From Prolixibacteraceae bacterium (GTDB lineage Bacteria > Bacteroidota > Bacteroidia > Bacteroidales > Prolixibacteraceae): DNA of 64,000 bases. The stretch lies in assembly GCA_036508555.1 (NCBI GenBank), contig DATCHD010000023.1, positions 833 to 64,832 of the forward strand. The letters are read 5' to 3'. A program made the translations under genes and the position numbers. The notes under the pieces were generated by a model. It ran no database searches, was not told the origin of the DNA, and saw nothing but the letters and a program-made list of their open reading frames with translations. Positions 1-64,000 of the stretch are shown here, piece after piece (positions within the stretch are counted from its first letter, which is position 1; each line of letters opens with the position of its first letter).

Positions 1-166
1 CGATCGTTCTACGGTCAACATCAAAAATGCTTGCCAGATCGATAATCGTTCGTCCTTGATGGGATAAAAGCAGGCAATGACTGCGTTTTCTGATTAGATT
101 ATTAGCGTTTTTGCTGCTTAACTCTAATGCTTCAATTTCCTCTGTATTCAGTGTTACATATCTCAT
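1..166 (-). mobile_element. IS630-family-like transposase, N-terminal HTH part only (gene continues off the left window edge)
   Basis: Reverse-strand ATG at 164-166 opens MRYVTLNTEEIEALELSSKNANNLIRKRSHCLLLSHQGRTIIDLASIFDVDRRTI. This fits the winged-HTH N-terminus pattern of IS630/Tc1-type transposases. It is absent from the ORF track because the window edge cuts it. It abuts a truncated susD-like gene. Confidence 0.5.
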
Positions 167-230
167 AATGAGATAAATATACACATATTATAGCATATAA
201 ACAAATAAATACGACATTATTTTATTCTAA

Positions 231-740
231 TTACTTAATTACCATTATGGTGATACTTTATGGCTGAATTGGAGCGTAGATCTCACCCCTGCTACCTGGC
301 AGAGACCAAATTGGCCGTATTCAAGGAAGGTTGAAGGAACAAATCCGGATAATATTACACAGAGTGCTAATTTTGATGATTATATAGCTGTCAGACTGGC
401 TGAAACATATCTGTTAAAAGCTGAAGCACAATTTAAACTAGGTAATTCGGCAGGTGCAGTTGCTACAATCAACATTTTAAGAGCAAGATCAAATGCCACT
501 CCTGTAACTGCTGCGAACATCAATATCGACTTTATTCTGGATGAACGATCTCGTGAACTTTTTCTTGAAGAACAAAGGAGATATACTTTGTTAAGGACAG
601 GTAAATGGTTTAGCAGAACAAAAGCATTCAATCATTTTGGTGGAGAAAACATCACTCTAAGAGATACACTATTCCCGATTCCTCAATCTGTTATTGATGC
701 TAACTTAACAAAACCAATGCCTCAAAATCCAGGGTGGTAA
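231..740 (+). pseudogene. SusD/RagB-family outer-membrane nutrient-binding protein, C-terminal ~165-aa fragment without a start codon
   Basis: The frame is open from 231 to TAA 738-740. It reads ...NFDDYIAVRLAETYLLKAEAQFKLGNSAGAVATINILRARSNATPV...FILDERSRELFLEEQRRYTLLRTGKW...IPQSVIDANLTKPMPQNPGW, a classic SusD C-terminus. There is no ATG and no N-terminal ~350 aa, and the IS630-like gene lies immediately upstream. Confidence 0.75.
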
Positions 741-764
741 TTAGTTGGATTTAAACATTCTGCC

Positions 765-815
765 TCACCACCTGCTCCTGATTCAAGGGAGCAGGTGGGT
801 GAAGGAAATTTTTTG
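765..815 (+). terminator. Rho-independent-type terminator after the susD fragment
   Basis: GC-rich hairpin ctcaccacctgctcc / ggagcaggtgggtgaag (one bulge) followed by a T-run at 809-814. Confidence 0.6.
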
Positions 816-834
816 AAGACAAAAAATTAAAGAA

Positions 835-1378
835 TCCACCCTCTAAGAAGGTGGACTTAATAGAAGCCCCTATAAGGGGCCAAAGTCGAGCTGCTGTTGC
901 TCTTCGAGGCGTTCTTGTTTTTCTTGATAGATTACGTATTTCTTGATTTTTTCTTCGTCAAGACCTATCGTGTCAACACAATATCCTCTTGCCCAAAAAT
1001 GATTGTCCCAATAGGGCTTCTTTTTCAACTGAGGATAACTTTTGAAGATTTTGATCGCGGTTTTCCCCTTCATAATTCCCATTAGTTGTGAAACCGATAA
1101 TTTTAGGTGGAATACTTACTATCAGGTGAATATGGTCGATCTGAATATTCATTTCAACTAATTCGCATGATTTCCATTCCAGCAACATTCGAATATCTTT
1201 GTTTAATAATTCTTTGACGAGGCCTTCTAAGATTCGAAATCTGTATTTTGGTGTCCATACAATATGATAGGTGCACCGATAGATGACATGGCTTAATTTT
1301 TTATAATCGCTCATGTCACGAAATCAATATTTTTCAAGCATTGCCTATTACACATAACCACCACCAAAGGAGGTGGTT
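835..1378 (-). mobile_element. IS200/IS605-family element (tnpA only), bounded by CCACC...GGTGG hairpins
   Basis: Similar subterminal hairpins lie at both ends: tccacc-ctctaagaa-ggtgga (835-856) and aaccacc-accaaagga-ggtggtt (1356-1378). They flank a Y1-transposase gene. An extra hairpin gcccct-ata-aggggc (866-880) overlaps the stop codon. Confidence 0.6.
870..1314 (-). pseudogene. tnpA: IS200-type Y1 (HUH) transposase TnpA, split by a 1-nt frameshift
   Basis: ORF 973..1314 reads MSDYKKLSHVIYRCTYHIVWTPKYRF...IDHIHLIVSIPPKI, then runs out of frame. ORF 870..1082, in another frame, continues SVSQLMGIMKGKTAIKIF...HFWARGYCVDTIGLDEEKIKKYVIYQEKQ. The junction is at about 1096-1100 (cct aaa att a tcg gtt) and is consistent with one extra nucleotide. 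Confidence 0.8.
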
Positions 1379-1568
1379 TTAAAGTTTATAATAAAATGTT
1401 TATTTTTTACTGAAAACATAACTAAGTTTTTAAAAACATAGTCGATTCTACAGTTTTGGCCTTTCCAACATCCGCGGAAGCAACTGTAATCACAATTATA
1501 CTGAATAAATTAAAACCCACTTTCCTTTCTACCTGATACATTTTTTGCCTGTGCACCTTGTTTCAATT

Positions 1569-3620
1569 TTATTCCTTCTTCTGTTCCTTCAGAAGCTTAA
1601 TCTGTACTCCGGCAAAGATCATCCTGCCGAAATCGGGATATCCGATTACTGTAGAATATTTATTATCGGTTAAGTTCCGCATTTTGAAATATATTCTGAC
1701 AGGTACCTTGCCTTTGGTTGTATACCCCCCTGAAAGGTCAACGGTCAGGAAATCTCCCAGCGGTTGCGGGCCGTCAGATATAGCAGCAAACCGGTCATTT
1801 TCGAAAGGTGACACATATTTGCACAACAGATTAAGATCGAAGGACTTTTTATCCAAATAAACACCTCCGCTTGCTATGCAAACAGGATTCTCCTTGTTCG
1901 TCACCATGCTTCCGGCTTCTTTCACCGATGATTTCATTACCATGGAATTAAGAAATGGCGACAATAAATTAAACACTTTTGGAGCAATTAGTTCGAACTC
2001 CACTCCGGCTTGATTCTGATCGCGGTTAAGATAGAGTTCTCTCCTTATATTTGTCTGAGTATCAAGATAAGTATCTCCACTCAATGCGATAGCATTTTTC
2101 TGGATGACACCAAAAGCAGTCAGGGATATTTTACCTGAACTTCCTATCTTTCTTACAGCACCCACATCGATTTTAGATCGGGTTTCGTTCAATGGCTCTG
2201 AAAGTTCAGTAGTAAGAGAACCCTGACGCGGTTTAATCTGTCCGGTTGCAGAATTCAGATAGAGCGAGAGCGAATTGTTAATGCGGTAAGAGGCACCAAG
2301 ACTGCCCTGTAAAATTGCAGGTTCCCATTGATCCTGAATGGGTGTTACATTTTTGAACTGCGCTCCATCACCTTCAATATTAAATGCACCATAGTCATTC
2401 AGATAGGTTTTGGTCCAGCGGATTCCGGCATCAAGCGTGACCGGTCCGATTCGTTGCTCATCCACCAAAACCCCTGAAAAAGTCTCTGTATCGCAGCGTT
2501 TACCAGTATAGAAACGCTTTCCGTTTGGTGCCACCCAGCGGTTATACAAACCGCCAAAACGTAAAATATTCAGCCTGGTAATTGAAACTGACTGTATGAA
2601 ATTTAATCCCAACTCGGAGTCTTTTTCGCTTGAAGAGATTACTTTGACCTCATCGTTAAAAGTGGGATTTCGGGAAGAATAAAATAACTGTAATTCGGAT
2701 GAGAACTTTTCCCCAGGCCGGTAAACAATTTTCAGGTTTGAAAGAAGGGATTTATAGGGATCAAAATTCTGGATCATATCACGGTATTTCTTGTCGGCCG
2801 GTAATTCAGCAATCCTCAGTTCCCTTTTACCATCGAGATAGAATAATCCGGCTTTAATGCTCAGCTTTTCTGATGGTTGCCAGTTAAGTTGAGAATAGAA
2901 ATCAGCCATCCCCTCTTTGGTGTGCTTTCCGGATGGCCCGTCACTTTTATCATAGCCTATGCCGGTTGCATAAGAAAAACGACCCAATTTGTTACCGTTG
3001 GAAAGATGAGTGTGGAGGTTGTTAAATGAGCCGTATTCCAATTCAATATTTGTTTCAGGGCTTGAATATTCACGTGTCTTAATATTGATCAGTCCGGCCA
3101 ATCCCGAAAGTCCGGTAAGCAGTGCTGCGCTTGATCTTACGATCTCGATCTCTTCAATATCTGAGGTCGAAAAGAAATAGGGCAACTCTTCAAATTCCTT
3201 TTGCCAGACTCCATTTATAGCATAATCAGGGTAAGGATATTTTTGTCCCCTAACCGAAAAGAATTGTTTCACCTGCCGTCCTCTTGTCTCAATCAGGCCT
3301 CCCGGAACATAATTCATTGCCTCGACAACATTCGTTGCACCTTGTTTTAGGATATCGTCATGACTAATTTTACTGATTGACGGCAAGAGAGAATTAGGCT
3401 CTGTGTAGGGTTTCGCCATAAGATCACGCGATGCTTTTCTGGCTGTAACAAGCACGGTATCAATTTCGTATGTTTTTGAAAGCATATCTTGATTCTTGGT
3501 ATTTTGAGCTTTTATACTGCTGAACCCGGTAAGTAACCAAAGGAATAGACCCACCTGAAAAACAGCAGGAGAGAGTCTTAGGGCATTTTTCTGATAAATA
3601 GTTTTCATCAAATAAGTCAT
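1569..3620 (-). CDS. TonB-dependent receptor (non-SusC type, 683 aa)
   Basis: Signal peptide, then a plug domain (IDTVLVTARKASRD...GATNVVEAMNYVPGG...IEIVRSSAALLTGLSGLAGLINIKT), then a long beta-barrel rich in alternating aromatic/Gly strands. An alternative ATG lies at 3608. Confidence 0.85.
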   Translation of the reverse strand: MTYLMKTIYQKNALRLSPAVFQVGLFLWLLTGFSSIKAQNTKNQDMLSKTYEIDTVLVTARKASRDLMAKPYTEPNSLLPSISKISHDDILKQGATNVVEAMNYVPGGLIETRGRQVKQFFSVRGQKYPYPDYAINGVWQKEFEELPYFFSTSDIEEIEIVRSSAALLTGLSGLAGLINIKTREYSSPETNIELEYGSFNNLHTHLSNGNKLGRFSYATGIGYDKSDGPSGKHTKEGMADFYSQLNWQPSEKLSIKAGLFYLDGKRELRIAELPADKKYRDMIQNFDPYKSLLSNLKIVYRPGEKFSSELQLFYSSRNPTFNDEVKVISSSEKDSELGLNFIQSVSITRLNILRFGGLYNRWVAPNGKRFYTGKRCDTETFSGVLVDEQRIGPVTLDAGIRWTKTYLNDYGAFNIEGDGAQFKNVTPIQDQWEPAILQGSLGASYRINNSLSLYLNSATGQIKPRQGSLTTELSEPLNETRSKIDVGAVRKIGSSGKISLTAFGVIQKNAIALSGDTYLDTQTNIRRELYLNRDQNQAGVEFELIAPKVFNLLSPFLNSMVMKSSVKEAGSMVTNKENPVCIASGGVYLDKKSFDLNLLCKYVSPFENDRFAAISDGPQPLGDFLTVDLSGGYTTKGKVPVRIYFKMRNLTDNKYSTVIGYPDFGRMIFAGVQIKLLKEQKKE

Positions 3621-3774
3621 TTTAAATCTGTTTTTGGATTTGAAGTCTCAAAAATAGTTTTCTTTTCAGCATCTCAAGTAAATAAATATTACATTGTACA
3701 ACACTTTTCAACTATCATTCATTTTATTTAGTATTTTAGAGGTTGTAGCCCAATAGCCTTATTTGTTACTTCAA

Positions 3775-6700
3775 ATGAACAATATTATGAGACAATTTGT
3801 AACGTTTCTTCTGTTCTTTCTTTCAATAGTATCACAGGCACAATACCACAATTGGCCAATGTGGCGTTTCGATCCTAACCGATCCGCTTCAACTCCCGAA
3901 CAGCTAGCTGACAAATTGTATTTGCAATGGCAGGTAAAATATTCTGCACGAACACCCGTCTGGGATGACCCTCTGAACCAGAATTTGATGCAGTTTGACA
4001 GGATTTTTGAACCAATTGTTGTTGACGATAAAATATTTTTGGGTTTCAATGATCAGGACAAGGTGATTGCTTTGGACATTAACACAGGTAAAGAGCTTTG
4101 GCATTATTATGTTGATGGGCCTGTCAGGTTACCGTTAGCAGCGAACAAAGGTAAAATATATTTTACCGGCGATGACGGAAATTGTTATTGCCTCAATGCC
4201 AATAACGGATCGCTTGTCTGGAAATTAGCACTTGCGCCTGCCTCAAATAAACTTCTTGGCAATAAACGGCTTATATCCATGTGGCCGGCTAGAGGCGGTA
4301 TTGTGATAAAAGACAACATCATTTATACTGCCACAAGTATATTCCCCATGATGGGAACTTTTATTTATGCCATTAACGCAGAAACAGGTGAAATAATTTG
4401 GAAGAACGAAGGAACCGGAAGTAATTATATCCTCCAGCCACACAGATCTCCGGCATTCGCAGATGTAGCCCCCCAGGGAAGTTTCACGATCAGTGGAGAC
4501 AAACTATTGGTTGCTGGAGGACGAACGGTTCCTGCTGCTTTCGATCTTAAAACAGGCAATGAACTTTATTATAAGCTTGCTGAAAACCAAAAGACAGGTG
4601 GTTCATTCACCTGCAGTAACGACAAGGTTTTTTTCAATCATTACAGAGAGCGAATGACAAATATGTATGATTCGAGAACAGGAGATAAACTCAAATCGGG
4701 CCTGGGCGAATATCCTGTTGTTGATGGTAATACAATCTATTTTTCAGGAAAAGGGATAAGCGCCTCAACCCTCAACAGTAATAATATACTTGAAAACCTG
4801 TGGAAAACTAGCTTTTCAGCAACCAACGATCTTATCAAAGCCGGAGATTGCTTGTACGCAGCTGACAGCGCCGGCATTTCTGCAATAAAAATTTTGAATG
4901 GCAAACCACAAAAGCTCTGGACTCATGCTACAAAAAAAAGAATTGAAAGGTTAGTGGCTTCAAATGGCAAACTAATTGCAGTTTCGGGTGATGGAGATAT
5001 TCTTGTGTTCGGTGATAAACCGGTTGCCAATATTTCTTTTGTTAAACAGCCTGAATCTGGCTTCAAAAGTGAATCTGCAACTGCAAATGAGATCATTAAA
5101 AGCACAAGGATCACAAGTGGATATGGAGTTATTTTTGGAACGAAAGATACGGAGCTTTTGAAAAGTCTCGTTTCAAACACTTCCCTTACATTCATTGCAT
5201 ATGATAATGATCCTTCAAAAATTTCATATCTCAGGGAATATTTTGATAAATTAGGTGTAAAAGCTGACCGTTTGAGTTTTCAGCTTTTCGGTCAAAACCT
5301 TCCGTTGCTGCCGAAATATTTTTCAACATTGACCATCCTCACTGACCTTTCTTACCTCAACGGTATTAACAAAGACATTTTGAATTCCATTTTTGAATCT
5401 ACCAGACCTTATGATGGGAAGATATGGTTAAAAACAACTGGTCAGGAACAAAAAGTGTTGATGACCACCTTGGCAGAGCTCAAACTATATGGTGCTGAAA
5501 TGAGCTATGGCAAAGGATTTTCCATGATTTCCAGAACAGGTTCTCTGGAAGGATCAGCCGACTGGACCCATAATTATGGAAACATAGCCAATACAGTCAA
5601 GTCTGATGATGATATTGTTAAAGCCCCTCTGGGTATTTTGTGGTTTGGCGGCAATTCGAATCTTGATGTTCTGCCACGACACGGTCATGGTCCATCTGAA
5701 CAGGTAATAGATGGCAGACTAATCATACAGGGAATCAACAGCATCAGTGCACGGGATGTATACACAGGCAGATTGATATGGAAAAAGGTATTTGAAAATC
5801 TGAAGAAAGATACCTGGATGGTTTACTATGATGAGACCTATGATGAAGAGAATCCGTTAGACACCAAATACAATCAGGTACATATTCCGGGAGCTAATGC
5901 CAGAGGGACTAATTTTATTGCCACCAAAGAATACGTCTATGCAATCGAAGGTGCCAATTGTCATCTGATTGATATAAAGACCGGTAAACTTGTTAAAACA
6001 ATTTCAACCGGGGATAAGAATACCCAAAAACTCGGATATATCGGCGTCTATGACAACTTCTTGATTTTAGGCAATAATTTTTCTAAATATCCCGAAATAA
6101 CCATTGAGGAAGATAATAAAGAAGTCAAAAAAGAAGATAACAAAGAAGACAAAAAGGACAATAAGAAATTTGAGGATTTTGATCTTACAGCCAGCAAAGA
6201 ACTCCTAATTATGGACAGATTCAGTGGCAAGAAATTATGGAGTATTACTGCCAATCACGGCTTTATTCATAACTCAGTAATTGCAGGGGATGGCTTGCTT
6301 TTCTGCCTCGATAAGTTACCGCAGAATCTGGAAACAAAACTGAAAAGAAGAGGTGAAAATCAGCCTTCCGGGTCAAGATTACTCTATCTGGATATAAAAA
6401 CAGGCAAAAAGCTATGGGAGGAGACAAACAATGTTTTCGGAACCTGGCTTGGTTACTCTTCTAAACACAAGTTGCTTTTACAGGCGACCAGGCCATCAAG
6501 AGACATGCTGACAGGTGAAGATGGTAAAAGGATGATTGTTTATAAGACCCAGACCAAAGAAATACTTTGGGATAAAGCAGTTTCTTATGCGAATCCTCCA
6601 ATCATTTCGAACGACAAAATTTATACCAATGGGGAGGGCTTTTCCCTGCTTACCGGAGACGCTCTTTACGAAAAAGATCTGTTAACCGGAGAAGAGGTAA

Positions 6701-7533
6701 AATGGAATTACAAACGCGAATATGGTTGCGGCTACGTGGTTGCAAGTGAACACCTGCTCACTTTCAGGTCTGCTTCTGCCGGATTTATTAACCTCGATGT
6801 GCTGGAGGGCACCGCTAGTCTTGGGGGATTTAAAGCGGGATGTTCTGCAAATCTTATTGTAGCAAACGGCGTTCTTAACTCTCCGGATTATACACGTACA
6901 TGCCAATGTGCCTACCAGAATCAAACCTCCCTGGCTTTTATAAATATGCCCTGGATGAACTATTGGGCAAACACTAACTATAAATGGAGCGGAAAACAAA
7001 TCAGGCAGTTAGGCCTTAATTTTAACGCTCCCGGTGACAGGACTTCTGCAGATAACATTTTATGGCTTGAATACCCTAATGTGGGAGGAGCATCTTCGGA
7101 AATTCCTGTTAAGATTGATACAGTTAATTATTTTACGATCAGGAAAGATCCTATCTCTGTTCATTCCGAAAATACTTCATGGATAAGTGCAAGCGCCATT
7201 GGAGGGATAAGGTCACTTGAAATTACTTTATCGAAGGAGAAGCTTGTTCCGGATGCACCTTACAAGATCAAACTGTATTTTTCTGAACTGGAAAATAAAA
7301 AAAGCGGCGAGCGTGTTTTTGATGTAAGTATCCAGGACAAGCCAGTACTTCAAAATTTTGATATTTTCACCGAAGCCGGAGGGAAGGACAGAGAGATTGT
7401 AAAAACATTTACGGGCATTACAGCCGGTAAGACTATGGTTATAAAGATGAATCCCCAAAAAGGAAATACGATCTTATCCGGTATTGAATTGATTCAGGAG
7501 GGTACTCCTATTAAGTTGATCAGTGAAAGATGA
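3775..7533 (+). CDS. Secreted giant PQQ-like (BamB-like) twin beta-propeller protein with a central methyltransferase-like block and a C-terminal malectin-like domain
   Basis: Signal peptide MNNIMRQFVTFLLFFLSIVSQAQ. At least 8 blade signatures (VIALDINTGKELWHY, CYCLNANNGSLVWKL, IYAINAETGEIIWKN, ARDVYTGRLIWKK, LLIMDRFSGKKLWSI, LLYLDIKTGKKLWEE and others). Rossmann-like block YGVIFGTKD...LTFIAYDNDP. Malectin-like tail ERVFDVSIQDKPVLQNFDIFTEAGG. The track start at 3763 is TTG; the first ATG is at 3775. Confidence 0.8.
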   Translation: MNNIMRQFVTFLLFFLSIVSQAQYHNWPMWRFDPNRSASTPEQLADKLYLQWQVKYSARTPVWDDPLNQNLMQFDRIFEPIVVDDKIFLGFNDQDKVIALDINTGKELWHYYVDGPVRLPLAANKGKIYFTGDDGNCYCLNANNGSLVWKLALAPASNKLLGNKRLISMWPARGGIVIKDNIIYTATSIFPMMGTFIYAINAETGEIIWKNEGTGSNYILQPHRSPAFADVAPQGSFTISGDKLLVAGGRTVPAAFDLKTGNELYYKLAENQKTGGSFTCSNDKVFFNHYRERMTNMYDSRTGDKLKSGLGEYPVVDGNTIYFSGKGISASTLNSNNILENLWKTSFSATNDLIKAGDCLYAADSAGISAIKILNGKPQKLWTHATKKRIERLVASNGKLIAVSGDGDILVFGDKPVANISFVKQPESGFKSESATANEIIKSTRITSGYGVIFGTKDTELLKSLVSNTSLTFIAYDNDPSKISYLREYFDKLGVKADRLSFQLFGQNLPLLPKYFSTLTILTDLSYLNGINKDILNSIFESTRPYDGKIWLKTTGQEQKVLMTTLAELKLYGAEMSYGKGFSMISRTGSLEGSADWTHNYGNIANTVKSDDDIVKAPLGILWFGGNSNLDVLPRHGHGPSEQVIDGRLIIQGINSISARDVYTGRLIWKKVFENLKKDTWMVYYDETYDEENPLDTKYNQVHIPGANARGTNFIATKEYVYAIEGANCHLIDIKTGKLVKTISTGDKNTQKLGYIGVYDNFLILGNNFSKYPEITIEEDNKEVKKEDNKEDKKDNKKFEDFDLTASKELLIMDRFSGKKLWSITANHGFIHNSVIAGDGLLFCLDKLPQNLETKLKRRGENQPSGSRLLYLDIKTGKKLWEETNNVFGTWLGYSSKHKLLLQATRPSRDMLTGEDGKRMIVYKTQTKEILWDKAVSYANPPIISNDKIYTNGEGFSLLTGDALYEKDLLTGEEVKWNYKREYGCGYVVASEHLLTFRSASAGFINLDVLEGTASLGGFKAGCSANLIVANGVLNSPDYTRTCQCAYQNQTSLAFINMPWMNYWANTNYKWSGKQIRQLGLNFNAPGDRTSADNILWLEYPNVGGASSEIPVKIDTVNYFTIRKDPISVHSENTSWISASAIGGIRSLEITLSKEKLVPDAPYKIKLYFSELENKKSGERVFDVSIQDKPVLQNFDIFTEAGGKDREIVKTFTGITAGKTMVIKMNPQKGNTILSGIELIQEGTPIKLISER

Positions 7534-8315
7534 AAACGGTAAACCTTAAAATGATCCTGCTGGCAGGTATTATAAGTCTTGCCTGCACGACAAGAGTCTC
7601 GGAATGGGTATTACTCAATTCATTGCCCAACCAATATTCATTGATCTGTTTTTACAATGGTTCCCTTACCGAATCATTGAAAAAGCAAAATCTGGCCATT
7701 GCTGAAAGAATAAAATCCGCTAATATCCAGTTTAAAACTATCAACAGAAAGGATATTAAGGAACCTTATTGGGGATTATATTATGAGGACCGGCTTATAT
7801 CAAGGGCCAACAATCCCGATGAATTCAGGAATTTAAGCACCTCCCCGTTACGTGAGAAAATTGCAGCAGAGTTGATGTCAGGTAAACTTTGCGTGATGGT
7901 TTATCTTAGGAGTGATAACAAAGAAAAGGATGAGAAAGGGTTGCTGTCTTTGCAAAAAGCACTGGAGACTTCTCCGTTTGGAAAGATCATAACTGTGTTT
8001 GAGTTAAGCAGGAACAACAAAGAGGAGGCTCATTTCGCCTCTTTATTGCTTCATGTTGAAGATGACCTCAAAGAAATTCAGGAGCCGATGCTATTTGGAA
8101 TTTTCGGCAGATTTAAAGCTCTTGAACCGCTTCTGGGAAGAGGTATTTCAGAAGGTAATATCAACCTGATGATCGATTATCTTACTGCGGAGTGCAGCTG
8201 TCTTATCAAAGACGACCTTCCCGGAACAGATATTCTTTTTACCAATAGATGGGAAAATCCTCAGCCAGCTCTTCTCAATAAAATAATAGATGCTAATCTT
8301 TCTCTGGCCAGATAA
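7530..8315 (+). CDS. Lipoprotein of unknown function (261 aa)
   Basis: The start overlaps the upstream stop (ATGA at 7530-7533). Lipobox-like MILLAGIISLAC. I recognise no domain. It carries an ECSCLIKDDLPG motif near the C-terminus. Confidence 0.7.
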   Translation: MKTVNLKMILLAGIISLACTTRVSEWVLLNSLPNQYSLICFYNGSLTESLKKQNLAIAERIKSANIQFKTINRKDIKEPYWGLYYEDRLISRANNPDEFRNLSTSPLREKIAAELMSGKLCVMVYLRSDNKEKDEKGLLSLQKALETSPFGKIITVFELSRNNKEEAHFASLLLHVEDDLKEIQEPMLFGIFGRFKALEPLLGRGISEGNINLMIDYLTAECSCLIKDDLPGTDILFTNRWENPQPALLNKIIDANLSLAR

Positions 8316-8537
8316 ATGCAGAATGACACGCTATCACACGACACGCTGAATAACAGGCCTTTGCCGAAATGGCTGATGGATCAGAAGTCAGGACTTACGA
8401 CCATTCAGCCGCAAAAAATTGTGATGAAGGAGGATCACTCTTTGAAAATTTCTTTTATTGCAACAACCATTTTCATCTTATTGGCAGTCGCCATTATGAC
8501 TGTTTATTTTCTTAAAAAACACAAGAACCAAGTATAA
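8316..8537 (+). CDS. Tail-anchored small membrane protein (73 aa)
   Basis: The ATG directly follows the upstream TAA, and its own stop overlaps the next ATG (TAATG at 8535-8539). It has a single C-terminal TM helix, ISFIATTIFILLAVAIMTVYFL, followed by KKHKNQV. Confidence 0.55.
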   Translation: MQNDTLSHDTLNNRPLPKWLMDQKSGLTTIQPQKIVMKEDHSLKISFIATTIFILLAVAIMTVYFLKKHKNQV

Positions 8538-9703
8538 TGAATCCATTAAAATTAGTCACAAAGGAACTTCTGTACCGGAGGATCAGTTCCATCATAATCC
8601 TTTTCACCGTTGTCGTGGCCAGTACCGTAACTGTTGCGATCTATACCTTAAGCAAAGCCAGTGAAAACGAGACCAGAAAGATCATGCGCGAACAGGGTCT
8701 TAATCTTTACATCTTTCCTAAAGGCACCAATCTCATCGATTTCTATTCAATAAATAATACCGGAACCTTCCCCGATAATTATGTAGATGTTCTGGCAGAA
8801 TCAAAAACCTTTGATGCAGTCAGACATCTTACAGGCATTTTACAGATTAAATATCCCGATTGGAAAGACTCAAACGGATCAACACATCAGATTGTTTTAT
8901 TCGGGTACAAAGATGAAGCTCAACAAAAATATCTCCCTGCTCAGGAATTAATGGGATTTGATGTTAAAAAAGGTACAGTTCAGATAGGGTCATTGGTAGC
9001 AAAAAACATCAAACCTGATGCTCCTTTTATAATAGATGGAACAGACGGCAAACAATACAGTTTCAAGGTGGGCAAGAGGTTGGAGGAGGGCAGGGGAATG
9101 ATGGATCAGGGAGTTTCGTTTAACCTGGAAGAACTTCAGCAGGTTCTTGGTATGCAAGGGAAAATTAATAAAATTGAAGCATTAGGCTGTGTCTGCAAGG
9201 ATGGCAGGATCAGGAATGCAAGAAAGCAGGTCCAGGCAATATTTTCTGACCTGGAAGTGACAGAAATAAGTAGTATAGCTGATGCCCGCGAAAATCAGCG
9301 TGTGATGATGAATAAGTATGGCGCCTTTATAATTCCTTTTATCATTATATCATGTCTTCTGATCACAGGACTCTTATTCTATCAGAATGTTAATGTAAGA
9401 AGTCGTGAAATTGGTCTCTTAAAAGCGATGGGCAACAGTTCATACACTATTCTCTTCATGATTCTGTTTAAAGCATTTATCCTTGGATTGGCAGGAGGAA
9501 TTATTGGCTTCTTCCTTGGCAGTTGGGTGGCCGAATATTTTGGAAAAGAAATTTTCATGTTTACCGCATTGAGTATTAAGCCGGTATGGTCGATCTTTTA
9601 TTATACCATTGTCATTTTTCCGGTTTTATGGATGTTAAGCAGCTGGATACCAGCCTTGCTTGCAACCAGAATTGATACTGCAAAGATATTGAGTCAGGAG
9701 TAG
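8537..9703 (+). CDS. ABC transporter permease, FtsX/MacB/LolC type
   Basis: One N-terminal TM helix, a ~230-aa periplasmic domain and three C-terminal TM helices (FIIPFIIISCLLITGLLFY...ILGLAGGIIGFFLGSWV...IVIFPVLWMLSSWIPALLA). This is the typical FtsX-family architecture. Confidence 0.85.
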   Translation: MNPLKLVTKELLYRRISSIIILFTVVVASTVTVAIYTLSKASENETRKIMREQGLNLYIFPKGTNLIDFYSINNTGTFPDNYVDVLAESKTFDAVRHLTGILQIKYPDWKDSNGSTHQIVLFGYKDEAQQKYLPAQELMGFDVKKGTVQIGSLVAKNIKPDAPFIIDGTDGKQYSFKVGKRLEEGRGMMDQGVSFNLEELQQVLGMQGKINKIEALGCVCKDGRIRNARKQVQAIFSDLEVTEISSIADARENQRVMMNKYGAFIIPFIIISCLLITGLLFYQNVNVRSREIGLLKAMGNSSYTILFMILFKAFILGLAGGIIGFFLGSWVAEYFGKEIFMFTALSIKPVWSIFYYTIVIFPVLWMLSSWIPALLATRIDTAKILSQE

Positions 9704-9785
9704 GAAGGCTGAAAAGACGGCAAGACGGAAGGACGGAAAAGAAGGAGGGAAAGGTGCAGAAGTTTAAATTTAGAAGATAAAAGTG

Positions 9786-10430
9786 ATGATTGAAATTAAA
9801 AATATTACCAAAATATATAAAAAGGGGACAGCCGAATTTACTGCACTTGAAAATGTAAGCTTTAACATTGAAAAAGGTGATTATGTAGCTGTTACAGGTG
9901 CGAGTGGAGCCGGAAAGTCCACATTGTTGAATACGATTGGAGGTTTGATACATCCTGATTCAGGAGAGATTTTATACAATGGCAGTGATATCTATAAACA
10001 GGCAAGCAGGCATACAGATGAATACAGAAAGAAGCATATAGGATTCATGTTTCAACAATTCCATCTGATGCCTTATCTGACTGTTCTTGATAATATCAAA
10101 CTTGCCTGTTACGAAAAACACCAGCTTGATTCTGTTGATCATTATCTCGAAAAATGTTCCCTGACAGGATTGAAAAATAAATATCCTTCCGAGTTAAGTG
10201 TTGGAGAGAAACAAAGAACTGCCTTTATCAGGGCAATCATATCTAACCCCGACATTTTACTGGCAGACGAACCGACCGGGAATCTGGATCCCGGCAACAG
10301 CAGCATTCTTTTGTCGCTTGTGGAAGACTTTCATCAAAATGGAGGGACTGTCGTTCTGGTCTCTCACGATCCGTTAACCGCAAAATATGCAAACAGGAAA
10401 ATTGTTCTTGAAAGGGGTAAAATTGGTTAA
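9786..10430 (+). CDS. ABC transporter ATP-binding protein (partner of the FtsX permease)
   Basis: Walker A GASGAGKST, signature LSVGEKQR, Walker B ILLADEPTGNLD, H-loop VLVSHD. GTG at 9783, ATG at 9786. Confidence 0.9.
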   Translation: MIEIKNITKIYKKGTAEFTALENVSFNIEKGDYVAVTGASGAGKSTLLNTIGGLIHPDSGEILYNGSDIYKQASRHTDEYRKKHIGFMFQQFHLMPYLTVLDNIKLACYEKHQLDSVDHYLEKCSLTGLKNKYPSELSVGEKQRTAFIRAIISNPDILLADEPTGNLDPGNSSILLSLVEDFHQNGGTVVLVSHDPLTAKYANRKIVLERGKIG

Positions 10431-11446
10431 TTCGCAGCCTCAAACTGGTTCAAGAACCTTACATCATTCTCAAAATAGAGCCTTAAGTCGTTGATTCCGA
10501 ACTTCAGCATAGCAATCCTTTCTATCCCCATTCCGAATGCAAAACCAGTATATTTTTTACTATCGATGCCGGAGGCTTCCAAAACATTCGGGTCAACCAT
10601 GCCACATCCAAGGATTTCGAGCCATCCGGTGTATTTGCAGACGTTACAGCCCTTGCCGCCGCAAATCGAGCAGGAGACATCCAATTCTGCCGAAGGCTCG
10701 GTAAATGGAAAATATGAGGGCCTCATCCGGATTTCCGTTTTTTCACCAAACAGTTCTTTGGCAAAATAAAGCAGCGTTTGCTTCAGGTCTGCAAACGACA
10801 CGTTTTCATCGATGTACAGTCCCTCGATCTGGTGGAACATGCAGTGAGCCCGGTAAGAGATTGCCTCATTGCGGAATACCCTTCCCGGAGTAACTGTTCG
10901 TATGGGCGGTTTCATGGTTTCCATATCATGAACCTGCACCGAGGAGGTATGTGTTCTCAGCAGAATATCAGGATTCCGCTGAATGAAGAAGGTATCCTGC
11001 ATGTCGCGCGCCGGATGCTCTTCCGGAAAATTCAGCGCCGAAAAAACGTGCCAGTCATCTTCGATTTCGGGACCCTCAGATACAACAAAGCCAAGACGTT
11101 TGAAGATGTCGAGCATCTCATTTTTAACGATGGAGATAGGATGACGGGTGCCTGCCTTCATGGGATCGCCCGGAAGGGAACTGTCAAGCTTCTTAACCTC
11201 AACAGTATTTTCATCAAGTGTATCTTTCAATACCTTGATTTTGTCCATGGCAAAATTTTTCAGGGTATTCATCGCGTGTCCGATATCTTTTTTCTGATCC
11301 GGAGAGACGCTTCTAAAATCTTCCATCAGCTTTGAAATCTCTCCCTTTTTACTTAGGTATTTGATTCTCAGCTCTTCCAGCTCTTCGGCCGACTTGACTG
11401 CTATCTCTTCAATCTCCTTTTGGATCTCCTTTATTCTGTTTAACAT
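10427..11446 (-). CDS. pheS: Phenylalanine--tRNA ligase alpha subunit
   Basis: MLNRIKEIQKEIEEI... coiled N-terminus, then a class II core (HPISIVKNEMLDIFKRLGF, FRNEAISYRAHCMFHQIEG, GFAFGMGIERIAMLKFGI). The true ATG is at 11444-11446. The track ORF extends further upstream from a non-ATG start. Confidence 0.92.
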   Translation of the reverse strand: MLNRIKEIQKEIEEIAVKSAEELEELRIKYLSKKGEISKLMEDFRSVSPDQKKDIGHAMNTLKNFAMDKIKVLKDTLDENTVEVKKLDSSLPGDPMKAGTRHPISIVKNEMLDIFKRLGFVVSEGPEIEDDWHVFSALNFPEEHPARDMQDTFFIQRNPDILLRTHTSSVQVHDMETMKPPIRTVTPGRVFRNEAISYRAHCMFHQIEGLYIDENVSFADLKQTLLYFAKELFGEKTEIRMRPSYFPFTEPSAELDVSCSICGGKGCNVCKYTGWLEILGCGMVDPNVLEASGIDSKKYTGFAFGMGIERIAMLKFGINDLRLYFENDVRFLNQFEAAN

Positions 11447-11479
11447 CTTGGTTCTTTTTGTAAGGGGCAAAAATAACAA

Positions 11480-13594
11480 TTACTTCTTAATAACCAGTCC
11501 GGAACGCTCGAGTAAAGGTTCGACAGAAGGTTCCTGTCCGCGGAAAGCCTTGTAAAGTACCATCGGATGCGCGGTACCCCCCTTCTCGAGAATATTCTTG
11601 CGAAAAGAAGCAGCAGTAGCCTTGTCGAAGATTCCGTTTTTCTTGAATACCGAGAAAGCGTCCGCATCGAGTACCTCGGCCCATTTATATCCGTAATATC
11701 CTGCCGCGTATCCTCCGGCAAAAATATGCGAGAAGGAAGTGCTCAGACAAGAACCCTCGAGTGGAGGGAATTGGTCGGTAGAGGACATTGCCTTTTGCTC
11801 GAAATCCACCACACTGCCAGTCACAGGTTCGGTGATGGAATGCCAGGCCATGTCATTCATCCCAAAACTCAGCTGACGCTCACTCTGCGTCCCGGATTGG
11901 AAATTTTTTGCCCGTATCAGCTTCTGAACTAATTCGGGCGGTATTTTCTCTCCCGTCAGATAATGCTTGGCAAAAAGATCCAAAAAATCCTTTTCGATGG
12001 CCCAGTTCTCCATGATTTGTGAAGGTAACTCAACAAAATCGCGGTAGACTGCCGTTCCTGACATACCCTCGTAGACGGTATTGGCAAACATTCCATGCAA
12101 TCCATGTCCAAATTCGTGCAGAAATGTAGTCAATTCATAAAATGTTAACAGGGAGGGTTTGGTATCCGTTGGCTTGGTAAAATTCGTAACGATGGAGACC
12201 ACTGGCCTAATGTTGTGACCATCCAGGTTACTCTGAGAACGGTATTCCGTCATCCATGCTCCACCTCTTTTCCCATCGCGCGGGAAAAAATCGAGGTAGA
12301 GAACTGAAAGGAAAGAACCATCTTTGTCGAATACCTCGAAAGCCTTCACATCCGGATGATAAACCTGGATGGATTTGTTTTCTTTAAAAGTAATGCCATA
12401 CAACCTGTTAGCCAGTTCGAAGACTCCTGTGATGACATTCTCAAGCTTGAAATAGGGTTTCACTGCCTGTTCGTCGAAACCGTAGCGATCGTTTTTGAGC
12501 TTTTCGGACCAATAACTCCAGTCCCATCGTTGAAGTTGATCCTTGAAACCGTGGACTTTGGCATATTCCTGGACATCTGCCAGATCTTTCAATGCGGCAG
12601 GTCTGGAGGCTTCGTGCAGCTGCTGCAGAAAAGCATTCACTTTTGCGGGGCTTTCGGCCATCCGCTCTTCAAGAACATAAGCAGCATGGTTTGGGAATCC
12701 CAGAAGTTTCGCGCGCTCCATTCTCAGACTAACAATCTTGCGGATTACCTCTTCGTTGTTGTTTTTATTCTGGTGAAAAGCGCGCGAATTGTAAGCCCTG
12801 TATATCTCTTCCCGCAACTTCCTGTTTTCTGCAAATTTCATAAAGGCTATATAGCCCGGGCCCTGAAGATTGAACAACCAACCCTCTTTCTTTTTGGATT
12901 TTGCTAATTGAGCAGCCGTCTCAATTTCGTTTTCCGGCAGTCCGGCCAAATCCTTCTTGTCTGTAATAACTAATTGATATGCATTGGTTTCCGCCAGAAC
13001 ATTCTCACCAAACTGAAGAGAAAGATTGGATAATTCAGTGTTGATCTGCGCGAACCGTTCCTTGGCAGTTCCCTCGAGGTTGGCACCGCTTCTGACAAAT
13101 CCTTTGTAAGAATCATCCAGCAGTTTACTGTCTTCTGCATTAAGATTTTGCTTCGCTTTCTGATTGTAAACAGCCTTGACTCGTTGAAAAAGTTTCTCGT
13201 TTAATGAGACATAGTTCTGATATTCAGACAATTTAGGCGATACGTCTCTGGCGATCGACTGGATAGTCGGGTCGGTCTCGGCAGAATTCAGGTTGAAAAG
13301 AATGGTCGTCGCCCTGCTCAATTTTTTACCCGTTTCTTCCAGTGCCCTGATGGTATTCCTGAAAGTTGGCGCTTCAGGGTTATTGATCAGTGCATCAACC
13401 TCTGTTTTGGAATCAACCAGCAGTTGGTCGATGGCCGGCACAAAATGCTCATGCTTGATCTCATTAAATGGAGGTGTCTGTTGCACCGTATTCCAATCCG
13501 CTAATAATGGATTTTTTGCTATCTTTTCGCTTGTCATATTGATTGTTGTTATTCCGCTCAGGATCACTGCCCCAAAAAACATTAATTTCTTCAT
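11480..13594 (-). CDS. dcp: M3-family peptidyl-dipeptidase (Dcp-like) with signal peptide
   Basis: Zinc motif HEFGHGLH followed by ...ELPSQIMENW. The length (704 aa) and overall M3 pattern fit. Confidence 0.88.
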   Translation of the reverse strand: MKKLMFFGAVILSGITTINMTSEKIAKNPLLADWNTVQQTPPFNEIKHEHFVPAIDQLLVDSKTEVDALINNPEAPTFRNTIRALEETGKKLSRATTILFNLNSAETDPTIQSIARDVSPKLSEYQNYVSLNEKLFQRVKAVYNQKAKQNLNAEDSKLLDDSYKGFVRSGANLEGTAKERFAQINTELSNLSLQFGENVLAETNAYQLVITDKKDLAGLPENEIETAAQLAKSKKKEGWLFNLQGPGYIAFMKFAENRKLREEIYRAYNSRAFHQNKNNNEEVIRKIVSLRMERAKLLGFPNHAAYVLEERMAESPAKVNAFLQQLHEASRPAALKDLADVQEYAKVHGFKDQLQRWDWSYWSEKLKNDRYGFDEQAVKPYFKLENVITGVFELANRLYGITFKENKSIQVYHPDVKAFEVFDKDGSFLSVLYLDFFPRDGKRGGAWMTEYRSQSNLDGHNIRPVVSIVTNFTKPTDTKPSLLTFYELTTFLHEFGHGLHGMFANTVYEGMSGTAVYRDFVELPSQIMENWAIEKDFLDLFAKHYLTGEKIPPELVQKLIRAKNFQSGTQSERQLSFGMNDMAWHSITEPVTGSVVDFEQKAMSSTDQFPPLEGSCLSTSFSHIFAGGYAAGYYGYKWAEVLDADAFSVFKKNGIFDKATAASFRKNILEKGGTAHPMVLYKAFRGQEPSVEPLLERSGLVIKK

Positions 13595-13663
13595 ATTAAT
13601 ATCCTATTTGATTCTCATTTCTCATTTCCCCAGTTCTCATTTTTTTCATTTCCTTCACTAGCT

Positions 13664-13719
13664 CCAGCGGATTTGCAATCCGCTGGTAGTCTATTTCCAA
13701 CGGATTGCAAATCCGTTGG
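13664..13719. repeat. Two adjacent copies of the 23-nt palindrome family A (CCNGCGGATT-TGC-AATCCGCNGG)
   Basis: ccagcggatttgcaatccgctgg (13664-13686) and ccaacggattgcaaatccgttgg (13697-13719). The same unit occurs at 27715-27737 and 61628-61650. Confidence 0.9.
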
Positions 13720-13736
13720 AGCGAATCTTTCACCTC

Positions 13737-14333
13737 TCACTTTTCACTTTTCAGTCTCTTCCTGGTCTTCTCCTTCATCACACTCCATCCAAATTTTCCA
13801 ATTTTCTTTCCCATCTCATAGTAATTACCATGAGAATACGCCATCAGACCGGCACTCTCCAGGCTCATGGCACCAGTTTGAGGATCAATGAACCTGTCGT
13901 CGGCCACCATATTAACCACATTGGCTATAAACATATCGTGTGAGCCCAGCTCCTTTATCTCTACCACTTTGCATTCGATGCTGATGGGCGATTCTGCAAT
14001 GATAGGGCATTTTACGATCGTACCCGGAAGCGGTGTCAGACCGGATTCTTTGAACTTATCATGATCGCGGCCCGATTTTACACCACACCAGTCGGTGACT
14101 TCGGCCATGGCTTTGGTGGTAAGGTTGATGACAAATTCGCCATTCCGTTTGATGATCTCGTGAGAGTGACGTCCGGGCCGAACCGAAATATAACACATTG
14201 GAGGATCCGAGCAAATGGTCCCCATCCAAGAGACTGTTATCAGGTTGTACTCTTCGGGTGAGGAGCCGCAGCTAATTAATGCTGCTGGCAGCGGGTAGAT
14301 CATGTTTCCGGGTTTCCAGTTAATTTTTGCCAT
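13737..14333 (-). CDS. Flavin reductase family protein
   Basis: MAKINWKPGNMIYPLPAALISCG...LITVSWMGTICSDPPMCYISVRPGRHSHEIIKRNGEFVINL fits the flavin reductase-like FMN-binding fold. ATG at 14331-14333. The 17 upstream codons in the track ORF (..FFIFHFSLLL) are translated heptamer repeat. Confidence 0.8.
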   Translation of the reverse strand: MAKINWKPGNMIYPLPAALISCGSSPEEYNLITVSWMGTICSDPPMCYISVRPGRHSHEIIKRNGEFVINLTTKAMAEVTDWCGVKSGRDHDKFKESGLTPLPGTIVKCPIIAESPISIECKVVEIKELGSHDMFIANVVNMVADDRFIDPQTGAMSLESAGLMAYSHGNYYEMGKKIGKFGWSVMKEKTRKRLKSEK

Positions 14334-14341
14334 AAGGAGAA

Positions 14342-14445
14342 GTGAAAAATGAAAAATGAAAAATGTTCCGTCCCTGAGCGCCACCCGGTCCCTGAAGCCT
14401 GTCGAAGGGCCCTGTTCGTTCCGGTCCCTGAGCCTGTCGAAGGGC
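14342..14445. repeat. Heptamer repeat block plus family B repeat copies
   Basis: gtgaaaa-atgaaaa-atgaaaa (14342-14362), then ccgtccctgagcg (14368-14380), ccggtccctgaagcctgtcgaagggcc (14385-14411) and ccggtccctgagcctgtcgaagggc (14421-14445). Confidence 0.85.
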
Positions 14446-14489
14446 GATGTAAACCTTAGAAAAAATTTTAATCATTCAAACTGTATATT

Positions 14490-15470
14490 TCATAGTAAGT
14501 TTTCCTGCTCTCTTATTTCGACCCACTCCTGCTCATCGAGTTTGGCACCGGGCCCCCTAATTACCCTTGAAGCAAGCAAGGCACCTAGTTTCCCGCATTT
14601 CTCCAGATCGTAACCTTTGGCTATCCCGACCAGGAAACCGGCAGCGAAGAAATCCCCGGCACCGGTGGTATCCACGACAACATCCCCTGCGGCAGGAATA
14701 TGTGTCAAGACGCTCCCCTGTTGGATATATGCGCCCTCCTTCCCAATTTTGACCACAGCAATATCGCAACGGCTGGCCAGGTTATGGACGGCATCCAGAG
14801 GTTGCATTCCGGTAAATGACTTTGCCTCCTCTTCGTTGGCGAAGACGATATCGACATAATTGTCGACTAGTTCATTTAATATTTCCCGGTTGGCTTCAAC
14901 AACATTGTAACTGGCCAAATCCAGTGCGATGGTGAGTCCGGCATTTTTTGCCGCAGATGCGGCAGCCATGATTAAGGCATAGTTGAAGACGAGGTATCCC
15001 TCGATGAAGAAAATATCGAAACCCTGTAATCTTTCAGGCGTGACATCATCAGGTTGTAGTTCTGAGGCTGCGCCAAGGTAAGTGGCAAATGTCCGTTCGC
15101 CATCCGGTTCAACGAGTCCCACTGCACGGCCGGTGGGAAGTTCGGAATAGATTAGAAGCGGTTGTATGCCCTGGTTTTTTTGCTCTTCGGCAAAAAGATC
15201 ACCAAGATAGTCATGGCCAATTGATCCCAGGAATCCGCAAGGAACACCCAGATTGGCAATCCCATTGATGGCATTGGCGACAGATCCACCGGTCACCAGG
15301 AAATGCTTTTCTTCGGCGATCTCCACCTGAACTCTGTCGGACATTTCCCTGTCGACGTGGGTCATGCTTCCTTTCGGAAGATTCAACGACCTGATAATCT
15401 GATCATCCTTCAGCATAGTGATAATATCGACCAGTGCATTTCCAATGCCCAATATTTTCGAATACCCCAT
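14490..15470 (-). CDS. PfkB-family carbohydrate/adenosine kinase
   Basis: N-terminal ILGIGNALVDI, and the PfkB signature VVDTTGAGDFFAAGFL near the C-terminus. Confidence 0.85.
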   Translation of the reverse strand: MGYSKILGIGNALVDIITMLKDDQIIRSLNLPKGSMTHVDREMSDRVQVEIAEEKHFLVTGGSVANAINGIANLGVPCGFLGSIGHDYLGDLFAEEQKNQGIQPLLIYSELPTGRAVGLVEPDGERTFATYLGAASELQPDDVTPERLQGFDIFFIEGYLVFNYALIMAAASAAKNAGLTIALDLASYNVVEANREILNELVDNYVDIVFANEEEAKSFTGMQPLDAVHNLASRCDIAVVKIGKEGAYIQQGSVLTHIPAAGDVVVDTTGAGDFFAAGFLVGIAKGYDLEKCGKLGALLASRVIRGPGAKLDEQEWVEIREQENLL

Positions 15471-15529
15471 ATTGATTATTTATTTCAATGAATTTGTGCA
15501 AATATATTTCCATTTTATGAAAAAGGTGC

Positions 15530-15537
15530 TATTTTTG
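15530..15537 (+). promoter_or_regulatory. Candidate Bacteroidota -7 promoter box (TAnnTTTG) for tRNA-Asn
   Basis: TATTTTTG lies 34 nt upstream of the mature tRNA 5' end. This is a motif match only. Confidence 0.35.
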
Positions 15538-15570
15538 CAACGCTTTAGAAAATTAACTAAAGTAATAAAC

Positions 15571-15644
15571 TCCTTAGTAGCTCAGTTGGTTAGAGCGGCG
15601 GACTGTTAATCCGTAGGTCGTAGGTTCAAGTCCTACCTGAGGAG
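15571..15644 (+). tRNA. tRNA-Asn (anticodon GTT)
   Basis: Cloverleaf by eye. Acceptor TCCTTAG/CTGAGGA, D-arm GCTCAGTTGGTTAGAGC, anticodon loop CT-GTT-AA, T-arm GTAGG-TTCAAGT-CCTAC, discriminator G. No encoded CCA. Confidence 0.93.
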
Positions 15645-15647
15645 CTT

Positions 15648-15682
15648 AAGAGGCTGAAATCATACAATTTCAGCCTCTTTTT
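15648..15682 (+). terminator. Rho-independent terminator after tRNA-Asn
   Basis: 13-bp perfect stem aagaggctgaaat / atttcagcctctt with loop cataca, followed by a T-run. Confidence 0.8.
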
Positions 15683-15734
15683 ATTACGATCCTATTCGAA
15701 AACAGGCGGTATTGGTCAAAACACGGATTCCATT

Positions 15735-16679
15735 TTAATGTCCCTCTTGGTCCATTAAAAGCTTTTTCACCACTTCGTCATAATAGGGTTTTTCTTTCAG
15801 ACTTGAATGAGAACCAGGGAAATAGAGAATATCCACTTCTATAAAATTGGGAAAATCGAAATCACGCATCACTACTGCACAACGCATATCATTGGAAAGG
15901 CGCGTATTGTCAATCATCGGAAACTGAAAATAATCTATCGTGAATTCCTGAGTCACCATGTTAACAAACTTATTGTTGAGAGAGGTCTCAATATCCAGTC
16001 TCACATTAACCCTTTTTTCATCTACATTATATCCTGATGCTTTTAGAAATACAACTCTTTTATACACATTATTTGTATTTCCAACTTTGACTGTATCATA
16101 AACCACCTTTGAATCTTTCCAATCCATGGCAAAATCCTGAGAAAGTCCTGGTTTATACTTGACCGAATCGCCCGGGAAAGTAATAAACATAGTCTCCCTT
16201 GTGGCAGCTCCTTCGAGGCTCGAAATTTGCTTTGAAATAACATCCCCTGCCATTTTATACAATCGATTCCGGTATGCTTCTTTTAGCTGGATATTTTTTT
16301 CGGCGGCGATTTGTCTGTCCAGGTAAACAAAAAGTGGCATAAGGTTGAGCGACTCATGAAAATTATAGGCCAGCAGTTCGAGCTGCAGGATATTTTCATC
16401 CAATGAGTGGGAATCTTTGAGAATGGTGCCAAGAATCGAGTTGAACATATCTTTCCTAAGGGCGCTTTCAGATTGTTCCCGACTGCTCATCAACTCAGTG
16501 TAAAGCCTGATTTTCGAATCATTGTTCTGTCTGCTATTCAGATACGCAGAACCAAAATAGCTGACCAATGCAATTGTCAGGGCGGTGATCAGGCCACCAA
16601 TTGGATGCAAGATAATTTCTATCTTGTCCCACGTGTCCCGCTTTTCCTTTTTGGGTACTAAAGGCTCTTCAGTATCCAT
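15735..16679 (-). CDS. Single-pass membrane protein of unknown function (314 aa)
   Basis: Long ORF with one N-terminal TM helix (ILHPIGGLITALTIALVSYFGSAYL). I recognise no domain. It overlaps the upstream gene by 22 nt. Confidence 0.6.
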   Translation of the reverse strand: MDTEEPLVPKKEKRDTWDKIEIILHPIGGLITALTIALVSYFGSAYLNSRQNNDSKIRLYTELMSSREQSESALRKDMFNSILGTILKDSHSLDENILQLELLAYNFHESLNLMPLFVYLDRQIAAEKNIQLKEAYRNRLYKMAGDVISKQISSLEGAATRETMFITFPGDSVKYKPGLSQDFAMDWKDSKVVYDTVKVGNTNNVYKRVVFLKASGYNVDEKRVNVRLDIETSLNNKFVNMVTQEFTIDYFQFPMIDNTRLSNDMRCAVVMRDFDFPNFIEVDILYFPGSHSSLKEKPYYDEVVKKLLMDQEGH

Positions 16680-16987
16680 TTGTCACCGGCTTTATTCATT
16701 AACAAATTGTAACGAGTTGACTTGTTGGATGAAAAAACCTCAAAACCAGCGTCCTTGTATCCAACAACTCCAAGATTAAATTTCCCCACCTCCTTTATTG
16801 TAACCGTAAAGTAGCCGTTTGCATCAGTTTTTGCGGTACCCAATACCTTATCATTTTGCATTATTTGTACAACTTGATTGGTCAAAGGCTTTCCGTCATC
16901 ACCTTTTATTGTTCCATAAATTTCCCCTGCAAAAGATAGAATTGGGACGAACAATAAGATCAAAAAAAGGACTCCTGTTGTTTTCAT
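16658..16987 (-). CDS. Small secreted carboxypeptidase-regulatory-like (transthyretin-like beta-sandwich) protein
   Basis: Signal peptide MKTTGVLFLILLFVPILSFA, then GEIYGTIKGDDGKPLTNQVVQIMQNDKVLGTAKTDANGYFTVTI, the CarboxypepD_reg-type pattern. Confidence 0.6.
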   Translation of the reverse strand: MKTTGVLFLILLFVPILSFAGEIYGTIKGDDGKPLTNQVVQIMQNDKVLGTAKTDANGYFTVTIKEVGKFNLGVVGYKDAGFEVFSSNKSTRYNLLMNKAGDKWILKSL

Positions 16988-17244
16988 AAGGCATTAATTT
17001 ATTAAAAATTAGCTTTCTGATTTCTAATTAGACCCTAAATATAAGCCAAAAAATCGATAATGAATGTTTCTGGGTTCATCCCATTAACCGATACGTTCCA
17101 AAGTTTTAGTCAAAAAGATCGGCAGAAATTTTAAACCCAATACAAAGCCTTAAACCTGTTGCAACTTTCGAAAACCTTGACGGCATTGGTCAAAACACGG
17201 ATCTGCGTCATGAACGGAAAGATTGCAACTCTTAGAAAATCGGG

Positions 17245-17397
17245 TTAATTTTCTAAATCGATTATTTTATCGATCTCAGATTTATTCTCAGGGAGGTAAT
17301 TGGTGGCAACATCCCAAATTATCAGATAGTCAATACCGTGATATTCGTGAGACACTAGGCGGATCTCCTTTTTCAAACTAAACGTAATTAACTTGTT
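17245..17397 (-). pseudogene. HepT (DUF86) toxin remnant, C-terminal ~50 aa with no start codon
   Basis: The open frame reads ..KKEIRLVSHEYHGIDYLIIWDVATNYLPENKSEIDKIIDLEN*. This resembles the R-x4-H-x-Y / IW..v...LP C-terminal region of HepT, with one residue missing from the RxxxxH spacing. Confidence 0.5.
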
Positions 17398-17500
17398 TTA
17401 AGATCTTATCCCTGATCTGCTCTTTCAAAGCACTTTTTGTTACCAAGTCTATTTTTCGTCCAAATGTCTTTTCGAGATATATTTCAAGTGAAAAAAACAT
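17378..17500 (-). pseudogene. MNT-type nucleotidyltransferase antitoxin remnant, C-terminal 40 aa
   Basis: MFFSLEIYLEKTFGRKIDLVTKSALKEQIRDKILKQVNYV* matches the conserved ...LGRKVDLVT..aL...l...I tail of minimal nucleotidyltransferases. The catalytic N-terminal part is absent. It sits in canonical MNT-then-HepT order and overlaps the HepT remnant. Confidence 0.5.
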
Positions 17501-17640
17501 TGTATAGTCTCATGGTAAAAGCTATCTTTAGTTCAGCTACAAGATACAAAGAAGATTTTGAAAAACCAAGGATAAATAGCTGATTTACATATATTTTATA
17601 TATAAAAGACAGACTCTAATTATATTTTTAATACAAAAAA

Positions 17641-18027
17641 ATGAAAATAGCAGTACCGGTAACAAGCACGAATCAGGTTGATGATCATTTCGGTCATTGT
17701 AACTTTTATGATGTTTTCAGCGTTTCACAGCACAAAGAAATTACAGATTCGAAAAGAATTCCATCTCTTCAAGGATGTGGCTGCAAGTCCAACATTGCCG
17801 AAATCCTGGCTGCCGATGGTGTAACAGTAATGCTTGCCGGAGGAATCGGGAATGGCGCCATCAATGTATTGAAGAATGCTGGAATATCCGTAATTAGAGG
17901 ATGTAGTGGTGATTCTGCCTATCTGGTAAAGCTTTATCTCTTAGGTACCCTTTTGGATAGCGGTGAAAGTTGTCATCATCATGAAAACCACCAGGCTCAG
18001 GAAGATGGACACCAATGCAGCCACTGA
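17641..18027 (+). CDS. NifB/NifX-family (dinitrogenase FeMo-cofactor-binding fold) protein with a His/Cys-rich tail
   Basis: MKIAVPVTSTNQVDDHFGHCNFYDVF...GVTVMLAGGIGNGAINVLKNAGISVI. C-terminus SCHHHENHQAQEDGHQCSH. Confidence 0.8.
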   Translation: MKIAVPVTSTNQVDDHFGHCNFYDVFSVSQHKEITDSKRIPSLQGCGCKSNIAEILAADGVTVMLAGGIGNGAINVLKNAGISVIRGCSGDSAYLVKLYLLGTLLDSGESCHHHENHQAQEDGHQCSH

Positions 18028-18082
18028 ATCATCCAGATTTTCCTTTTGGTTGGAAAATTTGCGAACTGAATATTTTAACGGA

Positions 18083-18193
18083 CTGCTATACTTTTACAAA
18101 ATACAGAATTGTACGCAAAACTGAATGAATAAGCACACGGTACAAATTTCGATCGCCATTAATAATTAGATCTATAATTTCGCTATCGGTCAT
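18083..18193 (-). pseudogene. Possible sigma-70/ECF sigma factor N-terminal remnant (36 aa)
   Basis: MTDSEIIDLIINGDRNLYRVLIHSVLRTILYFVKV* resembles the start of region 2 of ECF sigma factors (..eLi.li..GD..af..L...y). It is truncated by a stop. The match is weak and short. Confidence 0.3.
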
Positions 18194-18214
18194 TTGCAAT
18201 AACGTTAGCTGAAT

Positions 18215-18541
18215 TTATCCTTTTTTGCTTATTTCAATCATTCCATTTTGATTGACAATTACAATATCCTTCTCATTTAATTCAATCAGTCCATCCTTCT
18301 CAAAATTTTTCAACAGTTTCACACAACTCTCTGTCGAGATACCAGCAAAGTCAGCAAGGTCTTTACGTGAAAGCAATTGAAAAATTTCCGGATTTTCAGC
18401 CTTTAATCCATTCAAATAAAGCAGAGTATCAGCTATACGACCATTCATCTGTTTATATAGCACGTTTCTAAGTGAATCGAATAAATTGATATTGTGTTCG
18501 CAATATCGTTTAATGCTTAATCGAGGCAATCCATGATCCAT
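18215..18541 (-). pseudogene. Crp/Fnr-family regulator, C-terminal HTH half only
   Basis: ..NGRIADTLLYLNGL...LSRKDLADFAGISTESCVKLLKNFEKDGLIELNEKDIVIVN is the Crp-type HTH. The cNMP-binding domain is missing. The frame closes 4 codons upstream of the ATG, at the TGA encoded at 18551-18553. Confidence 0.6.
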
Positions 18542-18837
18542 TATTTGTAATCAACCTCGAAGGAATAATAACTGATATGAATAATGCATCAATAAAAATA
18601 ACCGAAGCGATATCGCACGACAATTTAATTGGCACATTATTTCTTGACTATTTCACCGATGTCCACAAGGCCGGTGAAGGTTGCCAACAAGTATTTTCTG
18701 AAGATTTTCTTATCGGTTACCCGTTAACCTTTATGAACAGTCAGAGAACCAATGTATTATTCAACGGATCAATTTATAATGATGAAAGAGGAAAAGTATT
18801 GGGGGCTGTATTGGTTGCCAGAGAAGTTTCTGCCTAA
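18514..18837 (+). pseudogene. Isolated PAS-domain fragment
   Basis: The frame is open from 18514 and reads LIEAIHDPLFVINLEGIITDMNNASIKITEAISHDNLIG...NGSIYNDERGKVLGAVLVAREVS, one PAS fold with no sensor-kinase or output domain. Its 5' end overlaps the Crp remnant on the other strand. Confidence 0.5.
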
Positions 18838-18885
18838 ATGCGACCTCTTTTTTTGTTTAACAAAGAGGAGACATATATATCACCC

Positions 18886-20118
18886 CTATTTCAATGACCA
18901 GGATGTCAGCATTTCTTTGTCCTTTACAAAAACGTTGCTTCCGTTAAGTATGGGAGAAGCATAGACTTCCGTTTCAGAAACCTTGTATTTGGCCAACTCG
19001 ACATATTTTTCCCCACTAGGTTGAATAATAATAAGGTTACCAGTTGCGGGAAGACTCACCAATACCTTTCCTGCATCGGTTAGGGAAGCGAAGCGATTAT
19101 GGGGAGTAGCTTCAAACCAGACCTTTTCTCCGGTTTTTGCATTCAAACAATATATTTCTCCTTTTTTTGCCTCATGACCATAAATGAAACCATCCTTAAT
19201 TATCGGTGTATTGAAAGAAACTCCTAATTCCGCATTCTTCCATATTTCTTTTGTTTCCCAGGTTTCTCCTTGTTTTAGGATGCTAATCAATTTTGTTCCA
19301 CTTCCCTGTCCAGTAACCAAAACATTTTGATCTTCATATACCGGAGAATTTGCATTATTGAACATCCGCTGCACAGGGCACGGAATTTTCCACAACAATT
19401 TTCCGTCTGTTGAGACTCCACACAAATCAGTCTCTGATTGCACCAGAAGTGTGTTTTTGATGGTCTTCATTAAAACAGGTGAAGCATAAGTTGTGGGAAT
19501 TCCTTCGAGTTTCCAGATTTCCTTACCCGTATTGATATCAAAAGCCACAGTAACGCCTTGTGTCTTACCTCCTAATTGGATAATGCACATCTTATTCAAG
19601 ACCAGTGGAGAGCTGCCACAGAAAAATTGCGGCACTTCCTTAAATGCATCATTCTGCCAGATCACTTTCCCGGAATTGGCATCCAGACAATGTACAATTC
19701 CACCGGTACCAACCGTAATGACTTTCCCATCAGTTACAAAAGGTGTGCTGCGAGGTCCGGGATGCCCAATAGCAGGACCTGTTATCTTTGGCGAAGGATT
19801 TAAGCTGGTCTTCCAGATCTCTTTTCCATCAGAGGCATTTATACACAATGCAACTTCCGTTGTATCCTGCATGACATGCAGGAAAATTTTGTTTTTAACC
19901 AAAACCGGAGAGGCATCTCCCAGGCCAACCTTTACCTGCCAGGTACTTTTGAGTTGCTCAGGCCATTTTACAGGGATGTCGAATCCGCTTACTTTATTGT
20001 CTCCGCTTATTCCACGCCAGCCATTGCCGCCCTGAGCCTGAATGTTGTTAAAATTCGCAATCAAAAAAATGACTGTCAACATTACCGCAAATACTTTCAT
20101 CGTTTTCATAATAGACAA
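18886..20118 (-). CDS. Secreted PQQ-like (BamB-like) beta-propeller repeat protein (410 aa)
   Basis: Signal peptide, then repeated blade signatures ALCINASDGKEIWKT, VHCLDANSGKVIWQN, VAFDINTGKEIWKL, IYCLNAKTGEKVWFE. Confidence 0.8.
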   Translation of the reverse strand: MSIMKTMKVFAVMLTVIFLIANFNNIQAQGGNGWRGISGDNKVSGFDIPVKWPEQLKSTWQVKVGLGDASPVLVKNKIFLHVMQDTTEVALCINASDGKEIWKTSLNPSPKITGPAIGHPGPRSTPFVTDGKVITVGTGGIVHCLDANSGKVIWQNDAFKEVPQFFCGSSPLVLNKMCIIQLGGKTQGVTVAFDINTGKEIWKLEGIPTTYASPVLMKTIKNTLLVQSETDLCGVSTDGKLLWKIPCPVQRMFNNANSPVYEDQNVLVTGQGSGTKLISILKQGETWETKEIWKNAELGVSFNTPIIKDGFIYGHEAKKGEIYCLNAKTGEKVWFEATPHNRFASLTDAGKVLVSLPATGNLIIIQPSGEKYVELAKYKVSETEVYASPILNGSNVFVKDKEMLTSWSLK

Positions 20119-20206
20119 TTAAATGGTTACATGTATTTAATCAACGTATCACAACAAAACAATTTTGCAATCAGCAAATTTCACCTAAAGTTAAGACTTT
20201 CCTTCG

Positions 20207-20626
20207 TTATTTTATAATCGTTTTTTGTTCTTCCAGCATTTTGATGATCTTGTCCAATTTATCCACTTCCAGTGAATTTAACTTCTTGGACAAGGCTTCA
20301 ATTTCCAGCTTTGCGTCGATATTAGTTTGATAATCAGCCTGAGCCTGAACCCGGTCTCTATCGTTTTGTCTATTCTGGGACATCATTATTATAGGTGCCG
20401 CATAGGCTGCTTGGGTTGAGAATACCAGATTAAGCAAGATAAAAGGGTAAACATCCCAATGGTAAACATAACCCACGAGGTTCAATCCCATCCACAATAT
20501 AACGAGTATAGTTTGAATGATGATAAAACTCCAGGACCCCATTCCTTTAGCAACGGAATCAGCTAAGCGACTTCCAAAACTCAATGTATCTTTGTGAGCT
20601 TCGTGCCAGTTTTTTTGATTTTGCAT
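20207..20626 (-). CDS. DUF1003-family membrane protein
   Basis: FGSRLADSVAKGMGSWSFIIIQ...YPFILLNLVFSTQAAYAAPIIMMSQNRQNDRDRVQAQADY matches the DUF1003 pattern as I recall it. Confidence 0.75.
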   Translation of the reverse strand: MQNQKNWHEAHKDTLSFGSRLADSVAKGMGSWSFIIIQTILVILWMGLNLVGYVYHWDVYPFILLNLVFSTQAAYAAPIIMMSQNRQNDRDRVQAQADYQTNIDAKLEIEALSKKLNSLEVDKLDKIIKMLEEQKTIIK

Positions 20627-20673
20627 AATTTTAAAAATTTAGAAGAGATCTGATCATATTTATAGATGCCAGG

Positions 20674-22995
20674 CTATTGTTTCGTTAACTCCACTTTCCC
20701 ATTTTCAGGAAACTGTATCATTAGAATTTCACCCTCGGTTTTCACCTCGCCCGGCCAACTGCATTTGGTCTGAAAGGGATTACTCCCAAAAGGATTCTTC
20801 ATCCGGCAAAGGCCTCCTTTTTCTGAGACGATCTTCACGCCTGTAACATTTCCTTGCTCCATTTTTGCTGATACCAGGAAAGCCCCCTGACATCTTAAGG
20901 TTGAAAATGACACCTCTTTCCAGGCAACCGGGAGGGCTGGGAAAATCCTGATAAGGCCAGTATGGCTTTGAATCAGCATCTCCTGTACCGCAGCTGCAAA
21001 AGCGAAATTTCCTTCGAGGGTGAACGGCCGGTACTTAAATTTTGAATATCCCTTGTTGAATTGCTCTCCGTTCACGTGAAAGCTATTGCGAAGACAGAAA
21101 TTTTCAGCAAAGATCCTCAACGCTCCGGCGGCCTTATCTCCCATGAATGCCCGGGCGTAAAGATTTGCTTCCCAGCTATAAGAATATCCGCACCAATAGT
21201 CGGGTCCGATTCTCTCCAGGGTTTGAAGGGTTTCCCTTATCATTCGCTGCTCTTTTCGTCCGTTCGACCAATCAATGATGCCAAGTGGATGCCATCCGAC
21301 CAAATGGGAAAAGTGTCTGTGTGATTCGACATAAGAATGGCGCGGAGCAAAGGCCAGTCCGCCTTTTAGGTCCAGCGCAAAGGGAGGCCACTCTTTTGAT
21401 ATGGCATTCCATTTTGCTTCTTCTTCTGTCTTTCCAAGCTTTCCGGCGAGTTCCGCTGCTTTTTCGAAGGTCCAGCGGATAAAGGCAAGATCGTAATTGG
21501 TCGTTTCGGTGAACCAGGCATTGCAAGAATTATTGTAAATCTCCGGACTGGAACTCAGCGGTAGCTTTCTCAGACCATTTTCTTGTTTTTCTGATATTTC
21601 ATCGAGGTAGATGGCCACATCACTGATCCAGGGATAGGCTCTTTCGCGCAGAAACTGTTCATCCCTGGTAAAGACCCAGTGGAGATAAAAATGTTGTGCC
21701 AACCAGCAGCCGACGGTCGGACCGAAGGAATATTGAATCCAGCCGCCCATAGGTTCGCCGGTAAGGGTGGTCACCCCAGGGACATTCATTCCGGAGGTTC
21801 CAAAATACGTTTTTGTATATTTCTTGAAGGTTTCCCTGCAGGACCAGAGCCAATTAAGGAAGCCAATTTCCAGGTCCAAATGATTGCCAGAGTAGGCCGG
21901 CCAGTAGCTCAGCTGGGTGTTCAGGTCGTGGTGGAAATCTCCTTTCCAGGGAGGAAGTTTCCCGTTATCGGCTGTCCAGACGGCTTGCAGCGAAATTGGC
22001 GGGGCATCAGCGCGGGCGGCCGATCCAAATTTGTATTGCTCCAGGTACCACTGCTTTTCCAGGATAGGATCTGGCAGGGAAACCGCAGATTTGCTCCAGA
22101 AATACTGCCACCATTCTTCGTGTGATTGGAATGCTCTTTCGAATGTATCGCTATTCACTAATGATGCAATCTGTTCACCTGCAGGTTTTTGTCCGGCCTT
22201 CTCTGAGAGACTGGTTGTGATAGTCCAGGCGCCGGTAAGGGTGTTGCCTGACCGTTTCCAGGTTACTGCAACTTCATATTCGAAACCATTCCAGCCTTTT
22301 TGGCGGTAAACTATTTTATCAAGAAACGGTTTTACTTTCCCTTGTTCATATCCCAGCCGCTGCAGATCCAATCCGGTTACAGAGCTGGCATTTTCAGAAA
22401 CACCCTCTTTTTTATATTGTGGTGGCACCAGAATAGGGATGAAATCTTTGGCCACTTTATGAAACCGGAACCAACCTGCGGAACCGGATGCATCAACAAA
22501 AGTCTTCATGGAGGTTCCGTTTTTCCACTTCACCTCGCACAAGGCATTTTGCAGCGTCAGAGATACCTGGGCGATTTCACCCATATATTTGGTGTCAAAT
22601 TCCAGCGCAGCTCCTGGAATTTTGGAAGGTGCCGGAGAGGCGTCGTAAGGGAGGTCAAACATTTCCTGTACTGGTTTGTAATTTTTCTCTATTACGTGCT
22701 GTTGCACCCACTTCCAGTTGAATTCAGGTTTGCTGAGATTCTCCATCGGCCTAAGATCCCACAGATCGGCGCGGTCTAGCGAGAAACGGAAATGTTCTCC
22801 TTTTTGCCAGATTAGCGCACCGAGCATTCCGTTACCAAGGGGTATTCCCTCGTCCCAGGTGGTTGCCAGGCTGGTAAATTGTAAATTATGTTGCCCGGGG
22901 AGGACCGAATTTGAGTCTGATTGCTGTGCCGTAACAACAGATTTGGAGCCAGTAATCAAAAGCAGGCTTAGCAAAGTAATTTTGATGATTCTCAT
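20674..22995 (-). CDS. Glycoside hydrolase, GH95-like (alpha-L-fucosidase-like), secreted
   Basis: Signal peptide. N-terminal WDEGIPLGNGMLGALIWQKGEHFRFSLDRADLWD resembles the GH95 N-terminal motif. The central DFHHDLNTQLSYWPAYSGNHLDL resembles the N-x-Q-x-x-YW catalytic-region motif. Length is 773 aa. Confidence 0.6.
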   Translation of the reverse strand: MRIIKITLLSLLLITGSKSVVTAQQSDSNSVLPGQHNLQFTSLATTWDEGIPLGNGMLGALIWQKGEHFRFSLDRADLWDLRPMENLSKPEFNWKWVQQHVIEKNYKPVQEMFDLPYDASPAPSKIPGAALEFDTKYMGEIAQVSLTLQNALCEVKWKNGTSMKTFVDASGSAGWFRFHKVAKDFIPILVPPQYKKEGVSENASSVTGLDLQRLGYEQGKVKPFLDKIVYRQKGWNGFEYEVAVTWKRSGNTLTGAWTITTSLSEKAGQKPAGEQIASLVNSDTFERAFQSHEEWWQYFWSKSAVSLPDPILEKQWYLEQYKFGSAARADAPPISLQAVWTADNGKLPPWKGDFHHDLNTQLSYWPAYSGNHLDLEIGFLNWLWSCRETFKKYTKTYFGTSGMNVPGVTTLTGEPMGGWIQYSFGPTVGCWLAQHFYLHWVFTRDEQFLRERAYPWISDVAIYLDEISEKQENGLRKLPLSSSPEIYNNSCNAWFTETTNYDLAFIRWTFEKAAELAGKLGKTEEEAKWNAISKEWPPFALDLKGGLAFAPRHSYVESHRHFSHLVGWHPLGIIDWSNGRKEQRMIRETLQTLERIGPDYWCGYSYSWEANLYARAFMGDKAAGALRIFAENFCLRNSFHVNGEQFNKGYSKFKYRPFTLEGNFAFAAAVQEMLIQSHTGLIRIFPALPVAWKEVSFSTLRCQGAFLVSAKMEQGNVTGVKIVSEKGGLCRMKNPFGSNPFQTKCSWPGEVKTEGEILMIQFPENGKVELTKQ

Positions 22996-23050
22996 GGTTG
23001 GTCTGGTTTAGTCCGCTGTTACAACATCATTCATGTGATAATAATTTGTT

Positions 23051-23119
23051 TTTCAATGGCCAAATGAAATACCCACATTATCATTTTAGGTTGGTGCGAA
23101 CATGTGCTCATGGGTATTT
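23051..23119. repeat. 69-nt structured repeat, family D, copy 1
   Basis: Collinear with 32112-32180 without indels, 54 of 69 positions identical by my count. Shared blocks: TTTCAATGG, AATACCCACAT, ATCATTTT, ATGGGTATTT. An 8-9 bp outer stem AATACCCA/TGGGTATT encloses a variable hairpin. Confidence 0.7.
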
Positions 23120-25258
23120 AATGTAATATGCTTCGACCCCTGCATCCAAGAACTGCTTGAATCCTTCGATGTTCAGATCATAAGCCCGTGGGGAGACCAG
23201 AAGCCTTCCTTCGCTGTCCAGAATAACATAATAAGGTTGTGAATTGGTCCCGAATTTATCAGTTTGGATCTCGGTGTTTTTCTTACCCAGCAGCCTGATT
23301 TCCTTGCCTGACTTGTTGATGTACCACTCTTCCTTCGGCATTTCGATGACCTTATCGTCTACATAAAGCGCCACTATCACGAAGTTTTCCCTCAGTCTTT
23401 TCAGTACTTCCGGATTGCTCCAGACCCTGTTTTCCATCTCGCGGCAGTTGGTGCAGCCATGACCGGTGAAGTCTACCAACACAGGCTTTTTCAATTCTTT
23501 TGCGACTTTCAGTGCCTGATCGTAATCGAAATATCCCTGCAATCCGTGCGGCAGTTTCAGTCTGTCGGCATATTTTGGCGCTTCCGCCATGTTCCCTGCA
23601 TGCATTGCCGGCCCGCTACCGGGATTGTCCCTCACAATGGCATTGATGTCAAAATCTTGAGTCTCGGTAGGTGGAAGCCAGCCTGAAATCCCTTTCAGCG
23701 GGGCACCAAAGAGTCCGGGGATCAGGTAAACAACAAAGGTGAAAGTGAAGATAATCAGCAGCAATCGTGGAAATGATTTGACCACTGGATAATCGCTGTC
23801 GTGGGGAAATTTGATCTTGCCCAACAGGTAAAAACCCATCATGGTAAAGATGACAATCCAGAAACCAAGGTATACTTCCCTGTCGAGGATACCCCAGTGA
23901 TAAGTCTGGTCGGGGACGTTGAGGAATTTCAACGCGAAGGCAAGTTCGATGAAACCGATCACGACTTTAACGGAGTTGAGCCATCCGCCCGATTTCGGCA
24001 ACTTGTTGAGCCATTGCGGGAAAAAAGCGAAAAGCGTGAAGGGGATAGCGAATGCCAGTGAGAACCCGAGCATACCGATAACGGGTTTGAGAATTGCTCC
24101 GCCGACGGCTTGTACCACCACAGTGCCTACGATTGGACCGGTGCAGGAAAAGGATACCAGCACCAGGGTGAAGGCCATGAAAATGGTACCCATCGTACCG
24201 CCTTTGTCCTCCTGTTGCACACTTTTGTTTACCAGCCAACTGGGCATGGTTATCTCGAAATAGCCGAAAAATGAGGCTGCAAAAATCACGAAAATCAGGA
24301 AGAAAAGTACATTGGGAATCCAGTGGGTGCTGAGCCAGTTGCCAAAGTCTGCGCCAAACAGAACGGAAATCAGCACTCCGAAAATAACATAAATTGCGAT
24401 GATCGAAAAGCCATAAACCAAGGCCTGAATTTTCCCCTGGGATCCGCTTTTCATGAAATAGGAGACCGTCATGGGGATCATCGGAAAAACACAGGGTGTA
24501 AATATGGCCAGTAAACCCCAGAAGAAGGCCTGGAGGAAGAACCACAATAGCGAGCGGTTCTTGCCGGTGAATTCGTCGTTGCTGGCGGATGCAGCTGCGG
24601 GAACGGATGCAGTTGCGGGAACGGATGCAGCTGCGGTGGATTTGTAATCCGCCGCAACTTGTGCAGATGCTGAGGCAGCAGATTGCAAATCTGCTGCAGC
24701 GTCATGCTTCAAATCTGCTGCAGCTTTATTTGCTGCTGCGGGGGCTGCTGCTGCGGATTTGTAATCCGCAGCCGGTTTGGCCCCGGTCTTGGCTCCGGGA
24801 ACCTCAAAGGTGAATTCCAATTCCCCGGGGATGCAGCTTTCATCGTTACAGGCTTGGTAACTTAGGTTGCCTCTGACTGTCAATTGTTTGTCGGTCAGGA
24901 CTTTAATCTTTTGAATGAAAGTGACCGCAGTACTAAAGAACTGCACCTTCATCGAAAACATCTTGTCGAAGAATTCCTCTGGTTTGGGTTCACCGACGGC
25001 CCCTACCATTTCGATGCCAGCACTCTTTTCGATTTTGAATTCTGTTGGCAAAGGTCCTCCCTCGGCCAGGTGCTGGGAATAAAGGTGCCAACCCTTGTCG
25101 ATACTGGCAATAAACTGAAGTTCTGCCGTATTGGCACCGGTAATTTTGGTTTTGAACGACCATTTGACCGGTTTAAGTATCTGGGCCTGAACAGTATAGA
25201 AAAAAGACAGAAACAGGAAAGTTGCGATGGACAGTGCCCTGGTAATTCTGATTTTCAT
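23108..25258 (-). CDS. dsbD: DsbD-family thiol:disulfide interchange protein (N-terminal DsbD-alpha-like domain, Ala-rich linker, CcdA-type TM core, C-terminal thioredoxin)
   Basis: Signal peptide, then N-domain ...YQACNDESCIPGE. TM core with TPCVFPMIPM and SFSCTGPIVG. C-terminal thioredoxin VDFTGHGCTNCREME. Confidence 0.85.
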   Translation of the reverse strand: MKIRITRALSIATFLFLSFFYTVQAQILKPVKWSFKTKITGANTAELQFIASIDKGWHLYSQHLAEGGPLPTEFKIEKSAGIEMVGAVGEPKPEEFFDKMFSMKVQFFSTAVTFIQKIKVLTDKQLTVRGNLSYQACNDESCIPGELEFTFEVPGAKTGAKPAADYKSAAAAPAAANKAAADLKHDAAADLQSAASASAQVAADYKSTAAASVPATASVPAAASASNDEFTGKNRSLLWFFLQAFFWGLLAIFTPCVFPMIPMTVSYFMKSGSQGKIQALVYGFSIIAIYVIFGVLISVLFGADFGNWLSTHWIPNVLFFLIFVIFAASFFGYFEITMPSWLVNKSVQQEDKGGTMGTIFMAFTLVLVSFSCTGPIVGTVVVQAVGGAILKPVIGMLGFSLAFAIPFTLFAFFPQWLNKLPKSGGWLNSVKVVIGFIELAFALKFLNVPDQTYHWGILDREVYLGFWIVIFTMMGFYLLGKIKFPHDSDYPVVKSFPRLLLIIFTFTFVVYLIPGLFGAPLKGISGWLPPTETQDFDINAIVRDNPGSGPAMHAGNMAEAPKYADRLKLPHGLQGYFDYDQALKVAKELKKPVLVDFTGHGCTNCREMENRVWSNPEVLKRLRENFVIVALYVDDKVIEMPKEEWYINKSGKEIRLLGKKNTEIQTDKFGTNSQPYYVILDSEGRLLVSPRAYDLNIEGFKQFLDAGVEAYYIKYP

Positions 25259-25507
25259 AATGTAGACTATTTTTCTGGCAAACTTAATTTAAATTAAGAT
25301 CATAAACCATCAATGCTTCGTTGTGCCTGAGATATAGTTAAATTAGTACACAAATATAGAAAGCAGTACGATAGAACTGAAAAATGGGAAATGGGGACCG
25401 TAGTGCAAATTAATTCTTTATTTTTGTTTGGGAGATCAGTGATGAAAAAATTCGGACTAAAACTAAATCAGCTGGCTCTTCGAATCCGGACAGTTAAACT
25501 TTATCAG

Positions 25508-27049
25508 ATGAAGAATACCCAGAAATTGTTGATCACCATCCTCCGCGCTGCCATTGGATGGCACTTCCTGTATGAAGGAATTTCCAAAATATTGCAAGAT
25601 AACTGGACAGCCGCCGGTTTTCTGCGCAATACCTCTGGCTTCTTTTCCGGGTTTTACCATTTCATTGCGGCCTCACCGGCAATCTTAAAGTTTACGGATA
25701 TCATAAATATGTATGGTCTGCTGTTCATCGGACTGGCGCTCTTCATCGGATTTTTCAGTCGTTTGGCATCGCTCTTCGGCGCCGCACTGTTGATTCTTTA
25801 CTATTTTGCTTATCCCCCTTTTGGCAATCCGATGCTCAATCCGGCCGACGGACACCTCTTTATTGTCGACAAAATCTTCATCGAAGCGGCCATCCTTATC
25901 TTCCTGTTTATCTACCGTGAAAGCGGTTTTGGGCTCGATCAGCTGATCTTACACTGCCATGAAAGCCGTAAAAACCTCAAGAAGGAACCACAAAGCAGTG
26001 CTTCCCGCCGGGAGGCGATCAAAAATCTGGCAACAATTCCCGCCTTAGGAGTCATCGGCTGGGGCGCCATGCATAATCTCAAAACCTACGGCGTCGATGT
26101 GATGACCGGCGCCACCATTCAGGTAAAACAGACCGCACTGACCGAGCTTAAAGGCGATCTACCCAAAGGAAAAATCGGGAAGCACGAGATCAGCCGGCTC
26201 ATAGCAGGTGGCAACCTGATCGGGGGATGGGCTCACTCACGCGACCTGATCTATGTCTCCACCCTCTTCAAGGCATACAATACAGAACAGAAAGTGTACG
26301 AAACGCTGATGCTGGCCGAGCAAGCTGGTATTAACACCATCAATATCGGCTTCGCCTCGAATCCGCTGCTGGAGAAATACAAGAAGATGACCGGGAGCAA
26401 GATCAAGGTGATCACCCAGGTACATCCTCCGCTTGACAATATGAAGCTTTCGGCGATCGGGCCCAATACCGATCCAAAGTCGTTTTTTACGAACATCGAC
26501 AGAGCCATCGATTATGGCGTAGATATCATTCAGGTTCAGGGAAACTGGTGCGACTGGCTGGTTCGAGACAAGAAGCTGGAGGTCATTCACGAAATGCTGG
26601 AACACATTCGTAGTCAGGGTTATCCCGCCGGACTGGGGGCACATTCTGTCGAGTCGCTTATAGCCTGTCAGGAACAAGGCATCATCCCCGATTATTACAT
26701 GAAAACCATGCACCACGATCAGTACTGGTCGGCCCATCCACGAGAAAACCGTTTCCCGTTTGAGGTCGACGGCAAGGAATACCTCGATCATAACCGCTTC
26801 CACAACAACATGTTCTGCCTTTTCCCGGAGCGAACGGTCGAATTTCTCAACCAGACCAAGGTTCCGGTGATGGGATTTAAAGTCCTGGCAGCCGGCGCCA
26901 TCGAACCGGAGGACGGTTTCAAATGGGCCTATAACAATGGCGCCGATTTCATCTGCGTCGGGATGTTCGATTTTCAGGTCGTCAGTAACGTCAATACAGC
27001 CATCGACTGCCTGAAAACCGTCACCAGAACCCGTCCGTGGTGCGGATAA
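25508..27049 (+). CDS. DoxX-family membrane domain fused to an uncharacterised ~330-aa extracytoplasmic domain
   Basis: MKNTQKLLITILRAAIGWHFLYEGISKI... is a DoxX 4-TM domain. It is followed by SRREAIKNLATIPALGVIGWGAM, then DVMTGATIQ and a long soluble domain. Alternative upstream starts lie at 25442 (ATG) and 25391. Confidence 0.7.
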   Translation: MKNTQKLLITILRAAIGWHFLYEGISKILQDNWTAAGFLRNTSGFFSGFYHFIAASPAILKFTDIINMYGLLFIGLALFIGFFSRLASLFGAALLILYYFAYPPFGNPMLNPADGHLFIVDKIFIEAAILIFLFIYRESGFGLDQLILHCHESRKNLKKEPQSSASRREAIKNLATIPALGVIGWGAMHNLKTYGVDVMTGATIQVKQTALTELKGDLPKGKIGKHEISRLIAGGNLIGGWAHSRDLIYVSTLFKAYNTEQKVYETLMLAEQAGINTINIGFASNPLLEKYKKMTGSKIKVITQVHPPLDNMKLSAIGPNTDPKSFFTNIDRAIDYGVDIIQVQGNWCDWLVRDKKLEVIHEMLEHIRSQGYPAGLGAHSVESLIACQEQGIIPDYYMKTMHHDQYWSAHPRENRFPFEVDGKEYLDHNRFHNNMFCLFPERTVEFLNQTKVPVMGFKVLAAGAIEPEDGFKWAYNNGADFICVGMFDFQVVSNVNTAIDCLKTVTRTRPWCG

Positions 27050-27070
27050 TCAAAATTAAAAATACTTCCA

Positions 27071-27625
27071 ATGACCGATCAGATTCAATTAATTGCCTCA
27101 CGAATCAAGGAGCTCCGCGAGATTTCTGGTATTTCGGCCGAAAGCTTTGCCAGCGAGCTGCAGGTTGATGCAAAACTCCTGCATAGCTACGAAAGTGGTA
27201 CTACCGATATCCCGGTAGGGTTCCTGTACAAAATAGCCCATCGTTTCAACATGGAACTCTCCGCACTCTTGCGTGGTGAACAGCCTAAATTGCATGTATA
27301 TTCTGTCGTCCGGAAGGGGAAAGGGCTAAATGTGGATCGCCGCAAACAATATACTTACGAAAACCTGGCTTGGAATTTCATCCACAAAAAGATCGAACCA
27401 TTTATCGTTACTGTGGCCCCTTACCAGGAAAACCGCACTCCGGAGTTTAATTCTCACCCCGGACAGGAGTTCAATTATGTACTTGAAGGGATCCTGATGG
27501 TCATCGTCGATGGTCATGAGATCACTCTGAATGAAGGCGATTCGATCTACTTCGATTCGGGTTACCAGCATGCCATGAAAGCCCTCAACAACCAACACTC
27601 CCGCTTCCTCGCCATAGTCACCTAA
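27071..27625 (+). CDS. XRE-family HTH transcriptional regulator with C-terminal cupin domain
   Basis: HTH: [32 protein letters not shown]. Cupin: [41 protein letters not shown]. Confidence 0.85.
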
Positions 27626-27657
27626 TCGTCTTTCGACCTTCGATCCTTCGGCCTCTC

Positions 27658-27768
27658 CCGGTCCCTGAGCCTGTCGAAGGGCCCTTCGGCAGGCTCAGGG
27701 ACCGGAAGCTCGCTCCTGCGGATTTGCAATCCGCAGGCAATTTTTCACTTTTCACTTTTCACTTTCTT
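27658..27768. repeat. Mosaic intergenic repeat: 48-nt nested palindrome (family B), 23-nt palindrome (family A), and three TTTTCAC heptamers
   Basis: ccggtccctgagcctg-tcgaagggcccttcgg-caggctcagggaccgg (27658-27705). cctgcggatttgcaatccgcagg (27715-27737). ttttcac x3 (27742-27762), then tttctt and ATG at 27769. Confidence 0.9.
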
Positions 27769-29424
27769 ATGTTAGATAAATACCTCACCCAAACATCCTT
27801 CCAAACCTACCAGGATTTCACCGAGAACTTCAAGATCCACATCCCTGCCAATTTCAATTTTGCCTTCGATATAGTGGATGAAATAGCCATGAAGACCCCC
27901 GAAAAGATCGCCATGGTCTGGTGCAACGACAAGGGTGAAGAGGCAATTTTCACGTTCGGTCAGATGAAAAAGCAGAGCGACAAGGCGGCTAATTTCTTTC
28001 TGTCGGCGGGTATAAGCAAGGGCGATCCGGTGATGCTGATCCTGAAGAGGAGGTACGAATTTTGGTTCTGCGCTGTGGCACTTCATAAGATCGGTGCTAT
28101 CACCATCCCGGCAACACACCTGCTCAGTACCAAAGATCTGGTCTACCGCAACAATGCCGCCGATATTAAAATGATCGTCTGCGTCCCGGAAACCGAAGTG
28201 ATACAGCATGTAGAGGAGTGTGAAGAGAAGTCGCCGACCTTAAAGACGAAAGCTTTGATTGGGCTGGATCGCGAAGGATGGCTCAACTTTAACACAGGGA
28301 TGGAAAACAGTCCGGCAGAATTTGCCCGTCCACAGGGTGATCAGGCCTCGAAAAACGACGACATCATGCTCCTCTATTTCACCTCTGGTACTACGGGAAT
28401 GCCCAAGATGGTGAATCACAACTTTATGTATCCTTTGGGACATATCCTTACCGCAAAATATTGGCAGAACGTACAGGACGACGGACTGCATTTCACGGTT
28501 GCCGATACCGGCTGGGCCAAATCAGCCTGGGGAAAACTCTATGGTCAATGGCTCTCCGGCAGTGCCGTGATGACTTACGATTATGATAAGTTTGTCCCCA
28601 AAAACCTGATGGAGGTCATCGAGAAATACAGGGTTACAACCTTCTGTGCCCCTCCAACCATCTACCGTTTCCTGATTAAGGAGAATTTAAGTAAGTACGA
28701 TCTGGGTGCCCTGAAATATTGCGTCGTGGCAGGTGAGCCTCTTAATCCTGAGGTATATAAGCAATTTTTGGAGGAGACAAGTATCAAGCTGATGGAAGGT
28801 TACGGGCAGACAGAATGCACGGTGGCCCTCGCGACTTATCCCTGGATGGATCCAAAACCGGGCTCCATGGGGAAACCTTCTCCCGGCTATCATATTGATC
28901 TGCTGGACGAAAACGGAATTTCCTGCGAAGTGGGCGACGAGGGACAGATCGTCATCTATACAGACCAGAAGCCGACAGGGATGTTTAACGGATACTACCG
29001 CGACAATGAGCTTACCAGGAAAGTCTGGCACGACAATATCTATTACACCGGCGACATGGCCTGGCGGGATGAAGACGGATATTACTGGTTCGTCGGCCGA
29101 GCCGATGATGTGATCAAGAGTTCAGGTTACCGGATTGGTCCCTTCGAGGTGGAGAGTGCCCTGATGGAACACCCGGCCGTGCTGGAGTGCGCCATTACAG
29201 CGGTGCCCGATCCCGACCGCGGACAAGTAGTAAAAGCCTCCGTCATCCTGTCGAAAAACTACCATGCCAGTGATGAACTGGCTAAGGAATTGCAGGAACA
29301 CGTCAAAAAAGTGACCGCCCCATACAAATATCCACGCATCATCGAGTTTGTCACCGAGTTGCCCAAGACCATCAGCGGTAAAATCAGGAGGGTGCAGATC
29401 CGGGAAGGAGACAATAATGTCTGA
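27769..29424 (+). CDS. AMP-forming acyl-CoA synthetase (medium-chain type)
   Basis: Adenylation motifs [51 protein letters not shown]. The track ORF start at 27724 lies inside the repeat, so I take the true ATG as 27769. Confidence 0.88.
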
Positions 29425-29458
29425 TTTTAATAGGAACGCAGATTCTCGAGAATTCTAT

Positions 29459-31996
29459 TTACCTGGACCTGAATACCTTATAAAACTCAAACCAGATAAT
29501 GCTGGAAGTTCCGGCAGCGACGCAGATGATCGCTTCGACAAAGCTGATTCTCTCAAACTGAAACAGGTTCAGCAAAAAGGGAACATTCAATGTCAGCAGC
29601 AGGAATCCAATGGCACCACCTACAACCCATTTTACTGTTTTGTTGGTCGTTACCAGTATCTGAAAAATATTTCGTGACCACGAACGATTCGAAAGAATAA
29701 TGGCAATATTGGCTGCAATCAGGGTAGTAAATGCCAGTGCCCGGACCTCTTTTTCAGAGTAATTGAGTCTTAGTCCTATGAGGTAAACGGCAAAAACGAT
29801 GACCAGAATCCCGATTCCCTGTGAACAACTTAGCCAGATCTTTTTTGCCCCGAAGAATGGATCATCGAAAGCTTTGGGTGGCCGATCCATCACGTTTCTC
29901 TCTGCCTTTTCAGCTTCAAAGATGACAGAACAGGCCGGATCGATGATCAGCTCGAGAAAGACAATATGAACCGGCCATAAAATCAGCGGCAAGTTGGAGA
30001 AGAATACTGGGATAAGAGACAATCCGGCAATTGGTACGTGAATGGCAAAAATATAGGCCAGTGCCTTCTGCAGGTTGTCGAAAATACGTCTTCCCATTTT
30101 CACCGCCCCGACAATCGAGGCAAAATTATCATCCATCAACACCAGAGAAGAGGCTTCACGGGCCACGTCGGTACCTTTTTCACCCATCGCGATTCCGATG
30201 TGGGCGGCCTTCAGGGCAGGGGCATCATTCACTCCATCGCCCGTCATGGCCACTATTTCATTATTTCGCTTCAGGGCATTGACGATCTTCAGTTTCTGCT
30301 CCGGAACAACCCGGGCAAATACATTCACCTCCCGGATACGTTTGCACAACTCCTCTTCCGACATCGCGTGTAACTCCGGTCCGCTGATAGCCACATCCGA
30401 GTTTTTCAGCCCAATCTCTTTTGCAATATTCATGGCTGTCACAGGATAGTCTCCGGTAATCATAATCACCCTAATGCCGGCTTTGTAGCATTCTGCAACC
30501 GCTGCGGGAACGGTCTCCCTGATTGGATCTGACAAGGCAATCAACCCGATAAATTCAAACTTAAAATCGTGCTGGATATCAGGTAAGTTCTCGCTTCCAA
30601 TCATCGACTTCGCCACTCCGAGCACCCTCAGCCCATCGGAAGCCATTTCGGAGATGGCCGCTTCGTAGGTTATCTTCCGTTCCTGTGACAGGTGACAAAG
30701 ATCGAAAATTGCTTCCGGGGCACCCTTGGCTGCAATCGTCTGCTGCTGATTCTCCGAATTGGTAAAAACACGCGACATCGCCAGTAACTCTTTAGACAAA
30801 GGATATTCTTTGACCATCTGCCAGTCGGTATGGATATGCTCAGTGTTTTTCAGGAACGCCTCGCCCATGACGGTAATGGCTTTTTCCATCGGATCGAAAG
30901 GATTGGTCTGACTCGACAGGATGCCGTATTCAATTATTTCGTGAAATTCTTCAGGGAAAGGTGTTGAATGATTGACTTTATTGAAGTTGTTGCCGTTGTA
31001 TAATCTGCTGACCGTCATTTTATTCTGCGTCAGCGTCCCGGTTTTATCGGTACAGAGTACGGTTGCGGAACCCAGGGTCTCTATCGCCGATGGTTTCCTG
31101 GTAAGAACATTTTTCTTAGACATCCGCCAGGCTCCCAGCGCCATAAAAATAGTGAGCACTACCGGGAATTCCTCAGGCAACATGGCCATTGCCAGCGTAA
31201 TTCCCACAAGGAATCCTTGTAATAAATCGCCGCGGGTGAGGGTAAAAACTAGGATCACAATCAGACAGAGTGAAACACCGATGATGGCCAGTCTTCTGAC
31301 CAGGATGCCCATCTCGGTCTTGAGTTTAGTAGGTTCTTCCACAACAGAGTCAAGCGCCTTTCCAATCTTTCCGATTTCTGTATTGGAACCGATAGAGGTG
31401 ATCCGTACCACCCCATTACCCTGTACAATCATCGATCCGGAATAGACGAATGGCAGCTCATCACCACCGGGTTGACAATAAATATCAGTCCCATTCCATT
31501 CGGACTTGCTAACCGGTACGGACTCCCCGGTCAGGAGCGATTCATCGGCCATCAGGTTGACGGAATACAGGACCGTTGCATCTGCCGGTACCCGGTCGCC
31601 TTCCTGAAGAACAACCAGATCGTCGGTCACGACTTCTCTTCCTGCAATACGTTTTTCAATTCCTTCCCGAATCACCAAAGCCCGGGGACTAGCCAGATCT
31701 TTCAGGGCATCCAGCGCTTTTTCCGTCTTCTTTTCCTGGTAAAATTCGATACCCATAATCACGAAGACGAAACCCAGTAACATTAGTCCTTCCTGCACGT
31801 CACCTAAAACCAGGTAAAGCGAACCGCAGGCAACCAGCAGTATAAACATAGGCTCTTTGACGATAACCCATGCAAGAGCCAGAAAATTTTTGGGTTTTGA
31901 AGAGGGGAGTTCGTTAAGACCTTCCTTCGCCTGCTTCTCTGAGACAGCAGACGCACTCAATCCTTTGAATCTTTGCGAATTTATATCGAATGCCAT
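29459..31996 (-). CDS. Cation-transporting P-type ATPase (P2-type, Ca2+/Mg2+-like)
   Basis: CTDKTGTLT phosphorylation site, TGES actuator motif, MITGD, MTGDGVNDAPALK, and about 10 TM segments. Confidence 0.9.
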   Translation of the reverse strand: MAFDINSQRFKGLSASAVSEKQAKEGLNELPSSKPKNFLALAWVIVKEPMFILLVACGSLYLVLGDVQEGLMLLGFVFVIMGIEFYQEKKTEKALDALKDLASPRALVIREGIEKRIAGREVVTDDLVVLQEGDRVPADATVLYSVNLMADESLLTGESVPVSKSEWNGTDIYCQPGGDELPFVYSGSMIVQGNGVVRITSIGSNTEIGKIGKALDSVVEEPTKLKTEMGILVRRLAIIGVSLCLIVILVFTLTRGDLLQGFLVGITLAMAMLPEEFPVVLTIFMALGAWRMSKKNVLTRKPSAIETLGSATVLCTDKTGTLTQNKMTVSRLYNGNNFNKVNHSTPFPEEFHEIIEYGILSSQTNPFDPMEKAITVMGEAFLKNTEHIHTDWQMVKEYPLSKELLAMSRVFTNSENQQQTIAAKGAPEAIFDLCHLSQERKITYEAAISEMASDGLRVLGVAKSMIGSENLPDIQHDFKFEFIGLIALSDPIRETVPAAVAECYKAGIRVIMITGDYPVTAMNIAKEIGLKNSDVAISGPELHAMSEEELCKRIREVNVFARVVPEQKLKIVNALKRNNEIVAMTGDGVNDAPALKAAHIGIAMGEKGTDVAREASSLVLMDDNFASIVGAVKMGRRIFDNLQKALAYIFAIHVPIAGLSLIPVFFSNLPLILWPVHIVFLELIIDPACSVIFEAEKAERNVMDRPPKAFDDPFFGAKKIWLSCSQGIGILVIVFAVYLIGLRLNYSEKEVRALAFTTLIAANIAIILSNRSWSRNIFQILVTTNKTVKWVVGGAIGFLLLTLNVPFLLNLFQFERISFVEAIICVAAGTSSIIWFEFYKVFRSR

Positions 31997-32033
31997 AAGC
32001 TGATCACTTTTAAATAAGTACCATGGTATTTTA

Positions 32034-32041
32034 CAAATTTA
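32034..32041 (-). promoter_or_regulatory. Candidate -7 promoter box (TAAATTTG) for the P-type ATPase gene
   Basis: The reverse strand reads TAAATTTG (TAnnTTTG consensus) 38 nt upstream of the ATG. This is a motif match only. Confidence 0.3.
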
Positions 32042-32111
32042 CAATTTTTTGAAGATCAGTACAGGTTGTAATTAATATAATATTAGCACTTTCATGCGTT
32101 TATATTTTGTC

Positions 32112-32180
32112 TTTCAATGGTCGCATGGAATACCCACATAATCATTTTCGGTTAGTCCCGACAAGTCGGGATGGGTATTT
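32112..32180. repeat. 69-nt structured repeat, family D, copy 2
   Basis: See 23051-23119. The inner hairpin here is a perfect tcccga-caag-tcggga. Confidence 0.7.
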
Positions 32181-32318
32181 CAATCGGAATTTTGCCCTTT
32201 TGTCTGTTATAATTTCGATATAAATAGGCAAAACGTCGGTAAAAACCGCCAAACAGTCGATCCTGGTTTCAAAGGTGGTGAGCTTGGTGTTAATTTGCTT
32301 CAAATTGAAAATCATGTT

Positions 32319-33656
32319 ATGAAGACAAAACAAACAAATTTAATTATTACCGGACTCCTAATGCTCCTGTCAGGATATTCAGGCAATGCACAGGGAAAGT
32401 CCTGGAAACTGGAAGAATGTATCAATTACGCCCTTAACAGGAACATCCAGGTACAAAAAGCTGACCTGTCCAACAAACAAAATCAGCTTTATTCCGAGCA
32501 GGCTCAGGCCAGCCGTTTGCCTTCTCTTAACGCTTCTGTCAGCCAGAACTTTAACTGGTACAAAGGATTCGATTCAACTACCGGACAATACGGTAGCAGT
32601 AATGGTTCAAACAGCACAAACTATTCTGTCAATTCGAATGTCGTGCTGATTAATGGCGGGAAGGTTTCCAACAAGATCAAACAGGCTGAAATCAACCTGT
32701 CGAGTGGACATTATTATTCTGAGTCAGTCAGGGAATCCGTCGGATTGAATATTCTGAACGCCTACCTGCAGGTACTGTATGGTTATGAAAATGTAAGCAA
32801 TGCCGAAAAACAAATTGAGTCGACTACAGAACAACTTGCCCTCGCGAAGGAACGCGTGGATCTGGGAGTCATTTCTATGGCTGATTACCTGCAGATCAAG
32901 TCCGAACTTGCAACTGAGAAATCAACCCTCGCTACCGCTCAGAGTCAGTTATCAATCAACAAGGTAACCCTCATGCAACTCATGGAACTGCCTGTCGAAC
33001 AGGGGTTTGAAGTTGTCAGGCCGAATCTGGACAGTTTGCTTATAAAATCCGACCTACCCAATGCACAGGAGATTTATAATATGGCGATTGGAATTAAACC
33101 ACAGATCAAAAATGCGGAATTGAACAAGGAGAGCGCAGCTATCAATGTGAATATCGCGAAAGCCGATTACCTGCCATCGATTTCAATGGGTGTTGGTCTG
33201 TCGACAGGGTATTCCAGCCTGTTACGAGGGACTGACTATTCCAGCCAGCTGAAGGATAAAATCAATCCTTCAATTGGTTTATCGCTATCCATACCAATAT
33301 TTCAGAAAAAGCTGGTAAAGACTAATGTCGGAGTTGCCGGTATTGCGGTCTCCAATGCGGAACTAGATCTCATCAACACCAAAAACACGCTCCGGAAGGA
33401 GATTGAACAGGCGTGTGTTGATGTTGAATCAGCCAGAACGGAATATGCTGCCGGGCTGGAAGGACTGCAGTCAAGCAGGGAGTCTTATAATGTTACAGAC
33501 GAAAAATTTAAGGTTGGATTGCTGAACTCAGTCGATTATTTAGTCCAGAAAACCAGCCTGATCACATCCGAAAGTAAATTACTTCAATCCAGATTTAACC
33601 TGATTTTCAGTTATAAAGTTCTTGATTTCTACAAAGGAATCCCGCTTGTACTCTAA
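32319..33656 (+). CDS. TolC-family outer membrane efflux protein
   Basis: Signal peptide MKTKQTNLIITGLLMLLSGYSGNAQ, the typical LEECINYALNRNIQVQKADL start, and two coiled-coil repeats. Confidence 0.85.
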   Translation: MKTKQTNLIITGLLMLLSGYSGNAQGKSWKLEECINYALNRNIQVQKADLSNKQNQLYSEQAQASRLPSLNASVSQNFNWYKGFDSTTGQYGSSNGSNSTNYSVNSNVVLINGGKVSNKIKQAEINLSSGHYYSESVRESVGLNILNAYLQVLYGYENVSNAEKQIESTTEQLALAKERVDLGVISMADYLQIKSELATEKSTLATAQSQLSINKVTLMQLMELPVEQGFEVVRPNLDSLLIKSDLPNAQEIYNMAIGIKPQIKNAELNKESAAINVNIAKADYLPSISMGVGLSTGYSSLLRGTDYSSQLKDKINPSIGLSLSIPIFQKKLVKTNVGVAGIAVSNAELDLINTKNTLRKEIEQACVDVESARTEYAAGLEGLQSSRESYNVTDEKFKVGLLNSVDYLVQKTSLITSESKLLQSRFNLIFSYKVLDFYKGIPLVL

Positions 33657-33680
33657 AAAATATTTCAAATACATATTACC

Positions 33681-34898
33681 ATGAAAAAGAAGAATATAAT
33701 CATTGTCTCGGCTTTAACAATTATTGTCTTTGCCGTCCTCGCCTTCACGTTGCTGAGGAATACGGATCAAACCTATTCCTTCGAAACTGTAAAAGTTGGC
33801 AAGGGAACCATTAGTAACACCATTACTGCCACCGGTACGCTGGAGGCAATTAAAACTGTCTCCGTAGGAACTCAGGTTTCAGGAGTGATTGAGAAGATCC
33901 TGGTGGATTTTAATTCCCAGGTAAAGAAAGGGCAACTGCTGGCGCAGTTGGATGAGACGCCGCTTCTGGCGCAGCTTGATCAGTCAAAGTCTACTGTTGA
34001 CCAGGCTGAGGCGCAGGTAAAGTACCAGAAGTCGACCTACGACCGCTACAAAATACTGATTGGGAAAAAACTGATTGCGCAATCCGATTTTGACCTGGCA
34101 GAATATAACTATAACAATGCCCTGGCATCTCTTAAAAATGCCAAATCAGTCTATGAGAAGAATAGGATCAATCTGGCCTATGCCCGTATCTATTCCCCGA
34201 TAGACGGAGTCATCCTTAATCGTGCGGTCGACGAGGGACAGACAGTTGCCGCCAGCTTCAACACGCCAACCCTTTTCACCATTGCCAATGACCTGACCCA
34301 GATGCGTGTGGAGGCGAAGGTAGATGAGGCCGATATAGGTCATGTCAATATGAATCAGCGTGTAGAGTTTACCGTTGATGCCTTTCCTGACTTGAAATTT
34401 GCAGGTTTTGTCTCCGAGATCAGGAAGCAACCAATCGTTACTTCCAATGTAGTGACATACACCGTTATCATTCAGGCGCCAAATCCGGAAACAAAGCTGT
34501 TGCCCGGGATGACCGCAAGCACTACCATTTACGTGAATGAGAAGAAGGACATACCCGTGCTTCCTGGTAAGGCTATAAGATTCACGCCTACCGAAGCGTT
34601 ATATTTAGGTTACCTGAAATCCCTGCCGGAGAGTGTACGAGGCGGAATGGCTCCCAACTTGCCGGTCGCCGCAAGGGGTGATCAGAAAAAAAGTTTCATT
34701 TGGACAAAAAACGGTCATGAAATTCAGCGCAAAGAGGTGAAGATCGGTGAGAATGACGGAATAAATTACGAACTGGTTTCCGGATTGAACGAAGGGGATG
34801 AAATTATTCTTTCCTTGGCGGCAGAGAAAGCAACCGCGACAACAAAAGTCGCAGCCAAGAGCCCGTTCATGCCCCAACGTCCGGGACAAAAAAAGTAA
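33681..34898 (+). CDS. Efflux periplasmic adaptor subunit (HlyD/MacA type)
   Basis: N-terminal TM helix, lipoyl-like motif (GTLEAIKTVSVGTQVSGVIEKILVDFNSQVKKGQLLAQLD), a coiled-coil hairpin, and ARIYSPIDGVILNRAVDEGQTV. Confidence 0.85.
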   Translation: MKKKNIIIVSALTIIVFAVLAFTLLRNTDQTYSFETVKVGKGTISNTITATGTLEAIKTVSVGTQVSGVIEKILVDFNSQVKKGQLLAQLDETPLLAQLDQSKSTVDQAEAQVKYQKSTYDRYKILIGKKLIAQSDFDLAEYNYNNALASLKNAKSVYEKNRINLAYARIYSPIDGVILNRAVDEGQTVAASFNTPTLFTIANDLTQMRVEAKVDEADIGHVNMNQRVEFTVDAFPDLKFAGFVSEIRKQPIVTSNVVTYTVIIQAPNPETKLLPGMTASTTIYVNEKKDIPVLPGKAIRFTPTEALYLGYLKSLPESVRGGMAPNLPVAARGDQKKSFIWTKNGHEIQRKEVKIGENDGINYELVSGLNEGDEIILSLAAEKATATTKVAAKSPFMPQRPGQKK

Positions 34899-34902
34899 AA
34901 AA

Positions 34903-35655
34903 ATGGAAAATACAATTATAGAAGTCATCAACCTGAAGAAGGATTTTTATGTGGGCGACGTGACTGTCCGCGCACTGAAAGGAATCAATATCCGGATTCA
35001 AAAGGGAGAATTCGTCGCCATCATGGGAGCCAGCGGGTCCGGTAAATCAACAATGCTCAATATCCTCGGTTGTCTCGATAAGCCAACGTCAGGAGAATAT
35101 AAAATAGATGGAGTGAGTGTTTCTGGTCTGAATAAGAATGAGTTAGCGACTTTGAGAAATGAAAAGCTGGGGTTCGTTTTCCAATCTTACAACCTGTTAT
35201 CCAGGACTTCAGCCCTCGAGAATGTTGAACTGCCGCTATTCTACAACGACAGGATTAAATCGAAAGAGCGGAAAGAAAGAGCCATTGCAGCGCTCGAAGC
35301 GGTCGGCTTGGCAGACCGGATGCACCACATGCCCAACCAGCTTTCAGGCGGTCAGCAGCAACGTGTAGCCATCGCCCGTTCACTGGTAAACGATCCGGTG
35401 GTGATTCTCGCGGATGAAGCCACAGGAAACCTGGATACCCGAACCTCCTACGAAATCATGGAGCTTTTTCAACGGCTGAATAGCGATGAAGGAAAGACAA
35501 TCGTGTTCGTAACCCACGAACCGGATATCGCCAAACTAACCACCCGGAACATTATTTTCCGCGATGGCTGGGTAACGAAGGAACAATTATTGGAAGAAAA
35601 AACGCTGGCCTCAGAAATGCTGAGGACACTGCCTCTTGTCGACCAGGAAGCTTAA
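34903..35655 (+). CDS. ABC transporter ATP-binding protein (MacB-type ATPase)
   Basis: Walker A GASGSGKST, signature LSGGQQQRVAIARSL, Walker B ILADEATGNLD. ATG at 34903. The track ORF begins upstream, inside the adaptor gene. Confidence 0.9.
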   Translation: MENTIIEVINLKKDFYVGDVTVRALKGINIRIQKGEFVAIMGASGSGKSTMLNILGCLDKPTSGEYKIDGVSVSGLNKNELATLRNEKLGFVFQSYNLLSRTSALENVELPLFYNDRIKSKERKERAIAALEAVGLADRMHHMPNQLSGGQQQRVAIARSLVNDPVVILADEATGNLDTRTSYEIMELFQRLNSDEGKTIVFVTHEPDIAKLTTRNIIFRDGWVTKEQLLEEKTLASEMLRTLPLVDQEA

Positions 35656-35667
35656 TACCGAAAAACG

Positions 35668-36888
35668 ATGAATTATTCAAATCTCTTAAAAATCGCCAAG
35701 AATGCACTGATGCGCAATAAGTTCAGGGCATTTCTAACCATGCTAGGCATCATCATCGGGGTAGCATCCGTAATAGCCATGCTTGCCATTGGACAGGGGT
35801 CTAAAAAAAGTATCCAGGACCAGATGTCAAGTATGGGTTCTAACCTGGTTTTCATCATGCCGGGATCCCAGCAAAGGGGTGGTGTCGCAATGGGGAATTC
35901 CGGTGCCATGTCTCTTAAGATGACAGACCTGGAAGCCATCAAACAACAGTGTGTGAATATTTCGGCAATATCTCCGGAAGTCAGAACCGGCGGACAGGCT
36001 GTATTTGGCAATGAAAACTGGCCGACAACCATTTATGGAGCCAACGCGGAATACCTGGGTATTAAGAAATTTTTGGTAGACAATGGCAGGATGTTTACGG
36101 ACAAGGAAATTGTCTCATTGGCCAAAGTTTGCCTGATTGGCAAAACCGTTGTTGAAAAAATATTTCCGAAAGGTGTGGACCCCATCGGACAAACTATCAG
36201 GTTTAAGAATATACCTATGAAAGTGATCGGAGTGCTGAGCGAGAAGGGTCAGAACTCTTTTGGTCAGGATCAGGACGATCTGCTGATTGCACCCTACACA
36301 ACTGTTCAGCGCAGGTTTCTGGCTATTGACTTCATCCAGGGGATTTATACATCTGCAATCAGTGAAGATAAAACCGATGCTGCGATAGCCGAGATGCAGG
36401 CCGTTATGCGCAAACAGCACAAGATTTCCAAACCCGAAGATGATGATTTTCGTGTGATGTCACAGTCTGAACTTGTGAAGACTTTTACTTCCATCAGCGA
36501 TGTACTAACGACCTTATTGGGTGCAATTGCCGGAATTTCTCTCCTGGTCGGCGGAATCGGGATCATGAATATCATGTATGTGTCTGTGACAGAACGCACC
36601 CGAGAAATCGGACTGCGTATGTCAATAGGTGGTAAAGGCCTGGATATCCTGATGCAATTTTTGATTGAATCTACCATGTTAAGTGTGGTCGGTGGAATTA
36701 TAGGTATCGGATTAGGATATGTGATCAGTGCCGTGGTTGGCTCCCTGATGGGCTGGCCGGTCGTCATTATGACAGAATCCGTCGTAGTCTCCTTCCTGGT
36801 ATGTGCCGCTATTGGAATCTTCTTCGGTTGGTATCCTGCAAAGAAAGCCTCCAACCTGAATCCGATTGACGCCTTGCGTTACGAATAA
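35668..36888 (+). CDS. ABC transporter permease (MacB/FtsX type)
   Basis: 1+3 TM architecture with a MacB-like periplasmic core, and the typical C-terminal tail ..YPAKKASNLNPIDALRYE. Confidence 0.88.
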   Translation: MNYSNLLKIAKNALMRNKFRAFLTMLGIIIGVASVIAMLAIGQGSKKSIQDQMSSMGSNLVFIMPGSQQRGGVAMGNSGAMSLKMTDLEAIKQQCVNISAISPEVRTGGQAVFGNENWPTTIYGANAEYLGIKKFLVDNGRMFTDKEIVSLAKVCLIGKTVVEKIFPKGVDPIGQTIRFKNIPMKVIGVLSEKGQNSFGQDQDDLLIAPYTTVQRRFLAIDFIQGIYTSAISEDKTDAAIAEMQAVMRKQHKISKPEDDDFRVMSQSELVKTFTSISDVLTTLLGAIAGISLLVGGIGIMNIMYVSVTERTREIGLRMSIGGKGLDILMQFLIESTMLSVVGGIIGIGLGYVISAVVGSLMGWPVVIMTESVVVSFLVCAAIGIFFGWYPAKKASNLNPIDALRYE

Positions 36889-36930
36889 GTTTGCGTATCG
36901 AAATTATTATCTTTGAAAAAAAGAGAAAAA

Positions 36931-38025
36931 ATGGCCAGATCATTTTCCTTATCCAACAAATGGATCAGTTGGTCCCTGCATATAATAGCCTGGATTATTG
37001 TCATTATCATCCCGCTTTACATGCACAATGCTTACGGAGCAACAAATTATCACCGGGTTTATGAATTCTATCTGCATACTTTCGCAGCCGGACTCGTTTT
37101 CTATTTGGGATACTTGTGGCTGGTACCCAGATTCTTTCTTCAGGACAGGAAACTTGCCTACTTCCTGATTTTGATCGGGCTCATTCTTGCGACCTATTTT
37201 ATTACAAGTATTGTGGGCGATTACTTTCAAAATCCAGGTGATCCGGATAAACTCACGGAGGCGATGAAGCGGATGAATGAAAAAGGAGACGGTTTCCGCC
37301 CATCGATGAAGATTTTCGGTTTTTTCTCCCATGTTGCTTCTTCTTTGCTGCTTTCCGGCTTTGCCATTGGCCTTGGTGTGACCGATAAACTGAAAGAGAA
37401 CGAGAAGAAACAGAAAGAGCTGGAGAAAGAGAAACTGCACTCCGAACTGGCGTTCCTAAAAAATCAGGTCAGTCCCCACTTTTTCTTTAACACGCTGAAT
37501 AACATCTACTCGTTGATAGGTATCGACGGAGCGACAGCCCAGGAGTCTGTTCTGAAATTGTCAAAATTGATGCGTTACCTGCTTTATGAATCAGAAAACG
37601 GAGAGACACAAATGAGTCACGAAATAGACTTCATGCATAATTACATCGATCTGATGAAGCTGCGTCTTAATCCAAAAGTCGATCTGCAAATTGATTTTCC
37701 AAAAGATTTTACGGACTTTTCCATTCCCCCGCTTTTATTTATCCCCTTCATCGAGAATGCGTTCAAGCACGGGATCAGTCACCGTGATCCTTCATTTATC
37801 AGAATAAAGATGGAAATTGAACATGAGCAGATTCGTTTCACTGCCGAAAATAGCCTTGGAAACAGTGCACGGTCGGGGGATATGCAGCATTCCGGCATCG
37901 GACTCGAAAATGTAAGGAAACGCCTTGGACTGCTGTTTCCGGATAAACATTATTTAAAGATTGAAAGTTCTGAGACTGCCTTCAAGGTGGAACTCTTCAT
38001 TACAAAACAAAAGCTACCGGTATGA
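36931..38025 (+). CDS. Sensor histidine kinase, LytS/YehU type
   Basis: Four N-terminal TM helices, H-box region LKNQVSPHFFFNTLNNIYSL, and ATPase-domain motifs FIENAFKHG and GIGLENVRKRL. Confidence 0.85.
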   Translation: MARSFSLSNKWISWSLHIIAWIIVIIIPLYMHNAYGATNYHRVYEFYLHTFAAGLVFYLGYLWLVPRFFLQDRKLAYFLILIGLILATYFITSIVGDYFQNPGDPDKLTEAMKRMNEKGDGFRPSMKIFGFFSHVASSLLLSGFAIGLGVTDKLKENEKKQKELEKEKLHSELAFLKNQVSPHFFFNTLNNIYSLIGIDGATAQESVLKLSKLMRYLLYESENGETQMSHEIDFMHNYIDLMKLRLNPKVDLQIDFPKDFTDFSIPPLLFIPFIENAFKHGISHRDPSFIRIKMEIEHEQIRFTAENSLGNSARSGDMQHSGIGLENVRKRLGLLFPDKHYLKIESSETAFKVELFITKQKLPV

Positions 38026-38738
38026 AGCTGCGAACAATAGCCATTGATGATGAGCCTCTTGCGCTTAAGCTGGTAAGTGATTATGTCAGAAAGACTCCTT
38101 ATCTTGAGCTGGTAGGATCATTCGACAATCCACTGGATGCCATTGAATTTCTTTCGGAAAATGAGGCCGAGCTCATCTTTGTGGACATTCAGATGCCTGA
38201 TCTGACAGGAATCGAATTTACCAGAACACTGGAAGGAGACCAGAAAGTCATTTTCACGACGGCCTACGAAAAATATGCTCTCCAGGGATTTAAACTGAAT
38301 GCCGTGGATTACCTGCTGAAACCCTTCAGCTACGAAGAATTTCTCATAGCTGCGGGGAAGGCTCATAAAATGGCCGAACTTGAAGCAACTGCCATTCCGT
38401 CGATCGAGGCAAACAACCAGTTTTTATTTCTAAAATCAGAATACAAAATACGTCGCATCAACTTCAACGATATCCTTTACATTGAAGGCTTGAAAGACTA
38501 CATTAAAGTTTATACTACCGGGACCGATAAGCCGGTATTGTCGCTCAACTCCATCAAATCTCTGGAAAATAAACTTCCCGAAGAGAAATTTATGCGGGTG
38601 CACCGCTCGTTCATCGTCAACTTAGATAGAATTGAGACCATTGAACGAAGCCGCATCATCTTCGGAAAGACTTATATCCCTGTAAGCGAACAATATAAAG
38701 ATAAATTTCAGGAGTTTCTGGATAAGAATTTTTTATAA
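38022..38738 (+). CDS. LytTR-family DNA-binding response regulator
   Basis: Receiver domain (IAIDDEPLAL...IFVDIQMPDLTGIEF...LLKP) plus LytTR domain (..ILYIEGLKDYIKVYT...RVHRSFIVNLDRI). It overlaps the kinase stop by 4 nt. Confidence 0.9.
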   Translation: MKLRTIAIDDEPLALKLVSDYVRKTPYLELVGSFDNPLDAIEFLSENEAELIFVDIQMPDLTGIEFTRTLEGDQKVIFTTAYEKYALQGFKLNAVDYLLKPFSYEEFLIAAGKAHKMAELEATAIPSIEANNQFLFLKSEYKIRRINFNDILYIEGLKDYIKVYTTGTDKPVLSLNSIKSLENKLPEEKFMRVHRSFIVNLDRIETIERSRIIFGKTYIPVSEQYKDKFQEFLDKNFL

Positions 38739-38826
38739 TTCCGGATTCCATATCTCGTTTCTTTGGGAATTGCATAAAAGGGTATCCATCAGACAGTTTA
38801 TTATTGATTTTTGTAGAAAATTAACG

Positions 38827-38855
38827 TTTGACCCTCATGAATTTCGAGGGTCAAA
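38827..38855 (+). terminator. Hairpin between the two-component operon and the thioredoxin gene (terminator-like)
   Basis: 10-bp perfect stem tttgaccctc / gagggtcaaa with a 9-nt loop. Only a short T stretch follows. Confidence 0.4.
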
Positions 38856-38897
38856 TTGTAATATTGCACGATTATGTATTTATATACCTATTTACAG

Positions 38898-39338
38898 ATG
38901 ACAAGAACCTTAATTACATCTATGTTGTTATCCCTGACATCCCTGGTTTCCGCCCAGACATGGGAACCAAACTTTGATGCTGCAAAAGCTAAAGCTGACC
39001 GGGAAAAGAAAGACATCGTCCTGACATTTGCAGGATCTGACTGGTGTATTCCATGTATGAAACTTGAAAAGACTATCTGGTCGTCGCAGGATTTTATTGA
39101 TTACGCAAAAGATCATTTTGTCATGTATCGGGCCGATTTTCCAAAGCGAAAGGCGAACGCCCTTCCCAAGGAACAGCAGGAAGTGAATGATAAACTTGCC
39201 GAGACGTACAACAAACAAGGCCTTTTCCCGCTGGTTCTTGTTCTGGATAAAAATGGGAAAGTACTCGGTTCCACAGGCTTTAAAAATGTGAGCCCCAAAG
39301 AATACATTGCCTTGCTTCACTCATTCGAAAAAAATTAA
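38898..39338 (+). CDS. Secreted thioredoxin-fold protein
   Basis: Signal peptide MTRTLITSMLLSLTSLVSAQ and CxxC active site (FAGSDWCIPCMKLE). Confidence 0.75.
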   Translation: MTRTLITSMLLSLTSLVSAQTWEPNFDAAKAKADREKKDIVLTFAGSDWCIPCMKLEKTIWSSQDFIDYAKDHFVMYRADFPKRKANALPKEQQEVNDKLAETYNKQGLFPLVLVLDKNGKVLGSTGFKNVSPKEYIALLHSFEKN

Positions 39339-39340
39339 CG

Positions 39341-40327
39341 TTGAAAGTTTTCCTTCCATACCTGATTCTTCTCCTGCCGTTAATTTCTTCAGGCCAGGAA
39401 AAGTTTAGCCGAAAACTTACGTTAATGGGATGCAGGTTCGAAATAACTGTCATTGCCTCAAACCAGAAGGATGGTGACAAATTCATTGACATTGCTGCAA
39501 ACGAGGTTTCAAGAATAGAACATCTGATTTCTGAATGGGATTCGACCACCCAGATTTCGGAAGTAAATAGGAATGCCGGCATCAAGCCGGTTAAAGTCGA
39601 CAAGGAAGTCTTCGATCTAATTGTGCGGAGCATCAAGATTTCCGAATTAACGGATGGTGCATTCGATATGACCTGGGCCTCCATGAACAAGATATGGAAA
39701 TTTGACGGTTCGATGAAACAATTGCCTTCAAAAGAGGAAGTTGCCGCCGCTGCATCAAAAATTGGGTATAAGAATATTATCCTTAATAAACAGGATCAGA
39801 CGATATATCTAAAACTCAAGGGTATGCGCCTGGGATTCGGTGGAATTGGCAAGGGCTATTCGGCCGACAAGAGCGCTGAATTGCTGAAATCTATGGGAGT
39901 CAAGGGCGGAATCATCAATGCTTCCGGTGATCTTACCACCTGGGGCCATCAACCGGATGGGAAACCATGGATGATCGGCATAACGAATCCGTTCAATAAA
40001 GAGAAAGTCTTCTCCTGGTTTGCCTTTGAAGGCGACGCCATCGGGACTTCAGGCGATTATGAAAATTTCGTTGAATTTAACGGCATTAAATACACCCATA
40101 TCATTGATCCTCGTACCGGCTGGCCCGTTCACGGGATCGCCAGTGTTACCCTTTTCGGACCAAATGCCGAACTCTCTACTGCACTCACGAAAGCCATCTT
40201 TGTAATGGGGAAAGATGTAGGAATCAATGTAATAAAACAATTTAAAGGCCTTGAGTATGTGGTTGTCGACGATCAGGGTAAAATATACAAGTCAGATCAT
40301 ATAAAATTAGATCCCGTCAAACAATGA
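39341..40327 (+). CDS. apbE: FAD:protein FMN transferase (ApbE family), apparent TTG start
   Basis: Signal peptide, then ..MGCRFEITV...EVSRIEHLISEWDSTTQISEVN...FDMTW...GFGGIGKGYSADK...TSGDYENF...THIIDPRTGWP, the ApbE pattern. The only start that preserves the signal peptide is TTG at 39341, 2 nt after the upstream stop. Confidence 0.85.
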   Translation: MKVFLPYLILLLPLISSGQEKFSRKLTLMGCRFEITVIASNQKDGDKFIDIAANEVSRIEHLISEWDSTTQISEVNRNAGIKPVKVDKEVFDLIVRSIKISELTDGAFDMTWASMNKIWKFDGSMKQLPSKEEVAAAASKIGYKNIILNKQDQTIYLKLKGMRLGFGGIGKGYSADKSAELLKSMGVKGGIINASGDLTTWGHQPDGKPWMIGITNPFNKEKVFSWFAFEGDAIGTSGDYENFVEFNGIKYTHIIDPRTGWPVHGIASVTLFGPNAELSTALTKAIFVMGKDVGINVIKQFKGLEYVVVDDQGKIYKSDHIKLDPVKQ

Positions 40328-40536
40328 AGAAGAAAATTTTGGCATTGATATGCATAGTGATGCTCCTGTCCTCCTGCGTGGCCGTCAAGGAATATAAAAA
40401 GATCTACCTGAACGATCCGGATATGAAATTGGCCGCTCATCAGAATGAGCGGTTTGAAAGCAATTTTCAAGTCTACCGTGAAGGCGCTTCAGGAGCCAAT
40501 GGAGGTAAAACAGGTGGCGGTTGCGGTTGTAATTAA
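40324..40536 (+). CDS. DUF4266-family small lipoprotein
   Basis: Lipobox LLSSC, then YLNDPDMKL...YREGASGANGGKTGGGCGCN, the characteristic Gly/Cys C-terminus. ATGA overlap with apbE. Confidence 0.75.
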   Translation: MKKKILALICIVMLLSSCVAVKEYKKIYLNDPDMKLAAHQNERFESNFQVYREGASGANGGKTGGGCGCN

Positions 40537-40541
40537 TCCTT

Positions 40542-42047
40542 ATGATGAAGAGAATTTTCATAATCGTATTTACCATATTCGCTGGCAATCAATTTGTTGC
40601 AGCACAGATTTCCGATTCTTCCCTGGTTTACAAGAAGAGGGTGTTGGAATCTACGGAGGTTGACTTTCTCATGAGTCTATACAACCAGGACGGCATCCAT
40701 TCTCCAGTCAATGGTGGCATTGGAACTGAAAAACTCACCAACGGCACCCCAACCATTGTTTTGAGCATCCCCCTGAATGCGAACGATGTTCTGACTATCG
40801 ATGCAGGAATATCTGCCTATACATCAGCATCTTCTAGTAATATCAACCCTTTTTGGTCAGTCCCAACAACTTACAAAAGCGGTAATTTAACAAACATCAC
40901 AAGTGCTTCCAGAGGTGGCGGGGGAACAGTCTATACCCCACCAACAGGTCCCATTACTCCCACAACTTACAAAACAATAGGTACACCCTGGCTTGCATCG
41001 ACAGGAGCCTCAAAAAGCGATGTACTGAAGGCTGTCCACACAGATTATAGCCATAGCTCAGATAGCCGCAATTTTATGTGGGGATCAAATCTCTCCTTCT
41101 CCAAGGAATACGATTATACTTCATTCGGTTTTGGCGGTAATGTCACCGGACTGTTCAATGATAAAAATACTGAAATCGGACTAAAAGGAAACGCTTTCCT
41201 CGACAAGTGGAAACCAATCTATCCCACTGAGTTGAGAGAATACACAGATTATGGTGCTAATTTTCAGTCGTATGGCTATTTCAAAGGGATAAAAGTATAC
41301 GATCAGTCAGGAAATGTTACAACATCATACCTACCTTCAGGATTCAAAGAATGGGATCAGAAAGGCCGGAACTCCTATACCTTGTCCTTCTTTCTTTCCC
41401 AGATCATGACTCAAAAATTACAGCTGGCCCTGTTCTTTGACCTGGTTATGCAGGAAGGTATGCTTTCGACACCTTATCAGCGCATGTATTTTGCCGATAA
41501 GCCCAATTACTATATCGGAGGTGTCAGCAATATTCCGATTTATACATCTCCAGATAATCACCAGGTCTATCAGTTGGCAGACGCTATTGAGAAATTACCA
41601 AATTCCCGTTATAAATTACCCGTTGGTGCACGGGCGAGTTATTACATCAATGAGTGGTTTGTCCTGAAAGGTTTCTATCGCTATTATGTCGATAACTGGG
41701 GACTGAAGGCCCACACCTTTAATGTTGATCTTCCTGTCAGGTTTAGTCAGTCGTTTAGCATAACGCCCTCTTACCGCTTTTATCTCCAGAATCAGATTTA
41801 TTATTTTGCCCCATTTGAGACACATCTTTCGACAGAACAATATTACACGTCAGACTATGATTTGTCGAAATTCAACAGTCAACAATATAGTCTTGCCCTT
41901 AACTATACCGACATTTTCTCGAAGTTCCGGATCTTTTCGCTCGGATTTAAAAATGCCAATCTTAAATTCAGTCATTATAACCGCAGTGATGGCCTGAATG
42001 CCAATATTTTCTCGTTTGGGATCAAATTTGTCGCCAACGGAAAATAG
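40542..42047 (+). CDS. DUF3570-family outer-membrane beta-barrel-like protein
   Basis: Signal peptide and alternating aromatic beta-strand pattern to the C-terminus. The canonical neighbourhood (thioredoxin, ApbE, DUF4266) supports the family call. Confidence 0.65.
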   Translation: MMKRIFIIVFTIFAGNQFVAAQISDSSLVYKKRVLESTEVDFLMSLYNQDGIHSPVNGGIGTEKLTNGTPTIVLSIPLNANDVLTIDAGISAYTSASSSNINPFWSVPTTYKSGNLTNITSASRGGGGTVYTPPTGPITPTTYKTIGTPWLASTGASKSDVLKAVHTDYSHSSDSRNFMWGSNLSFSKEYDYTSFGFGGNVTGLFNDKNTEIGLKGNAFLDKWKPIYPTELREYTDYGANFQSYGYFKGIKVYDQSGNVTTSYLPSGFKEWDQKGRNSYTLSFFLSQIMTQKLQLALFFDLVMQEGMLSTPYQRMYFADKPNYYIGGVSNIPIYTSPDNHQVYQLADAIEKLPNSRYKLPVGARASYYINEWFVLKGFYRYYVDNWGLKAHTFNVDLPVRFSQSFSITPSYRFYLQNQIYYFAPFETHLSTEQYYTSDYDLSKFNSQQYSLALNYTDIFSKFRIFSLGFKNANLKFSHYNRSDGLNANIFSFGIKFVANGK

Positions 42048-42159
42048 AAATAGAAGATCAACTTCAGACAAAATACTTCACTAGCTGCTTGATATTCTCG
42101 AAATTGTTTTTAGTTTTGAGAAGAACATATTTTATTCTAACCTCTTAAGATTGATTTTT

Positions 42160-42813
42160 ATGAAGAAGATTGCTGTTATTTTAGTCTTGTGCCTGGGTTT
42201 TGTGTCGCTTTTTGCTCAGGAGTCTGCAAAATTGTACAATGCCGGAAACGATGCATTAAAAGCCAAAGATTACGCCAAAGCACTCGAAAATTACGAGAAA
42301 GCTGCTGCCGTCTGGGGTACCGCCCCTGCCGATTATGGTATGTTTTACAATTGTGCCATCTGCGCATTCCAGATTAAGGATTACGAAAAGGCGATTAAAT
42401 ATTTCGACCTGTGTGCAGCCAATAATTTTAAAGCCGAAGATGCCCTTTTTAACAAGGCAGTCGTCTTTAAAATTCAAAAGAAAAACGATGAATTTTTAAA
42501 AGCTATCAGCGAAGGGCTGGCAAAATTCCCTGAGAATGCCAAGTTCAAAGTTGAAATGTCCAAGACCTACTTCGCAGAGGGAGTGAGTCATTATAACAGT
42601 GGTAATGCAATCCTGAAGGGAGCCATCGATAAGATAACTTCCAAGAAATTTAAGGACGCCAAAGATCCCGGATACGTGGCAGAAATTGCTAAAGCTAAGA
42701 AGGAATTCAGCGATGCAATCCCTTCATTCGACAAAACCATCGAACTGAATCCGGCAGACGAAAAGGCGAAAGAGGTGAAAGCTGCCTGCGAAAAACAGGT
42801 GAAAGCGTTGTAA
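42160..42813 (+). CDS. Secreted tetratricopeptide-repeat protein
   Basis: Signal peptide MKKIAVILVLCLGFVSLFAQ and repeated A-x-x-x-Y-x-K-A-(I/L)-x-x-(F/Y) TPR-like helices. Confidence 0.65.
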   Translation: MKKIAVILVLCLGFVSLFAQESAKLYNAGNDALKAKDYAKALENYEKAAAVWGTAPADYGMFYNCAICAFQIKDYEKAIKYFDLCAANNFKAEDALFNKAVVFKIQKKNDEFLKAISEGLAKFPENAKFKVEMSKTYFAEGVSHYNSGNAILKGAIDKITSKKFKDAKDPGYVAEIAKAKKEFSDAIPSFDKTIELNPADEKAKEVKAACEKQVKAL

Positions 42814-42815
42814 AA

Positions 42816-43970
42816 ATGTTGAAGGTCATCATCGCGGGCAGCGCATATCCATACAGAGGTGGCCTGGCAAGCTACAATGAAAGGCTCGCGGTTGAGTCTC
42901 AATTGCAGAACGATGAAATTCAGATTGAGACCTTTCTCCTCCAGTATCCTTCCTTCCTGTTTCCGGGGAAGACTCAATATTCTGAGTCTCCGGCACCCGC
43001 GAACCTAAAGATTACACGCTCCATCAATTCCATTAATCCTTTCAACTGGATCAGGGTTGGACTCAGGATCAGAAAGGAAAGACCGGATCTGCTTATCTTC
43101 AAATTCTGGATCCCTTTCATGGGACCGTGTTTCGGCACCATCGCCCGGATTGCCCGGAGCAACAAACATACCAGAGTTATCACCATCATCGATAACCTGA
43201 TTCCTCATGAGAAGCGATTCGGAGACCGGATCCTAACCAGTTATTTCGTAAGCGCCTCTGATGCATTTATTGCCATGTCGAAAAGCGTCCTGGAGGAAAT
43301 TGACCTGTTCACGAAGAAGAAACCAAGACTCTTTTCGCCGCATCCCATCTTCGATAACTTCGGCAAAAGAATCCCAAAAGCAGAAGCGTTGGAGAACCTG
43401 GGATTCTCCAAACAATTCAGGTATATCTTGTTTTTCGGCTTTATCCGGGATTACAAGGGACTGGATCTGTTAATTGAAGCCTTTGCTGACAAGCGTTTCC
43501 GGGAACTTCCTGTTAAGCTGATCATAGCCGGAGAATATTATTCCGACTCGAAAAAATACCTCGACCTCATTGCCCAACACCAGCTCGGCGACGATATCAT
43601 CCTTAAAAATGATTTCATACCCAACGAAGAGGTGGCCAATTATTTTTGTGCCTGTGACATCATTGCCCAACCATACAAAACTGCGACCCAGAGCGGTGTA
43701 ACCCAGATCGGATTCCACTTCGAAAAACCGATGCTGGTGACCAATGTCGGGGGACTGGGAGAAATCATTATAGACGGGAAGATCGGATTTGTCACACAGC
43801 CCGATAAGAAGGATATTGCGGATGCACTGATCCGCTTCTTCACTTCGGAGGATCTGGCTAAGAGTTTTGAGTCAAACATTGTCGAGGAGAAGAAAAAATA
43901 CACCTGGTCGGAGATGTACCATAATATCATGAAACTTTTCAATCAGATAAAAAATGATTATACGAAGTAA
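42816..43970 (+). CDS. Glycosyltransferase family 4 (GT-B, group 1)
   Basis: GGLASYNERLA at the N-terminus, and a C-terminal GT1 region (ILFFGFIRDYKGLDLLIEAF...PYKTATQSGVTQIGFHFEKPMLVTNVGGLGEII). Confidence 0.8.
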   Translation: MLKVIIAGSAYPYRGGLASYNERLAVESQLQNDEIQIETFLLQYPSFLFPGKTQYSESPAPANLKITRSINSINPFNWIRVGLRIRKERPDLLIFKFWIPFMGPCFGTIARIARSNKHTRVITIIDNLIPHEKRFGDRILTSYFVSASDAFIAMSKSVLEEIDLFTKKKPRLFSPHPIFDNFGKRIPKAEALENLGFSKQFRYILFFGFIRDYKGLDLLIEAFADKRFRELPVKLIIAGEYYSDSKKYLDLIAQHQLGDDIILKNDFIPNEEVANYFCACDIIAQPYKTATQSGVTQIGFHFEKPMLVTNVGGLGEIIIDGKIGFVTQPDKKDIADALIRFFTSEDLAKSFESNIVEEKKKYTWSEMYHNIMKLFNQIKNDYTK

Positions 43971-44979
43971 AGCGCCGCTTAGGATCGGACTCGCAGGCGG
44001 AGGTTCAGATGTTTCGCCTTACTCCGACATTTACGGGGGCGCCATTTTAAACGCCACTATCGATCTTTATGCTTATGCTTCACTCGAACCCACCAACGAC
44101 AATAAAATCGTATTCCAGTCTGTCGACAAGGGTATTACCCTCATTTTTGATTCGCAGGAGGTATTGCCGGTTCATGCAGATTTGCCTTTGCATGCGGGTA
44201 TTTATAACAGAGTGGTTCGCGATTTTCAATGTAACCCATTGTCATTTAAATTGATCACACATGCGGATGCCCCTCCCGGCTCCGGTCTTGGGTCTTCCTC
44301 TACCCTGGTTACAACCATCCTTGGGGCATTTGTTGAATGGTTAAAATTACCACTTGGGGAAAACGATATCGCCCGGCTCGCCTACGAAATTGAAAGACTG
44401 GATCTTGGACTTTCCGGGGGGAAACAGGATCAATATTCGGCCACTTTTGGCGGTATCAATTTCATGGAATTTTTGGCGGATGACGTGGTTATTGTCAACC
44501 CGTTAAGACTTAAATCATCCTTAATCAGCGAATTGGCCTATTCGACTGTCTTGTACTTCACAGGGGCCAGCCGCCTTTCTGATAACATCATCGATGAACA
44601 GAAACGCAGTGTAAAAGAAAATCAGGTGGCCAAAATCGAAGCCATGCATAAAATCAAGGAGCAGGCCTACCTGATGAAAGAAGCGCTCCTGAAAGAAGAC
44701 CTGAATGAAATCGGGCCGATTCTTGATTTTGGTTGGAAAAACAAACGTCAGATGGCCAGCGGCATTACCAACCCGCTGATCGACGAAATATACCAGGCAG
44801 CCTTGTCAGCAGGATCCACCGGAGGAAAAGTTTCAGGCGCCGGAGGAGGGGGTTTCATGTTCTTTTATTGTCCGCAAAACAGCAGACATAAAGTCATTGA
44901 GGCGCTGAAAAAATTCGGTGGAGAAGTCAGGGCTTTTAATTTCAGCAACAAAGGACTAACCTCCTGGCAGGCAAAATAA
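43954..44979 (+). CDS. hddA: GHMP-family kinase, D-glycero-alpha-D-manno-heptose 7-phosphate kinase-like
   Basis: [25 protein letters not shown], the GHMP motif [12 protein letters not shown], and C-terminal [16 protein letters not shown]. Confidence 0.7.
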   Translation: [341 protein letters not shown]

Positions 44980-44990
44980 AAATTTCTAAG

Positions 44991-45701
44991 ATGAGGAGCG
45001 ACGTAATTATTTTAGCCGGCGGACTGGGAACCAGACTCCAGAACCTCTTACCAGGAATCCCAAAACCAATGGTCCCGGTCAATGGGCAACCTTTCCTGAA
45101 ATACCTTCTCGGTTACATAAACAAATTCAACCCATCCAGAATCATACTTTCAGTCGGGTATCGTCACGAACAAATTTGGGATTACTTCGGCAATGATTTT
45201 GAGGGTACGGATCTGATCTATTCCATCGAAGAATCCCCGTTAGGAACAGGTGGAGCCATCCAAAAATCCATTCAGTTATCCGAAAGTGATAACGCGTTTG
45301 TCCTGAACGGAGATACTTTTTTTGATGTAGACCTCGATCAGATGGAGCGTCAGCACCTTAATAATCAGGCGAATATTACAATCGCTTTGAAGGAAATGCA
45401 AAACTTCGAACGGTATGGTTCCGTGTCGGTCCACGATAACAGAATTACCAGGTTCATTGAGAAGCAATTCATCGAACAGGGGTTCATCAACGCTGGAACC
45501 TATCTTTTAAACAAGCAAAAATTTCTGGATATCAATTGGCCCGATAGGTTCTCTTTTGAGAAAGATTACCTGGAGAAATATGTGGAGAAACATTTTTTTG
45601 CCCCTTACTTCGCTGATGGTTATTTTATTGACATCGGCGTTCCGGAAGATTACCTGAAGGCACAGGATGATTTTAAAACGATTTTTAACCGCCAAGAATG
45701 A
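44991..45701 (+). CDS. hddC: Sugar-1-phosphate nucleotidyltransferase, heptose 1-phosphate guanylyltransferase-like
   Basis: VIILAGGLGTRLQNLLPGIPKPMVPV is a nucleotidyltransferase signature. It is sandwiched between the heptose kinase-like and phosphatase-like genes. Confidence 0.65.
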   Translation: MRSDVIILAGGLGTRLQNLLPGIPKPMVPVNGQPFLKYLLGYINKFNPSRIILSVGYRHEQIWDYFGNDFEGTDLIYSIEESPLGTGGAIQKSIQLSESDNAFVLNGDTFFDVDLDQMERQHLNNQANITIALKEMQNFERYGSVSVHDNRITRFIEKQFIEQGFINAGTYLLNKQKFLDINWPDRFSFEKDYLEKYVEKHFFAPYFADGYFIDIGVPEDYLKAQDDFKTIFNRQE

Positions 45702-46180
45702 TGAATAAGGCCCTTTTTTTAGATCGTGATGGCGTCATCAACAAGGAGATTCATTATCTCTTTCGAATAGAAGATTTTGTCTTTATTGACGGGATTCTTG
45801 AGATCTGCGATTTTTATCAAAAGAGGGGATATGTCCTGATAGTCGTTACCAACCAGGCTGGTATCGCGAAAGGTTTTTATTCTGAGGATGACTATCATAA
45901 ACTAACTGATTGGATGTTACAGGAATTTTCCCAAAAGGGAATCACGATAGGGAAAGTGTACCATTGTCCGCACTTTCCTGAAATCACAGGTGAGTGTATG
46001 TGCCGGAAACCAAATCCAGGTATGATCCTCCAGGCGCAGAGAGAATTCAACCTGGATCTTCAAAACTCCATCCTGATAGGGGATAAACAATCTGATCTGG
46101 AAGCGGCGACCAATGCTGGCGTCGGACATTATTATCATATCAATGATATTCTCAAACGACTGGATAATATGCCACTCTGA
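45698..46180 (+). CDS. gmhB: D-glycero-D-manno-heptose 1,7-bisphosphate phosphatase (HAD-IIIA)
   Basis: FLDRDGVIN, VVTNQAG, Zn-finger-like CPHFPEITGECMCRKPNPGM, and GDKQSDLEAA. Confidence 0.8.
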   Translation: MMNKALFLDRDGVINKEIHYLFRIEDFVFIDGILEICDFYQKRGYVLIVVTNQAGIAKGFYSEDDYHKLTDWMLQEFSQKGITIGKVYHCPHFPEITGECMCRKPNPGMILQAQREFNLDLQNSILIGDKQSDLEAATNAGVGHYYHINDILKRLDNMPL

Positions 46181-46218
46181 AGGTTGATGACGGGCACGTT
46201 GTATCTTAAATAACAGAA

Positions 46219-48183
46219 ATGCGTATATGGCATAGTGAAGAAATTAGGGTTATGAAATTATCATTGGCAAAAGTTCGGAATGCGCCCGTCATGCTGGCAT
46301 GGAGATTAGCGATAGTCATGCTGCTCTACTCGTTTCAGCGTCTTGTTTTTTACCTTCTTAACATGGGATTTTTTCCTGGAATGACCGCCGGTCACCTGGG
46401 TGAATTAATGCTTTCAGGAATAAAATTCGACCTTTCTGCCGTCCTCTACACCAACAGTTTGTATCTGTTATTGATGCTGCTGCCCTTCCCATTCAGGTAC
46501 CATGAATCCTATAAGAGATTTGCCAGAGGGGTTTTCTTTTTAACCAATTCAATCGCCCTGCTGGCAAATTTTATTGATGTCGTATATTTCAGAAATATCA
46601 TCCGGAGAACAGATTTCAGCGTTTTCAGAGAATTTCAGCATGAATCGCAACTTTGGAAAGTCATCCTTCACAGCATGTTACAATACTGGTACCTTCTTCT
46701 GTTGTTTGTTGGATTGCTGCTGTTTTTACGGTGGATATATGCTGACCACACAAGAAGCGGTCTGGTTCGTTCCAGGGCACTCAATTTTTGGATTTCCCTG
46801 GTTTTCATGGGGCTCTGCGGCGGACTTACAGTGGCTGGTATGCGCGGAGGTTTTACCGGGACTACCCGTCCCATCACGATCAGTAACGCGCTGGAAAAGA
46901 TTCATAAGCCAATTGAATCTTCCATTGTCCTGAACACCCCCTTCTCTATGATCAGGACACTAAAGGCTAAAACTTTCGAGGAGATAAAGTTTTTTGATGA
47001 AAAGGAAGCAGAGAAAATCTATTCACCACTTCATGCGGGTTACCCTCCGGGGAGTTTCAAGCCGATGAATGTGGTGGTTCTGATACTCGAAAGCTTCGCT
47101 AAGGAGGTTGTTGGCTCTTTGAATAAGGATCTGGATAATGGTCATTACAAAGGATATACTCCCTTCCTGGACTCCCTTATTCAACACAGCTACACCTGGC
47201 AATACTCGTTCTCCAACGGACGCCAGTCGATCGATGCCATTCCTTCAGTAATTGCTGGAATTCCTTCACTGGTCCAGCCTTTTGTGACTTCCCGTTACTC
47301 CCTAAATGAGATGGACGGACTTGCAGCGACCTTGAAGAAGAAGGGTTATGATGCCGGATTCTTTCATGGCGCACCAAACGGTTCCATGGGTTTTACTTCT
47401 ATTACCAACATGCTGTCTATCAAGAAATATTTCGGGGAAAACGAATATGGAAAGAAGCAGGATTTTGATGGTTACTGGGGAATCCCGGATGAGCTGTTTT
47501 TGAATTATTGCGCTAAAAATTTCGGTCAACTCAAGGAACCTTTCGTGGCATCAGTTTTTACCCTCTCCTCTCATGATCCTTTTATTTTGCCCAAAAAGTA
47601 TGAAAATGTCTTCAAGGGGGGAGCTGCTCCGGTTTACAAATGCATTGAGTACACAGATTTTTCGCTGAAAGAGTTTTTCAGGGAAGCCTCTGCACAACCC
47701 TGGTACAAGAACACGCTTTTTGTCTTTACTGCCGACCATTCCAACCCCTCGACGGTTCGGAAAGAGTACATTACCACAACTGGAATTTTTTCTATTCCGA
47801 TCATTTTCTACCATCCCGGCAGCGATCTGGTCGGGTTTGATCCGACCTTGATGCAACAGATTGATATTTTTCCGACCATCATGGGATACCTGAAATACGA
47901 TGCACCCTATTTCGCCTTTGGCAGCGACAGGTTACAACAGAAAGGTAATCCTTTTGTTATCAACTATGTAGATGGATATTACCAGTTTATGGAGGGCGAC
48001 TACCTATTACAATCGGATGGAAAAACGCTGAAAACGGCTTATCGTTACAAAGATGATCCGATGTATCAGAATAATCTCGTCGAAAAAAGTGATACCGCCA
48101 TAGATTTTCATTTCAAACGGTTTAAATCCTTTCTGCAACAATACAACAACAGGATGATAGAGAATAGGCTGACAATCAAGTGA
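46219..48183 (+). CDS. LTA-synthase/sulfatase-family membrane protein (phosphoglycerol- or phosphoethanolamine-transferase-like)
   Basis: Five N-terminal TM helices, then an alkaline-phosphatase-superfamily domain (NVVVLILESFAKE...GRQSIDAIPS...FFHGAPNGSMGF...LSSHDPF...FTADHS). An alternative ATG lies at 46252. Confidence 0.8.
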   Translation: MRIWHSEEIRVMKLSLAKVRNAPVMLAWRLAIVMLLYSFQRLVFYLLNMGFFPGMTAGHLGELMLSGIKFDLSAVLYTNSLYLLLMLLPFPFRYHESYKRFARGVFFLTNSIALLANFIDVVYFRNIIRRTDFSVFREFQHESQLWKVILHSMLQYWYLLLLFVGLLLFLRWIYADHTRSGLVRSRALNFWISLVFMGLCGGLTVAGMRGGFTGTTRPITISNALEKIHKPIESSIVLNTPFSMIRTLKAKTFEEIKFFDEKEAEKIYSPLHAGYPPGSFKPMNVVVLILESFAKEVVGSLNKDLDNGHYKGYTPFLDSLIQHSYTWQYSFSNGRQSIDAIPSVIAGIPSLVQPFVTSRYSLNEMDGLAATLKKKGYDAGFFHGAPNGSMGFTSITNMLSIKKYFGENEYGKKQDFDGYWGIPDELFLNYCAKNFGQLKEPFVASVFTLSSHDPFILPKKYENVFKGGAAPVYKCIEYTDFSLKEFFREASAQPWYKNTLFVFTADHSNPSTVRKEYITTTGIFSIPIIFYHPGSDLVGFDPTLMQQIDIFPTIMGYLKYDAPYFAFGSDRLQQKGNPFVINYVDGYYQFMEGDYLLQSDGKTLKTAYRYKDDPMYQNNLVEKSDTAIDFHFKRFKSFLQQYNNRMIENRLTIK

Positions 48184-48290
48184 GATTAAAATGAATATTC
48201 AAATTTTTTCTCTACCAGGTTTGAACCTTCATTGGAGAATTGTATCTTTATGCAATTGAACAAGTCACAACATTTAATAATAATTGAAAG

Positions 48291-49196
48291 ATGAAAAACA
48301 GACGGGATTTCTTAAAAATTTCTGCTGCGGGTTCGGTTGGCATGATGTTACTCGGTGCCACTGAGACTTTTGCAGGCGTAGCTGATGACAGGAAAAAATT
48401 TGGAGTTGGAATACAACTGTATTCTATTCGTGACGCAATCAGTGCAGATCTAATTGGGTCGCTTAAAAAACTTTCTGATATGGGATATAAAAACCTGGAA
48501 TTGGCAGGTTATGCAGATGGTAAATTTTATGGCCATACACCCGTAGCATTTAAAAAAATCGTCGGCGATTTAGGAATGGATGTCGTTAGCAGCCACTCGG
48601 CAGTTGAGTCAACAGGCATTACTACCGAAAATGCTAAGTTAATGGCGGACTCTCACGCTGCCCTTGGCACTAAATACGTGATTCAACCCTGGATTAATGA
48701 ACAAGACCGCAATATTGAAACCTATAAGCGAATGATTGGCGACTGGAATAAAGTCGGTAAAATCATGAAGAGCGTCGGAATTCAGTTTGGATACCACAAC
48801 CATAATTTTGAGTTTATCAAAATCAACGGAAAAGTTCCTTATTATGATATTTTCATGCCAGAGATGGATAAAAATCTCATTACCATGGAATTAGATCTTT
48901 TCTGGGCAGTAAAAGCAGGTCAGGATCCAGTCGCCATGTTTAATAAGTACCCTGGAAGGTTCCAGTTGCTACACTTCAAGGACATGAAAACCAAACAAGC
49001 CCCGTTCTTCGAGGTGATCAAAGATGATATCTGCAGTGTTGGCGCAGGAGTCATTGATTTCAAAACGATATATGCTTCCAGAAAGATTGCCGGTACAAAA
49101 TATACTTTTGTGGAAGATGATAATCAGGGTAACGGAAAACCATTCGAAGCACTCGAAGTCAGTATTAAAAACGTCACCACCAAAATTTTGAAGTAA
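48291..49196 (+). CDS. Tat-exported sugar phosphate isomerase/epimerase (xylose-isomerase-like TIM barrel)
   Basis: Twin-arginine signal MKNRRDFLKISAAGSVG, then GVGIQLYSIRD...GYKNLELAGY...GYHNHNFEF. Confidence 0.8.
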   Translation: MKNRRDFLKISAAGSVGMMLLGATETFAGVADDRKKFGVGIQLYSIRDAISADLIGSLKKLSDMGYKNLELAGYADGKFYGHTPVAFKKIVGDLGMDVVSSHSAVESTGITTENAKLMADSHAALGTKYVIQPWINEQDRNIETYKRMIGDWNKVGKIMKSVGIQFGYHNHNFEFIKINGKVPYYDIFMPEMDKNLITMELDLFWAVKAGQDPVAMFNKYPGRFQLLHFKDMKTKQAPFFEVIKDDICSVGAGVIDFKTIYASRKIAGTKYTFVEDDNQGNGKPFEALEVSIKNVTTKILK

Positions 49197-49227
49197 TTTT
49201 TCCCCTTCAAGGGATTATTTCGTCCTA

Positions 49228-49263
49228 AAAATGGGTTCAGATCGTCTGGCCTGAACCCATTTT
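49228..49263 (+). terminator. Rho-independent terminator
   Basis: 13-bp stem aaaatgggttcag / ctgaacccatttt with a 10-nt loop. T residues lie at the 3' side. Confidence 0.7.
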
Positions 49264-49596
49264 CTTGATCTCTCCACGAATATTCCTTTTGATTGTTTTC
49301 ATCCCCCGCAGCATGTAATGTTACTGCGCAACAAACAAGCTCCATGCTGAAAGGCAGAGTCTTGGATGAAAAGGAAGTACCGATTACTGCCGAGACCAAT
49401 AAAAAAGGTATTTATTTTGTAGCCGGCCCGGCGATACAACTGTCTCTTTCAAGGAATATCCAATATAGATAAGTGCCAAAAATTGAAAATGTTTTTTCAT
49501 CTTTGTTAAAATGAAATCGCTTGATTTGTCCAGTATCTACCGATAGGATAAAAATCCTCCTGGCGATTCCAGCTGGCCAATATAAAACATTTATGT

Positions 49597-50283
49597 ATGA
49601 AAAGAGCAATGCTGGTGGCCTTAATAGCCTTTTTAGGATTATCATCCATTAAATCAGCTTTTTCCCAGACAGATTCGGTACCTGACTTTAAATTATCGGT
49701 CGATCTTTACAGTAGCTACATCTGGCGCGGCTCTGAATTGGGAAAGGGACCTGCAATTCAGCCCAGCATTAAATATACAGTTAAATCATTGTCATTGATG
49801 GCATGGGGCTCCTTCGATTTCAACGGTTACCAGGAAACCGACCTTTACCTCAGTTACGCCCTTCCTGCCGGGTTTAGTGTGGGGCTATCGGATTACTATC
49901 TTTCAAATCTTAAATACTTCGATTGCTCAAATGTATCTGGTAGCCATGCATTCGAACTAAGCCTTAATTTTACGAAAGGGAAATGCAGTTTAAGTGCCAA
50001 TTATATTTTAAACAAGGCTGGAGGGATCGGTTCGCAAGGAGATGATAAGTATTTTGAAGCGGCCTACGCATTTAAGAAATTTGATGTTTTCTTAGGAGCT
50101 GGCGATGGATGGTATACGTATAATCCTAAAACGAATAAGGATCAGTTTGCCTTATGTAACATTGGTATTGGAACAACAAGGAAGCTTAAAATAACTGAAA
50201 CTTTCGTTGTCCCTATTAAAGGGCAATTAATATTTAATCCTGATAAAGAACAAATGTTCATTGTGGCCGGTTTTAATTTTTAG
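49597..50283 (+). CDS. Small outer-membrane beta-barrel protein (TorF-like putative porin)
   Basis: Signal peptide, then LSVDLYSSYIWRGSELGKGPAIQPSI...AWGSFDF, which resembles the TorF/Gcw_chp pattern. Ends with the aromatic strand VAGFNF. Confidence 0.5.
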   Translation: MKRAMLVALIAFLGLSSIKSAFSQTDSVPDFKLSVDLYSSYIWRGSELGKGPAIQPSIKYTVKSLSLMAWGSFDFNGYQETDLYLSYALPAGFSVGLSDYYLSNLKYFDCSNVSGSHAFELSLNFTKGKCSLSANYILNKAGGIGSQGDDKYFEAAYAFKKFDVFLGAGDGWYTYNPKTNKDQFALCNIGIGTTRKLKITETFVVPIKGQLIFNPDKEQMFIVAGFNF

Positions 50284-50317
50284 TCCGGATCCAAATAAAC
50301 CGATGCGTCGCGCATGA

Positions 50318-50766
50318 TTGCAATGTTTAAATACGGACCTAAACTACAGTATATGGGATCGAACAGACGCAATTTTTGGGGATATGAGCGTGCGCAGTCT
50401 CCATGCTACAGGCTATATTCGAATTGATTGGTTCACACCTGAAGGCCTCGATACATTGGGAGATGGTCGAACGTTTATTTTAGGCACCGAAGGTTATATT
50501 GAAATGCGAAAGTACATTGATATTGCTGGACGAAAAGGGGAAAATCATTTGTTTTTGGTCAACCAAAAAGAAACAAAGTATTACGATTGCACTCAATTGT
50601 ATATACCTTATGGTGAACAACTTGTTAGCGATGTGGTGAACCGTACCGAACAGCCATGAGCCAGGATCATTGTTTTCTTGCCACAGAATTGGCTTTAACA
50701 GCCCAAAAAAGAGCATTCAAATTAAATGTCTTGTCCAGTACGGCTCACCTTACGCTCGAAAGTTAA
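50318..50766 (+). pseudogene. Gfo/Idh/MocA-family oxidoreductase, C-terminal fragment with frameshift
   Basis: ..GYIRIDWFTPEGLDTLGDGRTFILGTEGYIEMRKYIDIAGRKGENHLFLV...VVNRTEQ, then a frame change near 50648-50655, then AMSQDHCFLATELALTAQKRAFKL. The N-terminal Rossmann domain is absent. Confidence 0.55.
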
Positions 50767-50790
50767 AACCGGTTTAACAATTAGTTTGAT

Positions 50791-52224
50791 TTAAACTGGC
50801 ATATCAGGCAGGGTAAACCCGTTGTGATAAGTATGCTTAATCAGTTCGGAAGCAAATTCCTTCGCCGCCATGGAATCATTTCTGCTTATCCGTAGTTTGT
50901 CCGTATCGGAAATATTGGTAAAATTCATTTTTGGACCGTCCCAGTACAGAACTTTGTTGAGAGCTTGTAAGCGGACTGCCAGAACGCCCATCACTACCAT
51001 TTCATTAAAAGGACCAGAAACACTAAAATCTGATGCACTGAGTACACGACTTTCAGGACTTTCCTTGCATGCCCTGATCCAGTCCTGCTCGTGTGTACCC
51101 TCAACACGTCGGATTGTCTTGGGTACGTTGGGCACTCTGCCGGATAGAAGGATCGGATCAGTACCGTATTCACCGCAAATAAGCGAGTCCTTTGTCCCGC
51201 GAAAAATAACCCCTGAACTCTGAACTCTTGCAACAGGCCAGTTCTCAGGATATTTGGGCTTGAGCCCTCCATCAAACCAGGTTACCTCAACTTCAGGAAA
51301 CTTGATTTTTATACCCTTTTGCTTTTCACGTTTGGGGTAGGTGAGATGTACTAATTCTGCAGTCGGGGCACAATCAGGCATCAACTGGGTAGAACTACCG
51401 ATGACCTTAATTGGATACTGGAGTTTCATTGCTGTAAAAATGGGGTGCATTACGTGACAGGCCATGTCGCCAAGCGCACCTGTTCCATAATCCCACCAGC
51501 CGCGCCAAACCCAAGGATGAAAGGCCGGATTATAAGCCCTGAATTTAGCCGGACCGATGAAAAGATCCCATTTCAGCGTATCGGGTACAGGTACAACTTC
51601 AGATGGTGCGACCAATCCCTGAGGCCAAATCGGACGGTTTGTATAGGCTTCAATTTTTGTCACTTCACCGATTTCTCCGTTCCATATCCACTCGCAGGCC
51701 AGTCTCACCCCTTCGGCTGAGGATCCCTGGTTTCCCATCTGGGTGGCTACCTTGTATTTAGCCGCCAGTTTGGTCAGCAATCGGGATTCGTATACACAGT
51801 GGGTCAAAGGTTTTTGTGTATAGGCATGTTTTCCCATTGTGATGGCATGCGCTGTCGGACCGGCATGATTGTGATCTGAAGTTGCAACCATGACAGCATC
51901 AATGGATTTGCCCATCTCATCAAACATTTTGCGCCAGTCATAATATTTGGCAGCTTTAGGGTAAGTATCAAAAACTTTGGGTACGTTGTTTCGGCCAACT
52001 CCCCAGTCAACATCGCATAATGCGACAATATTTTCGGATGCCATCCGCTCAAGGTTGCCTCTACCCATTCCTCCAATGCCAATTCCGGCAATGTTCAGCT
52101 TGTCACTTGGAGCCTTGTGCCCCAATCCAGCGATTGTGTTTGAAGGAACAATAAGAAATCCTGCTGCAACCGAAGAGGTTGTTCCAATGAAACCACGTCG
52201 CGTCACCTTACCATTTTCTTCCAT
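50791..52224 (-). CDS. Tat-exported Gfo/Idh/MocA-family oxidoreductase
   Basis: Twin-arginine signal TRRGFIGTTSSVAAG and Rossmann motif LNIAGIGIGGMGRGNL. 477 aa. Confidence 0.88.
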   Translation of the reverse strand: MEENGKVTRRGFIGTTSSVAAGFLIVPSNTIAGLGHKAPSDKLNIAGIGIGGMGRGNLERMASENIVALCDVDWGVGRNNVPKVFDTYPKAAKYYDWRKMFDEMGKSIDAVMVATSDHNHAGPTAHAITMGKHAYTQKPLTHCVYESRLLTKLAAKYKVATQMGNQGSSAEGVRLACEWIWNGEIGEVTKIEAYTNRPIWPQGLVAPSEVVPVPDTLKWDLFIGPAKFRAYNPAFHPWVWRGWWDYGTGALGDMACHVMHPIFTAMKLQYPIKVIGSSTQLMPDCAPTAELVHLTYPKREKQKGIKIKFPEVEVTWFDGGLKPKYPENWPVARVQSSGVIFRGTKDSLICGEYGTDPILLSGRVPNVPKTIRRVEGTHEQDWIRACKESPESRVLSASDFSVSGPFNEMVVMGVLAVRLQALNKVLYWDGPKMNFTNISDTDKLRISRNDSMAAKEFASELIKHTYHNGFTLPDMPV

Positions 52225-52470
52225 GTTTTTTTTGGTTTAAATAATTGAATGATTGAATTTTATGCGGATTACAAGAGAAGTAACCCACTATTGCGTTCAA
52301 ATTTCGTAATAAAATTTGATTTTCCCCATTGAAATGGAATATATTTTTGCGAAGGCAGTTACAAGGCAACCACCTGGCTGAAATATATGTGATAAAATGG
52401 TGAGTTGATCTGGCCTTTTTAAACTGACATCCGTTATATTTGTAACAGTTACCACCTCAACCATGGTTAT

Positions 52471-52686
52471 ATGAAAAAGTTGCAACTTCTGATTTTGTTT
52501 GTAGCCCTGTTATTCGTTGCGAAAGCTCAAAACAGTTCCATTTTCGTCGAAGCCGAAAGTTTTACCATCAAAGACGGCTGGGTAGTCGACCCTCAGTTCA
52601 TCGAACAGATGGGATCTCCTTACCTTTTGGCTCACGGACTAGGAAAATCGGTGCAGGATGCCGAGACCAGGATATTATACGAATGA
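52471..52686 (+). pseudogene. N-terminal 71-aa fragment of a larger secreted protein (resembles the N-terminus of Bacteroidota FAD-dependent oxidoreductases)
   Basis: Signal peptide, then IFVEAESFTIKDGWVVDPQFIEQMGSPYLLAHGLGKSVQDAETRI, then a premature stop. From memory, homologues run to several hundred residues. Confidence 0.4.
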
Positions 52687-52711
52687 CGCAAACTAAACAA
52701 ATCATAGTATT

Positions 52712-57699
<4,988 letters not shown>

Positions 57700-57729
57700 G
57701 ATAATCCACCACTAAGAATCCCAAACCAA

Positions 57730-60700
57730 ATGTCATCAAACGCGAGAGAAAGAGCCTTTTGCACCCTTATTGTCCCATTTATACTTTCATTGACCGCTCT
57801 CGCCCAGCAGTGGAATTTCCCGGACAATATCCACAAGTATATTGAGGATCCCGGGATGTTTGCCCTGAATCAGGAACCGGGTCATGTGCCGTTGGTGCCC
57901 TTCGCCTCTATCGATCAGGCATTGGAGAATGACTGGAACCAGTCCAGGGGCTACCTGTCACTGAATGGCACTTGGAAATTCAAATGGTCTGAGATTCCGG
58001 AACTGGCACCCAAAGATTTCTTTAACGAGAAATTCAAAGACCTTTCATGGGACAATATCAAAGTACCCGGAAACTGGGAGATGCAGGGATTCGGTGATCC
58101 CATGTTCCGAAATGTGTCACAGCCTTTCCCTTCTCATCCTCCCTTTATTCCACATGATTACAATCCGACAGGTTGCTATCGCCGCACATTTACTATACCA
58201 GATACCTGGAAAGATAAACAGGTATTTTTGCGTCTTGAAGCAGTAACTTCTGCCTCCTTCGTCTGGATCAACGGGAAGGAACTAGGTTTTAACGAAGGAG
58301 CCAACGAGCCCGCCGAATACAACATCACCCGCTTCCTGAAAAAAGGCACCAATACGCTGGCAGTTTTGGTAACCAAATACTCGTCCGGCACCTACCTCGA
58401 AGACCAGGATTTCTGGCGTCTGTCGGGAATTTTTCGCGATGTATATCTGCTGGCCGTTCCGGAAGTACATCTCCGCGACTATTTTGTCACAACCGACTTC
58501 GACAATAATTATCATGATGCGCAGCTCAATATCTCTGCTGAAATCAAAAATTATTCCACTTCCGCTGCCGGAAATTATTCGGTCAGGGCAACGCTTTTTG
58601 ACAAGAACAGCAAACAAATCGGGCCCTCTTTCAGCTCCTCAAAAGTATCCCTTAAAGAGAATGAAAATCGCCAAGTGCAGCTTTCTGCCAGAATTGACAA
58701 TCCTGGTAAGTGGTCGGCAGAAAAACCTAATTTGTACTCACTTATCCTCGAATTAATTGATCCTAAGGGAAATGTGTCAGAAGTACTTAGCAACAAAATC
58801 GGTTTTAAGAAGGTGGAAGTCAGTCATCAGGCGCTGCTGGTCAATGGCGTTCCGGTGAAACTCAACGGCACCAATTCACACATGCAGCATCCCGAACTGG
58901 GGCATACCATGGATCTTGAAACCATGCGCAAAGACCTGATTCTGATGAAGCAGTTCAACATCAACTGTGTCCGCACCAGCCATTATCCGCCGAACATTGA
59001 ATACCTCAAACTGGCCGACGAGCTTGGCATTTACATTGTGGATGAAACCGGCGACGAATCACACGCGACAGAATATATTTCCAAACTGGCCGAATGGAAA
59101 AATGCCTACATCGACCGCGTAACCGGGATGGTCCTGCGTGATCGGAACCATCCTTCCATTATTTTCTGGAGTGCCGGGAATGAAAGTGGATTTGGAAATA
59201 ACATTTGCGAGGTCATCAAAACCGGAAAATCCCTCGATCCGACCCGGTTGTTCATGTACGGCGGCAATACCGACGATGTAGCCTGGAAAAACGAGGTTCC
59301 TTGTGAAGATATCATCGGTCCAAGGTATGCGACGCCCTATGAATTACGTACCCGCATCGCGCAGGTTCCTGAGAGTCAGGACCCCCGACCTTCCTTTATG
59401 GATGAATACATATCCGTTGAAGGCAATGGCGGCGGGGGTTTCGATGAATATTGGGACGTTATCCGGAACTATCCGCGCATCTCGGGCGGTGCCATCTGGG
59501 ACTGGGTAAGCCCAGGCATAAAAGAAAGAATTCGAATCCTCAGGGATGATTCACCTAACCATATTTCGGTAGCGGTAAAAGGTCGCGGAATGCTGGCGGA
59601 TGGCAAATTCGGCAAGGGCATCGCACTGAGCGGCCACGATCAGTGGATGGATGCCTACCGGGATCCTGCCCTGGACATCACAGGCAAACAGCTGACACTT
59701 TCGCTCTGGATTTTCCCTCGCAAATGGAACGGAAATGGTCAAATGATCACCAAGGGAAGCTACCAGTTCGGATTAAACCAGTTCAGGAAAGACTCGCTCG
59801 AATTTTTCGTCACCGACAGCGAGAAAAAAACTTTGAAAGTATCCCTGCCTGAAAACTGGGAAAACAATTGGCACCATGTAGCAGGTATCGCCGACGGTAC
59901 AAACCTTGCAATCTATCTCGACGGGGTGAAATCGGGTAGTAAAGCCTTCTCTGGTTCGATCACTAACAAGCCCTTCCCTGTCAACATCGGCAGATTCTCG
60001 GATATCGAAGGCCAGGAATATCCTTTTAATCTCAGCAATGCCATATTTGACAGGATAAGCATTTTTGCCAAAGCAGTACCGGTCGATCAGCTAATGAATC
60101 CTTCGGATCAGCTGAAGCAACAGGCTTCCCTGTGGCTCGAACTCGACGAAATTGAGGATAAAGGAGAGTTTTACAGCACGGGAATCGGGGGACGAACATA
60201 CGGACTAATATGGCCGGATCGAAAGCCTCAACCCGAATTATATCAGGTAAAGAAATCGGCTCAACCAGTGCATGTTGAACTTATTAATGCTTCCGATGGA
60301 ACGATGGAAATCACCAATTATTTCGAATTCACCAACCTCGGCGAATTAAAAACCAGTTGGCAACTGCAGGCGGATGGTGAAATTCTTCAAAAGGGGGAAT
60401 TAAATCTCTCCCTTGCACCGCTGTCAAAGGCCCAGGTTCAGATTCCTATGAAAAAGCCGGTGCTTCAACTCGGTGTCGAATACAGATTGCTGCTGAGTTT
60501 TGCCCTGAAAGAGAATTCGGCATACGCTGCCAAGGGCCATGAAGTAGCCTGGGATCAGTTGGAATTACCCTGGCATGCATCATCTGAGCCTGTTATTGAT
60601 GCAACTGGTTCAAACTTAACATTGAAAGACACAGATGAATTAGTTACCATAACCGGCAAGGATTTTAAATATACTTTCAATAAAAAAACGGGGCAGCTTG

Positions 60701-61617
60701 CCGCTATGAATTACCTTGGTAAAGATCTTATCCGCGAAGGGGCGAAACTTAGTGTCTGGCGTGCTCCGCTTGCCAATGACCTCGATAACTGGGGAACCCA
60801 TGCGACTAACTTGAATCCAAAGAAACCGGGAATGGGCAATTTCCCGGCAGGTAGCTGGTATACCTACGGACTGGATCAGATGAAATTCAGTCTGGATAAA
60901 TTCACGGTGCTGGATCAGAAACCCGACAAAATCATCCTTGATATACAGGATCATGCTGAAGGAACAAATTACACCACCGCCTTCGACAACCACTACGTGT
61001 ACACCATCGATGGTTCTGGTGAAATTACGATCGATCATACCATTACACCTCAGGGGCTGATGCCATTGTGGTTGCCAAAAGTCGGATTACAATGGGTGAT
61101 TGATAAGTCTCTAAATTCAGTTTCCTGGTATGGAAGAGGACCATTCGAGACCTATCCCGACCGTAAAACAGGCGCTAAAATCGGAGTTTACAGTAAAACC
61201 GTCCAAGAGATGGCGGAGTCTTATCTGGTCCCACAGGATTATGGATGCCGAACAGACACTCGCTGGACCCGGCTTAAATCGGCCGAAGGAATCGGTCTGC
61301 AATTTTCCGGCTCCAGCCCCGAATCAACAGCTGGCAACGGATTGCCTACTGGTAGCGGTCCAGAACTGGCCGCTGACACTCAAGGTGCATTTTTCGGCAA
61401 CCATCTGTTCAATTTCAGCACTCAACTGTACAGCACAGATAATTTGTCTCGTGCCAGATACCCCTACCAACTTCAGCCAATGAACGATGGTTATATTTTT
61501 AACCTGGATTATGCGACCAGCGGAGTCGGCTGTACATCCATTTCCGTACTCGACAAATACCGTGTACTACCCCAGGAATACCACTTTACCCTTCATATTA
61601 AACCCTTCAAAAAGTAA
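57730..61617 (+). CDS. GH2-family glycosidase with an inserted LamG/concanavalin-A-like lectin domain (1295 aa)
   Basis: GH2 motifs DETGDESHA, WSAGNESGFG and FMDEYISVEGNGGGGFDEYW. A ~180-aa LamG-like insert (GKGIALSGHDQWMD...LTLSLWIFPRKW...WHHVAGIADGTNLAIYLDGV) follows the TIM barrel. Domain 5 present (WRAPLANDLDNWG). Confidence 0.85.
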   Translation: MSSNARERAFCTLIVPFILSLTALAQQWNFPDNIHKYIEDPGMFALNQEPGHVPLVPFASIDQALENDWNQSRGYLSLNGTWKFKWSEIPELAPKDFFNEKFKDLSWDNIKVPGNWEMQGFGDPMFRNVSQPFPSHPPFIPHDYNPTGCYRRTFTIPDTWKDKQVFLRLEAVTSASFVWINGKELGFNEGANEPAEYNITRFLKKGTNTLAVLVTKYSSGTYLEDQDFWRLSGIFRDVYLLAVPEVHLRDYFVTTDFDNNYHDAQLNISAEIKNYSTSAAGNYSVRATLFDKNSKQIGPSFSSSKVSLKENENRQVQLSARIDNPGKWSAEKPNLYSLILELIDPKGNVSEVLSNKIGFKKVEVSHQALLVNGVPVKLNGTNSHMQHPELGHTMDLETMRKDLILMKQFNINCVRTSHYPPNIEYLKLADELGIYIVDETGDESHATEYISKLAEWKNAYIDRVTGMVLRDRNHPSIIFWSAGNESGFGNNICEVIKTGKSLDPTRLFMYGGNTDDVAWKNEVPCEDIIGPRYATPYELRTRIAQVPESQDPRPSFMDEYISVEGNGGGGFDEYWDVIRNYPRISGGAIWDWVSPGIKERIRILRDDSPNHISVAVKGRGMLADGKFGKGIALSGHDQWMDAYRDPALDITGKQLTLSLWIFPRKWNGNGQMITKGSYQFGLNQFRKDSLEFFVTDSEKKTLKVSLPENWENNWHHVAGIADGTNLAIYLDGVKSGSKAFSGSITNKPFPVNIGRFSDIEGQEYPFNLSNAIFDRISIFAKAVPVDQLMNPSDQLKQQASLWLELDEIEDKGEFYSTGIGGRTYGLIWPDRKPQPELYQVKKSAQPVHVELINASDGTMEITNYFEFTNLGELKTSWQLQADGEILQKGELNLSLAPLSKAQVQIPMKKPVLQLGVEYRLLLSFALKENSAYAAKGHEVAWDQLELPWHASSEPVIDATGSNLTLKDTDELVTITGKDFKYTFNKKTGQLAAMNYLGKDLIREGAKLSVWRAPLANDLDNWGTHATNLNPKKPGMGNFPAGSWYTYGLDQMKFSLDKFTVLDQKPDKIILDIQDHAEGTNYTTAFDNHYVYTIDGSGEITIDHTITPQGLMPLWLPKVGLQWVIDKSLNSVSWYGRGPFETYPDRKTGAKIGVYSKTVQEMAESYLVPQDYGCRTDTRWTRLKSAEGIGLQFSGSSPESTAGNGLPTGSGPELAADTQGAFFGNHLFNFSTQLYSTDNLSRARYPYQLQPMNDGYIFNLDYATSGVGCTSISVLDKYRVLPQEYHFTLHIKPFKK

Positions 61618-61627
61618 AACTCTCGCT

Positions 61628-61670
61628 CCGGCGGATTTGCAATCCGCCGGAAATCTTTCACTTTTCATTT
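61628..61670. repeat. Family A 23-nt palindrome plus heptamer tail between convergent genes
   Basis: ccggcggatttgcaatccgccgg (61628-61650), then aaatctttcacttttcattt. Probably also a bidirectional terminator hairpin. Confidence 0.85.
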
Positions 61671-63069
61671 ATATAGAAGTACCGCACCCTGCACGCATTT
61701 CCCTTGCTTTGAGCATTCTTCTCAGGCAGCACCCTGATCTGCACCTGATGCCTTCCAGGAGTTAAATTATATCCTAAGGTATAAAACCACGGCAAATGCA
61801 GACCGGCGCTCCATTTAGTATAGAGATCCTGTTTCTGCCAGGGGTTCTTATCGATCCTGTATTCAATCATTCCGGCATCGGGTCCTGCTGCCACCGCGAT
61901 CCCAATGGCATTGCCCACAAATTTGTAGGCTAATATCCCGGTAGGGGCTTCGGCAATCAACATTGGCACATTCGTAAAATCTGGGCGAGTTCCGGTTTTG
62001 TCTGAGGGTTTCCATTCTTTCTCGACCCTCCATCCTTTAGCAGGTTTGACCTCAGCCGCTGGTAACAGTTTCCCCTTGTCGTAACATCCCTCCATTAACT
62101 TACCAGGAAGCTGGTAGGTCACAATCTTGTCATCATCAGCCACGAAGCCGCTCCAGCAATTGACCATAAACTTCTTCATCGACTGAAAATAAATATGATG
62201 GCCGAAAGGCGACGGATGCACGTCCTTGAAATCCTTTTGCCAGGAAAATTCCCCCTTATCGATGCGTTCGGTAACCTCTAAAGATCTACTCTGCCTTTGG
62301 CCAATACATCCCTTTCGAACCTGAAAGCCCCTGGTGTACTGCCCATAGAAGCGATACCCGCTTGTATGAAATCGAATCGTGTATTTGGAAATTTCTTTTG
62401 CAGATAGGCGCAAACGCTGTCCCGCCAGCCGGAGCCTTGTGTGATGGATCCCCCAAAAAAGGCCACCCGGCCACTCTTTTCGCGCTCGAAAACGATCTGG
62501 GCATTGTGCAATCTACTCCGGTAAGCATGGTAATTTCGGCTTTTGTAAATGTATTTAGCCATTAAGCCGGCACCATCTGTATTGGGGTGAATCTGATCTG
62601 GAAAAAGATTGGCATAACTCGTCAGAGCCGAATAAAGATCAATCACCTGCAAATGCTCTTCTGCCGCTAATTTCTCCACCGTTGGAATAACGCCATGTAC
62701 TATAACCGAATCGCTGATTCCCCATCGGCTGGCATAAGCAGGCCCTGGTTTGCAGAGATAGATAACAGGATGTGAAGGAAGGTTCTTAAGTTCCCTGACC
62801 ATTGCCCGGCTATCGGACAAAAATTCGCCGGCATATTCCCAGTTCTGGGGTTTCGTATCGTTGGTGCCCAGTTTAATAATGACCACATCAGGCAGAAATG
62901 CCTTTGCCTCGGCCCAGGCCCCTTCTTTCCAGTAAGGGAAATCACCCTTTTTGAGCATGGTCCTGCCACTGACGCCGAAATTGCGGACGATCCATTTGTC
63001 ACCAAGCATTCTGCCCAGCTGAGCTGGATACGAATCCCGCGACCTGTCAGAAATTCCTGAACCAAACAT
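61658..63069 (-). pseudogene. Tandem SGNH/GDSL-hydrolase gene, N-terminally truncated with an internal deletion/frameshift
   Basis: ORF 62278..63069 starts mid-motif (..FGSGISDRSRDSYPAQLGRMLGDKWIVRNFGVSGRT...DQIHPN), with no signal peptide and no G-D/N-S block. A second domain begins (VAFFGGSITQGSGW...GRVDL) and then stops. ORF 61658..62413, in another frame, resumes at EVTERIDKGEFSWQKDFKDVHPSPFGHH, so about 100 aa of the second domain appear to be missing. Confidence 0.6.
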
Positions 63070-63115
63070 TAGGAAATATTAGGGAAATTCATCATTCCCC
63101 TACAGTTGAATTTGT

Positions 63116-63285
63116 ACTAATATTGTGTTAAGTGCCTAATGGCGAAACGTCATTGTAAACTTGTTTCGGAATTGAGGAACGTCATTCCGAACTTGTTTCG
63201 GAATCCCCTGAATAGCGATGGGATGCTGAAACAAGTTCAGCATGACGCTGGACGCTGGATGCTTAAAGTTTAACACAACACTAAT
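63116..63285. repeat. Cluster of family C hairpin repeats bounded by an imperfect 16-nt inverted repeat
   Basis: acgtcattgtaaacttgtttcggaatt (63147-63173), acgtcattccgaacttgtttcggaatc (63179-63205) and the inverted copy gatgctgaaacaagttcagcatgacgc (63222-63248). Outer inverted repeat actaatattgtgttaa (63116-63131) versus ttaacacaacactaat (63270-63285), 13 of 16 complementary. Confidence 0.75.
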
Positions 63286-63353
63286 TGTCATAAAAAGTCT
63301 GAAAACGTTCGTTGGGTACGGCATTTATCCGTACATTTGTAAAAACAATAGCT

Positions 63354-63644
63354 ATGGATTCACAAACAGAACAGGAAAACAAAGCCCGGTTTGATACAAG
63401 ACTATCCAGGGATAAAAAATTAATGATTGAAAAAGCCGCACTATTGGGAGGTTACAAAAACCTTTCCGATTTTGTGGTATCAACAGTTTGTGAGAAGGCA
63501 CAAGCGATTATTCAAAAATCTGAGACAATTCTGTCCTCCCAAAGGGACAATGAGGTTTTCTTCGATGCACTGGTAAATCCACCGGAGCCAAATAACGCTT
63601 TGCGATCAGCAGTCAGTCAGTACAAGAAACAGGGCGCTGAATAA
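63354..63644 (+). CDS. DUF1778-family (TacA-like, RHH) antitoxin
   Basis: MDSQTEQENKARFDTRLSRDKKLMIEKAALLGGYKNLSDFVVSTVCEKAQAII matches the DUF1778 pattern. Its stop overlaps the next ATG. Confidence 0.8.
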   Translation: MDSQTEQENKARFDTRLSRDKKLMIEKAALLGGYKNLSDFVVSTVCEKAQAIIQKSETILSSQRDNEVFFDALVNPPEPNNALRSAVSQYKKQGAE

Positions 63645-64000
63645 TGGCAACCACTGTAATCCTTTGCCACGATCACCGGATACTGACATCAGATTTTAAT
63701 TGCGGTAAATTTATTCTTGATACCTATCTAAAAACACAGGCAAGTCAGGATGTTAAAAGAAAGCTTTCAGCGTGTTTCGTGTCTGTTGACCATGTGAGCG
63801 GATTAATTCAGGGATATTATACCCTTTCAAATAACAGCATCCCTCTAAAATTAATACCGGAAATTTACAGAAATAAATTACCTCCTTCATACAGTTCGAT
63901 TCCCGCCACACTTCTTGGAAGACTGGCTGTGGATGTACGATTCAAAGGAATAGGTATTGGCAGGATGCTATTGATAGATGCGTTAAGCAGAAGCTATGAA
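63644..64000 (+). CDS. GNAT-family acetyltransferase toxin (TacT-like), truncated by the right window edge
   Basis: MATTVILCHDHRILTSDFNCGKFILDTYLKTQASQDVKRKLSACFV...ATLLGRLAVDVRFKGIGIGRMLL is the typical partner of DUF1778 antitoxins. Absent from the ORF track because it has no stop in the window. Confidence 0.8.
   Translation, partial: MATTVILCHDHRILTSDFNCGKFILDTYLKTQASQDVKRKLSACFVSVDHVSGLIQGYYTLSNNSIPLKLIPEIYRNKLPPSYSSIPATLLGRLAVDVRFKGIGIGRMLLIDALSRSYE

Follow-up and report, generated by a model that had tools for sequence, protein, structure and literature searches.

What do five closely packed genes for a propeller protein, a predicted thioredoxin-fold protein, a membrane peptide and an ABC permease-ATPase pair do together in the cell envelope? 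In the window, i.e., the whole 64-kb stretch of DNA analysed here, the cassette of G1 to G5 spans 3775-10430, with all ORFs read on the plus strand (Table 1). G1 to G4 are joined by the coupling junctions ATGA, TAAATG and TAATG, just as an earlier reading of the letters alone (the sequence-only reading) had described, and the 3' end of G5 overlaps the convergent pheS gene by 4 nt. The polypurine spacer placed before the ATPase gene in that reading is also present, with a length of 79 nt instead of 80 nt; at this length, a purine content of 81% is reached in the window only by frames overlapping the spacer (n = 17; first listed, 9680-9697). The spacer is unstructured (z = -0.09), and orthologues do not share its length.

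Table 1. Positions of the cassette genes, their domains and motifs, and the upstream neighbour in the window
Feature	Position	Strand	Description
TonB-dependent receptor	1569-3620	-	683 aa; Pfam Plug, TonB_dep_Rec_b-barrel
Receptor-G1 intergenic region	3621-3774		154 bp, divergent; presumed promoters
G1	3775-7533	+	1252 aa; start ATG (ORF itself opens at TTG 3763); signal peptide, PQQ-like propeller 1, class-I methyltransferase-like domain, PQQ-like propeller 2, malectin
G1 propeller 1	3841-5064 (aa ~23-430)	+	BamB-type fold
G1 class-I methyltransferase-like Rossmann domain	5080-5544 (aa ~436-590)	+	Family profile, homologue Pfam
G1 propeller 2	5557-6969 (aa ~595-1065)	+	PQQ_2 match 2.3e-9; homologue conservation
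G1 CxC, C1043-Q-C1045	6901-6909	+	100% conserved
G1 malectin domain	7222-7494 (aa ~1150-1240)	+	Pfam Malectin 5e-14; 3.4e-15 on isolated segment
G2	7530-8315	+	261 aa, exported; unnamed family; two predicted thioredoxin-like domains without CxxC
G2 CSC, aa 222-224	8193-8201	+	Invariant in family alignments
G3	8316-8537	+	73 aa; N-out/C-in single-pass membrane protein; TM at 8448-8516; basic tail KKHKNQV
G4	8537-9703	+	Type VII ABC permease, FtsX/MacB fold; four TM helices; ~230-aa periplasmic domain
G4 CxC, C218-V-C220, periplasmic domain	9188-9196	+	Invariant
G4-G5 spacer	9704-9782	+	79 nt, 81% purine, short AAAGACGG-type repeats
G5	9783-10430	+	ABC ATPase, LolD/FtsE/MacB type

G4 matches FtsX and does not match MacB_PCD in Pfam, and the Walker A, signature, Walker B (ILLADE) and H-loop motifs of G5 are intact. 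The identity of G4 to module-linked permeases of distant phyla is 28-37%, whereas its comparison with the MacB paralogue in the window gives an E-value of 0.34; G5 is 40-43% identical to module-linked ATPases and 33% identical to the MacB-type ATPase in the window. By sequence comparison, G4 and G5 are members of a module-specific Type VII ABC subfamily and not generic MacB/Lol paralogues. What defines a Type VII ABC system is its periplasmic partner (PMC12646458). The FtsX/ABC pair had been described as lacking an adaptor, and no HlyD adaptor is encoded in the G1-G5 cassette; the phrase is nevertheless misleading, as the leading candidate partner of the G4 permease is G2 together with G3. A canonical OEP-HlyD-ABC-MacB locus is located elsewhere in the window (32295-36888).

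G2, for which no domain could be named earlier, has no sequence match in Pfam, NCBIfam or the PDB and belongs to a family of 2,423 clusters at 50% identity. The AF2 model (pLDDT 69.8) predicts two tandem thioredoxin-like domains, with Foldseek matches to PDI, calsequestrin and AhpF-NTD (probability 1.0); structurally, it comes closest to PDI a-b domain pairs, ERp27/44/72, QSOX and archaeal PDO. Cys19 (7584-7586) directly follows the signal peptide as the mature N-terminal residue. The earlier lipoprotein call is doubtful, and G2 is probably not primarily a lipoprotein, because the conserved Cys is preceded by an A-x-A signal-peptidase-I site in 73 of the 77 distant homologues (W, Q, R, H or E at the -2 position, unlike a lipobox), and the strict lipobox fits 5 of the 77. 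G3 lies between G2 and G4 in 29/29 related Bacteroidales loci and has one C-terminal TM helix, as previously seen. In 66 of 71 complete distant G2-like proteins, the C-terminus continues into a linker, a TM helix and a short tail of basic residues; judging by this architecture rather than by sequence similarity, G3 most probably represents the membrane anchor split off from the C-terminus of an ancestral G2 and not an independent micro-protein.

All G1-like proteins have Sec signal peptides (aa 1-22 in G1), and Pfam finds PQQ_2 (1e-30, three stretches) and Malectin in G1, in agreement with the signal peptide, two propeller blocks and C-terminal malectin module first reported. As only a Sec signal peptide is seen, the periplasm is the predicted location by default, and the label "exoprotein" is not justified. 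Propeller 1, for which the pLDDT of the AF2 model is mostly confident, resembles the eight-bladed propeller BamB (TM-score ~0.7 on target, Foldseek), and Thr195 is the residue aligned with the catalytic position of tetrathionate hydrolase. The blade signature occurs in five strict copies, or seven in looser form, which makes the original count of at least eight somewhat generous. Homology bears out the methyltransferase-like block: Pfam Methyltransf_11/25 is present in the distant homologue of locus L032, and the family profile matches a solved SAM-methyltransferase (PDB 3dlc, E = 1.8e-6). The glycine loop is degenerate as stated, GTKDTEL here versus GxGxGRL in relatives, and G449, G455, R487, R499, Y515, R544, P545 and G548 of this domain are invariant. 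Across 24 homologues at 26-45% identity, the most conserved stretches are both in propeller 2, i.e., WTH...S.D..V..PL..WFG...RH..GP (597-640) and R.YGCG...FRS...GC..N...C.C.Y..Q (981-1050); AF2 confidence is low precisely there, and the model is unreliable at these stretches. The Lys/Glu/Asp/Asn-rich loop found in the first reading is at aa 775-800 and is the least conserved part of G1.

The three parts predicted to be exposed to the periplasm, i.e., the motor permease, the thioredoxin-fold partner and the propeller protein, each bear an invariant CxC. The large ORFs of the window contain six CxC motifs, four of them in G1, G2 and G4. The motif of G4 is present in 31/31 aligned module permeases (the window, 6 Bacteroidales and 24 distant), and no CxC occurs in the MacB-type paralogue of the window. 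C985 (within 6715-6732) and C1023 (within 6835-6852) of G1 are also invariant, giving four invariant Cys, all in propeller 2, in addition to two near-invariant ones. These motifs, the strongest feature of the locus, were overlooked in the sequence-only reading. Rather than binding a ligand, their cysteines could form disulfides, either structural ones or ones between subunits.

We propose, at about an even chance, that G1 to G5 form one mechanotransmission complex of the Type VII ABC kind, which powers the handling of a ligand through thiols. Gene linkage, folds, topology and invariant residues are the observed part of this proposal; the physical contacts, the direction of transfer and the identity of the ligand are its inferred part. 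G4 and G5 would form a Type VII (FtsX/MacB-fold) ABC complex in which cytoplasmic ATP hydrolysis moves the periplasmic domain, probably with no inner-membrane transport, as in characterised relatives. The Sec-exported, tandem-thioredoxin-fold G2 would be the partner of this complex; the ancestral G2 would have been tethered beside the permease by its C-terminal TM helix, which in Bacteroidales would correspond to the separate gene G3. G1 would be a client or effector of the machine. Thiol-based hand-over between the CxC sites of G1, G2 and G4 may be gated by the ATP-driven motion, with the mature N-terminal Cys of G2 and the two further invariant Cys of G1 supplementing these sites. The cargo handed over might be a sulfur species, a disulfide or a thiophilic metal(loid).

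The PDI-type structural matches of G2, the four invariant and two near-invariant Cys of G1, and the G2-G1 adjacency that is the commonest link (17 of 25 distant loci) would also suit a dedicated folding or redox-maturation system, which we consider unlikely. G2 would then be a PDI-like disulfide isomerase or chaperone that uses its CxC for PDI-type redox chemistry (peptides containing CxC can mimic the activity of PDI) and has the folding or oxidation of the Cys-bearing propeller of G1 as its sole job; the ABC pair would give mechanical work for folding or release, and G1 alone would hold the real function, e.g., glycan binding via malectin. However, both thioredoxin-like domains of G2 lack the canonical active-site CxxC, general Dsb systems are normally enough for disulfides in the periplasm, and the invariant periplasmic CxC of G4 and the recurrent ModABC/MoeB or receptor neighbours are left unexplained.

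Of these neighbours, the TonB-dependent receptor is divergent upstream and, as first described, not SusC-type; no SusC-type matches were found, all NCBIfam matches are far below cutoffs, and there is no SusD partner. Twelve of the 29 related loci have a receptor orthologue no more than about 3 kb from the cassette, adjacent in most cases and mostly divergent upstream (L025 and L027 have it downstream, on the same strand); with the receptor as query, none was detected in distant loci. The receptor is a frequent accessory neighbour within Bacteroidales only and stands outside the ancient core. The intergenic region has no Rfam match; a AGTTAAaTAAAGTTAAATT-like direct repeat common to loci L002, L003 and L005 is partly degenerate in the window, and no riboswitch or recognisable regulator site naming a ligand was found. 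ModA2BC and MoeB genes occur, in varied arrangements, in 16 of about 78 distant loci, the binding protein reaching 120.8 bits (modA cutoff, 62.5). The neighbours hint at nutrient acquisition, a theme that rests on two different neighbours, since ModABC is not linked to the module in Bacteroidales and no receptor orthologue was detected in distant loci.

A glycan acquisition or processing unit is less probable still. G1 would be carbohydrate-active or carbohydrate-binding (malectin as a carbohydrate-binding module, the propellers as lyase, hydrolase or binder) and, together with the receptor, would make up a non-canonical polysaccharide-utilisation system in which G2 and the ABC pair are accessory. 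The malectin domain is kept across the G1 family, the receptor adjoins the cassette in many Bacteroidales loci, and SusC/SusD, ThuA-like or GFO_IDH_MocA genes lie near some loci; these sugar-type genes are not conserved neighbours, however, and the receptor type and missing SusD do not fit. Domain and profile searches detected no catalytic CAZyme domain in G1, and the strongest conservation is found in the Cys/His/Arg-rich propeller stretches, G2 and G4, not in malectin.

A LolCDE-like role, with G4 and G5 extracting the lipoprotein G2, or further lipoproteins, from the inner membrane so that they can be sorted, is very unlikely. The best NCBIfam match of G5 is LolD (1.7e-55), G4 weakly matches LolC/E (8e-6), and in Bacteroidales a hydrophobic signal peptide precedes Cys19 of G2, but all Lol scores fall far short of the curated cutoffs (188 versus 308 bits and 25 versus 362 bits, respectively). 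The distant G2 homologues have the A-x-A site and a C-terminal TM anchor instead, and no LolA-like gene recurs in module neighbourhoods.

The order G1-G2-G3-G4-G5 is identical in 29/29 related Bacteroidales loci with variable flanking genes, and pheS and dcp adjoin the cassette in none of them, which argues against chance adjacency. G2-family members occur in Bacteroidota, Planctomycetota, Hydrogenedentota and Armatimonadota, and G2-like proteins at 25-34% identity still adjoin G1-like proteins and/or a dedicated FtsX and ATPase pair in varying gene order (G1-G2-FtsX-ABC in L032). The 25 distant loci with long flanks show many different orders, with a G1-like gene in the 17 mentioned above, FtsX plus ABC in 10 and neither in 4. 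Many loci have G2 and G1 without an adjacent ABC pair, which may be dispensable or encoded elsewhere; TM-less G2 variants have an adjacent pair in 0/3 cases versus 17/30, a trend that is not significant (p = 0.10). Chance adjacency of unrelated genes, for which no supporting point was found, is refuted by this fixed order, the cross-phylum linkage despite rearrangement and the module-specific ABC subfamily.

Searches of Pfam, NCBIfam, the PDB and the literature gave no curated family or paper describing this composition, and G1 to G3 fall into no family with a characterised role. The dedicated envelope machine envisaged in the sequence-only reading stands as a co-inherited unit, with G1-like, G2-like, FtsX and ATPase genes linked in distant phyla, once its lipoprotein, micro-protein, adaptor and exoprotein points are corrected. 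The five genes are a real, ancient, uncharacterised cell-envelope module of at least four bacterial phyla, far older than Bacteroidales. For the proposed mechanotransmission complex, the ligand would be a scarce nutrient that is acquired or processed, rather than an exported toxin, because the genes that recur beside the module are those of an outer-membrane TonB-dependent receptor (Bacteroidales) and of a ModA2BC-type oxyanion importer plus MoeB (other lineages).

The conserved unit at window positions 3775-10430 consists of five genes, which encode an exported propeller/methyltransferase-fold/malectin protein (G1), a thioredoxin-fold partner (G2), a small protein with a single transmembrane (TM) helix (G3), an FtsX-type ABC permease (G4), and its ATPase (G5). 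A G2-alignment scan gave 29 related loci, one genome per species, all from MAGs of uncultured Bacteroidales/Bacteroidia. Mapped by tblastn with the window proteins, all 29 have the order G1-G2-G3-G4-G5 as far as the contigs reach; the gene set described in the sequence-only reading thus co-occurs, in the same order, in other genomes. The pheS and M3 peptidase genes downstream of the cassette in the window are adjacent in none of the other loci, and the remaining neighbors (ThuA-like, SusC/D, TonB, LptF/G, and FG-GAP genes) vary from locus to locus.

Features of the cassette region and of the efflux locus of the same contig (window coordinates)
Feature	Position	Strand	Remarks
TonB-dependent receptor	1569-3620	-	Divergent, 154 bp upstream of G1; Plug + barrel
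G1	3775-7533	+	ATG start, ORF opens at TTG 3763; 1252 aa
G2	7530-8315	+	261 aa
G3	8316-8537	+	73 aa
G4	8537-9703	+	388 aa
G5	9783-10430	+	215 aa
OEP	32295-33656	+	Canonical tripartite efflux locus
HlyD adaptor	33681-34898	+	Canonical tripartite efflux locus
ABC ATPase	34798-35655	+	Canonical tripartite efflux locus
MacB_PCD+FtsX permease	35668-36888	+	Canonical tripartite efflux locus
His_kinase/LytTR two-component pair	36913-38738	+	After efflux locus

The junctions ATGA, TAAATG, and TAATG described earlier are present in the sequence. G4 and G5 are separated by a 79-nt spacer that is 81% purine, and all 79-nt frames of this purine content in the whole 64-kb window overlap this stretch. A regulatory role for the spacer was rejected, since it has no stable structure (z -0.09), no convincing terminator was found in it, and its length is not kept among orthologues, in which it ranges from an overlap to roughly 250 nt. 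Because of this variation in length, the short tandem units within it at window 9713-9752 (AAAGACGG x3.4 and GAAGGACGGAAAA x1.9) look like local slippage, not a conserved element. The 3' ends of G5 and the convergent pheS overlap by 4 nt (window 10427-10430), which leaves no room for an intrinsic terminator between the two genes. A weak, sub-threshold match to a CRISPR direct-repeat Rfam model inside the pheS coding region (window 11224-11273, + strand; 26.8 bits vs a gathering score of 36, E = 0.076) is almost certainly due to chance.

The sequence-only reading had noted a divergent TonB-dependent receptor upstream of G1; its position and the absence of SusC features (Pfam, NCBIfam) hold, but its status is corrected to that of a frequent accessory. 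Because a receptor orthologue no more than approximately 3 kb away from the cassette, and mostly adjacent to it, is present in 12 of the 29 loci, as against G1-G5 in all, the conserved unit is G1-G5. The orthologue is mostly upstream and divergent, is downstream on the same strand in two loci (L025 and L027), and is absent from at least five loci with enough flank. As to its specificity, no PDB sequence match was obtained at E ≤ 1e-3, and heme, siderophore, and B12 matches were all sub-threshold. In L002, L003, and L005, the closest of the orthologous loci, the divergent region between the receptor and G1 (window 3621-3774) contains a direct repeat that is AGTTAAaTAAAGTTAAATT-like; this repeat is partly degenerate in the window (AAGTAAATAAATATTACATT) and may be the binding site of a regulator. 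Just past the 3' end of the receptor gene, a 113-aa ORF (window 973-1314, - strand) matches the IS200-like transposase family Y1_Tnp (Pfam, 1.2e-16); it may be a fragment because only about half of the profile is covered. One MAG (MFD03804.bin.1.39) carries two complete copies of the receptor and G1-G5 on separate contigs (L020 and L029), and the L029 copy, which matches only as many short frame-shifted pieces, is either a pseudogene or a product of long-read indel errors. When additional conserved Bacteroidales neighbors were sought, only a polytopic membrane protein of approximately 372 aa was found to recur. This protein, which has no Pfam match and carries the N-terminal motif SVDFFRGFTMFLL, is encoded near the cassette in six loci (L009 at 5024-6142, L017, L021, L023, L027, and L028), directly upstream of G1 in L009, L027, and L028.

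G4 contains an FtsX domain (PF02687; 2.7e-13, 50.4 bits vs a cutoff of 25.5), and its hydropathy peaks at residues 11-29, 263-281, 305-323, and 350-368 correspond to four TM helices with a periplasmic loop of approximately 230 aa between TM1 and TM2. G5 is an ABC ATPase (ABC_tran, 2e-35) with LolD, FtsE, and DevA-type families as its best NCBIfam matches, and its Walker A, signature, Walker B, and H-loop motifs are all intact. The FtsX domain, the four-TM topology, and the LolD/FtsE-type ATPase place the pair in the Type VII ABC superfamily. The efflux locus at window 32295-36888 served as an internal control. MacAB-TolC shares the ABC superfamily and the ATPase type with G4/G5, but the control locus includes OEP, HlyD, and a MacB periplasmic core domain (MacB_PCD, 1e-50), none of which belongs to G4: no PF12704 match was found in G4 at E ≤ 0.01, and the alignment of G4 with the control permease covers no more than 54 residues (E = 0.34). 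By contrast, G4 aligns over its full length, including the periplasmic domain, with the permeases linked to the module in distant loci (28-37% identity, E 1e-40 to 1e-73), and G5 is 40-43% identical to the corresponding ATPases vs 33% to the paralogue in the window. Because the pair is nearer to these distant counterparts than to the window paralogue, the alignments identify G4/G5 as a module-specific ABC subfamily.

Assignment of the pair to LolCDE, MacB, or FtsEX was rejected, as the paralogue comparison speaks against it, the partners are missing, and curated cutoffs are not reached by G4 for LolC/E (TIGR02212, 25 bits vs 362) or by G5 for LolD (TIGR02211, 188 bits vs 308) and FtsE (TIGR02673, 183 bits vs 265). 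Genes for LytM, CHAP, or amidase proteins do not recur in its surroundings. The earlier statement that the pair has no adaptor is borne out in gene content, in that no HlyD or OEP gene is found in the cassette or recurs across the 29 orthologous loci, but its framing has been corrected. The periplasmic domain of G4 carries a Cys-x-Cys (CxC) motif (C218 and C220, ALGCVC) that is kept without exception across the 31 module permeases that were aligned (the window protein, 24 from distant loci, and 6 from Bacteroidales) and that is absent from the MacB paralogue in the window. The 46 large ORFs of the window contain six CxC motifs, four of which are in G1, G2, and G4.

Neither G2 nor G3 matches any Pfam or NCBIfam family, PDB sequence and family-profile PDB searches did not name them, and all close relatives of G2 are called "hypothetical protein". 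For the AF2 model of G2, whose confidence is moderate (pLDDT 69.8), Foldseek gives a probability of 1.0 to tandem thioredoxin-fold proteins, including PDI a-b pairs, ERp27/44/72, calsequestrin, the AhpF N-terminal domain, and Pyrococcus PDO. Neither thioredoxin-like domain has a CxxC active site at the N-terminus of helix 1. The invariant cysteines are instead C19, C222, and C224, and the latter two form a CSC motif that is located at the C-terminal end of a predicted helix following the second domain. In addition to CSC, an FGRG...L.PL.G.GI block, S105, R108, and W241 are invariant, and a Cys straight after the signal peptide, followed by PVxxYxLxxW, is nearly so. A profile search of 1.84 billion representative proteins (clusters at 50% identity) gave 2,423 family members at E ≤ 1e-3, of which 1,775 also pass E ≤ 1e-10, mostly of 300-550 aa, without a Pfam match and unnamed even where a source name is given; by source names, the family extends over Planctomycetota, Ca. 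Hydrogenedentota, and Armatimonadota as well as Bacteroidota.

G2 had been described as a lipoprotein, a claim weakened by the distant members. Because the conserved Cys follows an A-x-A site (with W/Q/R/H/E at -2) in 73 of 77 distant G2-like proteins and a strict lipobox fits only 5 of the 77, cleavage by signal peptidase I most likely leaves this Cys at the very N-terminus of the mature protein; the Bacteroidales site (S-L-A-C in the window) stays ambiguous. The G3 micro-protein, which the sequence-only reading counted as separate, probably has a different origin. In 66 of 71 complete distant G2-like proteins, the chain runs 80-190 residues beyond CSC as a low-complexity linker, one TM helix, and a basic tail of 2-19 residues, so that the anchor is fused. 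The window G2 ends 37 residues past CSC. G3, which separates G2 from G4 at every one of the 29 loci, starts with 44 residues, followed by a TM helix and the tail YFLKKHKNQV; no G3-like sequence was found outside Bacteroidales. On the basis of architecture, not sequence similarity, we conclude that G2 and G3 are the split form of one type-I membrane protein.

G1 contains PQQ_2 repeats and a C-terminal malectin domain (Pfam/NCBIfam). The blade signature occurs five times in its strict form and seven times in a looser one, so that the earlier count of at least eight was slightly generous. In all distant G1 homologues, DWPxWR comes directly after an N-terminal Sec signal peptide. Propeller 1 resembles BamB, an eight-bladed propeller, in Foldseek (TM approximately 0.7 on target). 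G1 shares the fold and repeat signature with BamB, PQQ-like eight-bladed propellers, and tetrathionate hydrolase, but at 1252 aa and four domains it is four times larger than BamB, a single lipoprotein propeller of approximately 390 aa. The fold alone is shared with BamB (TIGR03300, 56.9 bits vs a cutoff of 285) and with PQQ-dependent dehydrogenases (TIGR03075, 48.8 bits vs 480), and both identities were rejected. So was tetrathionate hydrolase, the sole enzyme among the G1 sequence matches: the position of its catalytic Asp325 (D325N in 7cqy) probably corresponds to Thr195 of G1, the chain numbering being offset by one.

The central block of G1 is a class-I methyltransferase fold. Its family profile matches 3dlc (E = 1.8e-6), the G1 homologue of the distant locus L032 carries Pfam Methyltransf_11/25, and the AF2 model alternates beta and alpha elements at residues 413-565. 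Relatives retain GxGxGRL and LRPYGG as well as an acidic residue after beta-2, whereas the glycine loop of the window protein is GTKDTEL, which agrees with the earlier description of a degenerate SAM motif. The invariant residues of the domain across the family (G449, G455, R487, R499, Y515, and R544) differ from classical SAM ligands, and we know of no SAM pool in the periplasm. Conservation in G1 is highest at the entry of propeller 2 (residues 597-640) and in its closing blades (981-1050), the latter with the invariant C985, C1023, C1043, and C1045; pLDDT falls below 50 exactly in these two regions. C139, C729, H223, H599, H636, and H832 are nearly invariant.

Even G2-like genes whose proteins have only 25-34% identity keep module partners beside them (loci L030-L033). 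In L032, a G1-like protein of 1621 aa (PQQ_2, Methyltransf_11/25, PQQ_2, Malectin), a G2-like protein of 449 aa with a TM helix, an FtsX protein, and an ABC_tran protein are encoded in this order, and in L030, L031, and L033 G1-like and G2-like genes are side by side. A URO-D family gene (uroporphyrinogen decarboxylase/MtaA-like methyltransferase family) is directly upstream of the G1-like gene in L030 and L031, and a radical SAM/SPASM gene and an HZS_alpha-domain gene are close by in L030. In a metagenome scan, 456 G2 relatives were found, 80 loci were retained, and their genes were mapped by phmmer. Many gene orders occur, such as G1-G2-G4-G5, G2-G4-G5-G1, G2-G1, and G1-G2. Counted over the 25 distant loci with at least 5 kb upstream and at least 7 kb downstream, a G1-like gene lies within 6 kb in 17 and FtsX and ABC genes are present in 10 (8 of which also have the G1-like gene); 4 have none of these genes. 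Linkage that persists through rearrangement across phyla argues for function beyond shared ancestry alone. TM-less G2 variants and a missing adjacent ABC pair show a trend in the expected direction that is not significant. A protein of approximately 1700 aa with GDSL lipase, DUF7133, HEAT, plastocyanin-like copper-binding, and cytochrome c domains is encoded next to the module in the marine-type loci L076, L084, and L093 (upstream of the G2-like gene and divergent) and also in L086. DUF1501 genes recur in L070, L097, L100, L107, and L113, which fits a Planctomycetota-like origin.

ModA/ModB/ModC/MoeB-type genes are linked to the module, in several arrangements, in 16 of approximately 78 distant loci. 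The set comprises a tandem ModA-type binding protein (TIGR01256, 120.8 bits vs a cutoff of 62.5), a ModB-like permease, a ModC/WtpC-like ATPase, and a MoeB-like ThiF protein; in L099, a lone G2-like gene is divergent from such an operon. No ModABC/MoeB-type genes were found in the window or the Bacteroidales loci, in which the TonB-dependent receptor recurs instead. No riboswitch was detected by a relaxed Rfam scan of window 1-12000 or a gathering-threshold scan of seven Mod-linked loci. Because both kinds of neighbor, the receptor and ModABC, are uptake systems, a ligand that is acquired or processed as a nutrient is mildly favored over export.

Type VII ABC transporters, which are classified by their periplasmic partners, carry out mechanotransmission, i.e., an ATP-driven conformational change in the periplasm without transport across the membrane; the periplasmic or membrane partner sets the function, and the partner types known so far are few (PMC12646458). 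FtsEX-EnvC-amidase, YbbAP-TesA, and LolCDE-LolA (PMC12646458, PMC7668044) resemble G4/G5 in the FtsX fold, the four TM helices, and the large TM1-TM2 periplasmic domain. They also share with the module a LolD/FtsE-type ATPase, the lack of a periplasmic-adaptor/TolC pair, and co-encoded partner genes, which would define its function; the partner folds, tandem thioredoxin-like and propeller/methyltransferase-fold/malectin proteins, are unrelated to theirs. The FtsEX-CwlO system of Bacillus subtilis, a Type VII ABC that needs the membrane cofactors SweC/SweD besides its extracytoplasmic effector, offers an analogy to G3 between G2 and G4 (PMC6705773); its effector is a peptidoglycan hydrolase, and the two systems are unrelated in sequence. 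G4 departs from its Type VII relatives in a periplasmic domain that is not seen by Pfam MacB_PCD, in its invariant CxC, and in scores far under the LolC/E, MacB, and FtsE cutoffs. In NosDFY-NosL, an ABC system and a Cys-bearing periplasmic carrier service a propeller enzyme during nitrous-oxide reductase maturation, and Mer Cys pairs hand over a thiophilic ligand stepwise. Comparison of the module with either system would be a conceptual analogy only: the ABC class differs (NosFY is ABC-2 type), and neither sequence nor fold is known to be related.

The earlier inference of a dedicated envelope machine stands, with the anchoring of G2, the origin of G3, the adaptor statement, and the status of the receptor corrected. 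The mechanism proposed here adds putative contacts, a direction of transfer, and a ligand to the observed linkage, folds, topology, and invariant residues, and it is proposed because of the analogy with characterized Type VII ABC systems (PMC12646458). G4/G5 would act mechanically on G2, tethered by G3, and through G2 on G1. The three invariant CxC sites, the N-terminal Cys of G2, and two extra cysteines of G1 could pass on a thiophilic ligand by way of their thiols or carry out a redox step. Tentatively, and with the balance tilted against so specific a reading, the module might be an ATP-powered periplasmic cysteine relay, in which motion of the G4 periplasmic domain would carry a thiophilic cargo from one invariant CxC site to another among G4, G2, and G1. 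Such a relay would feed, or be fed by, the receptor in Bacteroidales and a ModABC-type importer in Planctomycetota-like lineages. Candidate cargoes would be a metal, a metalloid, thiomolybdate/thiotungstate, or persulfide sulfur.

A PDI-like folding system dedicated to G1 is a rival explanation. G2 resembles PDI-family proteins in its two consecutive thioredoxin-like domains (a predicted fold), but identity is only 7-15%, TM scores are low (0.2-0.33), CxxC is missing at the canonical position, and cysteine conservation falls on the mature N-terminal residue and on CSC. Another rival is a glycan-handling unit centered on the malectin domain of G1, a protein whose strongest conservation falls in propeller 2. 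Lol-like lipoprotein release, to which the ATPase type of G5 points, is largely excluded by the low LolC/E and LolD scores. Chance adjacency of G1-G5 is excluded, the gene order being the same at every Bacteroidales locus.

Searches of curated families, solved structures, and the full-text literature covered gave no description of G2, the G1 architecture, the CxC-bearing FtsX permease, or the gene set, and we rate the ABC core as a known superfamily and the partner set and signature as new. The module would add a partner set without precedent to the Type VII ABC transporters, with a large and wholly unannotated G2 family, an exported protein with a methyltransferase fold, and a permease that itself shares the cysteine signature. 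Testable handles are provided by the three CxC motifs, by the G2/G3 split, which maps a probable TM-TM contact with the permease, and by the genomic link to molybdate/tungstate-type uptake. If the cysteine relay is true, it would represent energy-coupled acquisition of trace elements or sulfur in the periplasm, found in at least four phyla and driven by an unrecognized class of Type VII ABC. Because the module extends over Bacteroidota, Planctomycetota, Hydrogenedentota, and Armatimonadota and is often met in metagenomes of sediment, soil, freshwater, and marine origin, its function likely matters for the envelope physiology or the trace-nutrient economy of abundant uncultured bacteria.
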